Shown: positions 1 through 64,000 of the stretch, one piece after another
Layout: each line of letters opens with the position of its first letter
How positions within the stretch are numbered: position 1 is the stretch's first letter
NCBI GenBank assembly: GCA_002269645.1
Contig: NIVC01000109.1
Span: 545,670 to 609,669 of the forward strand
Length of the DNA stretch: 64,000 bases
Direction of reading: 5' to 3'
Source of the DNA: Macrostomum lignano
Taxonomy: Eukaryota
Made by a program: the position numbers and the translations under genes
Notes under the pieces: generated by a model
The model's input: the letters and a program-made list of their open reading frames with translations, nothing else
Databases searched by the model: none
Told to the model about the DNA's origin: nothing

Positions 1-1149
1 GCAGCCATTATACTGGTTGCCATAATAAATTGTTGCATCTTAAATCTCAAAATAATACCAGATCTCAAAATTTCATACAAACCCCAGATCTCAATACCAT
101 ATAAAAAAACTGAAACAGAGATAAAAACACTAAAGCCAAAAAATATTTCTGCACAAAAATATATTCAAAAAGGATGTCTCAATAAGTAAGGTGTATTTAT
201 GTACAGTAGTAAGTCACTGGCACACAAAGAATAAACACACTGATGTAGATATTGATACCTTTAGAGTTGCATATATGATATAATATATAGTTTGAAACTG
301 ACATTGTCAATAGCATTAATTGACAATATTATAATGCACCAGAATTAGAACACTCAGAAACAAGCTGCTGCCAATTGCCAGAATGCTGCTTCTTCAGGTC
401 AGGTGAGAAACCTTAGAAAAGAAATGAGTTAAATTACAGAATTTTATTAGTATCTGTGGATAACAGATAAATGTACATTTTGATGACAGAAAAAATCAGT
501 TTGTAACTAAAACTTACCACTGCTTTACAAAAGGTAGCATTCTGGATATTAAATTCAAATTCCAAGTAGCTTTGCATGCTTCTTCAAAGGCAAGACCAAG
601 GTGACACCCAAGTTTCAGGATAAGCCACGTGATGTTAGGCATGCATGAAACAAAAAAATAGTTGTTGCCAATTAAGATTGATAGATTATATTAGTAGACT
701 TTTAAGGATGAATACTTAATAAAGACTATTTCAAAAGTAATAAGGCCTAAGTCAATAAATAGAAATACCAATAAAATAATGAGTACGGAAATTATTATTA
801 TATATGTTTATACTATAGACTTAATTTTTTTATTTTAAAATTGGTTCTAGACCATATAGTTTTTAGGCAAAACAATGCAAGTTCCATTTATTTGCTAGTA
901 TGATAAAACATTCCGTCATTAGGCCTAAGTCTAAATAGGCATTATGCCCCATGGCTATTAAATTCTAGACTTGGCCTAGCCCTACATCTGATCAAATTTA
1001 CAATAATCATTATTTATTCATAATAACAACCTTAGCTGCTAGGCTAGTTATGCCAAAAGTAAGTTGCAAGTATAATTGCAAAGAATTTATTTATTAGATC
1101 TAATAACATTGTTTTAAAAAATGCAACAAATCTAAAAGATGCTAATAGG

Positions 1150-1367
1150 CAGGGTTTTTTTTGTGCGCAGAGTGTGCGTAGGCCCTATGCACCTTAAATT
1201 TTAAAATTGCACCCTGAAATTAAAAGGTGCGGTCTTGTCTATGTCTATACAATCCCAGTTGTCTGAAACAAGACTCAAGAGAAATTACACTCTGAGCCTT
1301 AAAATTGCACCTTGAAATTTGGCACAAGGTGCAATTTTGCACTTTGTCTCTGGCGAAAAAAACCCAG
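1150..1367. mobile_element. hAT-like MITE (~218 bp)
   Basis: Imperfect terminal inverted repeats cagggttttttttg / cgaaaaaaacccag, flanked by a near-identical 8-bp direct repeat ctaatagg (1142-1149) / ctaacagg (1368-1375). An 8-bp TSD and CAGGG-type ends are typical of hAT elements. Confidence 0.55.
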
Positions 1368-2209
1368 CTAACAGGCTTTCTTGCAGAAAATCATAATTTA
1401 ATAGATTTAACTGAATAGCTAGATTGACTACTCAATTCACAAAGTCAAGCTAGTCCTAACCTTAATTAAAATAGAAAGACATAACTTGATAGTTATGGCT
1501 TAAAATAGGCCTAATAAGCATACATATAAACAGATAGGTAGGACTAAGAGGAAATTATGAGCTTCTGTAGGCCTATTGAAGTTAAAAATGAGTATCTAAA
1601 CTATGGGCATGGCCATGGGATTCCTAGAAATTGGATAAATAATTTTATCATGGATTTTACCAGAAGTAGGCCTATCTATGAAAAAATACTGATTTATCTA
1701 ATTTATAATCCCATGGAGGCCATGGCCATATAAGTATTGCCTATAGGTTAGGCCTACTAAAATTTATAAGGTGCTTAAATAGCCATAAACAAGGCAATTT
1801 ATCTTTCAAGGCCTTGAACCAAGACATTGACGTATAAAAATAAAATAAATTCAATTTTAAAAAGCACGAAACATTTTTCACTGTCCACTTCTATTTTGTC
1901 TATTTTAACAAACAGCGTCTAATTTTTCGATTTTAATTTAGCTTAAAGTTATTAAGTTTTACTTAAAAGCACATAAATATAATAATTAATAAAATTAATT
2001 TTATAAAAACATCTGAATGTAGTATATCTTAGTTTTTTTATCGAAGTGGATTCCATGTTGAATCAATATACGCGTATTTCTAATGAATTCCTTGTAAAAT
2101 CCACATCTACATTAGGATAGTAAAAATAGAAAATTAATGCATAAAAAATACTTTGCATACCATTATGTAATATTTAATTCATTAATTTGCAAAAATAAAA
2201 GAAACATTT

Positions 2210-2266
2210 AAATTCCACATGGCCACGTGGAACCCACGTGGAATCCATAAATCATTTTTCACTGGG
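2210..2266. mobile_element. Probable terminus of a DNA transposon (ends ...tttttcactggg, with subterminal ccacgtgg repeats)
   Basis: Repeated CCACGTGG palindromes followed by tttttcactggg at a sharp AT-rich to GC-rich boundary that truncates the Gypsy remnant. No partner end was found in the window. Confidence 0.3.
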
Positions 2267-2483
2267 CGATGGCATCGGAGCCAGGATACGGTGGTTTGGA
2301 TCGCCCTGTCGCCTGCAGAGGTCACCTTGATCGTGTTGAGACTGATGCTGTCGGCGCTGCTGTCAGCCGCTATGGCGATATAGGCCGTGTCAAGATCCTC
2401 GCCCCTCTTCGGCGATTTTTGGACATAGCTGGCAGCTCAGGACATCAGCTGCCGGGTTGTCGCCCCCGGCTATGGTAGGTAGG
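2267..2483 (-). pseudogene. Ty3/Gypsy pol remnant, end of RNase H plus linker
   Basis: Minus-strand frames read IAGGDNPAADVLS (cf. Gypsy YxPGKxNxxADALSR), then after a frameshift EDLDTAYIAIAADSSADSISLNTIKVTSAGDRAIQTTVSWLR (cf. the post-RNase H motif IxxATxxDxxLQxVxxWL). Confidence 0.6.
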
Positions 2484-4274
2484 TGACTTCGGAGGTCCTG
2501 CAGGCGAAGTGCCATGCGCTGGATCCGCGGCCCTGAAGCTGCGGCTGGTGTACATGTAGGCTGCGCACCTTCTTTGCCGCCATTGTCAACGCGCCGCCGC
2601 CGTTGACAATGGCGTTGACAGATGCTGCTGCCCCCCGAGGTTGGCGCTGCCGTGGCAGGAGGACTTCGACACCCGTCCTGTGACCAGCACCGACGTCGTA
2701 GAATTCGCCCGCAGGGCTCCGGGAGGCCGCGCCCCCGGCCCGGACGAGGTCCCCGTCGAGGCGCTGCGAGTCACAAGGGTTGCCACTGAGGTGGCCCGCG
2801 TGATGAACGGCGTCCTGGCGGGAGGCCCCGCGCCCCGCGAGTGGACCCAGGCCAACATCGTCGGCATCCCGAAGAAGCCGGGCACTACACTGAAGCAGGA
2901 GCATCGTGGAATCTCGCTCATGTCCTGTACCGCGAAGCTGTTCAACCGGGTGCTATTAGCACGGTTACAGCCCGTGCCTGGACTTGTTCCTGCGGTACGA
3001 GCAGAACGGGTTCCGCCCCCGTCGCGGTACGGTGACACAGATCCTGGCCCTCCGCCGCATCATCGAGGAGGCGCGCATCCACCAGTCAAGCCTTATCGTC
3101 ATCTTTGTTGACTTCCTCGATCAAGGCCTTCGACTCGGTGGCGCGCGGCGCGCTGCCTCACGTGCTCCGTGCCTACAACGTACCGCAGCAGCTGATCTCC
3201 GCCATCATGGCGCTGTATCAGGACACCACCGCCGCGGTAGCGACGCCAGACGGACCGTCGGACCTGTTTAGCACGACCTCCGGAGTGCTAAAGGGTGACA
3301 CTCTGGCGCCCTTTCTCGATCGTGCTGGTGATGGACTGGGTGCTCAGGACCGGCCTGCCGACAACAGAGGACGACTTTCTGCTGCAAAGGCGCACCAGTA
3401 GACGGCACCCGAAGAAGAAACTGTCTGTCCTTGGCTACGCGGACGACCTCGCCCTGCTGTCTTCGACGGCCGAAGGCGCCCAACGGCTGCTGGACGGCCT
3501 GACTGCGGCGGCGGCGAGGGTCAGTCTCGTCATCAACGCCAGGAAGACCGAGGTGCTGACGGTGCCGCATGATCTACCCGCCGAGATTCGACTTCGAGAC
3601 GGTGACGGCCCCGGGACGGCGCTCCCGAAGTGCCTTCAGTTCGTCTACCTCGGCGTACTGGTGCCTGACGTCGGCGACGACCTAGCGAGACGGCGCGGCA
3701 AGGCCTGGGCTGCCTTCCGATCTGTGCGGGCGGTGCGGCTCTCCGAGGCCCTGTCCGACGGCGCCAGGTCCCAGCTGTTCCAGGCGGTTGTTGAGACCGC
3801 CCTGCTGTACAATGCTGAGACCTGGACGCTGACCGGGGCGCTTGAGGCGCAGCTCGACGCGGCACATGCGGCCCTAGTCCGCGCCGCTTTCGGCGCCCGC
3901 CGCGGCCCTGGTAGCGAGACAACCGAGTCCCTGTACAAGCGTACAGGCCTGACGCGGCCTTCTGCCCTGCTGAGTCAGCGGCGCCTGCGGCTTGCCGGAC
4001 ATGTCATCCGGGGCGAAGCCAACTGCCCAGAGCCGCTGCAGGACGTCCTGCTGTGGACCCCGCAAGGACCGCGCAGGCGTAGCCAGGGACGATCAGCCCG
4101 CTACGTCGACCGCCTTTTTGAAGATGCGCGAGCACCCAGCCAGTCGGCCGGTGTGAAGCACGTAGAGACCTAGCTCTGAAACGCGCGATTTGACGCTCCC
4201 CCGTCTTGGCCACTCCCGTGGCTGGCGTGGGGCGTAACTATTATTTTTATTATTATCTTTATTTTTATTTTTAC
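2484..4274 (+). mobile_element. 5'-truncated RTE-type non-LTR retrotransposon (LINE) with a frameshifted reverse transcriptase
   Basis: RT motifs are spread over ORFs 2641-3111, 2984-3271, 3105-3401 and 3295-4173: APGPDEVP, HRGISLMS, QNGFR, FVDF..KAFDSV, GVLKGDTLAP, LGYADDLAL, INARKTEVL, FVYLG, LLYNAETW, RRLRLAGHV. An (TTAT/TTTTA)n tail lies at ~4238-4274. Candidate TSD aggtagg at 2477-2483 and 4275-4281. Confidence 0.9.
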
Positions 4275-4281
4275 AGGTAGG

Positions 4282-4830
4282 CGATTGGCCTGGTGAGGCC
4301 GCGTTAGGTAGCACCTGGGCGATCGTATCGCGCCGAAGGTCAGGCTGGTGGCGACAATCTGCCTGGTCTCGTATAGTTAAAGAAGGTGAGCGTGGAGCTA
4401 GCTGCATGTGTGCGATCGACTGCTTGATGGACTGGAAGACTTGATGTGAGCCCCACGACCATTCTCACATTCTTCTTGGTCAGCTCTCGAAGTGGCCTCG
4501 GGATGAGGGATGAAGGTTTGCGATGGAGCGGGCTACGAATGTAACGAGTCCGAGAAAGGACGTCCCGCTCCTCCGTTTATATCTTCTATATAGTCGCTTG
4601 AAGTTGCATGGCCACAGCCTCCATGTTTTTACTCGGTCGCGGTTGGATTCCGGCCTCGTGGCCAGGAATTCGGCCTGCTGCTGGCGCACTGTCGAGGCAG
4701 CTGCGCAGCCTCTCGTTGTGCTCTTTTATGGTGCTGGCAAAGTGATGATGTCGTCGTCATAGACACACTATGCCTCTCAAATTACTCAGGATGGATGTCA
4801 TGACGTCCTATAGGAGTTCAAACTGTGTCC
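4282..4830 (-). pseudogene. Ty3/Gypsy pol remnant, RT C-terminus to start of RNase H
   Basis: Frameshifted minus-strand translation: DVMTSILSNLRGIV-YDDDII-STIKEHNERL-GHEAGIQP-SFLGLVTFVARSIANL-PLRELTKKNV-TFFNYTRP-RPIAY. This is collinear with the Gypsy RT (YxDD), connection and RNase H regions. Confidence 0.75.
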
Positions 4831-5388
4831 CTAACTTCCTCTCTGCCTGTGCACGTATACCTACATGTACATCAATCGTATATTTTCTACCCGTTAGAAA
4901 CCCACCTGTAGTCCCCTGTAGACCTCCGAATGTCTCTATTGTCTTTTTTTCTCTATCAAGTTTGCATTCGTTACGCTCTGAGTAAGGTGTGCTAGACACG
5001 CCGGGGGTGCCGCTGTACATATCGCTGTACTTTGGCGGGGGGTTGAGGTGTGGGGGTGTTGCCCGCGCCGGACGGCTTAAAGCCTCTGCACCCGGCCCGG
5101 CTTGTTTCCGCCGCCATTTCTCAATTTTTTATTTTTTTTTACTAACCAATAAATATTAACTCGTTTAAACTAATAAATAAACGCTTCCGTTGGAATCCGC
5201 TTTCTCGGCCGCTGCCTGCTTTTCGCAGCTGATTTGTCTCGTTTGGCTCCTTCCGGCGTGTTTAAAAAACGATTTTTTCGCTTCCTTTAGATGTACATAC
5301 AGATAACAGAGTACATGTAATCACGATTGTTTTATAGAATTATTGTAACATATGTACGATCGCACATGTCTGTACATGTATGTACATG

Positions 5389-5589
5389 CAGTGGCGGATC
5401 TAGAATTTCATTTGGGGGGCGGTCCAAGTTTGGGGCGCCAACATGAGTATGAGGAGCGCTAATTTTTAAGCTAGGGGGCGCAAAAATCAAGTTTAAAGGG
5501 CGCAATCTTAGGTTTTTTGGGAGGGGGGCGCAATATGATGTCAAGCTATTTCGGGGGGGGGGGGCGGCCGCCTTCTAAATCCGCCCCTA
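5389..5589. mobile_element. MITE with ~16-bp TIRs (hAT/Harbinger-like)
   Basis: cagtggcggatctagaa at 5389 versus ttctaaatccgccccta ending at 5589 (reverse complement aggggcggatttagaa). No clear TSD. Confidence 0.55.
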
Positions 5590-6721
5590 CTTCTAGTGGT
5601 CCTTAGATCCATTGTTCCCCACCGATCATTCTCGCCCAATAATTACCTTGCATCAGCATTGAATCACAATTTTACGAGAAAGTCAATAGCGTGCGCTCGT
5701 CGGTGTTCACAAGCAGAAAGAATCATGCCTCTGTATCTATTGGTTTCGGGGCTATTAAAGGTCGAAATTTCCGCCAATTCCTACTGCATGCCAGTCGGTG
5801 TCAGCCGCAGAAAAAAAAATCATGTCGAAGGCACTGATGCTCGACCATGCAGCAGCATCAACCATTTGCCTGCTGGATTGATCTTTGGGTGTCTGGATCA
5901 GTAGCGCATGAAAATTGGACAAACTTAAAGCATGGATCGAATTCACCTACGAGGAAACGCTTGAGATGATCGAAGCTCAATCCGACACTTATATCTCCGA
6001 CACTTCACTAGCCGCCATAGCAAATAAAAGCAAACCGTCAATCATACAAATGATCTACACAAGTTTTAAACCTTGTTACATGTAGTAGAAAAACTGAAAA
6101 TAAACTTAGCGAACTTTGACACGAGATTTATATTTATTGTAATAACTTGGAAATTTCATCGACAAATACAGACTGGTTGAACAGTAAAATATTAGGGGCA
6201 AAATGCATGATATTTAAAGCGAAAATAAACGCCAACAAAATAATACGAGGATCCTGTTGCTAAAGTTCCCGGGCCGCGTTGGCTCTACACGTAGTTGAGT
6301 TTCATTTTCCTTATGATATTCAACCAGCAAGTTGCGTATGGCAAATGTCGTATCGCTTTGCATTCGCCCAGTCGTTCACACAGTCAACACAAGTCCGGAA
6401 ACTTTTGCAACAACTCTTCGTAAACTAACAAAAATGATGAAAAACACGAAAAACAAACAAACAAAACGAAGCTACCAAATGCAAAGGCAAACTGTGTGCA
6501 ATAAAAAAACTGGAAAAGCAAAAGCGGAGCGACAATACATATTGAAATAGGAGCCCGTTTGAGGCTACTTGAAGTAGGAAAGAACAATTTCTCCACAGAT
6601 TATTTCTCGAAAATGCAGTTTTGCTTCCGAAAAGAAATATTACAGACACAGAAAGTCAAGCAGCTTCGATTGTTGACTATTTGGGTTCTTTACTTTTAAG
6701 AAGCAGCAACAAATCTATGGA

Positions 6722-9700
6722 TCAGTGCTGCAAGCGACGAGACCGGCGAGGCTGTTTCGCCTGCGGCGGTTCCTCGTCGGGCGACAGATCGATAATGGAT
6801 CGATAGCGCAGCGGCCGCAGCCGGATGTTGCTTCTTCGATGCTGCTGCGTGACCTCTTTCTCTTCTTCATCTTCTTTTTCCGCCGTTTCTTGCGACAGAT
6901 TTTTGCACTTCTGCTGAGCAGATTTCCTATTCGCGGGCCTTTGATCTCGCCGACACCAGGCGCAGTTCGGCCCGGACTCCGAGTCGGCGCTGAACGACGG
7001 CTGCCGGTGCCGCCTCAGAGCCGTCGGGTGCGGCCCGGGCGACGGCCGCTCCCGCCAGGCCACGTGAGGCAGGTGGCGCTCGATGCGCGCCATAATTGGC
7101 GCCAACTGACTGCGCGTGACCAGCGTGCGGTAGCGCATGCGGCGCCACAACCTGACCGGATTTTATGTGTGGCTTGTTGAGACTGCTGCAGTTCTTTCTT
7201 TAACAGTAATTTCCACCTAGATTGGGGATTCATAACAAAAATTGCAGGAGAGACCGGAGGGTCCACATCTACTCCTAAATCCGCATTCTACTCCCCACTT
7301 TACCAAATCTACAGAAATCTACTCCCAATCTACAGAAATCTACTGCCCAATCTACAGAAATCTACTCCCCAATCTACAGAAGTCTACTCCCCAATCTACA
7401 GAAATCTACTCCCCACTTTACCAAATATACAGAAATCTACTCCCAAATCTACAGAAATCTACTGCCCAATCTACAGAAATCTACTGCCCAATCTACAGAA
7501 ATCTACTGCCCAATCTACAGAAATCTACTCCCCAATCTACTGAAATCTACTCCCCAATCTACAGAAATCTACTCCCCAATCTACAGAAGTCTACTCCCCA
7601 ATCTACAGAGATCTACTCCCCACTTTACCAAATCTACAGAAATCTACTCCCAATCTACAGAAATCTACTGCCCAATCTACAGAAATCTACTCCCCAATCT
7701 ACAGAAGTCTACTCCCCAATCTACAGAAATCTACTCCCCACTTTACCAAATATACAGAAATCTACTCCCAAATCTACAGAAATCTACTGCCCAATCTACA
7801 GAAATCTACTGCCCAATCTACAGAAATCTACTGCCCAATCTACAGAAATCTACTGCCCAATCTACAGAAATCTACTCCCCAATCTACTGAAATCTACTCC
7901 CCAATCTACAGAAATCTACTCCCCAATCTACAGAAGTCTACTCCCCAATCTACAGAAATCTACTCCCCACTTTACCAAATCTACAGAAATCTACTGCCCA
8001 ATCTACAGAAATCTACTGCCCAATCTACAGAAATCTACTGCCCAATCTACAGAAATCTACTCCCCAATCTACTGAAATCTACTCCCCAATCTACAGAAAT
8101 CTACTCCCCAATCTACAGAAACCTACTCCCCAATCTACAGAAATCTACTCCCCAATCTACAGAAATCTACTCCCCAATCTACAGAAATCTGCTCCCCAAT
8201 CTACAGAAATCTACTCCCAAATCTACTGAAATCTACTCCCCAATCTACAGAAATCTACTCCCCAATCTACAGAAATCTACTCCCAAATCTACTGAAATCT
8301 ACTCCCCAATCTACAGAAATCTACTCCCCAATCTACAGAAATCTACTCCCCAATCTACAGAAATCTACTCCCCAATCTACAGAAATCTACTCCCCAATCT
8401 ACAGAAATCTACTCCCAAATCTACAGAAATCTACGATCCCCAATCTACAGAAATCTACTGCCCAATCTACAGAAATATACTGCCCAATCTACAGAAATCT
8501 ACTCCCCAATCTACTGAAATCTACTCCCTAATCTACATAAATCTACTCCCCAATCTACTGAAATCTACTCCCCAATCTACAGAAATATACTCCCCAATCT
8601 ACAGAAATATACTCCCCAATCTACAGAAATCTACTCCCCAATCTACGGAAATCTACTCCCAAATCTACAGAAATCTACTCCCCAATCTACAGAAATATAC
8701 TCCCCAATCTACAGAAATCTACTCCCCAATCTATAGAAATCTACTCCCCAATCTACAGAAATCTACTCCCAAATCTACAGAAATCTACTCCCTAATCTAC
8801 ATAAATCTACTCCCAAATCTACAGAAATCTACTCCCTAATCTACATAAATCTACTCCCAAATCTACAGAAATCTACTCCCTAATCTACATAAATCTACTC
8901 CCAAATCTACAGAAATCTACTGCCCAATCTATAGAAATCTACTCCCCAATCTACAGAAATCTACTCCCAAATCTACAGAAATCTACTCCCTAATCTACAT
9001 AAATCTACTCCCAAATCTACAGAAATCTACTGCCCAATCTATAGAAATCTACTCCCCAATCTACAGAAATCTACTCCCAAATCTACAGAAATCTACTACC
9101 CAATCTACAGAAATCTACTACCCAATCTACAGAAATCTACTCCCAATCTACAGAAATCTACTCCCAATCTACAGAAATCTGCTGCCCAATCTACAGAAAT
9201 CTGCTCCGCAATCTACAAAACGAATTTCCCCAAAAGCCCTTTAACAACAAGCAATCCCGTGCGGCACAACGCCTCACTCAGTCCTGGCCTTGCCAGCGTG
9301 CTTCAACAGCCGGGTCCAGCGGCGGCCGAGCCAGGCGGGCAGGAGCGCCAGCCGCAGGTTGTCATATTCCTCCTCGGTCTCGTGAGCCAGCCACAGACAG
9401 GCAAAGAAATTGTTGCGATTGTACTCGCCGAGTTTGAGTCGGCAGCGGATGAAGTACACGAAAGCGATGGCCAGCAGAGTCCGGTCGGCCAGCCTCAGGC
9501 AGGAGTCGTCCAGTAGGAACTGCCGGATCACGCAGTCCTTGGCCAGCAGGTTGCCATAGTGACGCAGGCGGCGGGTCAAGTCGCCGGCCGACACCTTCGA
9601 CTCGCTGCCGGCGCCGCCGTCGTCATCCTCATCGTCGAAGTCCCGGTCGGTGCTGTCGATTCTGCAGGCTACCGGCTTGATCAAGCTGGCACTCGATGCC

Positions 9701-9882
9701 GTGCTGCAGCTGGCCGGCGGCTTCTTCGGCACCGTGGATGCCTCTGTGGCAGTCGTGGTCGATGTCGGAATCTCCGCAGAGGTGCTGCCGTTCTCGCCTC
9801 GCTGCTGCTGCTCCTCCTCCTCGTCATTGCCGAAGAATTCTCGGACAAAGGAGAGGGCGCGACTGCGAGCGTTGGCCAGCAT
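6722..9882 (-). CDS. SPDY (Speedy/RINGO-like): Speedy/RINGO family CDK activator, 2 coding exons (9882-9278, 7151-6722), ~344 aa
   Basis: Exon 1 encodes FLLDDSCLRLADRTLLAIAFVYFIRCRLKLGEYNRNNFFACLWLAHETEEE (Speedy box; cf. DKYLLAM..YF.R...FFLALYLANDMEED). The splice GA|gtgagg (9277) to cag|G (7152) gives ARTELWRRMRYRTLVTRSQLAPIMARIERHLPHVAWRER (cf. LW..IDYRAIVSRRCCEEVMA....H..WQRER). Spliced length of 1035 nt is in frame. The start codon is uncertain. Confidence 0.88.
7270..9215. repeat. Intronic minisatellite, 22-bp unit aatctacagaaatctactcccc (two related 11-bp halves), ~1.9 kb
   Basis: Visible tandem array filling the Speedy intron. It explains the spurious periodic ORF 7242-8075. Confidence 0.97.
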
Positions 9883-9969
9883 GCCAAGTAGAGAGCTGGA
9901 CAGCGGCCACTGAAGGTTCGGGGCAAGGGGGTGTTTGATTGAGGGGCATCTAAAGAACAAGTCTAGACT

Positions 9970-9989
9970 TGAGACAGACAGACAGAAAG

Positions 9990-10058
<69 letters not shown>

Positions 10059-10085
10059 GAAGACAGACAGACAGACAGACAGAGA

Positions 10086-10152
<67 letters not shown>

Positions 10153-10204
10153 GAAGACAGACAGACAGACAGAGAAGACAGACAGAGAAGACAGACAGAC
10201 AGAC

Positions 10205-10241
<37 letters not shown>

Positions 10242-10250
10242 CTAAGACAT

Positions 10251-10315
<65 letters not shown>

Positions 10316-10372
10316 GAAGACAGACAGACAGACAGAGAAGACAGACAGACAGACAGAGAAGACAGACAGAGA

Positions 10373-10405
<33 letters not shown>

Positions 10406-10408
10406 CTA

Positions 10409-10455
<47 letters not shown>

Positions 10456-10466
10456 CACTAAGACAT

Positions 10467-10527
<61 letters not shown>

Positions 10528-10575
10528 GAAGACAGACAGACAGACAAACAGAGAAGACAGACAGACAGACAGAGA

Positions 10576-10616
<41 letters not shown>

Positions 10617-10745
10617 CTAAAACAGACAGACAGACAGACATACAGACAGACAAACAGACACAAAGACAGACATTAAAACAGATAGATAGATAGACAGACA
10701 GACAGACAAACGGACACAGACAGATAGCGGACAGACAGACAGACA
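9970..10745. repeat. (GACA)n microsatellite with interruptions
   Basis: Direct reading. It is the source of the low-complexity VCLS/TDRQ ORFs. Confidence 0.98.
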
Positions 10746-11134
10746 CATAAATAGGCAGACAACACAATCACTAAAAGACATACTCGGTAACCAATGACTT
10801 CTAAAGGAATACTCACAGGAATACAAAAAACTAAAAAAGTAAATTTTGATAAAAATAAATTTAAAGAATCGCTATCTCAGTCTACAAACACTCCGCATCA
10901 GCACCCGATAACTACTGAAACCATATGTGAATCTTATATTTGATACAGCGGTACGTGTAACACAGTTGGCATTCAAATTAAGACGAGCCAATCAACAATT
11001 CCTTGGATGTAGCTCGTAAATAGAAACAATCGGTCGCGAATAAAAATGTTTTTTTTACAAATAATTTGTTGCAGTCTGAGAAATGCAATCAAAACATAAA
11101 CAGTTATTACTGGCACTCATGGGGGATAGGTAGT

Positions 11135-11335
11135 GAAATGACCTTGGGATTGATTAAGATGGCGATATGACCTTGGGATTTTATTGAGATGTCGATATGA
11201 CCTTGGGATTTTATTGAGATGTCGATATGACCTTGGGATTTATTGAGATGCCGATTTGACCTTGGGAGATTTATTGAGATGCCGATTTGACCTTGGGATT
11301 TATTAAGATGCCGATATGACCTTGGGATTTGGGAT
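11135..11335. repeat. Minisatellite, ~30-bp unit gaccttgggattttattgagatgtcgatat
   Basis: About 7 tandem copies visible. Confidence 0.9.
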
Positions 11336-11714
11336 ATCGTTCGGTAGCTAAAAATCACCCCAATGCTTGTACCTACAAAAGAACTGCTTTGAACTTTGGC
11401 ATAAAATTCTGAATAAACAGAATACTATATCTACATAAAAAATTTCTACGCTAATATTCTACAAAACTGAAGGAGAAAAGTAAACCAATATGTATATAAG
11501 ACATTCTACGTGAATAAAATATGACATGCATAGTAACTACAACATAAATTACTGATTAAGCACAACGGGCGCTTAAGCGTCAAATTGTTGCGCTTGACGC
11601 AACATACAGAGTTGCACTTTATACGCTTCATTTTTAAAATGGACTTTTAAAAAGTACAAACAGTCACGAAAAGGATGTCGCAGCTAAATTTTTCGATTTC
11701 GAATCATGTAACTC

Positions 11715-12262
11715 GAGGTCTCGTATTCGAATCCTCAAATTTGAGGTCCCGTATTCGAATCTTCAAATTCGAGGTCCCGTATTCGAATCTTCAAATTCGA
11801 GGTCCCGTATTCGAATCCTCAAATTCGAGGTCCCGTATTCGAATCCTCAAATTCGAGGTCCCGTATTCGAATCCTCAAATTCGAGGTCCCGTATTCGAAT
11901 CTTCAAATTCGAGGTCCCGTATTCGAATCCTCAAATTCGAGGTCCCGTATTCGAATCCTCAAATTTGAGGTCCCGTATTCGAATCCTCAAATTCGAGGTC
12001 CCGTATTCGAATCCTCAAATTCGAGGTCCCGTATTCGAATCCTCAAATTTGAGGTCCCGTATTCGAATCCTCAAATTCGAGGTCCCGTATTCGAATCCTC
12101 AAATTCGAGGTCCCGTATTCGAATCTTCAAATTCGAGGTCCCGTATTCGAATCCTCAAATTTGAGGTCCCGTATTCGAATCCTCAAATTCGAGGTCCCGT
12201 ATTCGAATCCTCAAATTCGAGATCCCGTATTCGAATCCTCAAATTCGAGGTCCCGTATTCCT
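11715..12262. repeat. Minisatellite, 28-bp unit attcgaatcctcaaattcgaggtcccgt
   Basis: About 19 near-identical copies. The 28-aa periodicity of ORFs 11675-11968 and 11965-12273 equals 3 units. Confidence 0.97.
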
Positions 12263-12389
12263 TAAATCCTTAATTAATTAAATCCTTAAATTCGAAAGAA
12301 CTATTTTAGAGACTTAAATTTGAGATCACAATTTGAATTCTCAGCTTAATTAAAAATTCTAATAAATCTCGAAATACCGCCAAAAGTCA

Positions 12390-12771
12390 TCAAGGCAGGT
12401 ACAGCGGCACGGGCCGTCCCAGCTTCGGTTTGGAGCAGAACGGGCACTTGGAGACGCTGGCGGCGCACTGCTTGCACAAGGCGTGCCCGCAGTCCACCAG
12501 CACAACCTGGAGCGGCCGGTCAAAGCAGATGCCGCATTTCTGTTCGGACTGTGCCTGCTGAGAATTGTTCGATGATGACGTGGAGGGAGGCTGCGGCGGT
12601 CGGGGCGGTGGTGGCGGCGGTGGCGGGCCGTTTCTTCGCTGCATGAAGAGCTTGTAGGCGCGCTTCGCAGCCAGAGCCAGCAGCAGCAGCGTGGTGAGCC
12701 GGCAGGCACCTCTGAAGAAGCTGCGGGTGGTATGGGGTGTTGGGACGGCTAAGATTGGGACATAGATAGTC

Positions 12772-12824
<53 letters not shown>

Positions 12825-12827
12825 CTA

Positions 12828-12884
<57 letters not shown>

Positions 12885-12887
12885 CTA

Positions 12888-12928
<41 letters not shown>

Positions 12929-14437
12929 CCAAGACAGACAGACAGACAGACAGACACACGAAAGCACACAAGCAGTCGCACAGTCATTAACCAACTTGTA
13001 TGTTGAGCAAGTGTCCTTAGCAGAATCGATCAGCTCGGCCATATCAGTGAAGCCGACCTCTAGCAGTCTCAGATTGAGTTGTCTGGACAGCGGATCGAAC
13101 GACAGGGCGCCCATGAAGTTGAGGGTGAGGCCGGCCGGAATGACGCTCTCCGTGATGTGAAAATAATCGCCCGAACTGCTGTCGGCCAGGGGCACCCGGT
13201 GGTCGCGCCGGCGCTGGAACAGCCGGCCGAAACCGTTGGCCGACTGGGCCTCCCTGTCCGATGGGGTCAAATCGGGTCAGAGATGTACATGTAGGTATTA
13301 GAAGTGACGAGTTGCCTCACAAAAATAGCTTAGACCAGTCCGAATCAGCTGTCCACACGGTCAATTTGAGATCAAAAGTACAGTTAAGGTCAAAAAACCG
13401 ATTTTAAATGAAGAAGTCAATAAAGGTCAAGGGGACAGTAGAGGTCAATCAGTGAAATTGAGATCTGGTCAATTTTTCAAGGTCTGATTTGAATCAAAAA
13501 GTTTGAGGTCAAGAAGTGAACTGAACAAACTGAACAGTGAGTGAAATAGTGGTCAAAGAGTCAATTTGAAGCGTTTTGTCTGCCCTCTGAAACCACTCTG
13601 GGGCCGTAGAGTCGCATTTGAGGCGTGCTAAAGTCGCTGTAGAGTCACTGAGTGTGTCCCTTCTTAGACGCTCGGGACGCGTGACAGAGCAAGAGTTACC
13701 CTACTGAGTTAGTAGAAAGTTAGGGGCCAACACAACGAATCTTGGTCGATTCTTTCGCGAATCTTTTATGATTCTACAACTCACGTGACGCGCTTGTGAC
13801 GCAACAGTCGCCTCTCTGTTGCATTGGACTTATTTGAGTCGTTAAAAAATTACAAGAGTCGCTAAGAGCCACTAAGAATTGGGTTTGCAATGACTTTTTA
13901 GCGATTCTTGTCACGGTATCGCTTTCAACGGGAAAGGTCAAAATATTCAAATGGTCAGAGGAACAAAAAATCAATCTTTCACATAAAATTCACAAGCCAT
14001 GCGCACCTGAGCTGGACGGTCTCGTCAGCTGGATTGCCAGACCCAAACGGCCAAAGGGCCGATACGGCAAGTCGGCGAATCGCCACCAGCCGGGGCACGC
14101 GGCTCTCTGAGTACAGCAATCGTCGCAGGTTGCCGTCCCGGCTGACCTGGGCGTGCCGCTCCTCGAAGGCGATGCAGCGAAGCCCGTCCCTGGCAACAAC
14201 CTCATCAACAGACTGCGGCGCCAGGGTGCCGCTGAAAGCTACCAGCTCGGGCAGCTCCTTGGCAGTGTCTGGGTAGTCTTTAACTAAACTGGCAACTGGC
14301 TGGCCCTCCGGCACTATCTGGCAGCTCTCCAGGCGCTGCAGTTCGGCCTCGCTGCACCGACTGAGACTGCGGAATAGCAGCCAGAAAGTGCCATCAATAG
14401 CAGCTGCTACTAATAGGCCGGCTATCTCTTCGCTCAT
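12390..14437 (-). CDS. MUL1-like: MUL1/MAPL-like mitochondrial RING E3 ligase, 3 exons (14437-14007, 13253-12996, 12720-12390), ~339 aa
   Basis: Architecture is an N-terminal hydrophobic helix (IAGLLVAAAIDGTFWLLF), a GIDE-like region (HITESVIPAGLTLNFMGALSFD, cf. ETEEMLKVGATLTGVGELVLD), a second TM (LTTLLLLALAA) and a C-terminal C3HC4 RING (CGICFDRPLQVVLVDCGHALCKQCAASVSKCPFC..PLYLP). GT-AG introns have compatible phases, 1020 nt total. Confidence 0.8.
12768..12960. repeat. (GACA)n microsatellite in MUL1-like intron 2
   Basis: Direct reading. It carries the same aaacactaagaca interruption as the 9970-10745 array. Confidence 0.97.
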
Positions 14438-16733
14438 GCTGGACAACAATATCTGCAATCTAAGTTAGTGTGACACTTCACTTAAATCAAAAGCCAGTAT
14501 GTGACATGAACTGGACAAACAAAAAGGAATTTGACATGCAGGCACTGCTGATAAATACACTGACAGTAGGCCTGTACAGCAATATTAGTATGTGTTTCAT
14601 ATTGTATTTGTGAAACATTAATCAAAGTTTTGAATTCTGTTTGTGCACAAAAAATTATACTAAAGAAGCTAGTTGTCATTCAATGGTTATAGAATGAGCT
14701 TATATTGAAGTTATAAGCCCTTTTATTGCTTAAAGAAATAGTTCAATAACTATACTTTCACAAAAAATAGTAAACTATATATAAAGAGGAATAGTAAAAG
14801 AAGTATAATGATCAAAATCAGCATTTTTATTATAAACTATTATTCTTATTGTTATTACTAGAGCATGAAAGTTCTTTAAAAAATAAACCTAATCTTATAA
14901 GTAGTCAAAACATATCAAAACATTACAAGAATAAATGTTGACTAAGGCATAAAATATTTCATTTTATTTTCTCCATAGGTCTATACATCATATTTTCATT
15001 TTATAAAATAAGATTTTAAGGTTTGACAGCAACAAAATCCAGATACTATATATGCAATAGTTTTAGGTCTAACGAAACAATTTCTTAACTAAATTATCAA
15101 TTTTTTTAAATATTTGATTAATCAAGTATCTATGCATTAGTTGATTCACATAAATAATATATTTATAAATAATATATATATAAAGCTATAACCAAAGCAT
15201 GTTTTTAGAATTTATTATTAAATGATTTTATGCCACTTTATTTAAGATATTTATATTTGTAGCTAGAAGGTCCTAATTTATTGGCATATATGCCCAACCT
15301 CAAAATTTCATCCATCCAGTATGACTTAGTTTTGTCCAGATTTGCAACTTAGTTCTTCCTAATTGCAACTTAGTTCCTCTTGATTGCAACTTAGTTCCCC
15401 CAATTGCGACTTAATTTTCCCTTTTATATGTCTTTTCTTGCCTTTTCTCTTTTATTCTCTTTCTTTTTCTCTCTTCTTTTCCCTCTTTCTCCTTCCTCTT
15501 TTCTTTTCTTTTTCTCTTCATTTCCTTTTTTCTTCCCATAACTGTTTGTTTTTTTGCATTTTTGATTTTGTGACTTATCATGGCTGCGGCCATTTTACCT
15601 GTCTGGTTTGGATGTTAGGTGTTGGGCATATATGTTTATTGGCATTGTATACCATTATTATTGCATTAAGGATATTCTAATAGTTCTATTAGAATTAGTT
15701 CATTAAGAAGTATATTGTGATTTATAAATTATAACTCATGCCATGGATCACTTGGTAACATTGTTATATGCCATGCATTCTTTTATTTTGAATAATTTTT
15801 CAAATTGGGAATGAAATTATTGAAGGATTGAAAATGGTAAAATTTATATAAGATTTATAGTAAGGCAAATAATATATATATTTTATATATATATCTATCT
15901 ATATATAAATATTATATATATGTAAGACAACCTATATACCTATAGGAGTCTGTTAGGAGTCTATATTAGTCTTATACTTAGACATACATAGGCCTAGGGG
16001 GCCTAATTTGGCTTCTTACATAAAATTCTTAGAATAGCAAACGCACTGAAATATATAACAAAGGTTGAAAGGTTTATTATAGAAGATCGTTCTAAAACAT
16101 GGAAGTAATTTTATTTCAGTAGGCATAGGCTACACTGGCTTATTTTTTACAACTGCACCATATATACTTCAAACTCGAATAAAGCACGTGTGGAAGGCCT
16201 TCTTTATTTTTACGCGAAAGTAGTAGTAAGTTTGGCTCAGGCAGGAAGCCTGTTTGTTTGGCCAGTATACGTCAGTGTATTTAATAAAATCCAAGAGTAG
16301 AAAATAGCGACGAAATAGAAGTTTATAAAGACGATTTGCCGCGAGTTAGTAGTAGTAAGAGTTAGTTATTGTAAAAGATAAAGTATTTGAAAGCGCGCCA
16401 GAATTTTTACGGTATTTTTGGACGAAAAGTGACGACTAACAACTAACAACGAGTATAAATATTAATACAAAAATGAGTACAAATTACGAGGTATAGCTTT
16501 AATTGCGAGATTACTTTGGTAAGCGAGTTTGTAAAAAAAGATGTAGTATTTTTGAAAGCGCGTGATATTTCAAAGCGTGAAAAAACGAACATAAACAATA
16601 CTTCGGAAGAACTTTACGTTTAACGAATAACGACGATTTAAATAGGGAATTAAAAAAGACAGTAAATGAATAAACAACTGAAAAGCGGATTTGTTACACT
16701 GCTAATGTATCTGATTCAGTTTGTTTAACTGTT

Positions 16734-19700
16734 TTAGCTATTCATGACTTCATATATTTTAGCTACACCAGTGAGTTCTTTTCTGACTCTTTTTTCATTT
16801 GTAGCATATCCTATCTTGTGTATTTGATTGCTATTTAAGAGGTATTGACAGAAGTATTTTTTCCTGATCTCTTCAGTTTGTGGACATTCGGTCAAGTAGT
16901 GTAGAATGTCAGAACCATTTCGCGCTCCACACAATTTACATGGTTCTTGAGAAAAAAAGTTGGGTGTAATCTCGCATTTCAGTTTTAGGAGGGTTGTTAA
17001 GAATTTTTTGTTTCTAAATGTACATGGGAAGTAATCTGAAAGGTCGGGCCTGCAGATTTTTTTGTAGAGATAGGCGTTTTTGTAGAGTTTAATATGTTGC
17101 TGATTCTCTAGCTTTTGGCTAAGTTCTCTTTCTCTGTGTATCTTGAGGTGCTTTTTCACTAGGTATTTCTCGCTATTAAAGCTTTGGGAAAGTTTATCTT
17201 CAGTTAGTGCTTTTAGGTCTATACTTTCTAGTTTCTTTAGTACATTCATTTTCCATGGATTTTTTTGGCCGGTGCTTGAGTAGAAAATTTCTAGAGTCGT
17301 TTGGCAGAGTTTTTTGTGTCTAATCTTCAGCCAGTAGATGAGGTAGGTTTTAGCGATTCGTTGAGAGATTGGAGTAAGATCAAGTTCTGATGATATCACA
17401 CTGTTGCTAGCAAATTTTGGTAGATTGAGGAGATATTTGTAGAATTTCAGCTGAATATTATCAATAGCTTTTGTATCAGACATGGTAGCCAGAGGGCCCA
17501 GAGCTCACAACCGTAAGTGATAACGGGGGTAACAAGCGCGTCAAATAGTCTGCGAATGAGTGTGATGTCTAGGGACGTATTCTTTACCCTATGGAGTAGG
17601 GAAAACATGGCTGTATATCCCTGCTTAGTTTGGTGTTCAATACATTTTTTAAAGCTGTTTTTTGGTTCAAAAATAATTCCCAGGTATTTAAATTCATTTA
17701 CTTCTTCTATTTCTTGGTTGTCGTAGTATATTTTTGTAGCAATGCTAACTGTGTCGTTTTTTTTGTCTGGTATTGCCCTGCATAAACTTTGTTTTGCTTG
17801 CGTTTACTTTCAAGTAATTTTGTTTGCAGTAATTTTCCATAGTCGTAAATGTGTCTTGAAGTTCGTCTTTGTTTTTAGCTAGAATGGCTTGATCGTCTGC
17901 AAAGAGTAGGATGAGTGGGAAAGCAGATCTCGTAAGAGAGCGCCTAGCGCTAGAGAGTTCAAGATATTCAACAATGTCGTCAATATATAGTTCAAAAAGA
18001 ATGGTAGAGAGAGGGTTGCCTTGAAGAACACCTTTAGATATTGGGATTGGCTGGGTTTCATCATCATCATCATCTTTTTTTAGAATGAAGCAGGCATTTT
18101 TATGCATGTTCTTGATAAGTTCCATCATTTGACCTTTAATACCCTGATTATCCGTTTTGCACCAAAGGGTCGGTTGATTTAAGCTATCGAAGGCTTTTTC
18201 ATAGTCAACAAATCCAATAAAGAGTTCTTCTTTGTTGTAGATGGATTGGTTTATAATGTTGTAAAGATTAAAACATTGGTCGATTGTGCTATGATTGGGC
18301 TTGAAACCGTATTGGTATTTTGATATAAGATTGTTTGTGTATGCTAGGTTTTCGAGTCTGGATTTAATAATTTGGCAAAAGAGCTTGCCAAGAATTGGTT
18401 GAATGCAGATTCCTCTGTAATTGTTGGGGTCGGCACTGCTGCCTTTGTTTTTATAAATCGGAAGAAGTGTATTTGTTATCCAACTAGTTGGGAAGGTTCC
18501 TTGTTTGAGTGCTTCGTTGAAAAGTGAGCATAGGAGGTCAGCAAGTTCGTTCTCGAGGTATTTGAGTGTTTCTACATATACTTTATCGTGCCCAGGTGCT
18601 TTGTCGGTTTTGAGCTTTTTGATATGTTTTATAACTTCTTCTTTGGTGAATGGGGCATTGAAATCCTCTAAATCAGCCAGGATAGGGTTGTCAAGATGAA
18701 GATTGTATGATAGTCTAATGCTGCTGTCTTGTTCAGTTACAAGATTTTGAAAGTGTATGACAAATTTTTCATCAATTGTTACTCTGTTGTTTGAGGGATT
18801 TGGTGTTTTTAATAAGTTCCAAAGTTGTTTTGTATCGTTTTGAATAAAGGCCTGGTTGATCATGTTGTCTGCACAGAGAGTTGTTTCAAATTTCCATGAA
18901 GTGAGCTTTTTTTCGTATGCTTTTTTGAGTTGTACTTTGCTTGAGAGGTTGTTGGGAGTAGGGAAGGTTTTATATCTTCTGCAGGCATGTCTAGCAGCGT
19001 TTCTTAAATCTTTAAGGAAGCGAGGCAGTGTTGAGCATAGTGGGTTCTTTATCTCTACTGTGATGTTGTTTTGAATTTGTCTAACTTTTCTACTTAATTC
19101 ATTTATAAAAGCTGGGTTTTGTATGTCTAGATTTGTGATTTTGTCATGCATGTTTTTCAGGTCATTTGCGAAGTTATTGATATGTTTTTCTTGTTGCAGG
19201 TTGGGTTTATGTGACTTTTTTAGGACTCTGTATCTCGTTTTCGAGTTATTGGTTGCTTGTTTAGTTTCTGTGATTTCCTCTGTGAATTCAATTGATAAGG
19301 AGAGCACTATTTGGTTGTGGTCGCTAAAGTAGGTGTGGTTCTTTACTTTAAAGTCTTCGAGGTGTTGGAGTAAGCTGGTAGAGACGAAACAGAGATCTAT
19401 AACAGAGGAACCAGATTTTGAGAGAAAGGTGAATTCACCATTTGTGTCTGATAGTGATCTACCATTGATTAGATGCAGGTTGTATGAGTCAGTAATCTGG
19501 TTAAGTAGTCTACCATTTTTGCAGTTTTTCTTGTCTTGGCTTTGTCTAGTAAGTGAGATGTTTTTTGCTCTGGTGGTATATATTGAATTTAAATCTATGT
19601 ATGAGGTATTGTTTATATGAGCATTGAAGTCTCGGCCAATAAGGAAGATGTTTTCTTCGGAGTGATAAGCATCAAGGAGAATTGTTAGCTGTTCCCAATT

Positions 19701-20340
19701 TTCTTCTTCATAATATTTTGAAGACAGTGGGGGTATATAGGAGTTTATTAAGGTGAAGGTTTTGTTTTTATCCTTTTTGTGTTTAAAATTTAGCGTCAAG
19801 AAGTTTTTATAATGTTTGAATGATTCTGTAACATTGTATTGTGTATCTAGTGACTTTTTGTAAGCTGTCAATAATCCACCAGAAGCTCTGCCAACGAATT
19901 TACAGCCTTTTTTGTTTGCAGGCTTTTGGTATGTTATGTAGTTTTCAGACAGGTTGTTGATTTTGAGTCGCTTGTTTTCATTTTTTGTGTCTATTATCCA
20001 AGTTTCTTGAAAGCAGAGAATATTATTCTTAAAAATTGATTCAGTTTCCAGTAGTTCAAGTTTGGGAATCATCACAGAGTCTTTTATTGTGTAAAGACCA
20101 TTGATATTCCAGCTGCTGATAGTAAATTTTCTTTATCCATTTTTTGGATAATATTGAATTCAAGGAGTTTTGATTTGATATTGTAAGGAATTTTTTTGAT
20201 CTTTTGAGCATTGTTATTTCTAATAGAAATGAGGTACTCTCTAGTGTATTGTATCCGCTTCTCATTTGCTTTGATAATATTTTGACTATTTTGACTATTA
20301 ACTGTTGGGGTATTTAAGTCACAGTTTACAGAGGAAGTTC
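16734..20340 (-). mobile_element. LINE ORF2 (APE endonuclease + reverse transcriptase), CR1/L2 group, frameshifted
   Basis: Endonuclease motifs: WNING, LCFQETW, SGGL, YIPP, DFNAH, NGR, SVIDL, SDHN. RT motifs: APGHD, NYRGI, QYGF, FVDYEKAFDS, GVLQG, LLFADD, FKYLG, YGCELW, QLKFYK, plus a C-terminal CKLC..HYLTEC. Frameshifts near 20125, 17760 and 17490. Confidence 0.93.
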
Positions 20341-21169
20341 AGTAGGTTTTAATGAAGGGAACTCCCCTCTTATAGCCAATTCGGATGTTTTTCTCACCAT
20401 TTTCTTGACGAGTCTTAAGCTCTTTAACAATCTTCTGCTTAAATGCCCGTTCCTTTTCTGTTAAGTCGTTCTCGATCCGAATACGGGAGTAGGCAGAGCC
20501 AGTTTCGCGCAGGTTCCTCAGATTACCGAAGAAGGCCGCTTTGTCGCTATCGTTGACCAGCCGAACAACGAGGGGCCTTGGTCGATTGCTGAGAGGCTGC
20601 TCGCGACCGATCCGCCTGGTGGCGACAATTGGGACAGTTGCGGGGGACACTTTGAGCCCATCCTGCATAAAGTCCTCGAGTTTAGCGTCTTCTTGGAGAC
20701 CAAAAACTATGATGTTATTCTTCTTTATACCGCGCTGCCTGACTTCCTCCACGATTTCATCAAAGCTGATGTCGTAGGTGACAGTTTGCTTCCCACTCTC
20801 AATCGACTCTAGCTCTTCTATGCGTTCTTCGAGGGCCGTCAGCTTGACTTTGATGTCTTTAAGCAGCTCCACGCTGTTAAGAAGCGCGCGGGCATGGGTC
20901 TTGCAATCTCGGCAAGTCCATATGAGTCCATTGTCGCTAGGGCCATTTGCGATGGCGGTGAAAATTGGCTTTGCTAGGCCGGAGCAGGACTGGTGGCACC
21001 AACGGTGACAGCTTTCGCATTGAATGCCTTCGTGCACTTCGTCGTTGCAGGCTAGGCAGCTGCCATCAACAGTCTCTCGCCTTGATTTTGCGTTCGGTGG
21101 AAGGGAGATGCCTGTTGGGGATGCTTCTTGTTCTCCAACGTTGTTCTTTCGTTTGCCTTTTTGTGACAT
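20339..21169 (-). CDS. LINE ORF1 with N-terminal PHD finger, coiled coil and RRM/CTD-like region (276 aa, intact)
   Basis: C4HC3 PHD: CLAC..CESCHRWCHQSC..WTCRDC. Also KKNNIIVFGLQE, RRIGR..RPRPLVVRL and IRIENDLT, which are typical ORF1 motifs of CR1/L2-group LINEs. It lies directly upstream of ORF2. Confidence 0.9.
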   Translation of the reverse strand: MSQKGKRKNNVGEQEASPTGISLPPNAKSRRETVDGSCLACNDEVHEGIQCESCHRWCHQSCSGLAKPIFTAIANGPSDNGLIWTCRDCKTHARALLNSVELLKDIKVKLTALEERIEELESIESGKQTVTYDISFDEIVEEVRQRGIKKNNIIVFGLQEDAKLEDFMQDGLKVSPATVPIVATRRIGREQPLSNRPRPLVVRLVNDSDKAAFFGNLRNLRETGSAYSRIRIENDLTEKERAFKQKIVKELKTRQENGEKNIRIGYKRGVPFIKTY

Positions 21170-22638
21170 TATACAATGTTATACAATATATGAAATGAAA
21201 TTGTGTATCAATCTATCTAAGCAATTTCAAATCTGCGCGTTTCTAAGAAAAATATTTTGTTTTAATGCTCGTATTTCTTGAAATATTTACTGCAATTAAG
21301 CTTTGTTTGAATCAGTCTCAAAATAAATAAACGATAGTTTTCGGTGAGAAAGACCAACCTCGCCAAATGTGGTTTCAGGCACTAATAAAGCTAGCAATTG
21401 ATAAGGAGTGTTCTGAGTAAATTCTTTGAGAATTGAATTAGACTGCTAATTTTAAGTAAAGTGAAGTAGAAGGAACGTGTACCGTATATACTACCGAGTA
21501 GTAAAAAACGAAGTAAAAGGAGACGAATTACATCTCGAAGCAGACTTATAGAACACCGACGAAGGCTGTGACCCTCTAATCTCGGGAACGTCAGGACTAA
21601 AAGAAATACATTCAGTACATATACCAGTAGTAATAACAGTAATACACCGCTCAGGTTGCTTACATATAATGCCACCAGAACTAAGTAAGAATGCTACCAG
21701 TATAAAATAGGAACGCTACCAGTAAAGGATAACATATACTAAGACATACGAGCGTATATACTAAGTATAAGACCGATTCTAAAGACAGTAGATAATTAGC
21801 CCTGTAACTGGTGACAGCGATTGAGATTTAGAGAGAACAAAGGGCATTGTGACAGCTTGGTGGCTTACCGGTGGGATTAGATACAGAAGCATCAGCCCTA
21901 TTACAACTTGGTGGCATTAGTGGAAGTTCATAGGATAGAACAAAGGCCTATTACACACGTTTGGTAGGAATGAAGGATAGAATCCCAATGACGGGCGCTG
22001 TCAAGTATAACATGCATGCATTTGGAACAGATGCTGCTGCTTATACTGCAGGCATACTACAGGCGAGACAAGCAAACTCTGCGCGTTTCTTCCAACTACT
22101 TTGTTGCCGACGCCGGCGCTCTGAATTCGGTCGGCAGCGCGGCCTATGCTTGCGCGCGGGTTTTAAGCACTCTTATTATTTTTCAATTTTTAGTGCTGCA
22201 TTTCGTTGTTCTGAGACGTATTTTTGGTCCTATAAAAACCATAGCATTGCTAGCATTTAATGAATGCATCACAGACACTCGAGCAAAAGTTAATGAATAC
22301 AAGATCATAATAACCAAAAAAATTGCAAACTATTGAAGATGGTTATTAAACGCAAGAAAATGGAGCCTTAGTTTAAAAACTCCCATGTAGATTTTTTGTT
22401 TATGTAAAGTCTAAGTTTTGGTGGCCAAATGATAATTAAAAAGCCATAAGCTAACAGCGATATTTTCATTAAACGTGTTACTTTAAAGATATCAGGCAGC
22501 AATGTCAATGTCAGTCTTTAAAAATTTCATGGAAAATAAAAATACATTTACCATATCTTTACATTCGCCATTTGGCCAACAAATTCGTCATTAAAATCAG
22601 TTCATGAGTCAGATAAAAAGCCAGAATCTTCAACGCTG

Positions 22639-23027
22639 TCAATCTTCACTCGGCTTGCGCCTACCCTCTGGCGGTAAAATATGTTGATTCACAAACCATT
22701 TGCGCTGGGCGGCTATGGCGGCAAGAACCTGAAGTGAAAGTAGAAATTTTTACGACTGATTTTTATATTTACTACTATGAGTAGCTAAAAACTGGTTACA
22801 AAATGAATGCATTGACAATAGAAAATTAGTGACGGATTTACACGCACCTCCTCGGCATTGGCAAGCGAATCGGCATCTTCCTCGATGCTAGCCGGTCTTG
22901 ACAGACGAGCTTCAAAGCCTTCTCCACGGTCGGAATGCCGTTTCTGTGGCAGCGACCGGCCCTGGCAACAAGCAGCCAGGTACAACAGCGAGATCAGAAT
23001 CAAACAACTCGATGTTAACAGTTTCAT
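22639..23027 (-). CDS. Secreted prepropeptide (putative neuropeptide precursor), 2 coding exons (23027-22848, 22728-22639), 89 aa
   Basis: Signal-peptide-like MKLLTSSCLILISLLYLAACCQG, a KR site and an acidic spacer. The phase-0 intron gag|gtgcgt ... ttcacttcag|gtt gives VLAAIAAQ-RK-WFVNQHILPPE-G-RRK-PSED*. An upstream acceptor ttatttag at ~23086 implies a non-coding first exon. Confidence 0.8.
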
Positions 23028-24526
23028 TGCTGTAGATTCAATTTCCAAATACATTGGACACTGGACAGACCAAATATTTATTGGCTAAATAACAAATCGC
23101 ATTTCCTGGATTTGGTGCACGCAAAATTCAGGAGAAGCAGAGAAGCCCCGGACAGAAACCTATCATTAGATGCAAATTGAACAATAGTGAGTTGCTGAGT
23201 GAGCATATTAATGAAAAAAATTGACGAAAGCGCGGTGCGCGAACAAATTTCTGACAAGATAATTACAAGCCTGTCAGCTCAATTGTCATTGTTAACATTG
23301 CCAGAGCTAGTCAAGCCATTCAAGCCAGATATACACTGCTGCTGAAATAGGAATTTTACACCGAGATCAGGCTGTAGGATTCAAAAATATCCTGGATTTC
23401 TTCGGGACACTTAAAGAAATCTGGTCAGTTTGAAAGCAGGAAAAACTTACCTTATTGGCTAATGCAGATACAGTCTAGCAAATGCAGCAGCCCCTACAAT
23501 GCACAGACGAAAAAGGTAGAACATATGAATCAGGAAAAACACAGCAGTTGACATATTTAAAATATTAAATATAGAGTAGAACAGAATCAGATTTGTTTTT
23601 CACGTCAGTGAAATGTTGGACAACTGAGCGGCTAGAAATGTGCACAATCAACAAAAGCCTGCAAGTCTGCATGAGCCACAATTCTATGCAATGTTCGAGT
23701 CAATGTATGGATGCAAGCAATTGCTAGAACTTATTGTACTTGCATTCTCTTCGTAACTCGTTGATTGAAAAAAAAACTGTAAAATTGTCTGTAGCTCACT
23801 AATTGTCTCGAATCTGATGCTGTAAAATAGTAAATGAGACCAGTATTGACTTGCAGACTGGTGCAATGTGCACAACTCTGCTGCATCAAGTGTCAACTCA
23901 GACCTTTTACTCATTCATCATTTATTGAATATTTTAAAAACTTTGCAAACAAATTAGCAATAAAAAGAAATAAATGGCACTAAAAAATAAAAAGCTTACC
24001 ATAAATAAGCCTTTTGACCATCTGGCAACAATCGTTGCATACTCCCAATGTACTACTAATAGTAGAACTAATTAGGACATATTTGCACCTGGAATTTTAT
24101 TTAAACAGAGTTTTATGCCTAGTTTGAAAAACAGTATTTGGATTTCAACAAAAAGCATAAAGTTTGGTATAAATAACACATTTATAGCCTTATCATAAGT
24201 CTTCCAATTTCAGAAAAAACCAAATATAAAACTTACTGTGTTAACTATTAAGTGAATTTAAGCATGCTAGCAGCCAAACACTGGGTAAATTGTCATTGAT
24301 AAATAAGCTATAGAATATATAATTTAGTTTCCCTATATTCCCAAAATTCTGAATTCCCTATATTCCCAATTTAGTTTCCCAAAATTTCCCTTATTTTTAA
24401 CTATAATTGCAACTATATAATGTAAAAAACCTAGCATAAAAGTGTAGATAGACTAATGAACATGAGTATACAATTTCTAGATCTATTATATTAGATTTCT
24501 ATTACTTTGGATAAATATAACAATAT

Positions 24527-25119
24527 TGTGACATTGTCAGTTTATGTAGCCCCACCAAGGGGCCAGGGCCATTTTGACATATGGTACCAATCTTTAATAT
24601 TACTGGTTTTGTATTTTCACGTCTGCTTAAAGTAGTGCCCAAAGAATTTTAATCAGCTGCGTACAATTGTAAACCCTGCATACAGCGTGCGATTGATAAT
24701 TTCTATTCCTATTTTTTTCAGCTGGCCAATAGAAAAGCCACGCATCAATTATAGTAATTTCTCTTACGCGCCACCCCCAGCCCGCTCCTTATCAGTTCTG
24801 TCTGGCCGTGCGCTTGGGGTTTAACCCATATAGACTAGTTCCACTCCTCTCCACTCTGCTCTGCTGCCATGCTTGGGAGCCCTTGTAGACTTGTAGACTC
24901 TTGCCGCCTTTACTTGTTTACTTGCCTTCGCTCTCTCCACCTTGCTCCACCACGGCCTTGGGCCACGCCTCTGCCACTCTCAGCCACGCCACTTCTGCTA
25001 CCTAAGCTATCTAACTTATTGTTGTATAGTTGCCAGTGCATTATTACAAATCCAACTTGTATTTCTGTTGACAATAAACCAAGTCTGCAACCATTGATTG
25101 CTTTAGCATCAACTTAACA
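24527..25119 (+). mobile_element. Candidate solo LTR (593 bp)
   Basis: Begins TGT and ends ACA, with AATAAA ~45 nt before the end. Flanks are aatat/gatat (4 of 5 match, possible TSD). The interior is more GC-rich than the flanks. Confidence 0.4.
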
Positions 25120-26364
25120 GATATTATGGCTAAGTGCTACTGCTACAAATTTGATTTTGCCACATTCTTTTGCCTTTGCTTATTCTTGAGGCTGCCACAC
25201 TAGTATTTCGTCACAATATACTACAATACTACAAGCAAAAAAGCACTTAACCCCATCTTGTACCCTAGGGCCTAGTTAAATTGAACAGACAGTCAGAAGT
25301 AAGTGGGGCTCAAGTCCCAAATGGGTGTATTCATGTCAATAAAATAGGGGGTAGGGTCAAATGCAGGTAAGACAATGGGGATAGAGTATGCAACTAAGGT
25401 AAGAGGCAAGATTGAGAAGCCAATTAGAAGGCAACAAGGTAAAGATAAAAATAAAAAAGATTGAGCCAGATAGAAAAGAAGAGAAAAAAGTAAACAAAGA
25501 CAAGTAAAGGTTAAATAAAGAATGAATCTTTAATCTACTATAGTATATGCTATCTAGATTAGCTTAGCTAGGTTACCAAGCAGTGTGCATACTAAATATT
25601 TAAGACCATAAAAGCTATTTATATTAGGCCAACTATGGGCCTATATAAATTTTTATTGATATAGAAGCAATAAATTATCAGCTCTTAAAGAATTATAATA
25701 TGTATAATACACTAGTATCATTGTTATTAGAGCTAAAAAACGCTTATTAATAGAGCCTAGAGAATATCTATTAAGTAGCCTACCCTTTGCAGGGCCCTGC
25801 TTGGACTCAATTAGGGCCTATAAGGACATTGGGGCAATGACCGTGGCCCTTTTGGGACACCTTATAGCTGAGACATATAATCTTAGCTACCTATAACTAT
25901 AAGCTTTAGCATAAGAACTGACAGTTGAGCAGACTAGCATTATCCTTTATTGACTATAGAGCAATGTCATCTATATGCTAAGTGCAATAATTAGACAATA
26001 GCCTAGGTCATAGGCTAAATAGACCATTAGCTCACATGTATACACATGTGTACACATATCTATTCATAGCTATAAGTGCACCTGCACATATGTATATTTG
26101 CCTATACCTGCCAAATTTTCCTAGGTTATACTAGATGCTAGATAGAAAATAGGAACTTCTTCTATTGGGGCTTCATAGTGAGAAATGCCCATTCTGGCTC
26201 TAATATCAAGAATATCAAGTACTTTATCTATGAAAGCCCCCCCCCTACTATAGTCAGGATAGAGATATCTACCTTGGTCTAAACCTAGAACTTATTTACA
26301 CTTTTAGGCTTAAGAATCTTTACTACCTTATTTGCTATCAAAGAGCTAATAGGCCAATGACCAT

Positions 26365-26626
26365 CTATTGGCCGACCTGGCCAATCTGGCCACCGTAAAT
26401 TGTGGTGGACCAGGGGTAAGTCGCAAAAATGCCACCCCAAAGAATATGGATGTAGTACTAATTAGATGCCAAGGCATTTAGGTCTGATAAGACAGTCATA
26501 GTTATTCTTGCCGTTTACCCAAAACTGCGTTAATTTTGCTTTAGGGTTTTTTCACAGGTAAGTCGCATTTTTGGTCAAAAAGTAAGTCGCATGGCCAGTG
26601 TAAATCAGGGGGGTTGCGCATGTATG
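26365..26626. mobile_element. hAT-like MITE family copy 1 (left-truncated), carries a 28S rRNA fragment at 26457-26520
   Basis: High similarity to 28559-28836. Retains the right TIR gttgcgcatgtatg. Confidence 0.8.
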
Positions 26627-26720
26627 CCTCTAGATAAAGCTAATAAACCATAGTACATAATATGGACATTGGTATCACTAGATCTTGTATAATATCATAG
26701 CATTAACTACTTGTGGTTAC

Positions 26721-27610
26721 CATACATGCGCAACCTCCAAAATTTGGTTGGCCGTGCGACTTAGTTTTAATAAAAATGCGACATAGTTTTTGGCCAAAAA
26801 GCAACTTACATGTAAAAAATCCACCCTATTGGAATAAATGTTAAAAACCCGCGGACGCGCGCTTTAGAAAAGAGTCAAACTATTTTACCGCGCTTTAAGA
26901 TTATTAGAGATGTTCCGAAAGATCTGCAGTTTCGTCGAAATCAAAATTCGCTAACTTTCCAAAATCAAAATTGAAATTTCCCAAAATCATAATTCAGAAA
27001 AACAAAGTTTAGTATGAGCAACACTTACTTTTTTACTTTCAATTTACTGCTTAGCCAAAAAGTAATACATGTATATGTAGTAGAAATTAGTTTATTTTTA
27101 GCGACTTTTTAGACACTACCAAAATTTTCACTTCTAAATTTATTTCGAAATTGAAATTTGCTCTAAAAAAATTTGGAAAATTGAAATTGAATTTTTGGAA
27201 CATCTCTAAGCTTAATAAATTACGAGTGTATAAGCCCCTTCAACAGAGGTATTATACCCATTTCCATGTATATGTATTTGCTAAAACAGCAGCCAATAAG
27301 AAAGGGCAGCGCGCGCGCAGGCGATGCGCCTGTGCGCCCGCTGCACTTTAGAAAATTTCAAAAGTGCGCTGGACACCGTCCGCGGTTTTACAACTTTTTC
27401 CTATAGGGAAAAATCCAAAAGCAAAATTAACGCAACTTTGGGTAAACGGCAGGAGTAACTATGACTGTCTTATTAGGCCAAAATGCCTCGTCAGCTACTT
27501 AGTACTACTACTTTGGTGTTTTTTTGGGTGGGCATTTTTGCAACTTCCTTGGTTGGCTGCCTAATCAGTCAGCTGGATTGGCCGACTTGGCCGACTGTTG
27601 CACATGTATG
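26721..27610. mobile_element. hAT-like MITE family copy 2 (inverted), with a nested insertion; 28S fragment at 27440-27503
   Basis: TIRs catacatgcgcaac / gttgcacatgtatg. Perfect 8-bp TSD gtggttac (26713-26720 and 27611-27618). Confidence 0.88.
26824..27408. mobile_element. Nested MITE with ~33-bp TIRs and a 9-bp TSD (Mutator-like)
   Basis: ccctattggaataaatgttaaaaacccgcggacg versus cgtccgcggttttacaactttttcctataggg. Perfect 9-bp TSD aaaaatcca (26815-26823 and 27409-27417). Confidence 0.8.
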
Positions 27611-28360
27611 GTGGTTACCACTGATTAATAGAATTGGTGGTAATACTTTCTTACTATATCTAGTCCATTACAATTGTTATAGATAATATAATTAATATTA
27701 TTAATATTATTAACATAATTATTTTTTATTAGGCCTATAATTATTAAAATAGGTATAGTCAATAAAAAGGGATTCTATAGATTTGAATAAGGCCTAAACA
27801 TAAATATTGTTTATTAGACCACCTATAGAATAGCATAGGCCTAACAATTGCATACATACAATTGCCTATGCAACAACTGCCTAGCCCTAGGCAACAACTG
27901 CTTTTGTTTAAGTTAATAACTATGTGAACCAATGTACTATAGCAGTAACAAATAGTTTCTATTAATTTAGAATTTTGCACATATAATATAGTTGTTAAAT
28001 AAAAAATATAATTTATTTTTGCTTTTTGAATTTATTATAGGTCTACTAAAACCTGTTTTTTTCTTTGTTATTATATATTTTATATTTTCTTCTAATTATT
28101 AGGCCTAATATTAATAATAACTAGGCCTATAATGTTATGTTCTGAGTTGTTAAACAAGCTCAGCTAGGCCCCCTAATAGTCAATTGTCTCTATAATTAGC
28201 TATTGCTACAAGCAGTTATTATGTAGGCAGTTTTTTTGCAGGCAGTTGTCATGCAAGCAGTTGTTGCATAGGCAGTTATGTATAGTCAATTGTTGTAGAA
28301 CCATCTATAGGCCTATATATTATAACTTAAATGAGTACTTATAGAAATGATGGCTATATA

Positions 28361-29764
28361 CAAGGGATATCCCAAAAATTGGTGCACTTTCTTCACTACA
28401 GCCTTTTCTGATCAATCAGAAATATTAAGTCTGTTGCAGTTGAAAAGAGAATTATCTGCCCATTAAAATGATATTCTGTTTATTTAGACTGTATCTGCTA
28501 GCATTCTTGAGAAATGAGCACTTTTCTACCCCACCCCAATGCTACTTCTACAAATTGCCATACATGCGCAACTGCTGGCTGACCTGGCCAATCTGGCCAC
28601 TGTAAATTGTGGTGGATCAGGGGTAAGTTGCAAAAATGCCCAGCCTAAAGAATACAGACATAGTACTAATTAGATGACGAGGCATTTAGCCCTTATAAGA
28701 CAGTCATAATTACTCTTGCTATTTACCCAAAATTTGAGGTTTCTTTTGTTGGGGTTTTTTTTCACAGGTAAGTTGCATTTTTGGTCAAAAAGTAAGTCGC
28801 ATGGCCAGTGTAAATCAGGGAGGTTGCGCATGTATGCAAATTGCCATAGACTAAAGCATTGTACCTGATACACAAAACAATGAAACATTCAACAAATCAA
28901 AAGTTAATCATCAACATTGTCGTGAGGCTTCTTGACATAGTAATCACTGTGCTGCACACTTTTGCCATTAGCTGTGCATGTCATCAATGGCATCAGCAAT
29001 AGCATAGGCAAATCCAAGCATTGCTTGACACTGATGCCAGACTGACAGTTTGTGAGATTGTAGACATGCTTGGCAATCCAAAGTCCACTGTTCTACTGCA
29101 CGATAACTGAGGAGTTGGAACTGTGAAAGATCTTAGCCCACTAAGTACCGCAGCTTTGTACTTTCTGCCCCATGACAATGCATGTCCCACACAGCCAAGA
29201 AAACAGAGAAGACAAATTTTGTGTTGCTCTCAGTGTCATCCTATTCTCCAGATTTGTTAACTACTGACTTTGCCTTCTTTCCAAAGAGGAAGCTGCTACA
29301 TGGACAAATCTTTGCTTATTGTGGGAGCCTGAAGCATTGAATTGCCAAGTCCTCCTTCATGAGATGCCACACTCAGATCTTGCTAATTGACAAAATTGAC
29401 AATATGCACAGCCAATGTCAGAAGTGTGCAGCACAGTGGTGACTATATAGAAAAGCCTCAAGACAATATTGATGATTAACTTTCAATTGTTCTTTCCTCA
29501 GCTTTAATGTTGCGGATGTTTTGTTGATTCATTGAATGTTTTGTTGTTTTGTGCATCAGGTAGCACAAAAAAATTTGTAGAAGTAGCACAGGGATAGGGC
29601 AGAAAAGCACTCATATCTCAAGAATGCTGGCAGATATAGAAATAAATAGAAAGTCATTTTAACTGGTAGATAATTCTCTTTTCAATTGCAATAGACTTAA
29701 TATTTCTAATCAGTCAGAAGAGGCTATAGTGAAGAAAGTGCACCAATTTTTGGGACATCCCTAG
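28361..29764 (+). mobile_element. Tc1/mariner deletion derivative with long inverted arms
   Basis: TA-flanked termini caagggatatcccaaaaattggtgcac / gtgcaccaatttttgggacatccctag. Internal decayed transposase motifs: DARLTVCEIVDMLGNPKSTV, HDNACP-HTAKKT, PYSPDL..TDFAFFP, QKCAAHSGDYIEK. Confidence 0.88.
28559..28836. mobile_element. hAT-like MITE family copy 3 (complete, 278 bp), inserted in the mariner left arm; 28S fragment at 28665-28728
   Basis: Perfect 14-bp TIRs catacatgcgcaac / gttgcgcatgtatg. Perfect 8-bp TSD caaattgc (28551-28558 and 28837-28844). Confidence 0.92.
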
Positions 29765-29807
29765 TATTTAATATTGGTCATTGGAGCTTATAGTTAATAG
29801 GCACATC

Positions 29808-29810
<3 letters not shown>

Positions 29811-29846
<36 letters not shown>
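29811..29846. repeat. (TA)n microsatellite
   Basis: Direct reading. Confidence 0.95.
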
Positions 29847-29848
<2 letters not shown>

Positions 29849-32234
29849 CACACATAGTAAGCCTAGGCCTACTGTTGCTTTAAATTTTGGCAATAAAAAA
29901 TCATTGTCATTTCCAATGTTGAACAGTTAAATGGATTATATATTAGCCTTAGGGACATGGCTAGGCTACCCTTTGTATGTTTAACCTTAAGATTTAAAGT
30001 TTAAGTATAAACTCATACAATTTAATGACATGGCCTTGGCGCTATGCAGACTTCATTGATGGCCCTATAGCTGCTGTCTCCAGTGGACTAGGCCTAGTGG
30101 GAGACTACATGTACTAGGGGCCTAATATTAGGCCTAGGCCTATAGACACAGCAGCCCAGTCAAATCTATAAGTATGGACCTAATCATTACTAGAGGCAGG
30201 GCCATTGTTTTTATAAGTTTTTGGATTATAGACATGGGCCTGGCTTATTAAACTTAAACTTATAGGCCTATTTCCTATTATAGCCTAGCCTTGTCGTAGG
30301 TCTATGTACAAACTGCCTAATTTGTCTATTAATTTTTAGTTCTATATAATATGAGCAATGAGCATATAGACAAATCCATGCAAGGCAATGGCATGTGGGT
30401 GGCTATGGGCTGGGCCTTCAGTTCAGGCAGAGGCAGCAAGAGAGAGATTAGTCTAGAAACTTTCCTGAGATATCTAGGCCAATCGGCAATCGCTAAAGCA
30501 GTTAAGATATAAGATATATAAGAAATATATAGGGGGGCCTAAGTTATATTCTCGACTAAGAAGGATTCGAAAGTCGTGATTGGTAGGCCTATTGCTTCGT
30601 TAGATAGAACGTACGCCGTGCGAGTCCATATGCTGTAAACATAGTCATATATGCTAAATAACGTTACGATTACGACCCACTCAACATGACTGAGTATTTT
30701 TTGCCGCCATTTTCACACGTGCGAATTAACGACAATTTTAGAACAACATAACGAATTTTCAGATCCACATTCCACAGCGCAGCTTTGATGTATAATCTCG
30801 GCAAAAATGATTAGGAGTAGGACTCTAATGCTCCTACATCAAATATCTAATGCTCAACTGCAATTGGGGACACCACAGACTATATAAAAGGAACTTGAAT
30901 TATCTTGCATGATAATTCAAGAGAATGGTTAATCTTCACTGCCCCAGATCAAATTGAGTTTTACGTCCTGTACGTAAACATCCAACGTAGAACATCCAAT
31001 ATATCCAACATCTCGTATATACTCGTATGTATAAAACAGTGGTCCTAATTGTGTCTGCTGATGCTGGCTGACTTTTGCGCCCTGGACTCGATTTTTAGTG
31101 GTGCTGTCAAAGTTTGCTTGGCCGCGAGGCATGCCCTACATGTAGCTGCGGTGACGCTACTTCATTACCAATGCAATGTGCATCCAAATGTAGTTTTATC
31201 GCTATTGTTTCTGCATGTACATGTATATTTTTCACGAGCGTACAATCTACTCGTTTTTGTTCCTTCAGCGTATTCGATCGTAATGCCTTATAATACTTAT
31301 TTATATTAGAGATATTTTTTGTGTGCTTCTACCACTAGGGGCGTCGCGCGCCATGGATTTTATGGTGGGGGGGACAAAGCCAAGAATTCAACATGTACAT
31401 GTACATGACTAAATTTTGGCACTACTTTTGGCGCTGCAGGCACTCATTTTAGCACCGCAGAAATATCCTTTTAGAGTGCCGCAGGCACTCATTTTACCGC
31501 CGCAGGCACTCACTTTGGCGCCGCAGGCACTCATGAAGATTTTATGAGCTTTCTTAGTAGCAAACCTTCTCAAAAATAAAACCTTCTCAAAAGTATAATT
31601 GTAATACCCGTGCAACAAGTACCAAATTTAATTTTTAGTGTCGGGATCGATCACTTTCTCGTAATTTTTACTGATACCGGTAGTATAGGCATAACTCGCA
31701 TTGGGTTAAACGTTGTTACAGGTAATATCATTTGTGCTATTGCTTTAGTATTATTGTCAAAGTCATCTTCATTAAGTAAAGAGTACAGCTACAACTGCTA
31801 CATCTGGAGTGTATATAGAGAGTAGTATTCCGGTGAGCAATCATCTATGCCTTACTCGATCCTATCCGATGTGACAGTGGCGCTATTGTTGTGATCAGTT
31901 CGTGCGTGATGAGCCCTATATATCCTATCCGGCTCGTGTGCCCTTCCCCAGCCGGAGACATCGCTTCCATACGTCACGAATTCTGCAGGGAGCTGCAGAC
32001 ATGCGGATGCTCCCCCAACTATATCTGTTGTGATTTTTTCCCGATGCTTTCGACAGAGGCAGACTCCGTGAGCCGGCGGTGACTGTCAAGCCGCGCGGCA
32101 TGCAGCTTGACTAAAATATCGCAGACTTTAACCCTGCTCTCCTGGCTTCTATATTGTTTTTTGACGTTTTGCTTACAAAACGAAGCTTTCTAAAACAGTA
32201 GCAACACCAGACTGACCCAATTACAGAAATTACA

Positions 32235-32430
32235 GCATTAGCTGGGGTACTAAACAGCCGCACGCAGCCTTCAGATGCGCCGCGCAATAGCTGCGGCTGA
32301 GCTGTGCACATCTGGCCATTAGGGCAGGTGTGATAAATTAATAAATTATAAATTAATTATTATATTAATATATTATTGTCATAATTATTATTATTATTAT
32401 TATTATTATCATTAATATTATTAATAATTA
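32235..32430 (+). mobile_element. 3' fragment of SINE family B with (ATT)n tail
   Basis: cagccttcagatgcgccgcgcaatagctgcggctgagctg...ggccattagggcaggtg is shared with 54290-54377, and is followed by an ATT-rich tail. Confidence 0.7.
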
Positions 32431-32999
32431 TCCTGATATGTACTACTCGCCTTATAGACTCAGAGGCAGAAGTTAAGGCTGAAGTACTCACATGATTTAT
32501 TCCAAAGCGAGTCTACACAAGTTTACAAATCTACGCTCGTATCGAATACGAGACAGACATACTTGACTTAGCTGTAGGGGGCACCGAGCAGCGGATGCAG
32601 CAAAGAGGCGGAGGAGACCACTCATTCCGCTAGCCCCAGCTGGGCGACCAAAGACTTCCATCGAAGTGATTTCGCTCAGGGGGACCCGTCCGGTCTCGCC
32701 TGCAGCGCGGTCCTTCTCACCGGCGGTGGGGAAGAACTCAACTCGTCCTGTGTCCCCTGAGGTACCGGGCGAGCAGCGGGATGCTCTCGGGCTTGGAAAC
32801 GTCGAAGAGAACCGGGTTTGGCCCGAGGTGAGTGAAAACCGGGTAGTGACAGATAAAGTTCTCAGCAGTGGCACTGAAGGAAGTGGTGGCAAGAGAAGCA
32901 GCCGTGCCTGGAGAGGGCCATGCTGACTGCTCTGAGATCCCTGCGGCTGAGCCTCTGGATGGCTCGCGCAGGAGAGGGGAGGGGCAGGGAACGGCAGCA

Positions 33000-33320
33000 C
33001 GGGATTGCCTGCAACCGGCGAGAGGCATCACTGCCCATTCCGCCAACTCCCCTAAGCAGACACAAGCGCGGGGATGCGTATGCAGTCATACGCACAGGCG
33101 CACACTCACACAGGAGTGTACAGCGGCCCTAACTTTATTTATCGTTATGCATGTACACTTCACTGTGCCTTGCGGATTGTCTCTCAAGGGGCGTTAATTG
33201 CATGAGCAGAGCCAAGCCCAGATTCCAATTCAGCCCCAAATTAATGTGACTGTACTTGGAATCGAGCCTGGGCCGCTGGTACATCAGAGCGCCGCGCTAG
33301 ACTACTGGGCTGCGGCCCCC
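33000..33320 (-). mobile_element. tRNA-derived SINE family A, copy 1
   Basis: Minus-strand head ggggccgcagcccagtagtctagcgcggcgctctgatgtaccagcggcccaggctcgattcc has A- and B-box-like motifs. The body is shared with 50110-50450 and 61067-61330. Confidence 0.8.
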
Positions 33321-34612
33321 TCTGTACGCATACGCAAAGTTTTCTAAGACTGCTAATTAGTGTCGATTTTTCAAAGACGAGACAAAAGATTGAAAAACTA
33401 TATGACGAAAACAAATTTATAGATTCGCTGTCAATCTTTCGTATTCATTAGTGATACGTGAGAGTAACAACTGATAGTTCAATCATGCCAACGTTCATAA
33501 AATTCAGTATGTTTCAGCATGACTCAGAAACAGCTAGACCCCCCCCCCCCCGATTGAACAAGGTCTTTAATGCCAGTTTCAGTATCGTGTGTAGGAACCA
33601 CGAGCATGCAAAAGTGCCGTCACTCGGATCGTGGCACCCCGGATCACCAGCCCGTTGATGAACTCTTGGAGCAGCTGGTGCCAGGCATTTTATCCCGTTG
33701 AAACTCTTCACAGTTGGCCTCTTTAAAACTGTTCTGCCTTTTGAAAATCGGCTGTCTGCCGCATCTGTTTGTGTGTTTTTATGCGGTTGGCATTGGAGAG
33801 AACAGCACCGTTGGCTTGCCTAGCTTCAGTCTGTCTACAAAAAAATATGAGAGGACAGGAAAACGGCAGGCCCAGCGGTGGGGGGCATTGGGAAGAAGTG
33901 TCGAGGGCATGGGATGAAAATGGGAATTGAAGGTTTTAGTTCGCGCAGATATCTGTTAGCTGGGATTGGCTGAACGCTGTGAGCCTTGTTGAAGACCGAC
34001 CTCTGTGCCTTTCCTCTCCACCCCTCCCTCTGTCTCTCTTTCTCTTGTTCTCAGCCTTGGCTTAAAATGCGGAAGCAAAAAATGCTACTCACCCTGCCCT
34101 TAGTGCTCCGGTTGTGGAAGAAGCTGGCCCAAGGAGGAGGCGCTCCCCGCCGTGTGTCTCCCCGCTTCCAGCGCTCAACGCTGCCTCGCTGTGCACTCAC
34201 TTTCTCTCTTCTCCTCATGCAGACGCAAACACAGCAGTACCCCCCGCTGTGAGCAGCATCCAATACCAAGCCTGCAGCTGCAGCCCTTCCCTCATTACAA
34301 TTTTCACTGGAATCGGCCGCACACCAACCCAAACCCGCCAACCCAAACCGAAAAATATATTTTTTATTCGTCCCACCTGTCTTCCTTCCAACCCGCTCTC
34401 TTATTTAGCCCAGCAATTAGAGATTCAATTGCAAGCGCTCTCCCAACTCCTATCGAAATTTAATTGGCGCCAGAACCAGCCAGTTGAACCAATCGAACGC
34501 ATTAGGCAGCAGCGACATGCTGAATCACGGCAGCTGGCCTCGACGCTTTTGCCAACGCGAAGCGAGCGCAGCCAAGCGAAACTTTTGATAGCTCTGAACG
34601 AAAGAAAAGACG

Positions 34613-37600
34613 ATGAGCGAGACAGCAAAGGGCCAGCAGCAGCAGGCAAAGACGCCTGACAAGCATCCACCGGAAGTCGAAGTGACAGCCGAAGGGGAGC
34701 TGCTATATCAGGGCTTCTATCCGGTGGTCTTGAGGTTCCTGCACCAGCGACATCCGGTCAGATCGTGGTGCCTTCGAGCCATCACATGGCCATATCCTTT
34801 CTGTCTTGTTTTTTTAGCTTGTTTGATTGCATTTTTGTTACCTATGGTGCTATTTAGGATATTTTTATCGGTCTATAAGCCTCAAAAGGATTAAGGCAGT
34901 TTAATTCAGTTGGTGTAGCGAATTAAACTGTCTTTTTTTCAGAATCGGATGCATTAACCACTGTGCTGCTCTGCCTCCTGGTTCGTGGGTCAAGTGTTTT
35001 TATGATTAAGAAAGTGATAGCATTGTTTTACAGCAGACAGTCTAAATTATTTCTCATCATTGTCAACCGTAGAGAGAACTGGACGAAAATCCCAATTTAA
35101 TTAACCTTATGATTACCAGTGGCATGCTGTGCATGCCATCGTTCATTCTGTCAATTGCTCTCAGCAGTGACAAATGAGTCATCGCTCGACTCATTGCTCG
35201 ATTCGCTGTCGAGGCCCAAGTTTCGCAAGGCTTGCTTGGCTGCTTGCCGTCGCTGTCTGACCGCTTGCATTGTAACATTTGGTAAGCTGGGGTGATGAGC
35301 TAAGGAGGCACGAGTAAAATTATGGTAGTTAATTTTTCATGTCTGTATTTTCTCTCTTTTGTCTTTTTTCTAGCTTGGCCATAGACTATTCTCCAGTCAA
35401 AGATGTCACTTCTCCTGTTGAGAAAGCGTTTTCTTGCCTGTGCATAATAAAGCAACTGTTTTGAAATTCGAAGTGTACAGCGCAGATCTAAATTGTCTAT
35501 GGCATGCACTGCTTGCCATTTGGTAAGATAGAGATGTGGGGAGGAATTCTGTCGTAGACTAGTGGTTAAAAGAGCTGTTCAACACTGCTCATCATTCTAC
35601 CCCAAGTCATTTCCTCGATGCAATTTTCAATTAAAATCCTCCCTCATAGCAGGGAAGGGCAGAAAAGTTCGTTTGGGATTTTCGCGGGAAAAAAGTGATT
35701 ATTCTTGGAATGATCACTGGGGCACTGGGGTCAAATGCCAAAGCATTGGTCAAGCAGTGAGTTCTGGAGGCATTCAAATTTTAGCGAACCGCATGGCACA
35801 CGGCTGGGAGGGTGAGGACTGAGAGAGGTGGCACGAGACGCAGTGTGGGTCGGTTGTCCCAATTTGACTTATTGGTTGGCGAGAACCGCTGCCACAGGGC
35901 AATAGTGCAGGAACAGCAACAGCAGAACGCATCCGCCTGAGAGAGACTGAGCTGAGGCCTTTGTCTTCGCCTCATGGAGTCGGGCTGAGCCCAAGGGGAT
36001 GAGGGAGCAGGGAGGGACGAGGCAAAAGGATGCTCTCTGACCCAGAGCTGCAGCAAGCAGGTTTGGGACTGGTGGCTGACCGTCACATCAAATTCCACTC
36101 CATTACCGTGGGGTCGTGAGGTCTGAGTTGGCTTGGGAAAAATGCCCAGTTTTTATTCCTCTGAGTTCCCTTCGTGTTCTCGCAACTGTTTTATGTCTTA
36201 AAATACGTTCTTCTACATGCCGACCTTGTCCACTTGTCAACTTGTGATTCCACTTGTGCCTTCCGTTTGAGAAATGAGGGGGACCTTGCATCCCTATAGC
36301 CTCCCTGTGCGTGTTGTTCTGACTGTTATCCTATTTGAGTTTTCCTCCCAATACAATCTGCTCAACCAAGTGGGCAGCAGCTTCTGCAATTAACCATTAG
36401 TAGGTTGTCAGCAGTCGGGCAGGCAAACCTCGAGATTTGAAGGAAATGAAAATTCTGCAAAGCTTTCGTTCAATTCCAATTTCGTAGCTTCTGAATGGGG
36501 TTGATTGGGAATTTCAATTTTCTTTCATTTCTGCGGCAATCTCTCCATGCAGAAGGAGTCTGCAAGAATGGATTTAATTTCATAATTTTTCTCCTCTACG
36601 TAGTTCTCAGTCGGCGATATATATAGGAAGGCTTTGGGATAGGACGTCTTATCATATTCTTGATTTCCGGGATCAAACCTCTACGTTAGCTGAGTGTTAT
36701 ATGAGGGGGGGGGGTTCACTACTGGGCCTCTTTCAGTTCAGAACCAGGCACTTGGAAAGAGGCCAGACAGGCTGGGAGAAGGGATCAGTCCCTACTGTAC
36801 TTCCTCATTTGCCCACAACGGGGCAACTGCTTTTAATTGATTTGAAAAATCGTTCTGCACATGGAATTGAGCCCATCGTGAGAGATTGAGGGGAATTCGG
36901 GGGGGGGGGGTATTAGACCGAGGATAAGGAAGCTGAGAGGCTGAGTGGCTGCTTCAGCAGTGTTGTTGCGACGCCCTACCTGTACTTGGCAACAAAATTG
37001 GCAACCCGACTGAAGTCGCATTCGAGAGTCTATCTCGGTTCCGCTTCGCTAATTTCCTTCTCTGAGGGGCCCAAGGTTATGAAGAGGAAACTGGCAACAA
37101 AGTCAAGTCTAGACTTTGGCCTGCAGCTTAGCGTTAAGCATCATCATTTAATGAATAGGGATATGGAATGAGAGAGGCTGAGAGATTAGGAAGGATAGAA
37201 GATAAGAGATGGGTGGATTGGGGTGAGAGATGGGATGGTAGAGGGTGAGAGATGAGAGGGTAGAAGGTGAGAGATGGGAGGGTAGAGGTGAGAGATGGGA
37301 TGGTAGAGGGTGAGAGATGGGATGGTAGAGGGTGAGAGATGAGAGGGTAGAGGGTAGAGGGTGAGAGATGGGAGGGTAGAGGGTGAGAGATGGGATGGTA
37401 GAGGGTGAGAGATGGGATGGTAGAGGGTGAGAGATGGGAGGGTAGAGGGTGAGAGATGGGAGGGTAGAGGGTGAGAGATGGGAGGGTAGAGGGTGAGAGA
37501 TGGGAGGGTAGAGGGTGAGAGATGGGAGGGTAGAGGGTGAGAGATGGGAGGGTAGTGGGTGAGAGATGGGAGGGTAGAGGGTGAGAGATGGGATGGTAGA

Positions 37601-40600
37601 GGGTGAGAGATGGGAGGCAGACAGAAGAGGTTGTGTCAGAAGGCCAGAAGTCTCTCCTGTATTCTCGTGAACTCAAAGCTCCGCTGTGATGATGTCACTA
37701 CTGAAATAATAGGGAGCAAGAGGATGAGCTCGTGCCGATGTAATCAAGGTGGGTGAAGATGGGATAGAATTTAAAGGAGAAAAATGTGCAATAGTGCAGC
37801 AGTCCCAGCTAGAAGCCTGTTCCGGACAACCTGAGGCGGGTGGCTGCTCAGCGCTCTCTTATGCAGCCTGAGCTGAAGCCCCTCGTTTGGCCTTTTTGCC
37901 ACCTCCGTGCCTCACGTTTGCCTCCTTCCTCCCCTCCCTACCCTTCTGCTCTGGGCAACTAATGGCTTGATGCTGCTGCAGTTCCTCCCCCTAGCCTTCG
38001 TCTCTCAGCCTCCTCCTTTTGCGCTTCATCTGTAGTCTGTCGGGCAGATCGTGTTGCAGACTCTCTCTTGCTAAATAGCTTGCATGTTTCAAAATTTGTT
38101 TTGCAAAAGCAAATGTTCCTTAACGCGTATTAAGGGCCCAGGTGTGATGATTGGTAAAAATGGTTAAATAGCAGATTCAGCAAAGGCAGGCACAGGCACC
38201 CGTCACAACCACCGGGTTGGCCGCAAAATGCCAAGCTATAAGATTGCTTCGACAACAAGCCAGTGAGTGAGAATAGAAGAACGTTGAGTCAGCCTCCCTT
38301 AGTACCTCATCCGAACTGGTATGGGAGCTGGCATTGGGATACAGACAGCAGCGAGGATGAGGGACTGAAGGGAAGCCGAGAGGCGAGGGGAGAAAGGGCT
38401 AGGAAGATAACTATAGAGAATTGGGGCTGGCAGTCAGTCACACAGTGGCAGACTGAAGGCTGAGAACAGGAGGGGGAGATGAGGTCGGGGGAAACTGCTG
38501 CTGCCAACTGCATCACGGTAGACTTCAGGAGTTCTGGGCATTGTCCCCCAGAGTCGGTGACAAAGGCAAACAGGCATATGGGAGAAAACTGAGAGAGGAT
38601 TCAGCAAAGGAAAAATATGTTTACTTGAATATACATTTATGCCATCAAATGAAATTTCACATATCACCTCATGTTGGTTTAGATGGAATCAGCGGGTGAG
38701 AAATTAATGGAGAAGGTGAGTGACACAGGGAAAATAGAGGATGAGAGTCACTCAGAGAACGGCAGGCAGATGAGGTGAGAGTCACTCAGAAAACGGCAGG
38801 CAGATGAGGTGAGAGTCACTCCAGGAACGGCAGGCAGATGAGGTGAGAGTCACTCAGAAAACGGCAGGCAGATGAGGTGAGAGTCACTCCAAGAACGGCA
38901 GGCAGATGAGATGAGAGTCACTCCAAGAACGGCAGGCAGATGAGGTGAGAGTCACTCCAAGAACGGCAGGCAGAGGAGGTGAGAGTCACTCAGAGAACGG
39001 CAGGCAGATGAGGTGAGACTGAGAGTCACTCCAAGAACGGCAGGCAGAGGAGGTGAGAGTCACTCCAAGAACGGCAGGCAGATGAGGTGAGAGTCACTCA
39101 GAGAACGGCAGGCAGATGAGGTGAGACTGAGAGTCACTCCAAGAACGGCAGGCAGATGAGATGAGAGTCACTCCAAGAACGGCAGGCAGAGGAGGTGAGA
39201 GTCACTCCGAGAACGGCAGGCAGATGAGGTGAGAGTCACTCCAAGAACGGCAGGCAGAGGAGGTGAGAGTCACTCCAAGAACGGCAGGCAGAGGAGGTGA
39301 GAGTCACTCAGAGAACGGCAGGCAGATGAGGTGAGAGTCACTCCAAGAACGGCAGGCAGAGGAGGTGAGAGTCACTCCAAGAACGGCAGGCAGAGGAGGT
39401 GAGAGTCACTCCAAGAACGGCAGGCAGATGAGGTGAGAGTCACTCCAAGAACGGCAGGCAGAGGAGGTGAGAGTCACTCCAAGAACGGCAGGCAGAGGAG
39501 GTGAGAGTCACTCCAAGAACGGCAGGCAGATGAGGTGAGAGTCACTCCGAGAACGGCAGGCAGATGAGGTGAGAGTCACTCCAAGAACGGCAGGCAGAGG
39601 AGGTGAGAGTCACTCCAAGAACGGCAGGCAGATGAGGTGAGAGTCACTTTGAGAACGGCAGGCAGATCTGGTAGCGACACACAGCAGTGGTGAAAGTTGC
39701 TAACAGGACAAGCGGAAGACACACGGCAGGACCAAAATTAGCATAAGTATCAGGCGGCAAAATGCCCCGAGGGGGGGGGGGAGGCTCGTCCCGGTTGCAG
39801 CCAAGGCTCCCCCGGTCTTGCCACTGCTTTGGGAATCAAATAAGTCCTGCTGCTCCTGACTGCGGTGCTTTTTCATTCCTTGTTTTTTTTATTTTTTTGC
39901 CTCAGCTTTCCGTCACGAAAAGCCCGCGGCAGTTCGAGGCGTGTGGAGGAAAAAAGTCGCAGTGCAAAGCAGCAGAGTTTGCGCTTTTTATTTTCAGCCT
40001 GCTTCCCCTGTTTGCATTGTTGTGGAAGTCTGGCACGCATTTTTGGTAGGTGGAATTGTTTATTATCGGCACCGGGTCACTCTGCGGACCGTCACTGGCT
40101 TTGAGAACTTTTATCGCTCGTTGGATCGCTGAAAAACTTTAATACCGCATGAGTTTTGCAATTTGGTTTGGTAATTATTGATGAAACAATTCAAGCTAAC
40201 AATTAATGATGCCGTTACCTTTCTTCTACTGGCTGACTCATTTTCTCATCACACCCATTTGTCTCTTATCTCACGTTCCTGTAACTCATCTCACCCTCCA
40301 GTCTCTAATCTCACGCTTCAGTCTCTAATCTCACCCTCTAGTCTCTAATCTCACACTCCAGTCTTTAAACTCACGCTCCAGTCTCTAATCTCACCCTCCA
40401 GTCTCTAATCTCACCCTCCAGTCTCTAATCTCACCCTCCAGTCTCTAATCTCACCCTCCAGTCTTTAAACTCACGCTCCAGTCTCTAATCTCACCCTCCA
40501 GTCTCTAATCTCACGCTCCAGTCTCTAATCTCACGCTCCAGTCTCTAATCTCACCATTCAGTCTCTAATCACACCCATTTGTCTCTTATCTCACGTTCCT

Positions 40601-43600
40601 GTAACTCATCTCACCCTCCAGTCTCTAATATAACGCTCCAGTCTCTAATCTCACCATCCAGTCTCTAATCTCACCATCCAGTCTCTAATCATACCCATTT
40701 GTCTCTTATCTCACGTTCCTGTAACTCATCTCACCCTTCAGTCTCTAATCTCACGCTTCAGTCTCTAATCTCACACTCCAGTCTCTAATCTCACTCTCCA
40801 GTCTCTAATCTCACCCCCTGTCTCTAATCTCACACTCCAGTCTCCTATCTCACACTCCAGTCTCTAATCTCACCCTCCTGTCTCTAATCTCACACTCAAG
40901 TCTTTAATCTCACACTCCAGTCTCTAATCTCACCCTCCAGTCTCTAATCTCACCCTCTAGTCTCTAATCTCACCCTCCAGACTCTAATCTCACCCTCCAG
41001 TCTCTAATCTCACACTACAGTCTCCAATCTCACACTCCAGTCTCCAATCTCACACTCCAGTCTCTAATCTCACTCTCCAGTCTCTAATCTCACCCTCCTG
41101 TCTCTAATCTCACACTCCAGTCTCTAATCTCACACTACAGTCTTTAATCTCACTCTCCTGTCTGTAATCTTTTTCCAATCTCTTATCTCATCCGATTGTC
41201 TGATCTGACCAATCTCATGCTTACGAAATTCATCTCAACATCAGTCTCTCATCTCACCTAGGAAAGAACAGATATCAAAGAGATATAACTTTGAAACTTT
41301 TTAGGATGTCAGTAAAATAGTGACAAAAATGAAGCGTTTGATTTCACTTAGAAATTTTCCTTAACCAACAAAACTTCGAAAAATGCATCTGGCTGCACTT
41401 GGTTCGAGCGAGTCAGCATCTGCGTAATTCTCATCAACTGCATCACTCTGGGCATGTACCGACCCTGCGAGGATGAGCAGTGCTCAATGACCCGCTGTCA
41501 GATCCTGTTCGGATTCGACCACGCCGTTTTTGCCTTCTTCGCAATCGAAATGCTTGTCAAAGTCGTTGCCATGGGCTTTCTTGGAAAGCTGGGCTATCTG
41601 GGAGATTCTTGGAATCGACTGGACTGCTTCATCGTTTTGGCTGGGTGAGTTGTAGCATTGCCATCTTTAATATTCGCCTGTTCCAACCTTCCAACGTTTT
41701 TAGACTGTATTGAAGGCCTGTCAACTTTTCTATGATTTAAAGGCCTGTCACACTCCTGATTTTTAAAAGCCTGTCACCCTTCACTGTTTTGAAGGCCTGT
41801 CACCCTTCACTGTTTTGAAGGCCTGTCACCATTCAGTGTTTTGAAGGCCTGTCACCATTCAGTGTTTTGAAGGCCTGTCATCCTTGACTGTTTTGAAGGC
41901 CTATCACCATTCAGTGTTTTGAAGGCCTGTCACCCTTGACTGTTTTGAAGGCCTATCACCCTTCAGTGTTTTGAAGGCCTATCACCCTTCAGTGTTTTGA
42001 AGGCCTGTCACCCTTGACTGTTTTGAAGGCCTATCACCCTTCAGTGTTTTGAAGGCCTGTCACCCTTGACTGTTTTGAAGGCCTATCACCATTCAGTGTT
42101 TTGAAGGCTTATCACCCTTCAGTGTTTTGAAGGCCTGTCACCCTTGACTGTTTTGAAGGCCTATCACCATTCAGTGTTTTGAAGGCCTATCACCATTCAG
42201 TGTTTTGAAGGCCTATCACCATTCAGTGTTTTGAAGGCCTGTCACCCTTCACTGTTTTGAAGGCCTGTCACCTTACACTGTTTTGAAGGCCTGTCACCTT
42301 ACACTGTTTTGAAGGCCTGTCACCTTACACTGTTTTGAAGGCCTGTCACCTTACACTGTTTTGAAGGCCTGTCACCTTACACTGTTTTGAAGGCCTGTCA
42401 CCATTCACTGTTTTGAAGGACTATCACCCTTCACTGTTTTGAAGGCCTGTCACCATTCACTGTTTTGAAGGCCTGTCACCCTTCACTGTTTTGAAGGCCT
42501 GTCACCCTTCACTGTTTTGAAGGCCTGTCAACTCGCCCCGCTTGATACCCGAAATTGCATCGATTCCACCCAAGCCGACTCAAACAAGAATCTACTTAGA
42601 CTTAGGCTAGCAGATTCTCGGCTCCAGTTGCCGCAGTCTTGAATAGATCAGGCAGAGCTGGAACCGGTTGTTAGGCCGAGCTCATGACTAAGGGATAAGA
42701 TCCTGGACTCGGATTCTGGTCCCCAGGGGGCTGCAAGATGAAGGTGGGGAGAGGGAGAAGGAGGCCGTTCGAGCTCGTCGGCTCATTGATAATTCAAAGA
42801 ATTGTCGCTTTTCGGCGTTACTCAAATGTCTTCGTCTCGGAGACCGTCTCAGTTCCTTCTCTTTTCCTGGCCAGCGGCTGCCCTGGCCAGCTTTGTTGAA
42901 CTGGGCTCAGGCACTTCACCTACACATTTTTAGCTCCTTTTTCTGACCCTTCATGCCCTGCATTCCTCCCTTCATCTGACCCTTCATTCCCTTCATTTCT
43001 CCCTTCATCTGACCCTTCATTTGATCCATTCCTCCCTTCATCTGATTCTTCATTTGATCCATTTCTTCCTTATATGACCCTTCCTTCCTATATTTGACCC
43101 TTCATTCCCTTCATCTAATCCTTCATTCCCTTCATCTGAACCTTCATTCCCTTTTCTGACGCTTCATTCTTTTCATCTGACCTTTCCTTTTTCTGCTGTT
43201 CTTATTAGCTTTCCTAATAGTTGAGTAATTTTATCCTGTCACTCCCCTGAACAGAACCTTGGAGTACCTGCCGCAGACCAAGGACCTGAGTCTAACAGCC
43301 ATTCGAACCATTCGCGTACTGAGGCCTCTCCGAGCCATCAACCGCATTCCAAGTGAGCTTTCTTCCATAGAAATTTACTAGTGCATACCTATCTGACTGA
43401 ATACCTGCCTAAATACCTGTCTCAGTACCTGTTTAAATATCTGTCTGAATACCTTTTTGAATACCTGTGTGAATACCTGTTTAAATACCTGTCTGAATAC
43501 GTGTCCAAACAAATGTTTAAATAATTGTCTCAATACCTTTTTGAATACCTGTCTGAATATCGTTTAAATACCTGTTCTGCATACCTTTTTAAATACCTGA

Positions 43601-46600
43601 CTGAATACCTGCTTGAATACCTGTGTGAATACCTCTGAGAATACCTGTTTAAATACCTGTTTAAATAACTGTTTAAAATATGCCTGAATGCCTGTCTGAA
43701 TACCTGTTCAAATACCTGTCGGAATACCTTTCTGAATACCTGTTTAAATACCTGACTGAATACCTGCTTGAATACCTGTGTGAATACCTGTGTTAATACC
43801 TATCTGAATGCCCGTCCGAATACCCGTTTAAATACCTGTCTGAATACCTTTTTAAATGCCCATATTGAACAATTCGCATTCACCAACACGCAGGCATGCG
43901 GATCCTGGTGATGCTGCTGCTGGACACCCTGCCAATGCTCGGCAACGTGCTGCTGCTCTGCTTCTTCGTGTTCTTTATCTTCGGCATCATCGGGGTGCAG
44001 CTGTGGAAGGGCCTCCTGCGCCACCGGTGCTACTTGGAGTCCAACTTCACCTACCCGCATCCGGGGTGAGACTGAAACTGCGCCCCAACCAAAATTCCCA
44101 ACTAAATTAGAAACTTCCATAGCTGTCTCTCCTGACTCTCATAGCTGTCTCTCCTGACTCTCATAGCTGTCTCTCCTGACTCTCATAGCTGTCTCTCCTG
44201 ACTCTCAAAGCTGCCTCTCCTGACTCTCATAGCTGTCTCTCCTGACTCTCATACTCTCGTAGCTGTCTCTCCTGACTCTCATAGCTGTCTCTCCTGACTC
44301 TCAAAGCTGCCTCTCCTGACTCTCATAGCTGTCTCTCCTGACTCTCAAAGCTGCCTCTCCTGACTCTCATAGCTGTCTCTCCTGACTCTCATAGCTGCCT
44401 CTCCTGACTCTCATAGCTGCCTCTCCTGACTCTCATAGCTGCCTCTCCTGACTCTCATAGCTGCCTCTCCTGACTCATTTAGCGGCCTTTCCTGACTCAT
44501 AGCTGTCCCTGCTGACTCTAAATAGCCCACTTATGGAGAACTTAAGTACAAAGACGGTTTCATTAAACCTAGTACCCAAGAAGCAATGTATTAACTCAGA
44601 ACATGATAATTTGTTTATTAAACTTCTGATAAACTGATAAAACCGGCTTCCAGTGAAGCGCGTCTTGGCAAGGACTAATTAAGAAGATGACGGACACTCA
44701 AGCTGTCCTACTAGAGATATCCTTGATAAACCAGCCTCCCCCTATATACCTTCCAGCATGAACCTGAGCGAGTACTACAAGCCGAACACCAGCGTTGACA
44801 CCCCGGTTGCTGCCAAAGATTTCATCTGCGCCCTGGAGGACTCCAGCGGCATCCAGACCTGCAAGAATATCAAACCCACCGTGCTCTGGCCCGACGATGG
44901 CCGCAAATATCTCAGCTGCAACCGGTCCGCTAATATGCGCGGTGACAACAAGCCTACTAATAGTAGCTGCGTTAACTGGAATCAGTACTACACTCAGTGC
45001 AGGCCCGGGTTCAGTAATCCCTACATGGGATCCATCAACTTTGACAACATCGGATTCGCCTGGGTGGCCATCTTTCAGGTTCGTCAGGATTTTTTTAAAT
45101 ATAGTCGATTGAAACTAGACTGTTTGGCAACCAATCAGACTCGAGGAGGGGTTCAGAGAGTCGCGGGGAATGAAGAATGTACAGCAATCTGAAGGCGAAA
45201 CTTCTTCAACCAATCAGACTCGAGGAGGGGGTCAGAGAGTCGCGGGGAAGGAAGAGTGTACAGCAATCTGAATGGTGAAACTTCTTCAACCAATCAGACT
45301 CGAGGAGGGGGTCAGAGAGTCGCGGGGAAGGAAGAGTGTAAAACAGACTGAAGGAGAAGCTTTGCAACAAAATCAGTAAAATAAAAATTCAAAAGCGAGA
45401 AAAACCATTTAAAATGAGCAAATAAAAAGCTTTTCATGCCAAAGCAATTAATTTTTTGTTAAACGTCTTCTAAAAACGTCTTCCACAAGCAGTGACTGGT
45501 TGTTCTTTTTGACTCTCTGTTTGGATAAAGAAAAGAGATTTTTATTGCAAGAACGATTTCGTGCAGAGAAATCTCTGGCCAGACTCCCGTCAGACATTGC
45601 GGCTTAATGAGATTTTTGTAGTCGTTGCAGAGCCAGCCGCGTGTCTGACTCAAAATCCGAGGCTACCCAGGCATTAATTTGAATAATTGCCACAACCCAG
45701 AATCATCCCCTAAGCTGAGGCGTCCGCCCGTTTTGTGTTGGAGATTTTTACTCTCAATGCTGATTAGATTAACGTTGCTGATTAGAAATAGGCATTTGTG
45801 AGCCGGAATTCGAGTCATGCTACAAAAAAAGCGATTTTATTTCAAATGATTTTGCACAATATTGAATTCGCATATAAAAGTGCAAGATCTGTCTGTGTTT
45901 TTTTTACTTTGAACAATTCAAACAAAATAGCGCGCCAATTTAATTTGTAAAATTCGTATCAGGTGATCAGTCTGGAGAGCTGGGTGGACATCATGTACTA
46001 TGTGCAGGACGCGCACTCGTTCTGGGACTGGATGTACTTTGTGGCTCTGATTGTGGTAAGTTCAGTGATCTGTTTGAACCCGAAGTTTAGGGTTGAAATC
46101 TTGCAGATTGAGCTGTCAGTGTGAGGTTGAGCGGGCGTTCACTGGGTAGATAGTGGGAGTTCACTGGTTAGATAGTGGGAGTTCACTGGGTAGATAGCGG
46201 GAGCTCACTGGGTAGATAGCGGGAGTTCACTGGTTAGATAGTGGGAGTTCACTGGTTAGATAGCGGGAGTTCACTGGGTAGATAGCGGGAGTTCACTGGT
46301 TAGATAGCGGGAGTTCACTGGGTAGATAGCGGGAGTTCACTGGGTAGATAGCGGGAGTTCACTGGTTAGATAGTGGGAGTTCACTGGGTAGATAGCGGGA
46401 GTTCACTGGTTAGATAGCGGGAGTTCACTGGGTAGATAGCGGGAGTTCACTGGTTAGATAGCGGGAGTTCACTGGGTAGATAGCGGGAGTTCACTGGGTA
46501 GATAGCGGGAGTTCACTGGTTAGATAGTGGGAGTTCACTGGGTAGATAGCGGGAGTCACTGAGTAGATAGCGGGAGTTCACAGCCAAAAGCCCGCAACTC

Positions 46601-49600
46601 TCCAGATCGGCTCGTTCTTCATGATCAACCTGTGCCTGGTTGTCATAGCAACCCAGTTCTCGGAGACCAAGCGCCGCGAAGTGGAAAAGATGATGCTGGA
46701 GCGGCAGCGCTACCAGTCCAGCTCGAGTCTGGAGAGCAGCAGGCAGCCGGGAAGCTGCTACAGTCAGATTGTCCGCCTCATCATTCGAGTCTGCAAGCGG
46801 GGCTGCCGCAGACTCTGGCATCGGTGGCGCCAGATGAGCCGCTTGAATCCGGCCAGTTCGGCCTGTCACGAGCCGGCGGCTGGGCTTCCGTTCCAGCAAC
46901 AGCGACGAGTTGCTGGTTCGGCGTCCCTGGCTCCGCCGCCCATGGCCACGCCGGAGCTGTCAGATGTCGATTCGCAGAATTCGCCTCGGCTACTGGGAGG
47001 TCGCGGTGGCGGCGGAGTGGTGAACCTCCGAGTGCTTCTGACTGCTCCATCGGGACTCGGCGAGTGTGCAGCTGGCAGCGGAAATGGCGGCGGCGTCAGC
47101 AGTCGTCGTTCGTCGTTGAACAGCTCGACGGCCGCTTGGTCGATTGCTCGAGGCTACACGGAGCGGGACCTGTTCGCCACAGGACTGTCCGGTGGTGAGT
47201 GAGCGGGACTGCTTGAGAGTGAGCGGGACTGCTTGAGAGTGAGTGGGACTGTTTGAGAGTGAGCGGGACTGTTTGAGAGTGAGCGGGACTGTTTGAGAGT
47301 GAACGGGACTACTTGAGAGTGAGCGGGACTGTTTGAGAGTGAGTGGGACTGTTTGAGAGTGAACGGGACTACTTGAGAGTGAGCGGGACTGCTTGAGAGT
47401 GAGCGGGACTACTTGAGAGTGAGTGGGACTACTTGAGAGTGAGCGGGACTGTTTGAGAGTGAACGGGACTACTTGAGAGTGAGCGGGACTGCTTGGGAGT
47501 GAGCGGGACTACTTGAGAGTGAGTGGGACTACTTGAGAGTGAGTGGGACTACTTGAGAGTGAGTGGGACTACTTGAGAGTGAGCGGGACTGCTTGAGAGT
47601 GAGTGGGACTACTTGAGAGTGAGCGGGACTGTTTGAGAGTGAGTGGGACTGTTTGAGAGTGAGCGGGACTGCTTGAGAGTGAGCGGAACTGTTTGAGAGT
47701 GAGTGGGACTGTTTGAGAGTGAGCGGGACTGCTTGAGAGTGAGCGGGACTGCTTGAGAGTGAGCGGGACTGCTTGAGAGTGAGCGGGACTGTTTGAGAGT
47801 AAGTGGGACTGTTTGAGAGTGAACGGGACTGTTTGAGAGTGAACGGGACTACTTGAGAGTGAGCGGGACTGCTTGAGAGTGAGCGGGACTACTTGAGAGT
47901 GAGTGGGACTACTTGAGAGTGAGTGGGACTGTTTGAGAGTGAGTGGGACTACTTGAGAGTGAGCGGGACTGCTTGAGAGTGAGTGGGACTACTTGAGAGT
48001 GAGCGGGACTGTTTGAGAGTGAGCGGGACTGCTTGAGAGTGAGCGGGACTGCTTGAGAGTGAGTGGGACTACTTGAGAGTGAGCGGGACTGCTTGAGAGT
48101 GAGCGGGACTACTTGAGAGTGAGCGGGACTGCTTTGATTTTGCGTGCTACACTTGAGCAAATCCTCCGGAAAGAATGAGTTTTAAAACTTACTATTGTGT
48201 GTCTCACTGTTGTTTTTCGGTCAGCAAAAAGCATGGAGTCATCTCACAAGTTGGAAACCCAGTGATCGGGCACTGTATGAAGGGCGGCAATCGTTGATAT
48301 GAAGAGCGGACTGACACAGTGTCTGAACTGAGATATGACCGGTAGGCAGGGGAGCCATCAGCTGAAGGTCTCGTAAGTCAATCATCCTGGCAGCTCAGTG
48401 CGGTCCCGCCGTCTTAGGCTAAGGGCTGGTGAATATTTCATACGGCTACAGGGCCGCACGCCATCTCTTACTGAGTCCATCCCAGCCTCCGCTCATCATC
48501 CTTTTCTCTCCTCGCAGCGCGAGTGAAAAAAAATAAGGCGAAGGCTGGGCTGGCTGCAACAAGCTGCTGAGCCACCCTCAGTGAGATCGATTTACAAATA
48601 AACACCTCAGCGGCTCTGGGCTCTTTGGTCGCAAATGTGCTCAACCTGCTCTGGTCTCGGGCTTCTTTGAGCTGCTTAATTTCTGGGGCGGCTTTCGCCC
48701 ACTTTCCAGCGCGTCATTCTTTAACGATCGTCTTTCGCTCAGGGTAAACGGTTTGTTTGAAGGACCGGCCTACTGCACTGGTGCCGTGAGAAAGTTCAAA
48801 GCCACCTGTGTCAATATTCCAGTTCATACATTCAAAGTGTGGCCTGACCACAGATACTGAGTAGTATATTTGGCCTGACCACAGATACTGAGTAGTATAT
48901 TTGGCCTGACCACAGATACTGAGTAGTATATTTGGCCTGACCACAGATACTGAGTAGTATATTTGGCCTGACCACAGATACTGAGTAGTATATTTGGCCT
49001 GACCACAGATACTGAGTAGTATATTTGGCCTGACCACAGATACTGAGTAGTATATTTGGCCTGACCACAGATACTGAGTAGTATATTTGGCCTGACCGCT
49101 GTGTCCTTTGTGTTGCTTAATTGATTCTTATTTATAATTTTAATTCACAAATAGTGAACGCAAGGCTTTAGTTGTAATTACATAATACATAATATTGAAC
49201 TACATAATATAGAGCTACATAGAAGTAGAAAGATCACTAACCAAGTAAGTATAAGTGCATTTGCATTAATAAAAGAAGCTTCATGTCGAAGTTAGGAGAT
49301 TCATTTGGGAATCCCTACGATGTCGAGGCTTGCAGGGAATCGCTATAATGCTGTAGTGCTACAATGACTCTTGGAGAGAATCACTGAAATGTCAATGCTT
49401 TAGGGTTAGGGCTAGGGTTAGAAGGTTGAAAGATTTTTTAGATTTCAAGGCTTATTGGGGGCATCGCTGAGATGTCAAGGGGGGGTAAGTTGATATGTTG
49501 AAGCTTGTGGGGGGGGGAATCACTGACATGTCAAGGCTTACAAGGGACTGCTGAGGTATATTGCAAAGAGATGCTACATGTAGTTATTACAAAACTTGTA

Positions 49601-52600
49601 CTGCATTTTTGGCTCCCCAACGCTAAGATACTAAGCTAAAAATACTACTAGTGCTTCACAAACTTATGCAGATGTCAGGCTGTAGGGTTAGTGTTAGGGT
49701 TGGTGTTAGGGTTTAGGTTTAGGGTTAGGTTCAGGGTTATATCGTTAAGATTCGGGTTAGGGCTAGGGTTAGGGTAGCTTATAACTTAGCTCATGTAGCT
49801 TATTAAAAATGTTTATCATGGAAGCATCATGCAAAAATAATGGAAGCGTCATATGAAAAATCATGGAAGCGTCATGTAAAAAATAATGGAAGCGTCATGC
49901 AAAAAAATCATAGAAGCATCATGCAAAAACTTATGGACAAATATTAAATTTAGGGTTATGGTGAGGGTTAGGGTTAGGGTTAGAAGTTTGACAGGATATT
50001 TTTTTAAGATTTCAAGGCTACATGTAGCTTATTAAAAAACGTGTATTGCATTTCTTTGGCCCCCCAACGGGGGGCGTAGATTGCTAGTACAATGCTAAAA
50101 CATTAGATGGGTCGGCAGGGGGTTGTGTGCACCCTGGCGCACTTCAAGCGACATTGTCACACAACCTGTGAGAGGCATTACTGCCCATTCCGCCGACTCC
50201 CCTGAGCAGGCACACAAGCGCGCGGATACGTACGCAGGCACACACTCACACAGGAGTGTACAGCGGCCCTAACTTTATTTTATCGTTAGGCATGTACACT
50301 TCACTGTGCCTTGGGGCTGGCCCTCAAGGCCGTTAATTGCACGAGCAGAGCCAAGCTGATTCCGATTTAGCCCCAAATTAATGTGACTGCACTTGGAATC
50401 GAGCCTGGGACGATGGAACATCGGAGCACCGCACTGGACCACTTAGGCTAAGCTCTTTGAAAATAAGCACAAATAAGCTCTGCACACAGATTGATGATGA
50501 CCATGGACAGCGTTTTCCATATCGGATTATGCCCGTTTCTTTTTAAAGCAACTTCTAAGTTTCAAGGGCTGCTAGCGTGCTATATGTTGGTTTATCGCAT
50601 GAGAAAAGAAGACGTTGTATAACTTTACTCATTTCTGGATGATGAACTTGCTGTCATGCAGAAGAGCAGCAAGCTGACGACGACTGGCTGAGGTCGGGAA
50701 CGCCCGGCTCCAACAAACCGGCCGCTCCATCGATATGGTCCTGCTGGTCAGTTTCAGGTTAGTCCGATCGCCCAGTTCTTATATCGCGGATATTGTTCTG
50801 ACAATCCACATTTCCAACCCTAAAAAATCAACCAGCTGTGACCGATGTCTTCCACCGAATCCGAGACTCAATTCAGAGACTTGTTGAGCACAGATTTTTC
50901 CAACGTGGCATCCTGTTGGCCATTCTAATCAATACATTCAGTATGGGCATCGAGTACCACGACCAGGTATTGTTGAACCTATAAACCTTCCTAAATAGTA
51001 AATTTACGTGAGGAAAAAACGTAAGTTACACAACCTCAAATTCTGGATTTATTTCAGCCAAAGCAGCTGACTGAGTTCATTGAGTACAGCAATTTGGTGT
51101 TTTGCGTTGTGTTCGCGCTTGAAATGTTGCTTAAGCTGGTTGGTGAAGGATTCTTCAATTACATCAGCAGCGGCTTCAACGTTTTCGATGCCAGCATCGT
51201 CATTCTAAGGTAACGTCATTTCACAACCTAAAAATGTCATTCCAAATTGGGTGCTGTGAAATTTGATAAGAGACTTCGAGATTTTGGTTAGCCCGACGAT
51301 GCAAAAGTCAGGGGCAGATATTGGCACCCTGGCTTGTTTTCGAGTGTGACCAGACTGATTCACATTAAAACTGAGCGATTACTCAATCTGAAAGTCCCTC
51401 ATCATTGCAGCATTTTCGAGCTCATCCAAGATGGCAACAGCGGATTATCTGTACTGCGCACATTCCGCCTGCTCCGCATACTCAAACTAGTCAGGTTCCT
51501 GCCAGCGCTCCGCCAGCAGCTGTTCGTCATGATCAAGACCATGGACAACGTGGCCACATTCTTCGCTCTGTTGGTGCTCTTCATCTTCATTTTTAGGTAG
51601 GCCTTCTTTGCGGTCAGGGAAGCTGATCGAATGGTCCTTGACCTAAAAAGTCACTGGTCCAAGCTGCTCATTAACCAAAAACGGCGAAAAACTATACGAC
51701 TCAAAACTTCCTGTAGACTTAACTGAACAGTTTCTCATGATTAGTCGTCGGGAATCGAGTATATTTAACTTCAAACTGTATAGGATTCAAACTTCAATCA
51801 AGTTAATCAATTTACGACCCAAAAAGCAAAGCTGTCTTTATTCCAAATTAAACCGTCGATGAGTTACTGAAGTACACTGCATGTAGGCTATCGATGACTC
51901 ATTAAGTTATCAAAGATCCACGCTAAGCTTTTGACGACTCACACCAATGGTCGCATCCAATCCAGTAGCTCTAATCCGATAGCGGTGTACAAGTGTGTGT
52001 GTTGCCAGTACATGCAGGAACGGTCGGTCGGGTGATTCCAAAAGTTCAAGCTCGCAAGTATGGTCCAAACAACTGTCTCCAATGACTCTAAACCCTCCTT
52101 GAAAAATGTGCCCGACCCGCAGCGTGCTGGGCATGACTCTTTTCGGCGGCAAATTCTGCTGGCACCCAGACGGCAGCACCTGCAGCTGCAGCGAGCGAGC
52201 CGATCCCAACAGCGACTGCACCTGCGACCGGGCCAACTTTGACACCATCATGTGGTCTCTGGTCACCGTGTTTCAGGTGAGCAACGACGTCTTTTCATTT
52301 AACGCGATCAAACTAAAAGACGTTCTTTAAGTAGAGAACGTTACTAGAGCATAGAGAACACATCTTCAGTTCGCTATCAAAACCAGTGCCTCGAGACCAA
52401 AATTTCGCATACCCGACTTTATTGCAAAGCATTGCAACCTCCTAGCTTAGCTACTATTAGTAAGGGGTTCCTCCAATCTGATCCTTCATTGAAAGATTTA
52501 TTGAAACCTTAACAAATGCAGGTTCTGACCCAGGAGGACTGGAACATTGTGCTCTACAACGGCATGGCCAGAACTTCGTCTTGGGCAGCTTTGTACTTCA

Positions 52601-55600
52601 TCGCCCTCATGACGTTCGGAAACTACGTGCTGTTTAATCTGCTGGTTGCCATCCTTGTGGAGGGATTTTCTAGCGAGGTGAGTCCAGGAGAATTTCTGCA
52701 GGATTTGAGTGCATCCACTAGGCAGACTGCAATGGCGTGCTACTCTGAGCTACTCTCTGGTAGAATTATTTATAGTTAGCCTCTGTTGATATCGTTTGCC
52801 TTTTGTTGCATTTTTAACAAAACTCGTCTGTTGCTAGCGGAGAAAGTCGCTATTATTTTTATTTCAATTCAATCCGGGGAATCGTCGTTTCCTTTGTTTG
52901 ATCGACTGTCTGGTAGATTTTGTCTTTTTTTGCAAGAGCACTCTAGAGTGAAAACAAGGACTGCTCAAGTAACATATATATAGGACGCAACACTCGAAAT
53001 TTATGGTAAATGTTTTGAAGGCAATTTTCGCCGAAAAATACACTGCAGAGATAGGAGGTTTTAATTTTTCAGCACAAAAATTGTTATTGCTTTTGATAGG
53101 AGGCAGATTCAGTGTTTAGCTCATTGCTTTGAAATTCTTCCAGTACCTAAAGATAAATAGTTTGTCAAGAAAATATTTTAAATAAATAATTCCACCCAAA
53201 ATTCGAAACGTGACTTTGCGCAGAGAAAGTACTATATTATGGAAAAATACCGGCTTCGCCAGGTAAAACGATCATATTTTTGGCTTCAGTCTGTAGATCC
53301 CTGATCGTAGATTTCGTTAGTTCTGCCGCTTAAATTTTGCCTTGTTGTAGCTGCTGTTTTGGTTTTCGTTGACAATTTTGCAGGCGTAAAATGCAGACTT
53401 ATTAAGTCGCGCATTGACACTTGTAGCAGCGTTTCTGAGTCAAATCCCGAGCTGTCAATCAACCAATGCTTTGGACAAAAGAGTATTCTAATGCCTCACT
53501 GAAGCACGTTATAGACTGTAGTTGCGACCTCGTCCTTGTCTATATTCCTATTGTCTGCATTCCCTTACTTTTAGTTTAACCTGGAGTGATCATTTGAGTT
53601 TTATTTGAGCATAACACGCGCAATAAAAATTAACAATGCAAGCAACTGTTTAGAAAAGTCAGACATTCATTACCATTGTAGAGAACTTAGTCCAGCGCAC
53701 TCTCGCTGCACCAATCCAGTTTTACTACGGTAGATTTCAAAATCATCCATTCTGCACAGTTTTATCTGGAAAGGAAAATTTTCCTGAGTTCACCGGAAAT
53801 TGACAGGGTCATCTCAATTAAGCTTTGATATACTGTCTGAGTGCGTGAGCAGCAGTGGGCAATTCAGCATAGAAAGCGCGCCTCACTTCCAGAAGGGCGG
53901 CTCAATTAAGGGATCTCAGAAAGAGTCCACGGAGTTCGACACCGACGACAGCTGCAAGACTTCGAACGACGGCGGCGCCGGCCTGGCGTCAATATCGACG
54001 TCGGCGCTGGGAAAAATCCCCGGCTTTGGAACGCGACGAGCGACGGATCCGAAGGCGAGCGGGAATAATCCACCTGGGAAAGGTGATCTCGACCTTTCAT
54101 AACTTTCTTCTATTATACCTTATTCCTAACTGTGAAGGTTGGGGGTTCGATTCCCGATCCCACTGGAACAATTTGTGTCCTTGAGCAAGACACTTAACTC
54201 TGCATTGCTTCAGTCCACCCAGCTGTAAAATGGGTGCCAGCATTAGCTGGGGTAATTGAGGGTGTGCATGGCGACCCCCAGTCCTTGGACTGAACAGCCG
54301 TAAGCAGCCTTCAGATGCGCCGCGCAATAGCTGCGGCTGAGCTGTCGGTTGCACACCTGGCCATTAGGGCAGGTGTATTCAAATATTAGTATTATCGTAT
54401 TATGATTACGACGTAGTAACTAGGAAAATCACCACTTTGAGCAGCTTTTATTGAGTTTAGAGAAAAGCTTTAAAAGCGCATTTGGATTACTTTTCCTTGA
54501 TTCAATAAGCCATTAAAAAGGAAAATGTTAAATTAATTCGCAAATCGAAAGAAAAATGCCAGAACTTACTCCGCAATCCGTGATCAATTTCCCAGGTGGG
54601 AAGTCGCCAGTCGGAGCACCTCGCAGTCTGCATCTTCAACCGAGTCCCCACCTGCAGCAGCAGCAGCAGCAGCAGCACTGCCTCTACCTGGATTGCGCGA
54701 GAGGCCTGGTGCCGCCCATCATCACGCACACGGCGGCGACTCCTCAGACGACGCCGCAAGGCAGCCCGGCAGCCAACGAGCTGCCAATGCAACCGCAGCC
54801 GCAGCAGCAGCCTCTGTGCGATCCGAGACCCTTTCAGTGCAGCTCATCCAGCATCGAGACAATCGACAGATCGCTGACTGTAAGCCGCAGGCGGTGTTCT
54901 CTGAAATAACTTCAAATAAGAATCCAAACAACACGTCAGTCAGTAATCGTATCTGCAAACTCCAACACTCTCCCAGAATGAAAGGTCCAGCCTGCAGTCT
55001 ACGCGAGCCAATCAGAGAGCTCAGACAGGCATTGCGGATGCTGGACATTGCGCATTCCCAAACAGCGCCATCTGCAACGGATCCGCCATAGCGGCGGCGG
55101 CGGGGGCGGCCCACCACAGCGCCAGGAACATCAACGGCCGGATCTTCCGCGCGCCGACGCCGCCAAACCCGACCGGGCCAGCCGGTCCGCCGACGGCAGC
55201 CGGCAGCTTCAGCAGCAACCGGTCGCAGCCCGGCAGCCGGCGGTCGCATCGAAGCTGTGCGGCGATCCGGCCGCAGACTGTCGATGAGGTGGCAGCAAAG
55301 GAAGCCAAGTCGAGCTGCTGCAGCTCGGATGAGCTGGCTCTTGTGAGCTGGAAAATCTCTGACTATATTTGTGAAAATGCGCACAAATGATTACTTAAAT
55401 TCTTTAACGCCCTTCTTTCAGAAATCGAATTGGTTTGAAAAAGTTTTCTTCTCTAGAGAAAACTACGCGCTGTACGTCTTTGCACCGGACAATCCGTGAG
55501 TCCGTTTTACCCGCGGAGAACTTTGTAATGATGTAATACTATCCATGAGAGGTTGGAGTGAGGTGGGTGTTTCATAAGAGATTGGAGTGAGGTGGGTGTT

Positions 55601-58600
55601 TCATAAGAGATTGGAGTGAGGTGGGTGTTTCATAAGAGATTGGAGTGAGGTGGGTGTTTCATGACAGACAGGAGTGAGGTGGGTGTTTCATAAGAGATTG
55701 GAGTGAGGTGGGTGTTTCATAAGAGATTGGAGTGAGGTGGGTGTTTCATGACAGACAGGAGTGAGGTGGGTGTTTCATGAGAGATTGGAGTGAGGTGGGT
55801 GTTTCATAAGAGATTGGAGTGAGGTGGGTGTTTCATGAGAGGTAGGAGTGAGGTGGGTGTTTCATGAGAGATTGGAGTGAGGTGGGTGTTTCATGACAGA
55901 CAGAAGTGAGGTGGGGGAAGAGTTTGCCTCTGCTTTATTGCACATGACCGCTTCAACTCAGTCATAAGTTATTTTACCAGAATCGAGTAAGATACGAGAG
56001 CCAGGTGTCTTATCGTCCTTAATTCTTCAGATTTCGCCTTGTTTGCTTGGCCATCACGTCGCAGAAGTGGTTCGACTGCACCGTATTGTTTTTCATCGCT
56101 CTCAACTGCATCACTCTGGCGATGGAGCGGCCTTCGATTCCGCCAGACAGCATTGTGAGACCGCTTTGAACTGACAAGCCACCTGTCAGATTGAGGGTCG
56201 GGAATCTCTCAGATTGAGGGTCGGGGATCTCTCAGATTGAGGGTCGGGGATCTCTCAGATTGAGGATCGGGGATCTCTCAGATTGAGGGTCGGGGATCTC
56301 TCAGATTGAGGGTCGGGGATCTCTCAGATTGAAGATCGGGATCTCTCAGATTGAAGATCGGGATCTCTCAGATTGAGGATCGGGGATCTCTCAGATTGAG
56401 GGTTGGGGATCTCTCAGATTGAGGGTCGGGATCTCTCAGATTGAGGATCGGGATCTCTCAGATTGAGGATCGGGTATCCCTCAGATTGAGGATTGGGAAT
56501 CTCTCAGATTGAGGGTCGGGGATCTCTCAGATTGAGGGTCGGGGATCTCTCAGATTGAGGCTCGGGATCTCTCAGATTGAGGGTCGGGGATCTCTCAGAT
56601 TGAGGGTCGGGGATCTCTCAGATTGAGGCTCGGGATCTCTCAGATTGAGGGTCGAGATCTCTCAGATTGAGGTTCGGGATCTCTCAGATTGAAGATCGGG
56701 ATCTCTCAGATTGAGGATCGGGGATCTCTCAGATTGAAGATCGGGATCTCTCAGATTGAGGATCGGGGATCTCTCAGATTGAAGATCGGGGATCTCTCAG
56801 ATTGAAGATCGGGATCTCTCAGATTGAGGATCGGGATCTCTCAGATTGAGGATCGGGTATTTCTCAGATTGAGGGTCGAGATCTCTCAGATTGAGGTTCG
56901 GGATCTCTCAGATTGAAGATCGGGATCTCTCAGATTGAGGATCGGGATCTCTCAGATTGAAGATCGGGGATCTCTCAGATTGAGGGTCGGGGATCTCTCA
57001 GATTGAGGATCGGGTATCCCTCAGATTGAGGCTCGGGATCTCTCAGATTGAGGGTCGAGATCTCTCAGATTGAGGTTCGGGATCTCTCAGATTGAGGATC
57101 GGGTATCTCTCAGATTGAGGGTCGGGGATCTCTCAGATTGAGGGTCGAGATCTCTCAGCTTGAGGGTCGGGGATCTCTCAGCTTGAGGGTCGAGATCTCT
57201 CAGCTTGAGGGTCGGGGATCTCTCAGATTGAGGATCGGGATTTCTCAGCTTGAGGGTCGGGGATCTCTCAGCTTGAGGGTCGGGGATCTCTCAGATTGAG
57301 GATCGGGATTTCTCAGACTTCCCCAATCGGGCCATCGCCATCCCATTCCAGGAGCGGCAGTTCCTTAGCGTTAGCAACAACGCTTTTACCTTCATATTCA
57401 CGCTGGAGATGCTGATCAAGGTGCTGTCCAAAGGCCTGGTGTTCGGGCAGCACACCTACCTGCGAAGCGGCTGGAACGTGATGGACGGCCTCCTTGTTGC
57501 CGTGTCCCTAGTCGATATTCTCATTACACTACTAGTTGGCAGTAGCAGTCGAATTTTCGGCATTCTTCGAGTATTCCGCCTGCTGAGAACGCTGCGACCC
57601 TTGCGGGTGATCAGCCGAGCTCCGGGCCTGAAGTTGGTGGTGCAGACTCTGCTGTCCTCGCTGCGACCCATCGGCAACATCGTGCTCATCTGCTGCACAT
57701 TCTTCATCATATTCGGCATCCTGGGGGTGCAGCTGTTCAAGGGAAAATTCTTCTACTGCGAAGGGCCCGACGTGAAGCACGTCGTGAACAAGTCAGACTG
57801 CCTGGCTGACAAGAGGAACCACTGGAAACGGCACCTGTACAACTTTGACAATCTGGGACAGGTAAAGTCGCATTTTAAGGCGTTGCATTCCTTTTGCTTT
57901 TGCTGAAAGCTAATTGGTGCCTTGTTCGAAAGCGTGGCGTTTGCATTTTAGCCATTTTCAAGGCTAACATAAACATAACATAACATAATTTAACATAAAT
58001 CAAGATTATCAATTCAATCAACCAACTCAACCAACTCAACCAACTCAACCAACTCAACCAACTCAACCAACTCAACCAGCTCAACCAACTCAACCAACTC
58101 AACCAACTCAACCAACTCAACCAGCTCAATTCAAACAACTCAAACCAACTCAACTCAACCAACTCAACCAACTCAACCAACTCAACCAACTCAACCAACT
58201 CAACCAACTCAACCAACTCAACCAACTCAACCAACTCAACCAACTCAACCAACTCAACCAACTCAACCAACTCAACCAACTCAACCAACTCAACCAACTC
58301 AACCAACTCAACCAACTCAACCAACTCAACCAACTCAACCAACTCAACCAACTCAACCAACTCAACCAGCTCAATTCAAACAACTCAAACCAACTCAACT
58401 CAACCAACTCAACTCAACCAACTCAACTCAACCAACTCAAACCAAACTCAAACTCAACCACTCAAGGCTCTGATGACCCTGTTCGTGTTGTCCTCAAAAG
58501 ACGGCTGGGTGCAGATCATGTACACCGGGCTGGACGCTGTCGGAGTCAACATGCAGCCAAAGGAGAATCACAACGAGTGGCTGCTGCTGTACTTCATCTC

Positions 58601-61600
58601 CTTCCTGCTGCTTGTGGGCTTCTTCGTGCTCAACATGTTCGTCGGGGTGGTGGTTGAGAACTTTCACAAGTGCCGCGCCAGCCAGGAGAAGGAGGAGAAG
58701 GCGCGCCGGGCGGCCAAGCGAGCCAGGCGGATGGAGAAGAAGAAGAGGCGTGAGCAGTTTTTTCTGCTTTTCATGGGGGTCACTGTGGAACACTGAGACA
58801 AATGACTGGCTTTGTCTCTCAATTTTGTATCCCGGAATTGGGGGCTTTCAGGAATTTTACAACTAAAGGATTTCCGATTCCGCAGCATTCAGGAATCCCA
58901 ATCTGAACCATAAACCTAAGAATGCAAAAGCAACAGAACTCGGGGATCCCAAGTCGTAAAATTAAGGATCCCAAAGCCCCAGCATTCAAATCCCAAACCA
59001 TAGTCCTAAGGATCCCAAAGCCCCAGCATTCAAATCCCAAACGATAGTCCTAAGGATCCCAAAGCCCCAGCATTCAAATCCCAAACCATAGTCCTAAGGG
59101 TCCCAAAGCCCCATCAAATCCCAAACGATAGTCCTAAGGATCCCAAAGCCTTAGCATTCAAATCCCAAATGATAGTCCTAAGGATCCCAAATCCCCAGCA
59201 TTCAAATCCCAAACCATAGTCCTAAGGGTCCCAAAGCCCCAGCATTCAAATCCCAAACCATAGTCCTAAGGGTCCCAAAGCCCCAACATTCAGGAGTCGC
59301 AAAACCAAACACTTCGGGGTTCTCAAAACGGAAACTCCAAAGCCGCAACCCAACTGACCCACCGTGCAGGCATCCGGGCGGTGCCCTACTGGGCAAATTA
59401 CTCCCGATGGCGCACCACGGTGCACAGATTCGTGGACAGCAAGTACTTTGATTTGGTCATCGCCACAATAATCGGCGTCAACGTGATCACCATGGCGATG
59501 GAGTTCTACATGATGCCGCCGGTGCGTGCCGGGGTGTGGCTGGGTGGGCAAGGACTTCTAATTTAGAAACTGGATTGGAAAGCCAAGTAGTTTTTATTAT
59601 TTAAAAATCTGGAGGCTTCCTATCTCGCTAATGCAAATCGGCTTCCAGTGAAAGTTCATTAGCGTCCTTCAGCTTTAGTGCACTTGTACATTTGTACATT
59701 TGTACTTTATTACGTGTACTTTCGTGCATTTTCAATTCTGCATTTTTACTTTAGTATATTTGTACTTTAATACATTTGTTTTTTAGTAAATTTGTAATTC
59801 AGTGCATTTGCACTTTAACATATTTGTACTTTTATACATTTGCACTTTTGTACATTTGTACTCGTACTTTTGTACATTCTTTCTTTATTACATTTGTACC
59901 TAATTACATTTGTACTTTATTACATTTGTACTTTATTACATTTGTACTTTATTACATTTGTACTTTATTACATGTGTACTTTTGTACATTTGATTCCTCG
60001 GTTCAACCTGATTAAAACTCGGATATTAATCATCGTCATTCGGTCATTTCAGGAACTGGACACGGGCTTAAAAATTACCAACTACGTTTTCACCTCAGTG
60101 TTCGTAGTTGAGGCCATATTCAAGGTATTCGCGCTGGGACTGGCCAGGTACATGAAGGACAAGTGGAACCAGCTGGATGTCCTGATTGTGATTCTGTCCA
60201 TTGCCGGCATAATCCTAGAGGAGATGCAATCGAAGGTCATCCCGATTAATCCGACCATCATTCGAGTGATGCGAGTGCTGAGGATTGCAAGAGGTGAGCT
60301 GGAAACAGGTGGGAAGCCAGCTCTAGATGAGTTGAACTAAAACTGGGCCTAAAATTGTAAAAGTGTCCGTGCCTACATGAGCGCCATCTCAAAACGAGGC
60401 CATCCCAAAACGGCGCCATCCCAAAACGGCGCCATCCCAAAACGGCGCCATCCCATACGGCGCCATCTTAAAACGGCGCCATCCCAAAACGGCGCCTTCT
60501 ATAAACGGCGCCATCCCAAAACGGCGTCACCTATAAACGGCGCCATCCCAAAACGGCGCCATCTATAAACGACGCCATCCCAAAACGGCGCCATCCCATA
60601 CGGCGCCATCTTAAAACGGCGCCATCCCAAAACGGCGCCATCTATAAACGGCGCCATCCCAAAACGGCGCCTTCTATAAACGGCGCCATCCCAAAACGGC
60701 GCCACCAATAAACGGCGCCATCCCAAAACGGCGCCTTCTATAAACGGCGCCATCCCAAAACGGCACCATCTATAAACGGCGCCATCCCAAAACGGCGCCT
60801 TCTATAAACGGCACCATCCCAAAACGGCGCCATCCAGGGCGCCATCCAAAAACGGCGCCATCACAAAACGGCGCCATCCCAAAACGGCGCCATCCCAAAA
60901 CTGGCGCCATCTCAAAACTGCGCCATCCCAAAACGGCGCCATCCAAAAACGGCGCCATCCCAAAACGGCGCCATCCCAAAACTGTGCCATCCCAAAACGG
61001 CGCCATCCCAAAACGGCGCCATCCCAAAACGGCGCCATCCCAAAACGGCGCCATCTCTAAAACGGCGGGGGCCGTAACCCAGTGGTCTGATTTGCCAGCT
61101 GCCCAGGCTCGATTCCAAGTGCAGTCACATTAAAGTGTACATGCCTAACGATAAATAAAATCAGGGCCGCTGTCCACTCCTGTGCGATTGTGTGCCTGTG
61201 CGTATGACTGCGTACGTATCCGCGCGCTTGTGTGCCTGCTCCGGGGAGTCGGCGGAATGGGCAGCACTGCCTCTCGCCCGTTGTGCGACAATGTCTCTTA
61301 AAGTGCGCCAGGGTGCACACAGCACTATACTCAGATAGAAATCTGTAAGTTTTGGGTAGCCACTGCAGTCCATACAGAAGCCGCGCCCCCGTCCCATACC
61401 GCACTGCAGTGCTGAAGCTGCTGAAGATGGCCAAAGGCATTCGCGCACTGCTGGACACGGTGATTCAGGCGCTGCCCCAGGTCGGCAATCTGGGCCTGCT
61501 GTTCTTCCTGCTGTTCTTCATCTTTGCCGCGCTGGGAGTCGAACTGTTCGGCCGGCTGGGTGAGTGAGGACAACTGGAAGTCAATGAGGGCAATGAATTA

Positions 61601-62512
61601 GCCGAACAACTCATCCTGCAGGTCCTCTAATCCCAATAACTAATCCCCTGGCAGAGTGCTCACTGGACAACCCGTGCGTCGGTCTGAGTCGTCACGCGCA
61701 CTTCGAGAATTTCGGCATGGCCTTCCTGACCCTGTTCCGCATAGCAACCGGAGACAACTGGAACGGGATCATGAAGGACACCCTGCGCGGCAAGTGCGAC
61801 TCCAGCGACAGCTGCGTGAAGAACTGCTGCGTGTCGGGCTTTTTTGCGCCAATCTACTTTGTGGTGTTCGTGCTCATGGCCCAGTTCGTGCTGGTCAACG
61901 TTGTGGTGGCCGTGCTCATGAAACACCTGGAGGTCTGCGGCCGGGGTTGCCGGGTTGCTGGGTAGGGTAGGGTGTTGTAGGGTAGAGTGGGGTGTTGTAG
62001 GGTAGAGTGGGGTGTTGTAGGGTAGAGTGGGGTGTTGTAGGGTAGAGTGGGGTGTTGTAGGGTAGAGTGGGGTGTTGTAGGGTAGAGTGGGGTGTAGTAG
62101 GGTAGAGTGATGTATGGTAGGGCAGAGTGGGGTGTTGTAGGGTAGAGTGATGTATGGTAGGGTAGAGTGATGTATGGTAGGGTAGAGTGGGTGTTGTAGG
62201 GTAGAGTGGGGTGTTGTAGGGTAGAGTGGGGTGTTTTAGGGTAGAGTGGGGTGTTTTAGGGTAAAGTGGGGTGTTTTAGGGTAGAGTGGCGTGTTGTAGG
62301 GTAGAGTGGGGGGTGTTTTAGGGTAGAGTGGGGTTCATCTGGGCAGAGCGGACTATCCCGAATGCAGTAGCTTGCTTTCCTACCAACGGCAGGAGTCGCA
62401 CAAGATGATGTCAGACGATGACGAGCTGGAAAAAGAAATTCGTCGAGAACTTGAAGAGGAGAATCGAGAAAGTCAACGGCAACGGGAAAGACGTCAGAGG
62501 GAGGTGAAGGAG
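34613..62512 (+). CDS. Cav3 (CACNA1G/H/I-like): T-type voltage-gated calcium channel alpha1 (Cav3), 25 coding exons in window, C-terminus outside window
   Basis: Exons: 34613-34791, 41399-41644, 43255-43352, 43894-44065, 44757-45078, 45963-46055, 46606-47194, 50662-50757, 50836-50966, 51058-51209, 51411-51596, 52123-52276, 52522-52677, 53893-54082, 54596-54879, 54977-55342, 55422-55495, 56031-56154, 57352-57861, 58467-58749, 59370-59521, 60053-60293, 61410-61559, 61655-61932, 62393-62512. All phases are compatible (5346 nt). Four S4 segments: [47 protein letters not shown]. Pore loops SLESW/TQEDW/SKDGW/TGDNW give EEDD, diagnostic for Cav3. The I-II gating brake ([17 protein letters not shown]) and the [11 protein letters not shown] motif are present. 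Boundaries of the II-III linker exons and the start codon are less certain. Confidence 0.96.
37205..37617. repeat. Minisatellite, 22-bp unit agagggtgagagatgggagggt
   Basis: Visible tandem array inside the U12 intron. Confidence 0.95.
38743..39665. repeat. Minisatellite, 34-bp unit gagagtcactccaagaacggcaggcagatgaggt
   Basis: About 27 tandem copies with variants. Confidence 0.97.
40255..41170. repeat. Minisatellite, 20-bp unit tccagtctctaatctcaccc
   Basis: Visible tandem array. A higher-order block (acccatttgtctcttatctcacgttcctgtaactc) recurs three times. Confidence 0.95.
41710..42530. repeat. Minisatellite, 26-bp unit gaaggcctgtcacccttcactgtttt
   Basis: About 30 copies in Cav3 intron 2. Confidence 0.97.
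42940..43190. repeat. Degenerate pyrimidine-rich repeat (catctgacccttcattcc-like)
   Basis: Visible degenerate tandem units upstream of the exon-3 acceptor. Confidence 0.7.
43395..43860. repeat. Degenerate 12-bp repeat aatacctgt(tt/ct)(a/g)
   Basis: Fills Cav3 intron 3. Confidence 0.9.
44115..44520. repeat. Minisatellite, 22-bp unit atagctgtctctcctgactctc
   Basis: Located in Cav3 intron 4. Confidence 0.95.
45125..45345. repeat. Three copies of a long (~80-bp) unit beginning caaccaatcagactcgaggaggg
   Basis: Located in Cav3 intron 5. Confidence 0.85.
46135..46582. repeat. Minisatellite, 22-bp unit gggagttcactgggtagatagc
   Basis: Located in Cav3 intron 6, ending ~25 nt before the acceptor. 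Confidence 0.97.
47195..48135. repeat. Minisatellite, 20-bp unit gtgagcgggactgcttgaga, starting at the splice donor
   Basis: About 47 copies beginning immediately at the GT of Cav3 intron 7. Confidence 0.98.
48838..49098. repeat. Minisatellite, 31-bp unit ggcctgaccacagatactgagtagtatattt
   Basis: About 8 perfect copies. Confidence 0.97.
50110..50450 (-). mobile_element. tRNA-derived SINE family A, copy 2
   Basis: Collinear with 33000-33320. The B-box-like ggctcgattcc is on the minus strand. Confidence 0.8.
54120..54410 (+). mobile_element. SINE family B: truncated tRNA head plus a CORE/Meta-type central domain
   Basis: B box ggttcgattccc, then gtgtccttgagcaagacacttaactc...tccacccagctgtaaaatgggt (the conserved central domain of CORE/Meta-type SINEs), and a 3' part shared with 32235-32430. 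Confidence 0.8.
55548..55915. repeat. Minisatellite, 29-bp unit gagattggagtgaggtgggtgtttcataa
   Basis: About 13 copies in a Cav3 intron. Confidence 0.96.
56185..57317. repeat. Minisatellite, 22/23-bp unit ctctcagattgagggtcggggat
   Basis: About 50 copies filling the intron between the IIIS1 and IIIS2 exons. Confidence 0.98.
58015..58462. repeat. 9-bp repeat (aaccaactc)n abutting a splice acceptor
   Basis: Direct reading. It is the source of the spurious LVE/SWL ORFs. Confidence 0.97.
58945..59290. repeat. Minisatellite, 44-bp unit aggatcccaaagccccagcattcaaatcccaaaccatagtccta
   Basis: About 8 copies. Confidence 0.95.
59685..59992. repeat. Degenerate 16-bp repeat tacatttgtactttat
   Basis: Visible tandem array. 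Confidence 0.9.
60380..61066. repeat. Minisatellite, 16-bp unit aaaacggcgccatccc
   Basis: About 42 copies with variants. Confidence 0.97.
61067..61330 (+). mobile_element. tRNA-derived SINE family A, copy 3 (internal deletion)
   Basis: Head gggggccgtaacccagtggtc...ccaggctcgattcc. The body is shared with copies 1 and 2 but lacks the ~70-nt segment after gtcacattaa. Confidence 0.8.
61965..62335. repeat. Minisatellite, 20-bp unit gggtagagtggggtgttgta
   Basis: Fills the intron after the IVS6 exon. Confidence 0.96.
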
Positions 62513-62547
62513 GTGAGTGAGAATTGGCATCAAGGTTATTTCCAGCA

Positions 62548-64000
62548 ACACTATTATCGACACTATTAACCGAAACTATTACCGACACTATTAGCCGACA
62601 CTATTAGCCAACACTATTAACCGACACTATTACCGACACTATTAACCGACACTATTAACTGACACTATTAACCGACACTATTAACCGACACTTTTACCAA
62701 CACTATTAACCGACACTATTAACCGACACTATTAACCGACACTATTAACCGACACTATTACCGACACTATTACCGACACTATTACCGACACTATTACCGA
62801 CACTATTAACCGACACTATTACCGACACTATTAACCGACACTATTAACCGACACTATTAACCGACACTATTAACCGACACTATTACCGACACTATTACCG
62901 ACACTATTAACCGACACTATTACCGACACTATTAACCGACACTATTAACCGACACTATTACCGACACTATTACCGACGCTATTAACCGACACTATTAACC
63001 GACACTATTACCAACACTATTAACCGACACTATTAACCGACACTATTAACTGACACTATTAACCGACACTATTAACCGACACTTTTACCAACACTATTAA
63101 CCGACACTATTAACCGACACTATTACCAACACTATTAACCGACACTATTAACCGACACTATTAACTGACACTATTAACCGACACTATTAACCGACACTTT
63201 TACCAACACTATTAACCGACACTATTAACCGACACTATTACCGACACTATTACCGACACTATTAACCGACACTATTACCGACACTATTACCGACACTATT
63301 ACCAACACTATTAACCGACACTATTAACCGACACTATTACCGACACTATTACCGACACTATTAACCGACACTATTACCGACACTATTAACCGACACTATT
63401 AACCGACACTATTACCGACACTATTACCGACGCTATTAACCGACACTATTAACCGACACTATTACCAACACTATTAACCGACACTATTACCGACACTATT
63501 AACCGACACTATTAACCGACACTATTACCGACACTATTAACCGACACTATTACCGACACTATTAACCGACACTATTACCGACACTATAACCGACACTATT
63601 AGCCGACACTATTAACCGACACTATTAACCGACACTATTAGCCGACACTATTAGCCGACACTATTACCGACACTATTAACCGACACTATTAACCGACACT
63701 ATTAACCGACACTATTACCGACACTATAACCGACACTATTAGCCGACACTATTAACCGACACTATTAACCGACACTATTAACCGACACTATTAACCGACA
63801 CTATTAACCGACACTATTAGCCGACACTATTAACCGACACTATTAGCCGACACTATTAACCGACACTATTAGCCGACACTATTACCGACACTATTAACCG
63901 ACACTATTAACCGACACTATTAACCGACACTATTACCGACACTATAACCGACACTATTAGCCGACACTATTAACCGACACTATTAACCGACACTATTAAC
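62548..64000. repeat. 12/13-bp minisatellite (a)ccgacactatta, running off the window
   Basis: More than 100 copies downstream of the last visible Cav3 exon. Confidence 0.98.

What the first reader, a model, noticed from the sequence alone, without database searches (positions are those of the whole stretch)
22639..23027. Hidden two-exon neuropeptide-type precursor predicting an amidated peptide WFVNQHILPPE-NH2
Seen in sequence: the ORF track shows only exon 1. Splicing the 119-nt GT-AG intron (22847-22729) gives MKLLTSSCLILISLLYLAACCQG-RSLPQ-KR-HSDRGEGFEARLSRPASIEEDADSLANAEEVLAAIAAQ-RK-WFVNQHILPPE-G-RRK-PSED*. Established knowledge: a signal peptide, basic convertase sites, an acidic spacer and Gly followed by basic residues form the canonical layout for PAM/PHM-PAL amidated neuropeptides. 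Inference: I do not recognise WFVNQHILPPEamide as a member of any known family, so it may be a new or lineage-specific signalling peptide. The spacer peptide begins HSD, like secretin/VIP/PACAP peptides, but this may be coincidence.
Basis: partly seen in the sequence, partly recalled or inferred. Interest (0 to 1): 0.82.

Follow-up and report, generated by a model that had tools for sequence, protein, structure and literature searches.

The report
Candidate amidated-peptide precursor gene, Macrostomum
This is a real two-exon gene of the flatworm Macrostomum lignano that encodes an 89-residue secreted protein laid out like a neuropeptide precursor; the gene model is already public but unstudied, and the predicted peptide is plausible, unproven and has no detectable relatives.

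Summary

The window is Macrostomum lignano. The gene is not hidden. The same spliced product, started 9 codons upstream, is UniProt A0A1I8G828. Three copies 95-99% identical are also public, one of them GenBank PAA67118.1, which comes from an RNA-seq-derived annotation.

UniProt's automatic name, 'Gastrin domain-containing protein', is not supported: there is no Pfam hit, no CCK motif and no BLASTP similarity. The 'HSD' secretin-like start is at chance level and reads HAD in the sister copies.

No relative was found outside M. lignano. I checked 1.84 billion representative proteins, PDB, Pfam, the 51 planarian prohormones and the literature.

The layout is signal peptide, KR, acidic spacer, RK, an 11-mer, G-RRK and a short acidic tail. 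It fits an amidated-peptide prohormone and arises in about 2% of shuffles. A Glu-amide peptide has been detected by MS in a planarian. No RK-flanked peptide has, so the peptide's N-terminus is the weakest step.

Expression site, processing and cross-species conservation could not be tested. Verdict: a plausible orphan neuropeptide candidate of modest interest.

The parts
23025..23027 (-). Probable start codon (MKLL...), Kozak-like context G at -3 and A at +4
   Evidence: It gives a canonical signal peptide with n-region MK. Public models instead use the upstream ATG.
23052..23054 (-). Upstream in-frame ATG used by the UniProt/GenBank models (adds MYLEIESTA); weak context (C at -3, T at +4)
   Evidence: The longest-ORF convention of TransDecoder explains the choice. 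Which ATG is used is untested.
23070..23088 (-). CCAAT plus TAAATAT (TATA-like) motif about 45-60 nt upstream of ATG 23027; possible core promoter
   Evidence: Sequence only; inference, not tested.
22959..23027 (-). Predicted signal peptide MKLLTSSCLILISLLYLAACCQG (23 aa), with cleavage after C-Q-G by the -3/-1 rule
   Evidence: Hydropathy peak of 2.9 over residues 9-17. AF2 helix at residues 3-21. SignalP was not available.
22848..23027 (-). Exon 1 (60 codons): signal peptide, RSLPQ, KR, and most of the acidic spacer
22729..22847 (-). GT-AG intron, 119 nt, phase 0, 30% GC (114 nt in the sister locus L001)
22639..22728 (-). Exon 2 (29 codons plus TGA): VLAAIAAQ-RK-WFVNQHILPPE-G-RRK-PSED*
   Evidence: It is 100% identical in L001.
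22666..22698 (-). Codons of the predicted mature peptide WFVNQHILPPE, followed by Gly (22663-22665) and RRK (22654-22662)
   Evidence: The amidated monoisotopic [M+H]+ is 1378.727. Processing is inferred.
22884..22934 (-). Variable part of the spacer: all 7 nucleotide differences from the sister copy fall here and change 5 amino acids, with no silent codon change

Best explanation
This is a genuine two-exon Macrostomum lignano gene encoding an 89-aa preproprotein that enters the secretory pathway and is processed like a peptide prohormone. The inferred steps are as follows. Signal peptidase cuts after residue 23. A PC2-type convertase cuts at KR(29-30), RK(69-70) and RRK(83-85). A carboxypeptidase trims the basic residues. 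Gly82 is then converted by the flatworm PHM/PAL enzymes into a C-terminal amide. The product is WFVNQHILPPE-NH2, together with RSLPQ, a 38-residue acidic spacer peptide and PSED. The amidated C-terminal peptide is the likely signalling product, acting on an unknown receptor. Shown here: the gene structure, the public transcript-derived model of a sister copy, the motif layout and the absence of relatives. Inferred: secretion, every cleavage, amidation, cell type and signalling role.
For: The spliced ORF and splice signals are present, with a GC contrast between exons and intron. The exact product and three copies 95-99% identical are in UniProt/GenBank with the same junction. The GenBank Mlig_3_7 annotation is built from RNA-seq and de novo transcripts plus TransDecoder (PMC5730564), so a sister copy is transcribed and spliced this way. 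There is a hydrophobic N-terminal helix with a small -1/-3 site and no Cys after it. The cassette dibasic-11mer-G-tribasic near the C-terminus occurs in 1.9% of shuffles. The signal peptide and exon 2 are invariant among four copies, apart from one P->S in one copy, and all other changes sit in the spacer. There is a flatworm precedent for the unusual Glu-amide: Smed SPP-10 GAEFFLQRVE-amide was detected by MS/MS and reduced after pc2 RNAi (PMC2953531 supplement).
Against: There are no data on expression site, peptide or receptor. The four copies are about 97.5% identical at DNA level in coding and non-coding sequence alike. Zero changes in the 90-nt exon 2 against about 1.8 expected is not significant. 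RK is a poor convertase site: none of the MS-validated planarian peptides is RK-flanked and none has a GRR amidation site. AF2 places RK in the middle of a continuous helix at residues 48-76 (single sequence, pLDDT 66). The motif enrichment is only about 2%, and it was found after reading a whole window.
Confidence: 0.5

Rival explanations
1. It is a secreted but non-signalling orphan protein, for example a gland, adhesive, antimicrobial or seminal-fluid product. Such proteins are typically small, secreted and fast-evolving. The dibasic and Gly-basic motifs would be fortuitous and the protein would act largely unprocessed.
For: There are no homologues outside the species. All inter-copy substitutions are amino-acid changing and clustered, as in fast-evolving secreted proteins. 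Motif enrichment is only about 2% by shuffling. A long amphipathic helix at residues 48-76 is predicted.
Against: The Gly-tribasic site sits just before a short acidic C-terminal tail, and the absence of cysteines is the classic prohormone layout. The gene id was absent from the held parts of the supplements of PMC5816591 and PMC7336406, two M. lignano gene-list papers on stem-cell/germline and reproduction-related genes. This is a weak negative because the files are truncated.
Confidence: 0.25
2. It is a prohormone, but RK(69-70) is not cleaved. The amidated product would then be long: up to the 51-mer HSDRGEGF...WFVNQHILPPE-NH2, or a fragment starting after a monobasic Arg such as PASIEED...PPE-NH2. 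It would be a helical peptide rather than an 11-mer.
For: No RK-flanked peptide occurs among the MS-validated planarian peptides. RK lies inside a predicted continuous helix at residues 48-76. KR(29-30) and G-RRK are the two strongest sites.
Against: The N-terminal 18 residues of that 51-mer are the most variable part among copies (5 substitutions), which is atypical for a bioactive end. The segment is strongly acidic, like a spacer. There is no similarity to any long amidated hormone family.
Confidence: 0.15
3. It is a member of the gastrin/cholecystokinin/sulfakinin family, as the automatic UniProt name 'Gastrin domain-containing protein' implies.
For: The name given by UniRef. The layout resembles progastrin and proCCK: an amidated peptide at the extreme C-terminus followed by G-RR and a short acidic flanking peptide (...GRRKPSED versus ...GRRSAEDEN; vertebrate sequences recalled from memory).
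Against: There is no hit to Pfam Gastrin PF00918, or to any Pfam family, at E<=10. BLASTP to human preprogastrin and preproCCK finds nothing beyond the signal peptide. The pro-region contains no Tyr, no G-W/H-M-D/R-F motif and no C-terminal Phe-amide.
Confidence: 0.02
4. It is a young, lineage-restricted transcript or ORF with no selected function (transcriptional noise or a proto-gene), kept intact in four copies only because the genome duplication is recent.
For: There is no homologue anywhere. CDS divergence between copies (7/297 nt) equals the neutral flank rate, with no silent codon change.
Against: Exon GC is far above that of the surroundings. The signal peptide and splice signals are clean. 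The ORF is intact in all four copies. The substitutions avoid the signal peptide and exon 2 (0 in 247 nt against about 5-6 expected at the flank rate of about 2 per 100 nt; own arithmetic).
Confidence: 0.08

Closest known systems
Orphan flatworm prohormones of the npp/spp type (Schmidtea mediterranea, Collins et al. 2010), e.g. Smed-spp-10/npp-18
   Same: Small (about 80-100 aa) precursors with a signal peptide, an acidic N-terminal spacer, dibasic-flanked short peptides with Gly-basic amidation sites and a short C-terminal tail. SPP-10 yields an MS-verified Glu-amide peptide, GAEFFLQRVE-NH2.
   Different: There is no sequence similarity. None of the motifs PPEG, PEG[KR][KR], NQHI or WFV occurs in the 51 planarian prohormones. 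Planarian sites are KR/KK and GKR rather than RK and GRRK. This gene encodes a single peptide copy.
Gastrin/cholecystokinin precursors (Pfam PF00918), the source of the automatic UniProt name
   Same: Precursor size and architecture: one amidated peptide at the C-terminal end, followed by G-RR and a short acidic flanking peptide.
   Different: The hormone core (sulfated Tyr, G-W-M-D-F-NH2) is entirely absent. There is no Pfam or BLASTP similarity.
Secretin/VIP/PACAP/glucagon peptides (Pfam PF00123)
   Same: The sequence reads H-S-D immediately after a KR site. Scattered matches (F-x-x-x-L-S-R; F-V-N near the C-terminus) are noticeable by eye.
   Different: Local alignment scores are reached by 25-34% of shuffles. 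There is no Pfam hit. HSDR is HADG in the sister copies. The spacing is about 18 residues too long and the segment is acidic.
Insulin B chain N-terminus (FVNQHLCGSHL...)
   Same: The pentamer FVNQH is identical (seen through).
   Different: There are no cysteines in the pro-region and no A or C chains. It is a 5-mer coincidence.

Membership tests
Amidated neuropeptide / peptide-hormone precursor (generic class) | N-terminal signal peptide | tested here: met
   The n-region is MK, the hydrophobic core covers residues 3-19 and C-Q-G lies at -3..-1. AF2 predicts a helix at residues 3-21. This is heuristic only, with no SignalP.
Amidated neuropeptide / peptide-hormone precursor (generic class) | Peptide flanked by basic convertase sites, with Gly before the C-terminal basic site | tested here: met
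   The sites are KR 29-30, RK 69-70 and G82-RRK 83-85. The cassette occurs in 1.9% of shuffles.
Amidated neuropeptide / peptide-hormone precursor (generic class) | Conservation of the mature peptide and cleavage sites across species, with a faster-evolving spacer | tested here: inconclusive
   Only four within-species copies are available, at 97.5% DNA identity. The pattern is in the right direction (spacer variable, cassette invariant) but has no statistical power. No orthologues were found.
Amidated neuropeptide / peptide-hormone precursor (generic class) | Expression in neurons or endocrine cells with pc2/PHM, and the mature peptide detected | not testable with these tools
   No RNA-seq, in situ or MS data are reachable. 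The gene id is absent from searchable text.
Gastrin/CCK/sulfakinin | Match to the family profile (Pfam PF00918) | tested here: not met
   hmmscan found 0 families at E<=10 for both the 89-aa and 98-aa forms.
Gastrin/CCK/sulfakinin | C-terminal Y-x-G-[WH]-M-[DR]-F-amide core | tested here: not met
   There is no Tyr after the signal peptide and the C-terminus is ...ILPPE-G. BLASTP to human progastrin and proCCK (sequences from memory) found nothing.
Secretin/glucagon/VIP superfamily | Match to Pfam PF00123, or significant alignment to family peptides | tested here: not met
   There is no Pfam hit. The best local score of 25-26 is reached by 25-34% of shuffles (panel sequences from memory).
Secretin/glucagon/VIP superfamily | Conserved N-terminal H-S/A-D/E-G-x-F activation motif | tested here: not met
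   The window copy reads HSDRGEGF and the sister copies read HADGGEGF. Positions 2 and 4 differ between copies and Phe is displaced by two residues.
Insulin/relaxin | Six-cysteine framework in the B and A chains | tested here: not met
   There are no Cys residues after the signal peptide.

The most novel reading that the evidence does not exclude
The gene is a macrostomid-restricted, possibly de novo-born, peptidergic signal. WFVNQHILPPE-NH2 (Glu-amide, cleaved at an unusual RK site) would be a bona fide neuropeptide with its own receptor and no counterpart in other bilaterians. An even bolder variant, for which I found no statistical support, is that the uncleaved 51-residue HSD...PPE-NH2 helix is a protostome ligand of a class-B (secretin-type) receptor. 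I put that variant at about 2%.
Probability: 0.3. Interest if true: 0.5.

Novelty: new member of a known kind. Interest (0 to 1): 0.3.

Why it matters
If validated, this would add a lineage-specific amidated neuropeptide to Macrostomum lignano, a transgenic, RNAi-tractable flatworm model. It would give a clean case of a single-copy, two-exon prohormone with an unusual Glu-amide end and RK site. That is useful for studying how new peptidergic signals arise and for training neuropeptide predictors on flatworms. It would also correct a misleading automatic database name ('Gastrin domain-containing protein'). As it stands, it is one of many unvalidated orphan candidates that any invertebrate genome contains.

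Tried and rejected
1. Word-indexed search of 5.8 billion proteins and an exhaustive phmmer search of 1.84 billion representatives found only the gene's own M. lignano cluster. Two further hits (P0005, P0006) are repeat proteins. P0005 is an 898-aa ORF on an ENA metagenome contig, with about 12 copies of TGEGFQAELSRPA matching the spacer motif GEGFEARLSRPA at about 25 bits each. By my estimate a 10-of-12 match is expected by chance in 2.4e11 residues, and the E-value is inflated by the repeats. I rejected it as homology.

2. Pfam and PDB sequences gave nothing.

3. Exact-product look-ups for spliced transcripts in public assemblies found none on record. Only the GenBank genome copy was found.

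4. Literature searches found nothing: the 11-mer and its sub-strings, 'PPEamide'-type names, the gene id Mlig005444, and M. lignano neuropeptide surveys. McVeigh 2009 (PMC2749192) and Koziol 2016, the two flatworm-wide neuropeptide surveys, are not held. A prior listing there cannot be excluded.

5. The supplements of two M. lignano gene-list papers do not contain the id, but the orthogroup file is truncated.

6. Similarity to gastrin/CCK and to secretin/glucagon was tested and rejected.

7. No paralogue exists elsewhere in the window (tblastn), and there is no Rfam RNA at the locus.

8. The AF2 single-sequence model is only moderately confident (pLDDT 66). I used it as a secondary-structure hint and did not run a fold search.

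Full report
**What is in the sequence**

On the minus strand an ATG at 23027 opens a 60-codon exon (23027..22848). The exon ends GAG|GTGCGT. A 119-nt intron (22847..22729; 30% GC against 52-54% in the exons) ends in a pyrimidine-rich TTTCTACTTTCACTTCAG. The next 29 codons (22728..22642) run to TGA at 22641-22639.

The mechanical ORF list shows only the read-through ORF 22785..23054. No competing long ORF lies on the plus strand. No Rfam family matches the locus. There is no second copy in the window.

**Organism and prior annotation**

The protein search returned one cluster, all from the flatworm Macrostomum lignano. The exact window product, begun at an in-frame ATG nine codons upstream (23054; MYLEIESTA+MKLL...), is UniProt A0A1I8G828.

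Three further copies are public:
- A0A1I8GWV9, which reads ...HILSPE...
- A0A1I8GGS3
- GenBank PAA67118.1, 'hypothetical protein BOX15_Mlig005444g1'

These copies are 95-99% identical to the window product. The GenBank copy lies on NIVC01001505.1 (locus L001). It has the same GT..AG junction with a 114-nt intron.

That annotation was built from RNA-seq and de novo transcripts (StringTie, TACO, TransDecoder; PMC5730564). A sister copy is therefore supported by assembled, spliced transcripts. So the gene is real and already modelled, but it is uncharacterised. I found no paper that mentions the peptide or the gene id.

**Start codon**

The public models take the longest ORF. It yields a textbook signal peptide (MK, a 17-residue hydrophobic core, C-Q-G). 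A CCAAT/TAAATAT motif at 23088-23070 would place a transcription start near or after the upstream ATG. This is inference from sequence only.

**Is the prohormone layout more than chance?**

After the signal peptide the 66-residue pro-region has no cysteine. It contains KR (29-30), RK (69-70) and G82-RRK (83-85). A dibasic-X(4-25)-Gly-dibasic cassette occurs in 1.9% of shuffles of this pro-region.

Among the four copies, all differences except one P->S in one copy fall in residues 41-57 of the 98-aa numbering, which is the spacer. The signal peptide and exon 2 are otherwise invariant.

The copies are homeologues or alleles at 97.5% DNA identity through coding and non-coding sequence alike. Flanks show about 2 mismatches per 100 nt. 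Exon 1 shows 7 mismatches in 207 nt, and they change five amino acids with no silent codon change. Exon 2 shows 0 in 90 nt against about 1.8 expected. The pattern points the right way but has no statistical weight.

**Search for relatives**

The following searches found nothing:
- An exhaustive phmmer search against 1.84 billion representative proteins found nothing beyond the own cluster and two repeat proteins.
  - One of these, P0005, carries about 12 copies of TGEGFQAELSRPA, which match the spacer motif GEGFEARLSRPA at about 25 bits per copy.
  - I judge this a chance match inflated by the repeats.
- Pfam gave no hit at E<=10.
- PDB sequences gave none.
- The 51 Schmidtea prohormones of Collins et al. 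2010 contain none of PPEG, PEG[KR][KR], NQHI or WFV.
- No 'PPEamide' family name exists in the searchable literature.

Two flatworm-wide surveys (McVeigh 2009; Koziol 2016) are not held, so a prior listing there cannot be excluded.

**Named resemblances tested**

1. UniProt's automatic 'Gastrin domain-containing protein'. The precursor shares only the layout: a C-terminal amidated peptide, then G-RR, then a short acidic tail. It lacks the Tyr and G-W-M-D-F core. It has no Pfam PF00918 hit and no BLASTP similarity to human progastrin or proCCK (vertebrate sequences from memory). It is not a member.

2. The 'HSD' start. The sister copies read HADG instead of HSDR, and there is no Pfam PF00123 hit. 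The best local alignment to twelve secretin/glucagon-family peptides is matched by 25-34% of shuffles. This is chance.

3. FVNQH equals the N-terminus of the mammalian insulin B chain. There are no cysteines here, so it is coincidence.

**How it most likely works**

The sequence of events is inferred from the established prohormone pathway:
- Signal peptidase cuts after the signal peptide.
- A PC2-type convertase cuts at the basic sites.
- A carboxypeptidase trims the basic residues.
- PHM/PAL amidates, using Gly82.

The products would be RSLPQ, a 38-residue acidic spacer, WFVNQHILPPE-NH2 and PSED.

A Glu-amide end is unusual but has a direct flatworm precedent. Smed SPP-10 GAEFFLQRVE-NH2 was sequenced by MS/MS, and its signal fell after pc2 RNAi.

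The weakest step is the RK cut. In the planarian MS tables the N-terminal flanks are KR, KK and rarely RR, never RK. Amidation sites are GKR or GR, never GRR. AF2 (single sequence, mean pLDDT 66) puts RK inside one continuous helix at residues 48-76. A longer amidated product is therefore a live alternative.

**Rivals**

The explanations, with my confidence in each, are:
- The main reading: a prohormone yielding the amidated 11-mer, 0.5.
- A secreted but non-signalling, fast-evolving orphan protein (gland or seminal-fluid type), 0.25.
- A prohormone whose RK site is not cleaved, giving a longer amidated product, 0.15.
- A functionless young ORF, 0.08.
- True gastrin/CCK membership, 0.02.

**Verdict**

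It is a plausible orphan amidated-peptide precursor of M. lignano, already present in public annotation under an uninformative or misleading name. Cell type, processing and conservation are all untested. It is a new member of a known kind, of modest interest (0.3).

Noticed in passing
window 16734-21169 (-): A non-LTR retrotransposon lies about 1.5 kb downstream of the gene. It has long intact ORFs: a 776-aa ORF with endonuclease and reverse transcriptase domains (17745-20075), an upstream 276-aa ORF1-like protein with weak PHD/C1 zinc-finger hits (20339-21169), and a 249-aa ORF (16734-17483). It is absent from the sister locus L001 (5.6 kb in the window against 1.4 kb there), so it is a recent insertion specific to this copy.
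   Followed up: partly
P0005 / L002 6001-8697 (ENA metagenome contig ERZ26273096): An 898-aa Ala/Pro/Ser-rich ORF carries about 12 tandem copies of ...ARTVTGEGFQAELSRPA.... These match the precursor's spacer motif GEGFEARLSRPA in 10 of 12 positions. I judged this a repeat-inflated chance match. The source organism is unknown.
   Followed up: partly
window 22681-22695 (-), peptide residues FVNQH: The predicted peptide contains FVNQH, which is identical to the first five residues of the mammalian insulin B chain. There are no cysteines, so this is a coincidence, but it will produce spurious hits in peptide searches.
   Followed up: yes
window 9274-9560 (-) and L001 18368-20411: A Spy1/RINGO cell-cycle regulator exon (Pfam PF11357, E=1e-18) adjoins a long (AGAC)n microsatellite at 9972-10745 that reads as a continuous 'SVCL' pseudo-ORF. 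The same neighbour gene is present at the sister locus.
   Followed up: partly
window 12390-12700 (-): An exon encodes a C3HC4 RING finger (Pfam zf-C3HC4_3, E=1e-11), next to a (CAGA)n array.
   Followed up: no
window 44758-60340 (+): There are exons of a voltage-gated cation channel (Pfam Ion_trans, E=9e-32, at 57409-57906; further candidate exons at 44758-45192, 46621-46720 and 60000-60340). The segment [13 protein letters not shown] looks like the I-II loop of T-type (Cav3) calcium channels; this is from memory and not tested.
   Followed up: partly
window 7306-9217, 11698-12260, 37173-49097, 55544-64000: There are more than 25 distinct minisatellite arrays with periods of 9-45 bp and up to about 57 copies at the 25-bp period (62548-64000; about 115 if counted at the alternative 13-bp period), many within the introns of the channel gene. 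This is an unusually dense tandem-repeat landscape.
   Followed up: no
window 2641-4173 (+): A GC-rich degraded reverse-transcriptase fragment (RVT_1, below Pfam's cutoff) is present, a different element from the AT-rich retrotransposon at 16.7-21.2 kb.
   Followed up: no

What the first reader, a model, noticed from the sequence alone, without database searches (positions are those of the whole stretch)
34792..41398. 6.6-kb U12-type AT-AC intron in Cav3, implying a working minor spliceosome
Seen in sequence: a 5' site ATATCCTTT, a branch site TTCCTTAAC and a terminal AC join TGG CC|T TGG TTC GAG to restore the conserved pre-IS1 sequence. Established knowledge: voltage-gated Na and Ca channel alpha-subunit genes carry ancient minor introns near the start of domain I, and several invertebrate lineages have lost the minor spliceosome. 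The branch site is ~33 nt from the 3' end, further than the usual 10-20 nt. The intron also contains three minisatellites, two of them rich in GTGAG decoy donors. Standard GT-AG gene predictors would miss or truncate the N-terminus. If the host is a flatworm, this bears on when minor splicing was lost in that phylum (inference).
Basis: partly seen in the sequence, partly recalled or inferred. Interest (0 to 1): 0.7.

Follow-up and report, generated by a model that had tools for sequence, protein, structure and literature searches.

The report
Conserved minor-type intron in flatworm Cav3
The first intron of a T-type calcium-channel gene from a Macrostomum flatworm is a textbook AT-AC "minor" (U12-type) intron at the position where nearly all animal sodium and calcium channel genes carry one, so it is a real but expected feature; its one oddity is an unusually long gap between branch site and 3' end.

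Summary
Exon 1 (34613-34791) ends TGG CC| and is followed by ATATCCTTT. TTCCTTAAC lies at 41357-41365, and AC at 41397-98 precedes T TGG TTC GAG. Of 5580 in-frame, stop-free joins, this AT-AC join scores best against a Cav3 profile. The best GT-AG join is 14 bits worse.

Orthologous introns in a scorpion, a crinoid and seven metagenome eukaryotes have the same phase, the same branch motif and a YAC or TAA end. Published work already describes this domain-I S1 U12 intron as conserved across Nav and Cav channels, Cav3 included.

The gene is Cav3: its pore loops read EEDD and its best matches are human Cav3.1-3.3. The host is a Macrostomum flatworm, with 85-87% identity to M. lignano proteins and a shared repeat family.

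Flatworms are already known to keep minor snRNAs (Schistosoma, Schmidtea), so the finding does not bear on a loss of minor splicing in the phylum.

One point is open. The branch A lies 34 nt from the distal AC, against 10-17 nt in 11 orthologues, and an in-frame AC sits at the canonical 10-11 nt. Using it would add 8 residues. RNA data are needed to decide.

Verdict: a new member of a known kind, of low to moderate interest.

The parts
34613..34791 (+). Exon 1 of the Cav3 gene (coding from ATG 34613; ends TGG CC, phase 2 inside a Pro codon)
   Evidence: Translation. The segment [26 protein letters not shown] aligns with the conserved pre-IS1 segment of Cav3 homologues and of human Cav3.1. An in-frame TGA lies at 34595.
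34792..34800 (+). U12-type AT-AC 5' splice site ATATCCTTT (9/9 consensus)
   Evidence: The same CC|ATATCCTTT is found in Centruroides and in metagenome locus L092.
34792..41398 (+). Intron 1, 6607 nt, U12-type AT-AC (3' end at 41398 if the distal AC is used, 41374 if the proximal AC is used)
   Evidence: Junction scan. No gene-like ORF lies inside the intron.
37173..37617 (+). Minisatellite 1, 22-bp unit AGAGGGTGAGAGATGGGAGGGT, about 20 copies, with 18 GTGAG; G-rich
38737..39667 (+). Minisatellite 2, 34-bp unit with AGGTGAGAGT, 27 copies, with 24 strong U2-type donor look-alikes
40261..41170 (+). Minisatellite 3, 20-bp unit GTCTCTAATCTCACCCTCCA, about 45 copies; partly the reverse complement of minisatellite 1
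41357..41365 (+). U12 branch-point sequence TTCCTTAAC (9/9 consensus; branch A at 41363 or 41364)
   Evidence: The motif is identical in 11 orthologous introns.
41373..41374 (+). Proximal AC, 10-11 nt from the branch A. It is a candidate alternative 3' splice site, is in frame, and would add SKNASGCT before WFER.
   Evidence: (200.6 bits against 214.3). The spacing matches the orthologues.
41397..41398 (+). Distal AC (CAC|T). This 3' splice site restores ...ITWP|WFER...
   Evidence: Top profile score among 5580 joins. The same YAC|N TGG architecture occurs in the orthologues.
41399..41644 (+). Exon 2 (IS1-IS2), ending GG|GTGAGT
   Evidence: The Pfam Ion_trans match starts at the exon 2 boundary.
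43255..62600 (+). Rest of the Cav3 gene (domains I-IV). Resolved exons: 43255-43352, 43894-44065, 44757-45078, 45963-46055, 46606-?, ?-50966, 51058-51209, 51411-51596, 52123-52276, 52522-?, ?-56154, 57352-57861, 58467-58748, 59369-59521, 60053-60293, 61410-61559, 61655-~61950. All resolved introns are GT-AG.
   Evidence: The exon boundaries in the I-II and II-III linkers were not resolved.

Best explanation
Positions 34792-41398 are the first coding intron of a T-type (Cav3) calcium-channel alpha-1 gene of a Macrostomum flatworm, and the intron is U12-type of the AT-AC subclass.

It is the orthologue of the ancient minor intron that interrupts the codon just before domain-I segment S1 in nearly all metazoan Nav and Cav genes.

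Inferred mechanism: the U11/U12 di-snRNP recognises /ATATCCTTT and TTCCTTAAC cooperatively. The branch A (41363/41364) attacks the 5' site. Exon 1 is then ligated to exon 2 at the AC|T at 41398/41399, giving ...[17 protein letters not shown]... The intron is insulated from about 42 U2-type GTGAG look-alikes in its own minisatellites, because its 3' end has no polypyrimidine tract or AG and so offers nothing for the major spliceosome to pair them with.

Shown here: the motifs, their placement, the orthology of position and phase, and the Cav3 identity.

Inferred: that the host's minor spliceosome removes the intron, and that the distal AC is the main acceptor despite its 34-nt spacing. I put the intron being U12-type at about 0.9. 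The confidence figure below is for the full statement including the distal acceptor.
For: - Motifs and coordinates were read directly.
- The AT-AC join 34791|41399 and its three sequence-equivalent slides have the highest profile-HMM score of 5580 possible in-frame joins, at 214.3 bits. The best GT-AG or GC-AG join scores 200.4 bits (rank 633), and no nearby donor resembles GTRAGT.
- The join is collinear with 18 homologues and with human Cav3.1. The spacing RxWCL-x6-WFER is invariant in about 70 genuine Cav3 proteins; the deviating sequences look like mis-modelled junctions.
- Orthologous introns have the same phase. Centruroides has AAT CC|ATATCCTTTT...TTTCCTTAAC-N11-AA|A TGG. Anneissia (two copies) has TTTCCTTAAC-N11-AC|A TGG. 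Seven metagenome eukaryote loci end YAC|N TGG TTY GAR. L092 also has the CC|ATATCCTTTC donor.
- The literature describes the D1S1 U12 (AT-AC) site as conserved in almost all Nav and Cav channels including Cav3 (PMC6259924).
- All other resolved introns of the gene are ordinary GT-AG.
- In a nematode, a phylum in which the C. elegans lineage lacks U12 splicing (PMC2846911), the intron is simply absent (Aphelenchoides).
- The gene is intact, with EEDD pore loops, and best matches Cav3.1-3.3 at about 1e-200. The intron must therefore be removed.
- Flatworms have minor snRNAs (PMC2770079; PMC6312358; PMC10639083).
Against: - The branch A to 3' end distance is 34-35 nt. The optimum for U12 introns is 11-13 nt (PMC3584512).
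- From memory, not re-read here: Dietrich et al. 2001 (MCB 21:1942) found that spacings above about 20 nt activate nearer cryptic sites, and that the U12 spliceosome does not scan for distal sites.
- A proximal in-frame AC exists at exactly the canonical spacing.
- No hairpin shortens the distance (z = -0.17).
- No transcript, snRNA or minor-spliceosome protein evidence from the host could be obtained.
Confidence: 0.55

Rival explanations
1. This is the same U12-type AT-AC intron, but the minor spliceosome uses the proximal AC (41373-74), 10-11 nt from the branch A. The intron is then 34792-41374 (6583 nt) and the channel carries a lineage-specific 8-residue insert (SKNASGCT) between ...ITWP and WFER. 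The proximal AC might be the sole acceptor or an alternative one.
For: - The proximal AC sits at the spacing seen in all orthologues (10-17 nt, mostly 10-12) and close to the published 11-13-nt optimum (PMC3584512).
- The 24 nt between the two ACs are in frame and stop-free.
- The M. lignano paralogue model A0A1I8J4J1 reads ...ISLTPSATKKTVGRQMPVT-WFER. This is consistent with a BPS (A-TTTCCTTAAC = 'ISLT') about 46 nt from its distal AC, with an in-frame ACN 13 nt after the branch A. The same two-site layout may therefore exist in a second Macrostomum Cav3 gene. This is inferred from the protein only.
- U12 3' splice-site choice is described as error-prone (PMC3584512).
Against: - The join scores 13.7 bits worse against the Cav3 profile (rank 582).
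- No genuine Cav3 among about 70 has any insertion at this site.
- The proximal site is AAC, with a purine at -3, whereas the orthologues use YAC or TAA.
- The putative insert peptides of the two Macrostomum genes (SKNASGCT against KKTVGRQMPVT) share almost nothing, although the flanking poorly conserved N-terminus is recognisably similar. That looks more like intron than like coding sequence.
- The distal CAC|T TGG retains the ancestral acceptor architecture exactly.
Confidence: 0.33
2. The motifs are coincidental and the intron is removed by the major spliceosome at a GT-AG pair. One example is GFYP|GT (donor at 34724) joined to the AG at 41350-51, which is the kind of join the M. lignano gene model uses.
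For: - A GT follows codon GFYP (ccg|GTGGTC) and an AG lies at 41350-51, with an open frame into exon 2.
- An automated M. lignano model has this form.
Against: - Such a join deletes the conserved [11 protein letters not shown] segment, which is encoded intact at 34757-34791 and is nearly invariant across phyla.
- The best GT-AG or GC-AG join is 14 bits below the AT-AC join.
- No donor nearby resembles GTRAGT, and there is no polypyrimidine tract before the AG.
- The chance of perfect 9/9 U12 donor and branch motifs at these positions is about 1e-8 to 1e-7.
Confidence: 0.03
3. Exon 1 is not joined to exon 2 at all. Possible reasons are that exon 2 is reached from another promoter or by spliced-leader trans-splicing, that the locus is a decaying pseudogene, or that the junction is an assembly artefact.
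For: From my own knowledge, M. lignano uses SL trans-splicing. An AG lies at 41350-51. No RNA evidence is available.
Against: - Without exon 1 the first in-frame Met lies inside S1.
- Exon 1 encodes the conserved pre-IS1 motif in the correct phase.
- About 20 downstream exons are open, are 85-87% identical to M. lignano proteins, and keep EEDD.
Confidence: 0.04

Closest known systems
The conserved D1S1 U12-type (AT-AC) intron of metazoan voltage-gated Na+ and Ca2+ channel alpha-subunit genes (Nav1, Nav2, Cav1, Cav2, Cav3), as described by Fux et al. 2018 (PMC6259924), which cites Spafford et al. 1999. Wu & Krainer 1999 also described it (cited from memory).
   Same: - The position is the same, just before S1 of domain I.
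- The phase is the same, after the second base of the Pro codon in (N/S/W)P|WFER.
- The donor is ATATCCTTT, the branch motif is TTCCTTAAC, and the end is YAC.
   Different: - The branch site to 3' end spacing is 34 nt instead of 10-17 nt.
- A second in-frame AC sits at the canonical spacing.
- The intron is long (6.6 kb), and one third of it is minisatellite.
Macrostomum lignano Cav3 genes: A0A1I8J4J1 (P0325) for domain I, and BOX15_Mlig001512g4 (P0076), A0A1I8GKA7 and A0A1I8IAU4 for domains III-IV
   Same: - Identity is 70% over domain I (78% in exon 2) and 85-87% over domains III-IV.
- The window shares a ~310-bp interspersed repeat with M. lignano contig NIVC01001798.1.
- The P0325 model suggests the same intron, also with a distant branch motif (inferred).
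   Different: - None is identical to the window's gene, so the window holds a paralogue or a congener's orthologue.
- The M. lignano models lack or mis-join the conserved exon-1 end.
- DNA of their domain-I region could not be fetched.
Human CACNA1G/H/I (Cav3.1-3.3; PDB 6KZO, 9AYG, 7WLI)
   Same: - These are the best sequence matches, at E about 1e-195 to 1e-203 over domain I.
- RSWCLRxxxxPWFER aligns without a gap.
- The selectivity filter is EEDD.
   Different: Identity is about 55-65%. The vertebrate introns were not examined here; their U12 status is taken from the literature (PMC6259924).

Membership tests
U12-type (minor) intron, AT-AC subclass | 5' splice site matching /RTATCCTTT | tested here: met
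   ATATCCTTT at 34792-34800, 9/9.
U12-type (minor) intron, AT-AC subclass | Branch-point sequence TTCCTTRAY near the 3' end (scoring windows -40..-5 in SpliceRack and -55..-5 in intronIC) | tested here: met
   TTCCTTAAC at 41357-41365, which is -42..-34 from the last intron base. The windows are taken from PMC2846911 and PMC7367187. No formal PWM or intronIC score was computed.
U12-type (minor) intron, AT-AC subclass | Short branch site to 3' splice site spacing (optimum 11-13 nt, usually 10-20) | tested here: inconclusive
   The spacing is 34-35 nt to the distal AC (not met) and 10-11 nt to the proximal in-frame AC (met). Orthologues have 10-17 nt. The optimum is taken from PMC3584512.
U12-type (minor) intron, AT-AC subclass | No polypyrimidine tract; terminal AC (or AA/AG) | tested here: met
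   The last 33 nt, CAACAAAACTTCGAAAAATGCATCTGGCTGCAC, are A-rich and end CAC.
U12-type (minor) intron, AT-AC subclass | Orthologous in position and phase to established U12 introns | tested here: met
   and PMC6259924.
U12-type (minor) intron, AT-AC subclass | Actually excised by the U11/U12-U4atac/U6atac spliceosome; minor snRNAs and specific proteins present in the host | not testable with these tools
   No host genome or transcriptome was accessible. Rfam found no snRNA in the 64-kb window, which is as expected. Other flatworms do have the snRNAs.
Cav3 (T-type) voltage-gated calcium channel alpha-1 subunit | Four-domain channel with closest similarity to Cav3 rather than Cav1, Cav2 or Nav | tested here: met
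   Cav3.1, 3.2 and 3.3 match at E 1e-203 to 1e-195, against 1e-85 for Cav1. Named homologues are T-type. Domains I-IV are all encoded between 34.6 and 62.6 kb.
Cav3 (T-type) voltage-gated calcium channel alpha-1 subunit | EEDD selectivity-filter residues in the four pore loops (the EEDD rule is from my own knowledge) | tested here: met
   The pore loops read DI ISLESW, DII LTQEDW, DIII SSKDGW and DIV ATGDNW.

The most novel reading that the evidence does not exclude
The Macrostomum minor spliceosome routinely uses 3' splice sites 34-46 nt downstream of the branch point. That is well beyond the roughly 10-20-nt window established in vertebrate systems and seen in every orthologue examined here, and it happens even though a nearer in-frame AC is available. 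This would mean a lineage-specific relaxation of the distance rule for U12 3' splice-site selection. The mirror-image reading is that a shift of the 3' splice site has inserted 8-11 residues at an otherwise invariant spot just before IS1 in Macrostomum T-type channels.
Probability: 0.45. Interest if true: 0.4.

Novelty: new member of a known kind. Interest (0 to 1): 0.22.

Why it matters
There are three practical consequences.

- **Annotation.** GT-AG-only gene models of this channel lose or garble the N-terminus. This is seen in the M. lignano UniProt model and in models from a crinoid, a tunicate and many fishes. Read-through peptides such as 'PYPF' or 'xT-WFER' flag such errors.
- **Phylogeny.** The finding adds Macrostomorpha, an early-branching rhabditophoran lineage, to the flatworms with evidence of minor splicing. 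This is consistent with what is already known for schistosomes and planarians, so it does not change the picture of minor-spliceosome loss.
- **Splicing mechanism.** The one potentially informative point is the 34-nt spacing with a competing canonical-distance AC. It is a natural test case for how strictly U12 3' splice sites are chosen by distance.

Tried and rejected
- **GT-AG or GC-AG alternatives.** All in-frame joins within about 100 nt of either end were enumerated. Every one scored at least 14 bits worse, and none has a consensus donor.
- **A second branch site near 41398.** None resembles TCCTTAAC.
- **A hairpin bringing the distal AC closer.** None was found.
- **Other U12 introns in the gene.** The other ATATCCTT copies on the + strand do not mark 5' splice sites: 31463 lies in a repeat and 44717 lies 40 nt upstream of the exon 5 acceptor.
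- **Minor snRNA genes in the window.** None was found.
- **Orthologous Macrostomum DNA.** The M. lignano contig stretch reachable with P0076 covers only domains II-IV. No Macrostomum protein with domain I was returned by the indexed searches. P0325 is not on record for contig look-up.
- **Identifying the window's own contig.** The exon-1 read-through ORF is not on record.
- **Minor-intron data for Macrostomum.** The supplement held for Larue & Roy 2023 contains no entry for Macrostomum.
- **Primary papers on spacing.** Dietrich 2001 and Levine & Durbin 2001 are not held.
- **U12 motifs in the M. lignano locus.** The only matches lie in repeat copies.
- **Genes inside the intron.** There are none.

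Full report
**1. The observation**

- An ORF starts at ATG 34613, preceded by an in-frame TGA at 34595, and runs to ...ACA TGG CC at 34791.
- The next nine bases, 34792-34800, are ATATCCTTT.
- TTCCTTAAC lies at 41357-41365.
- The bases at 41397-98 are AC, and T TGG TTC GAG follows from 41399.
- The interval is 6607 nt.

Tandem Repeats Finder confirms three minisatellites: 37173-37617 (22-bp unit), 38737-39667 (34-bp unit) and 40261-41170 (20-bp unit). Together they make up 35% of the intron. The first two contain 18 and 24 copies of GTGAG, against 8 in the other 4.3 kb.

Taken alone, the two splice motifs occur at chance frequency in the 64-kb window. Their placement is what is significant. 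From the shuffle expectations, a perfect donor motif exactly where protein homology stops, together with a perfect branch motif within 55 nt of where it resumes, has a probability of about 1e-8 to 1e-7.

**2. Is this the splice junction?**

I enumerated every join of a base in 34700-34894 to a base in 41300-41439 that keeps the frame open. There are 5580 such joins. Each product was scored against a profile HMM built from 18 Cav3 homologues, with the query excluded.
- The AT-AC join 34791|41399 scores highest at 214.3 bits. It ties only with three slides that yield the identical mRNA.
- The best GT-AG or GC-AG join scores 200.4 bits (rank 633), and no nearby GT resembles GTRAGT.
- The joined protein...[25 protein letters not shown]..., aligns without a gap to homologues from arthropods, nematodes, fishes and a tunicate and to human Cav3.1.
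- Across 449 collected proteins, the spacing between RxWCL and WFER is six residues in 70 sequences. Nearly all exceptions look like junction mis-modelling. Examples are 'xT-WFER', which is read-through of AC|N, and 'NPYPF', which is read-through of CC|ATATCCTTT.

**3. Orthologous introns**

| Source | Donor | 3' region |
|---|---|---|
| Scorpion Centruroides | AAT CC\|ATATCCTTTT | TTTCCTTAAC-N11-AA\|A TGG TTT GAA (AT-AA) |
| Crinoid Anneissia, two copies | not examined | TTTCCTTAAC-N11-AC\|A TGG |
| Seven metagenome eukaryote loci | CC\|ATATCCTTTC in L092, 324 nt upstream | each ends YAC\|N TGG |

AT-AA, the form seen in Centruroides, is the commonest non-canonical minor-intron form (PMC10639083).

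The metagenome loci came from one scan for TCCTTAAC-N(8-38)-TGGTTYGARMG. It returned 120 stretches, of which seven encode a genuine Cav3 exon 2.

Position and phase are therefore identical across phyla. This agrees with Fux et al. 2018 (PMC6259924). They describe the D1S1 site as a U12-type AT-AC junction conserved in almost all Nav and Cav channels, Cav3 included.

Two lineages make a useful contrast. In the nematode Aphelenchoides the intron is simply absent. It is also absent in an unidentified metagenome eukaryote.

**4. The gene and the host**

All four channel domains are encoded between 34.6 and about 62.6 kb on the + strand.
- The pore loops read E, E, D, D.
- The best solved-structure matches are human Cav3.1, 3.2 and 3.3 (E 1e-203 to 1e-195), against 1e-85 for Cav1.
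- Every other intron I could resolve is GT-AG with a GTGAG- or GTAAG-type donor.

The closest proteins are from Macrostomum lignano: 85-87% identity over domains III-IV and 70% over domain I (A0A1I8J4J1). The window also shares a ~310-bp interspersed repeat with an M. lignano contig at 83-92% identity. No protein identical to the window's gene is in the databases searched.

**5. What it implies**

The gene is intact and conserved, so the intron must be removed. With perfect U12 signals and no usable U2 signals, the minor spliceosome is the obvious agent. That is an inference, because I could not search the host genome or its transcripts.

The implication is not surprising.
- The planarian Schmidtea expresses U4atac and U6atac, with homologues in Clonorchis and Echinostoma (PMC6312358).

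No loss of minor splicing in flatworms is known, so the finding does not date one.

**6. The open point: which 3' splice site?**

The branch A is 34-35 nt from the distal AC. An AC at 41373-74 lies 10-11 nt from the branch A. It is in frame and would add SKNASGCT before WFER.

For the distal site:
- The profile score is 13.7 bits higher.
- The six-residue spacing is invariant in genuine Cav3 proteins.
- The CAC|T TGG acceptor architecture is preserved.
- The proximal site has a purine at -3.

For the proximal site:
- It obeys the distance rule.
- U12 3' splice-site choice is known to be distance-driven and error-prone.

No hairpin shortens the gap.

The M. lignano model A0A1I8J4J1 reads GFYP-ISLTPSATKKTVGRQMPVT-WFER. 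'ISLT' fits A-TTTCCTTAAC, and the Thr before W fits AC|N. This suggests a branch motif about 46 nt from the distal AC in a second Macrostomum Cav3 gene, again with an in-frame ACN at 13 nt. The inference rests on protein sequence only. The two 'insert' peptides are dissimilar, which looks more like intron than like coding sequence.

My estimates are about 0.55 for the distal acceptor, 0.33 for the proximal acceptor (alone or as an alternative), and the remainder for other explanations.

**7. Verdict**

This is a genuine, well-supported U12-type AT-AC intron. It is a new species instance of a well-described ancient intron. Its significance for flatworm minor-spliceosome evolution was overstated. 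The atypical spacing of the 3' splice site is a modest curiosity worth one RT-PCR.

Noticed in passing
window 7306-9217, 9972-10745, 11698-12260, 41704-42530, 43393-43849, 44118-44519, 46130-46581, 47197-48134, 55544-55915, 56186-57317, 58018-58451, 58963-59292, 60381-61067, 61960-62334, 62548-64000: Almost every intron of the Cav3 gene, and the upstream intergenic DNA, carries a long minisatellite (periods 9-45 bp, up to 1.9 kb) or an (AGAC)n tract. The arrays in intron 1 are therefore a genome-wide habit, not something specific to the U12 intron.
   Followed up: partly
window 37173-37617 versus 40261-41170: Minisatellites 1 and 3 of intron 1 are partly reverse-complementary (71-82% over 28-42 nt, in many registers). 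In the pre-mRNA they could pair and loop out about 3 kb of the intron. Array 1 is also rich in GGG runs (45 of them).
   Followed up: partly
window 33012-33319, 50114-50451, 61133-61323; L001 400-714, 13986-14296, 19952-20309: A ~310-bp interspersed repeat is present three times in the window and three times in M. lignano contig NIVC01001798.1, at 83-92% identity. It is probably a SINE- or MITE-like family of the genus. ARAGORN found no tRNA in the window.
   Followed up: no
window 2400-4200, both strands: A GC-rich block holds long overlapping ORFs. The 293-aa ORF at 3292-4170 has a sub-threshold reverse-transcriptase match (RVT_1, 27.7 bits against a cut-off of 29.6). It is probably a decayed retrotransposon.
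   Followed up: partly
P0325 (UniRef100_A0A1I8J4J1, M. lignano); P0241 (Anneissia); P0048 (Ciona savignyi H2YFL7); fish models: Public gene models mis-handle this U12 junction. They read through the donor ('NPYPF'), read through the acceptor ('xT-WFER'), start inside exon 2, or substitute a GT-AG join that deletes RxWCLxxITxP. Many database representatives begin exactly at exon 2.
   Followed up: partly
L126 (Aphelenchoides avenae), L003/L004 (metagenome eukaryote): The D1S1 intron is absent in these Cav3 genes, where ...NPWFDR... and ...SPWFER... are contiguous. This is the outcome expected where minor introns have been purged.
   Followed up: partly
window 44717-44724: Another ATATCCTT lies on the coding strand, 40 nt upstream of the exon 5 acceptor (44757). 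It is inside intron 4 and not at an exon end, so it is a chance match.
   Followed up: yes
window 46884-50900 and 52690-56010: The I-II and II-III cytoplasmic linkers of the channel could not be modelled for lack of guide homology. Open frames at 46567-47199 and 54537-55390 may hold linker exons.
   Followed up: no
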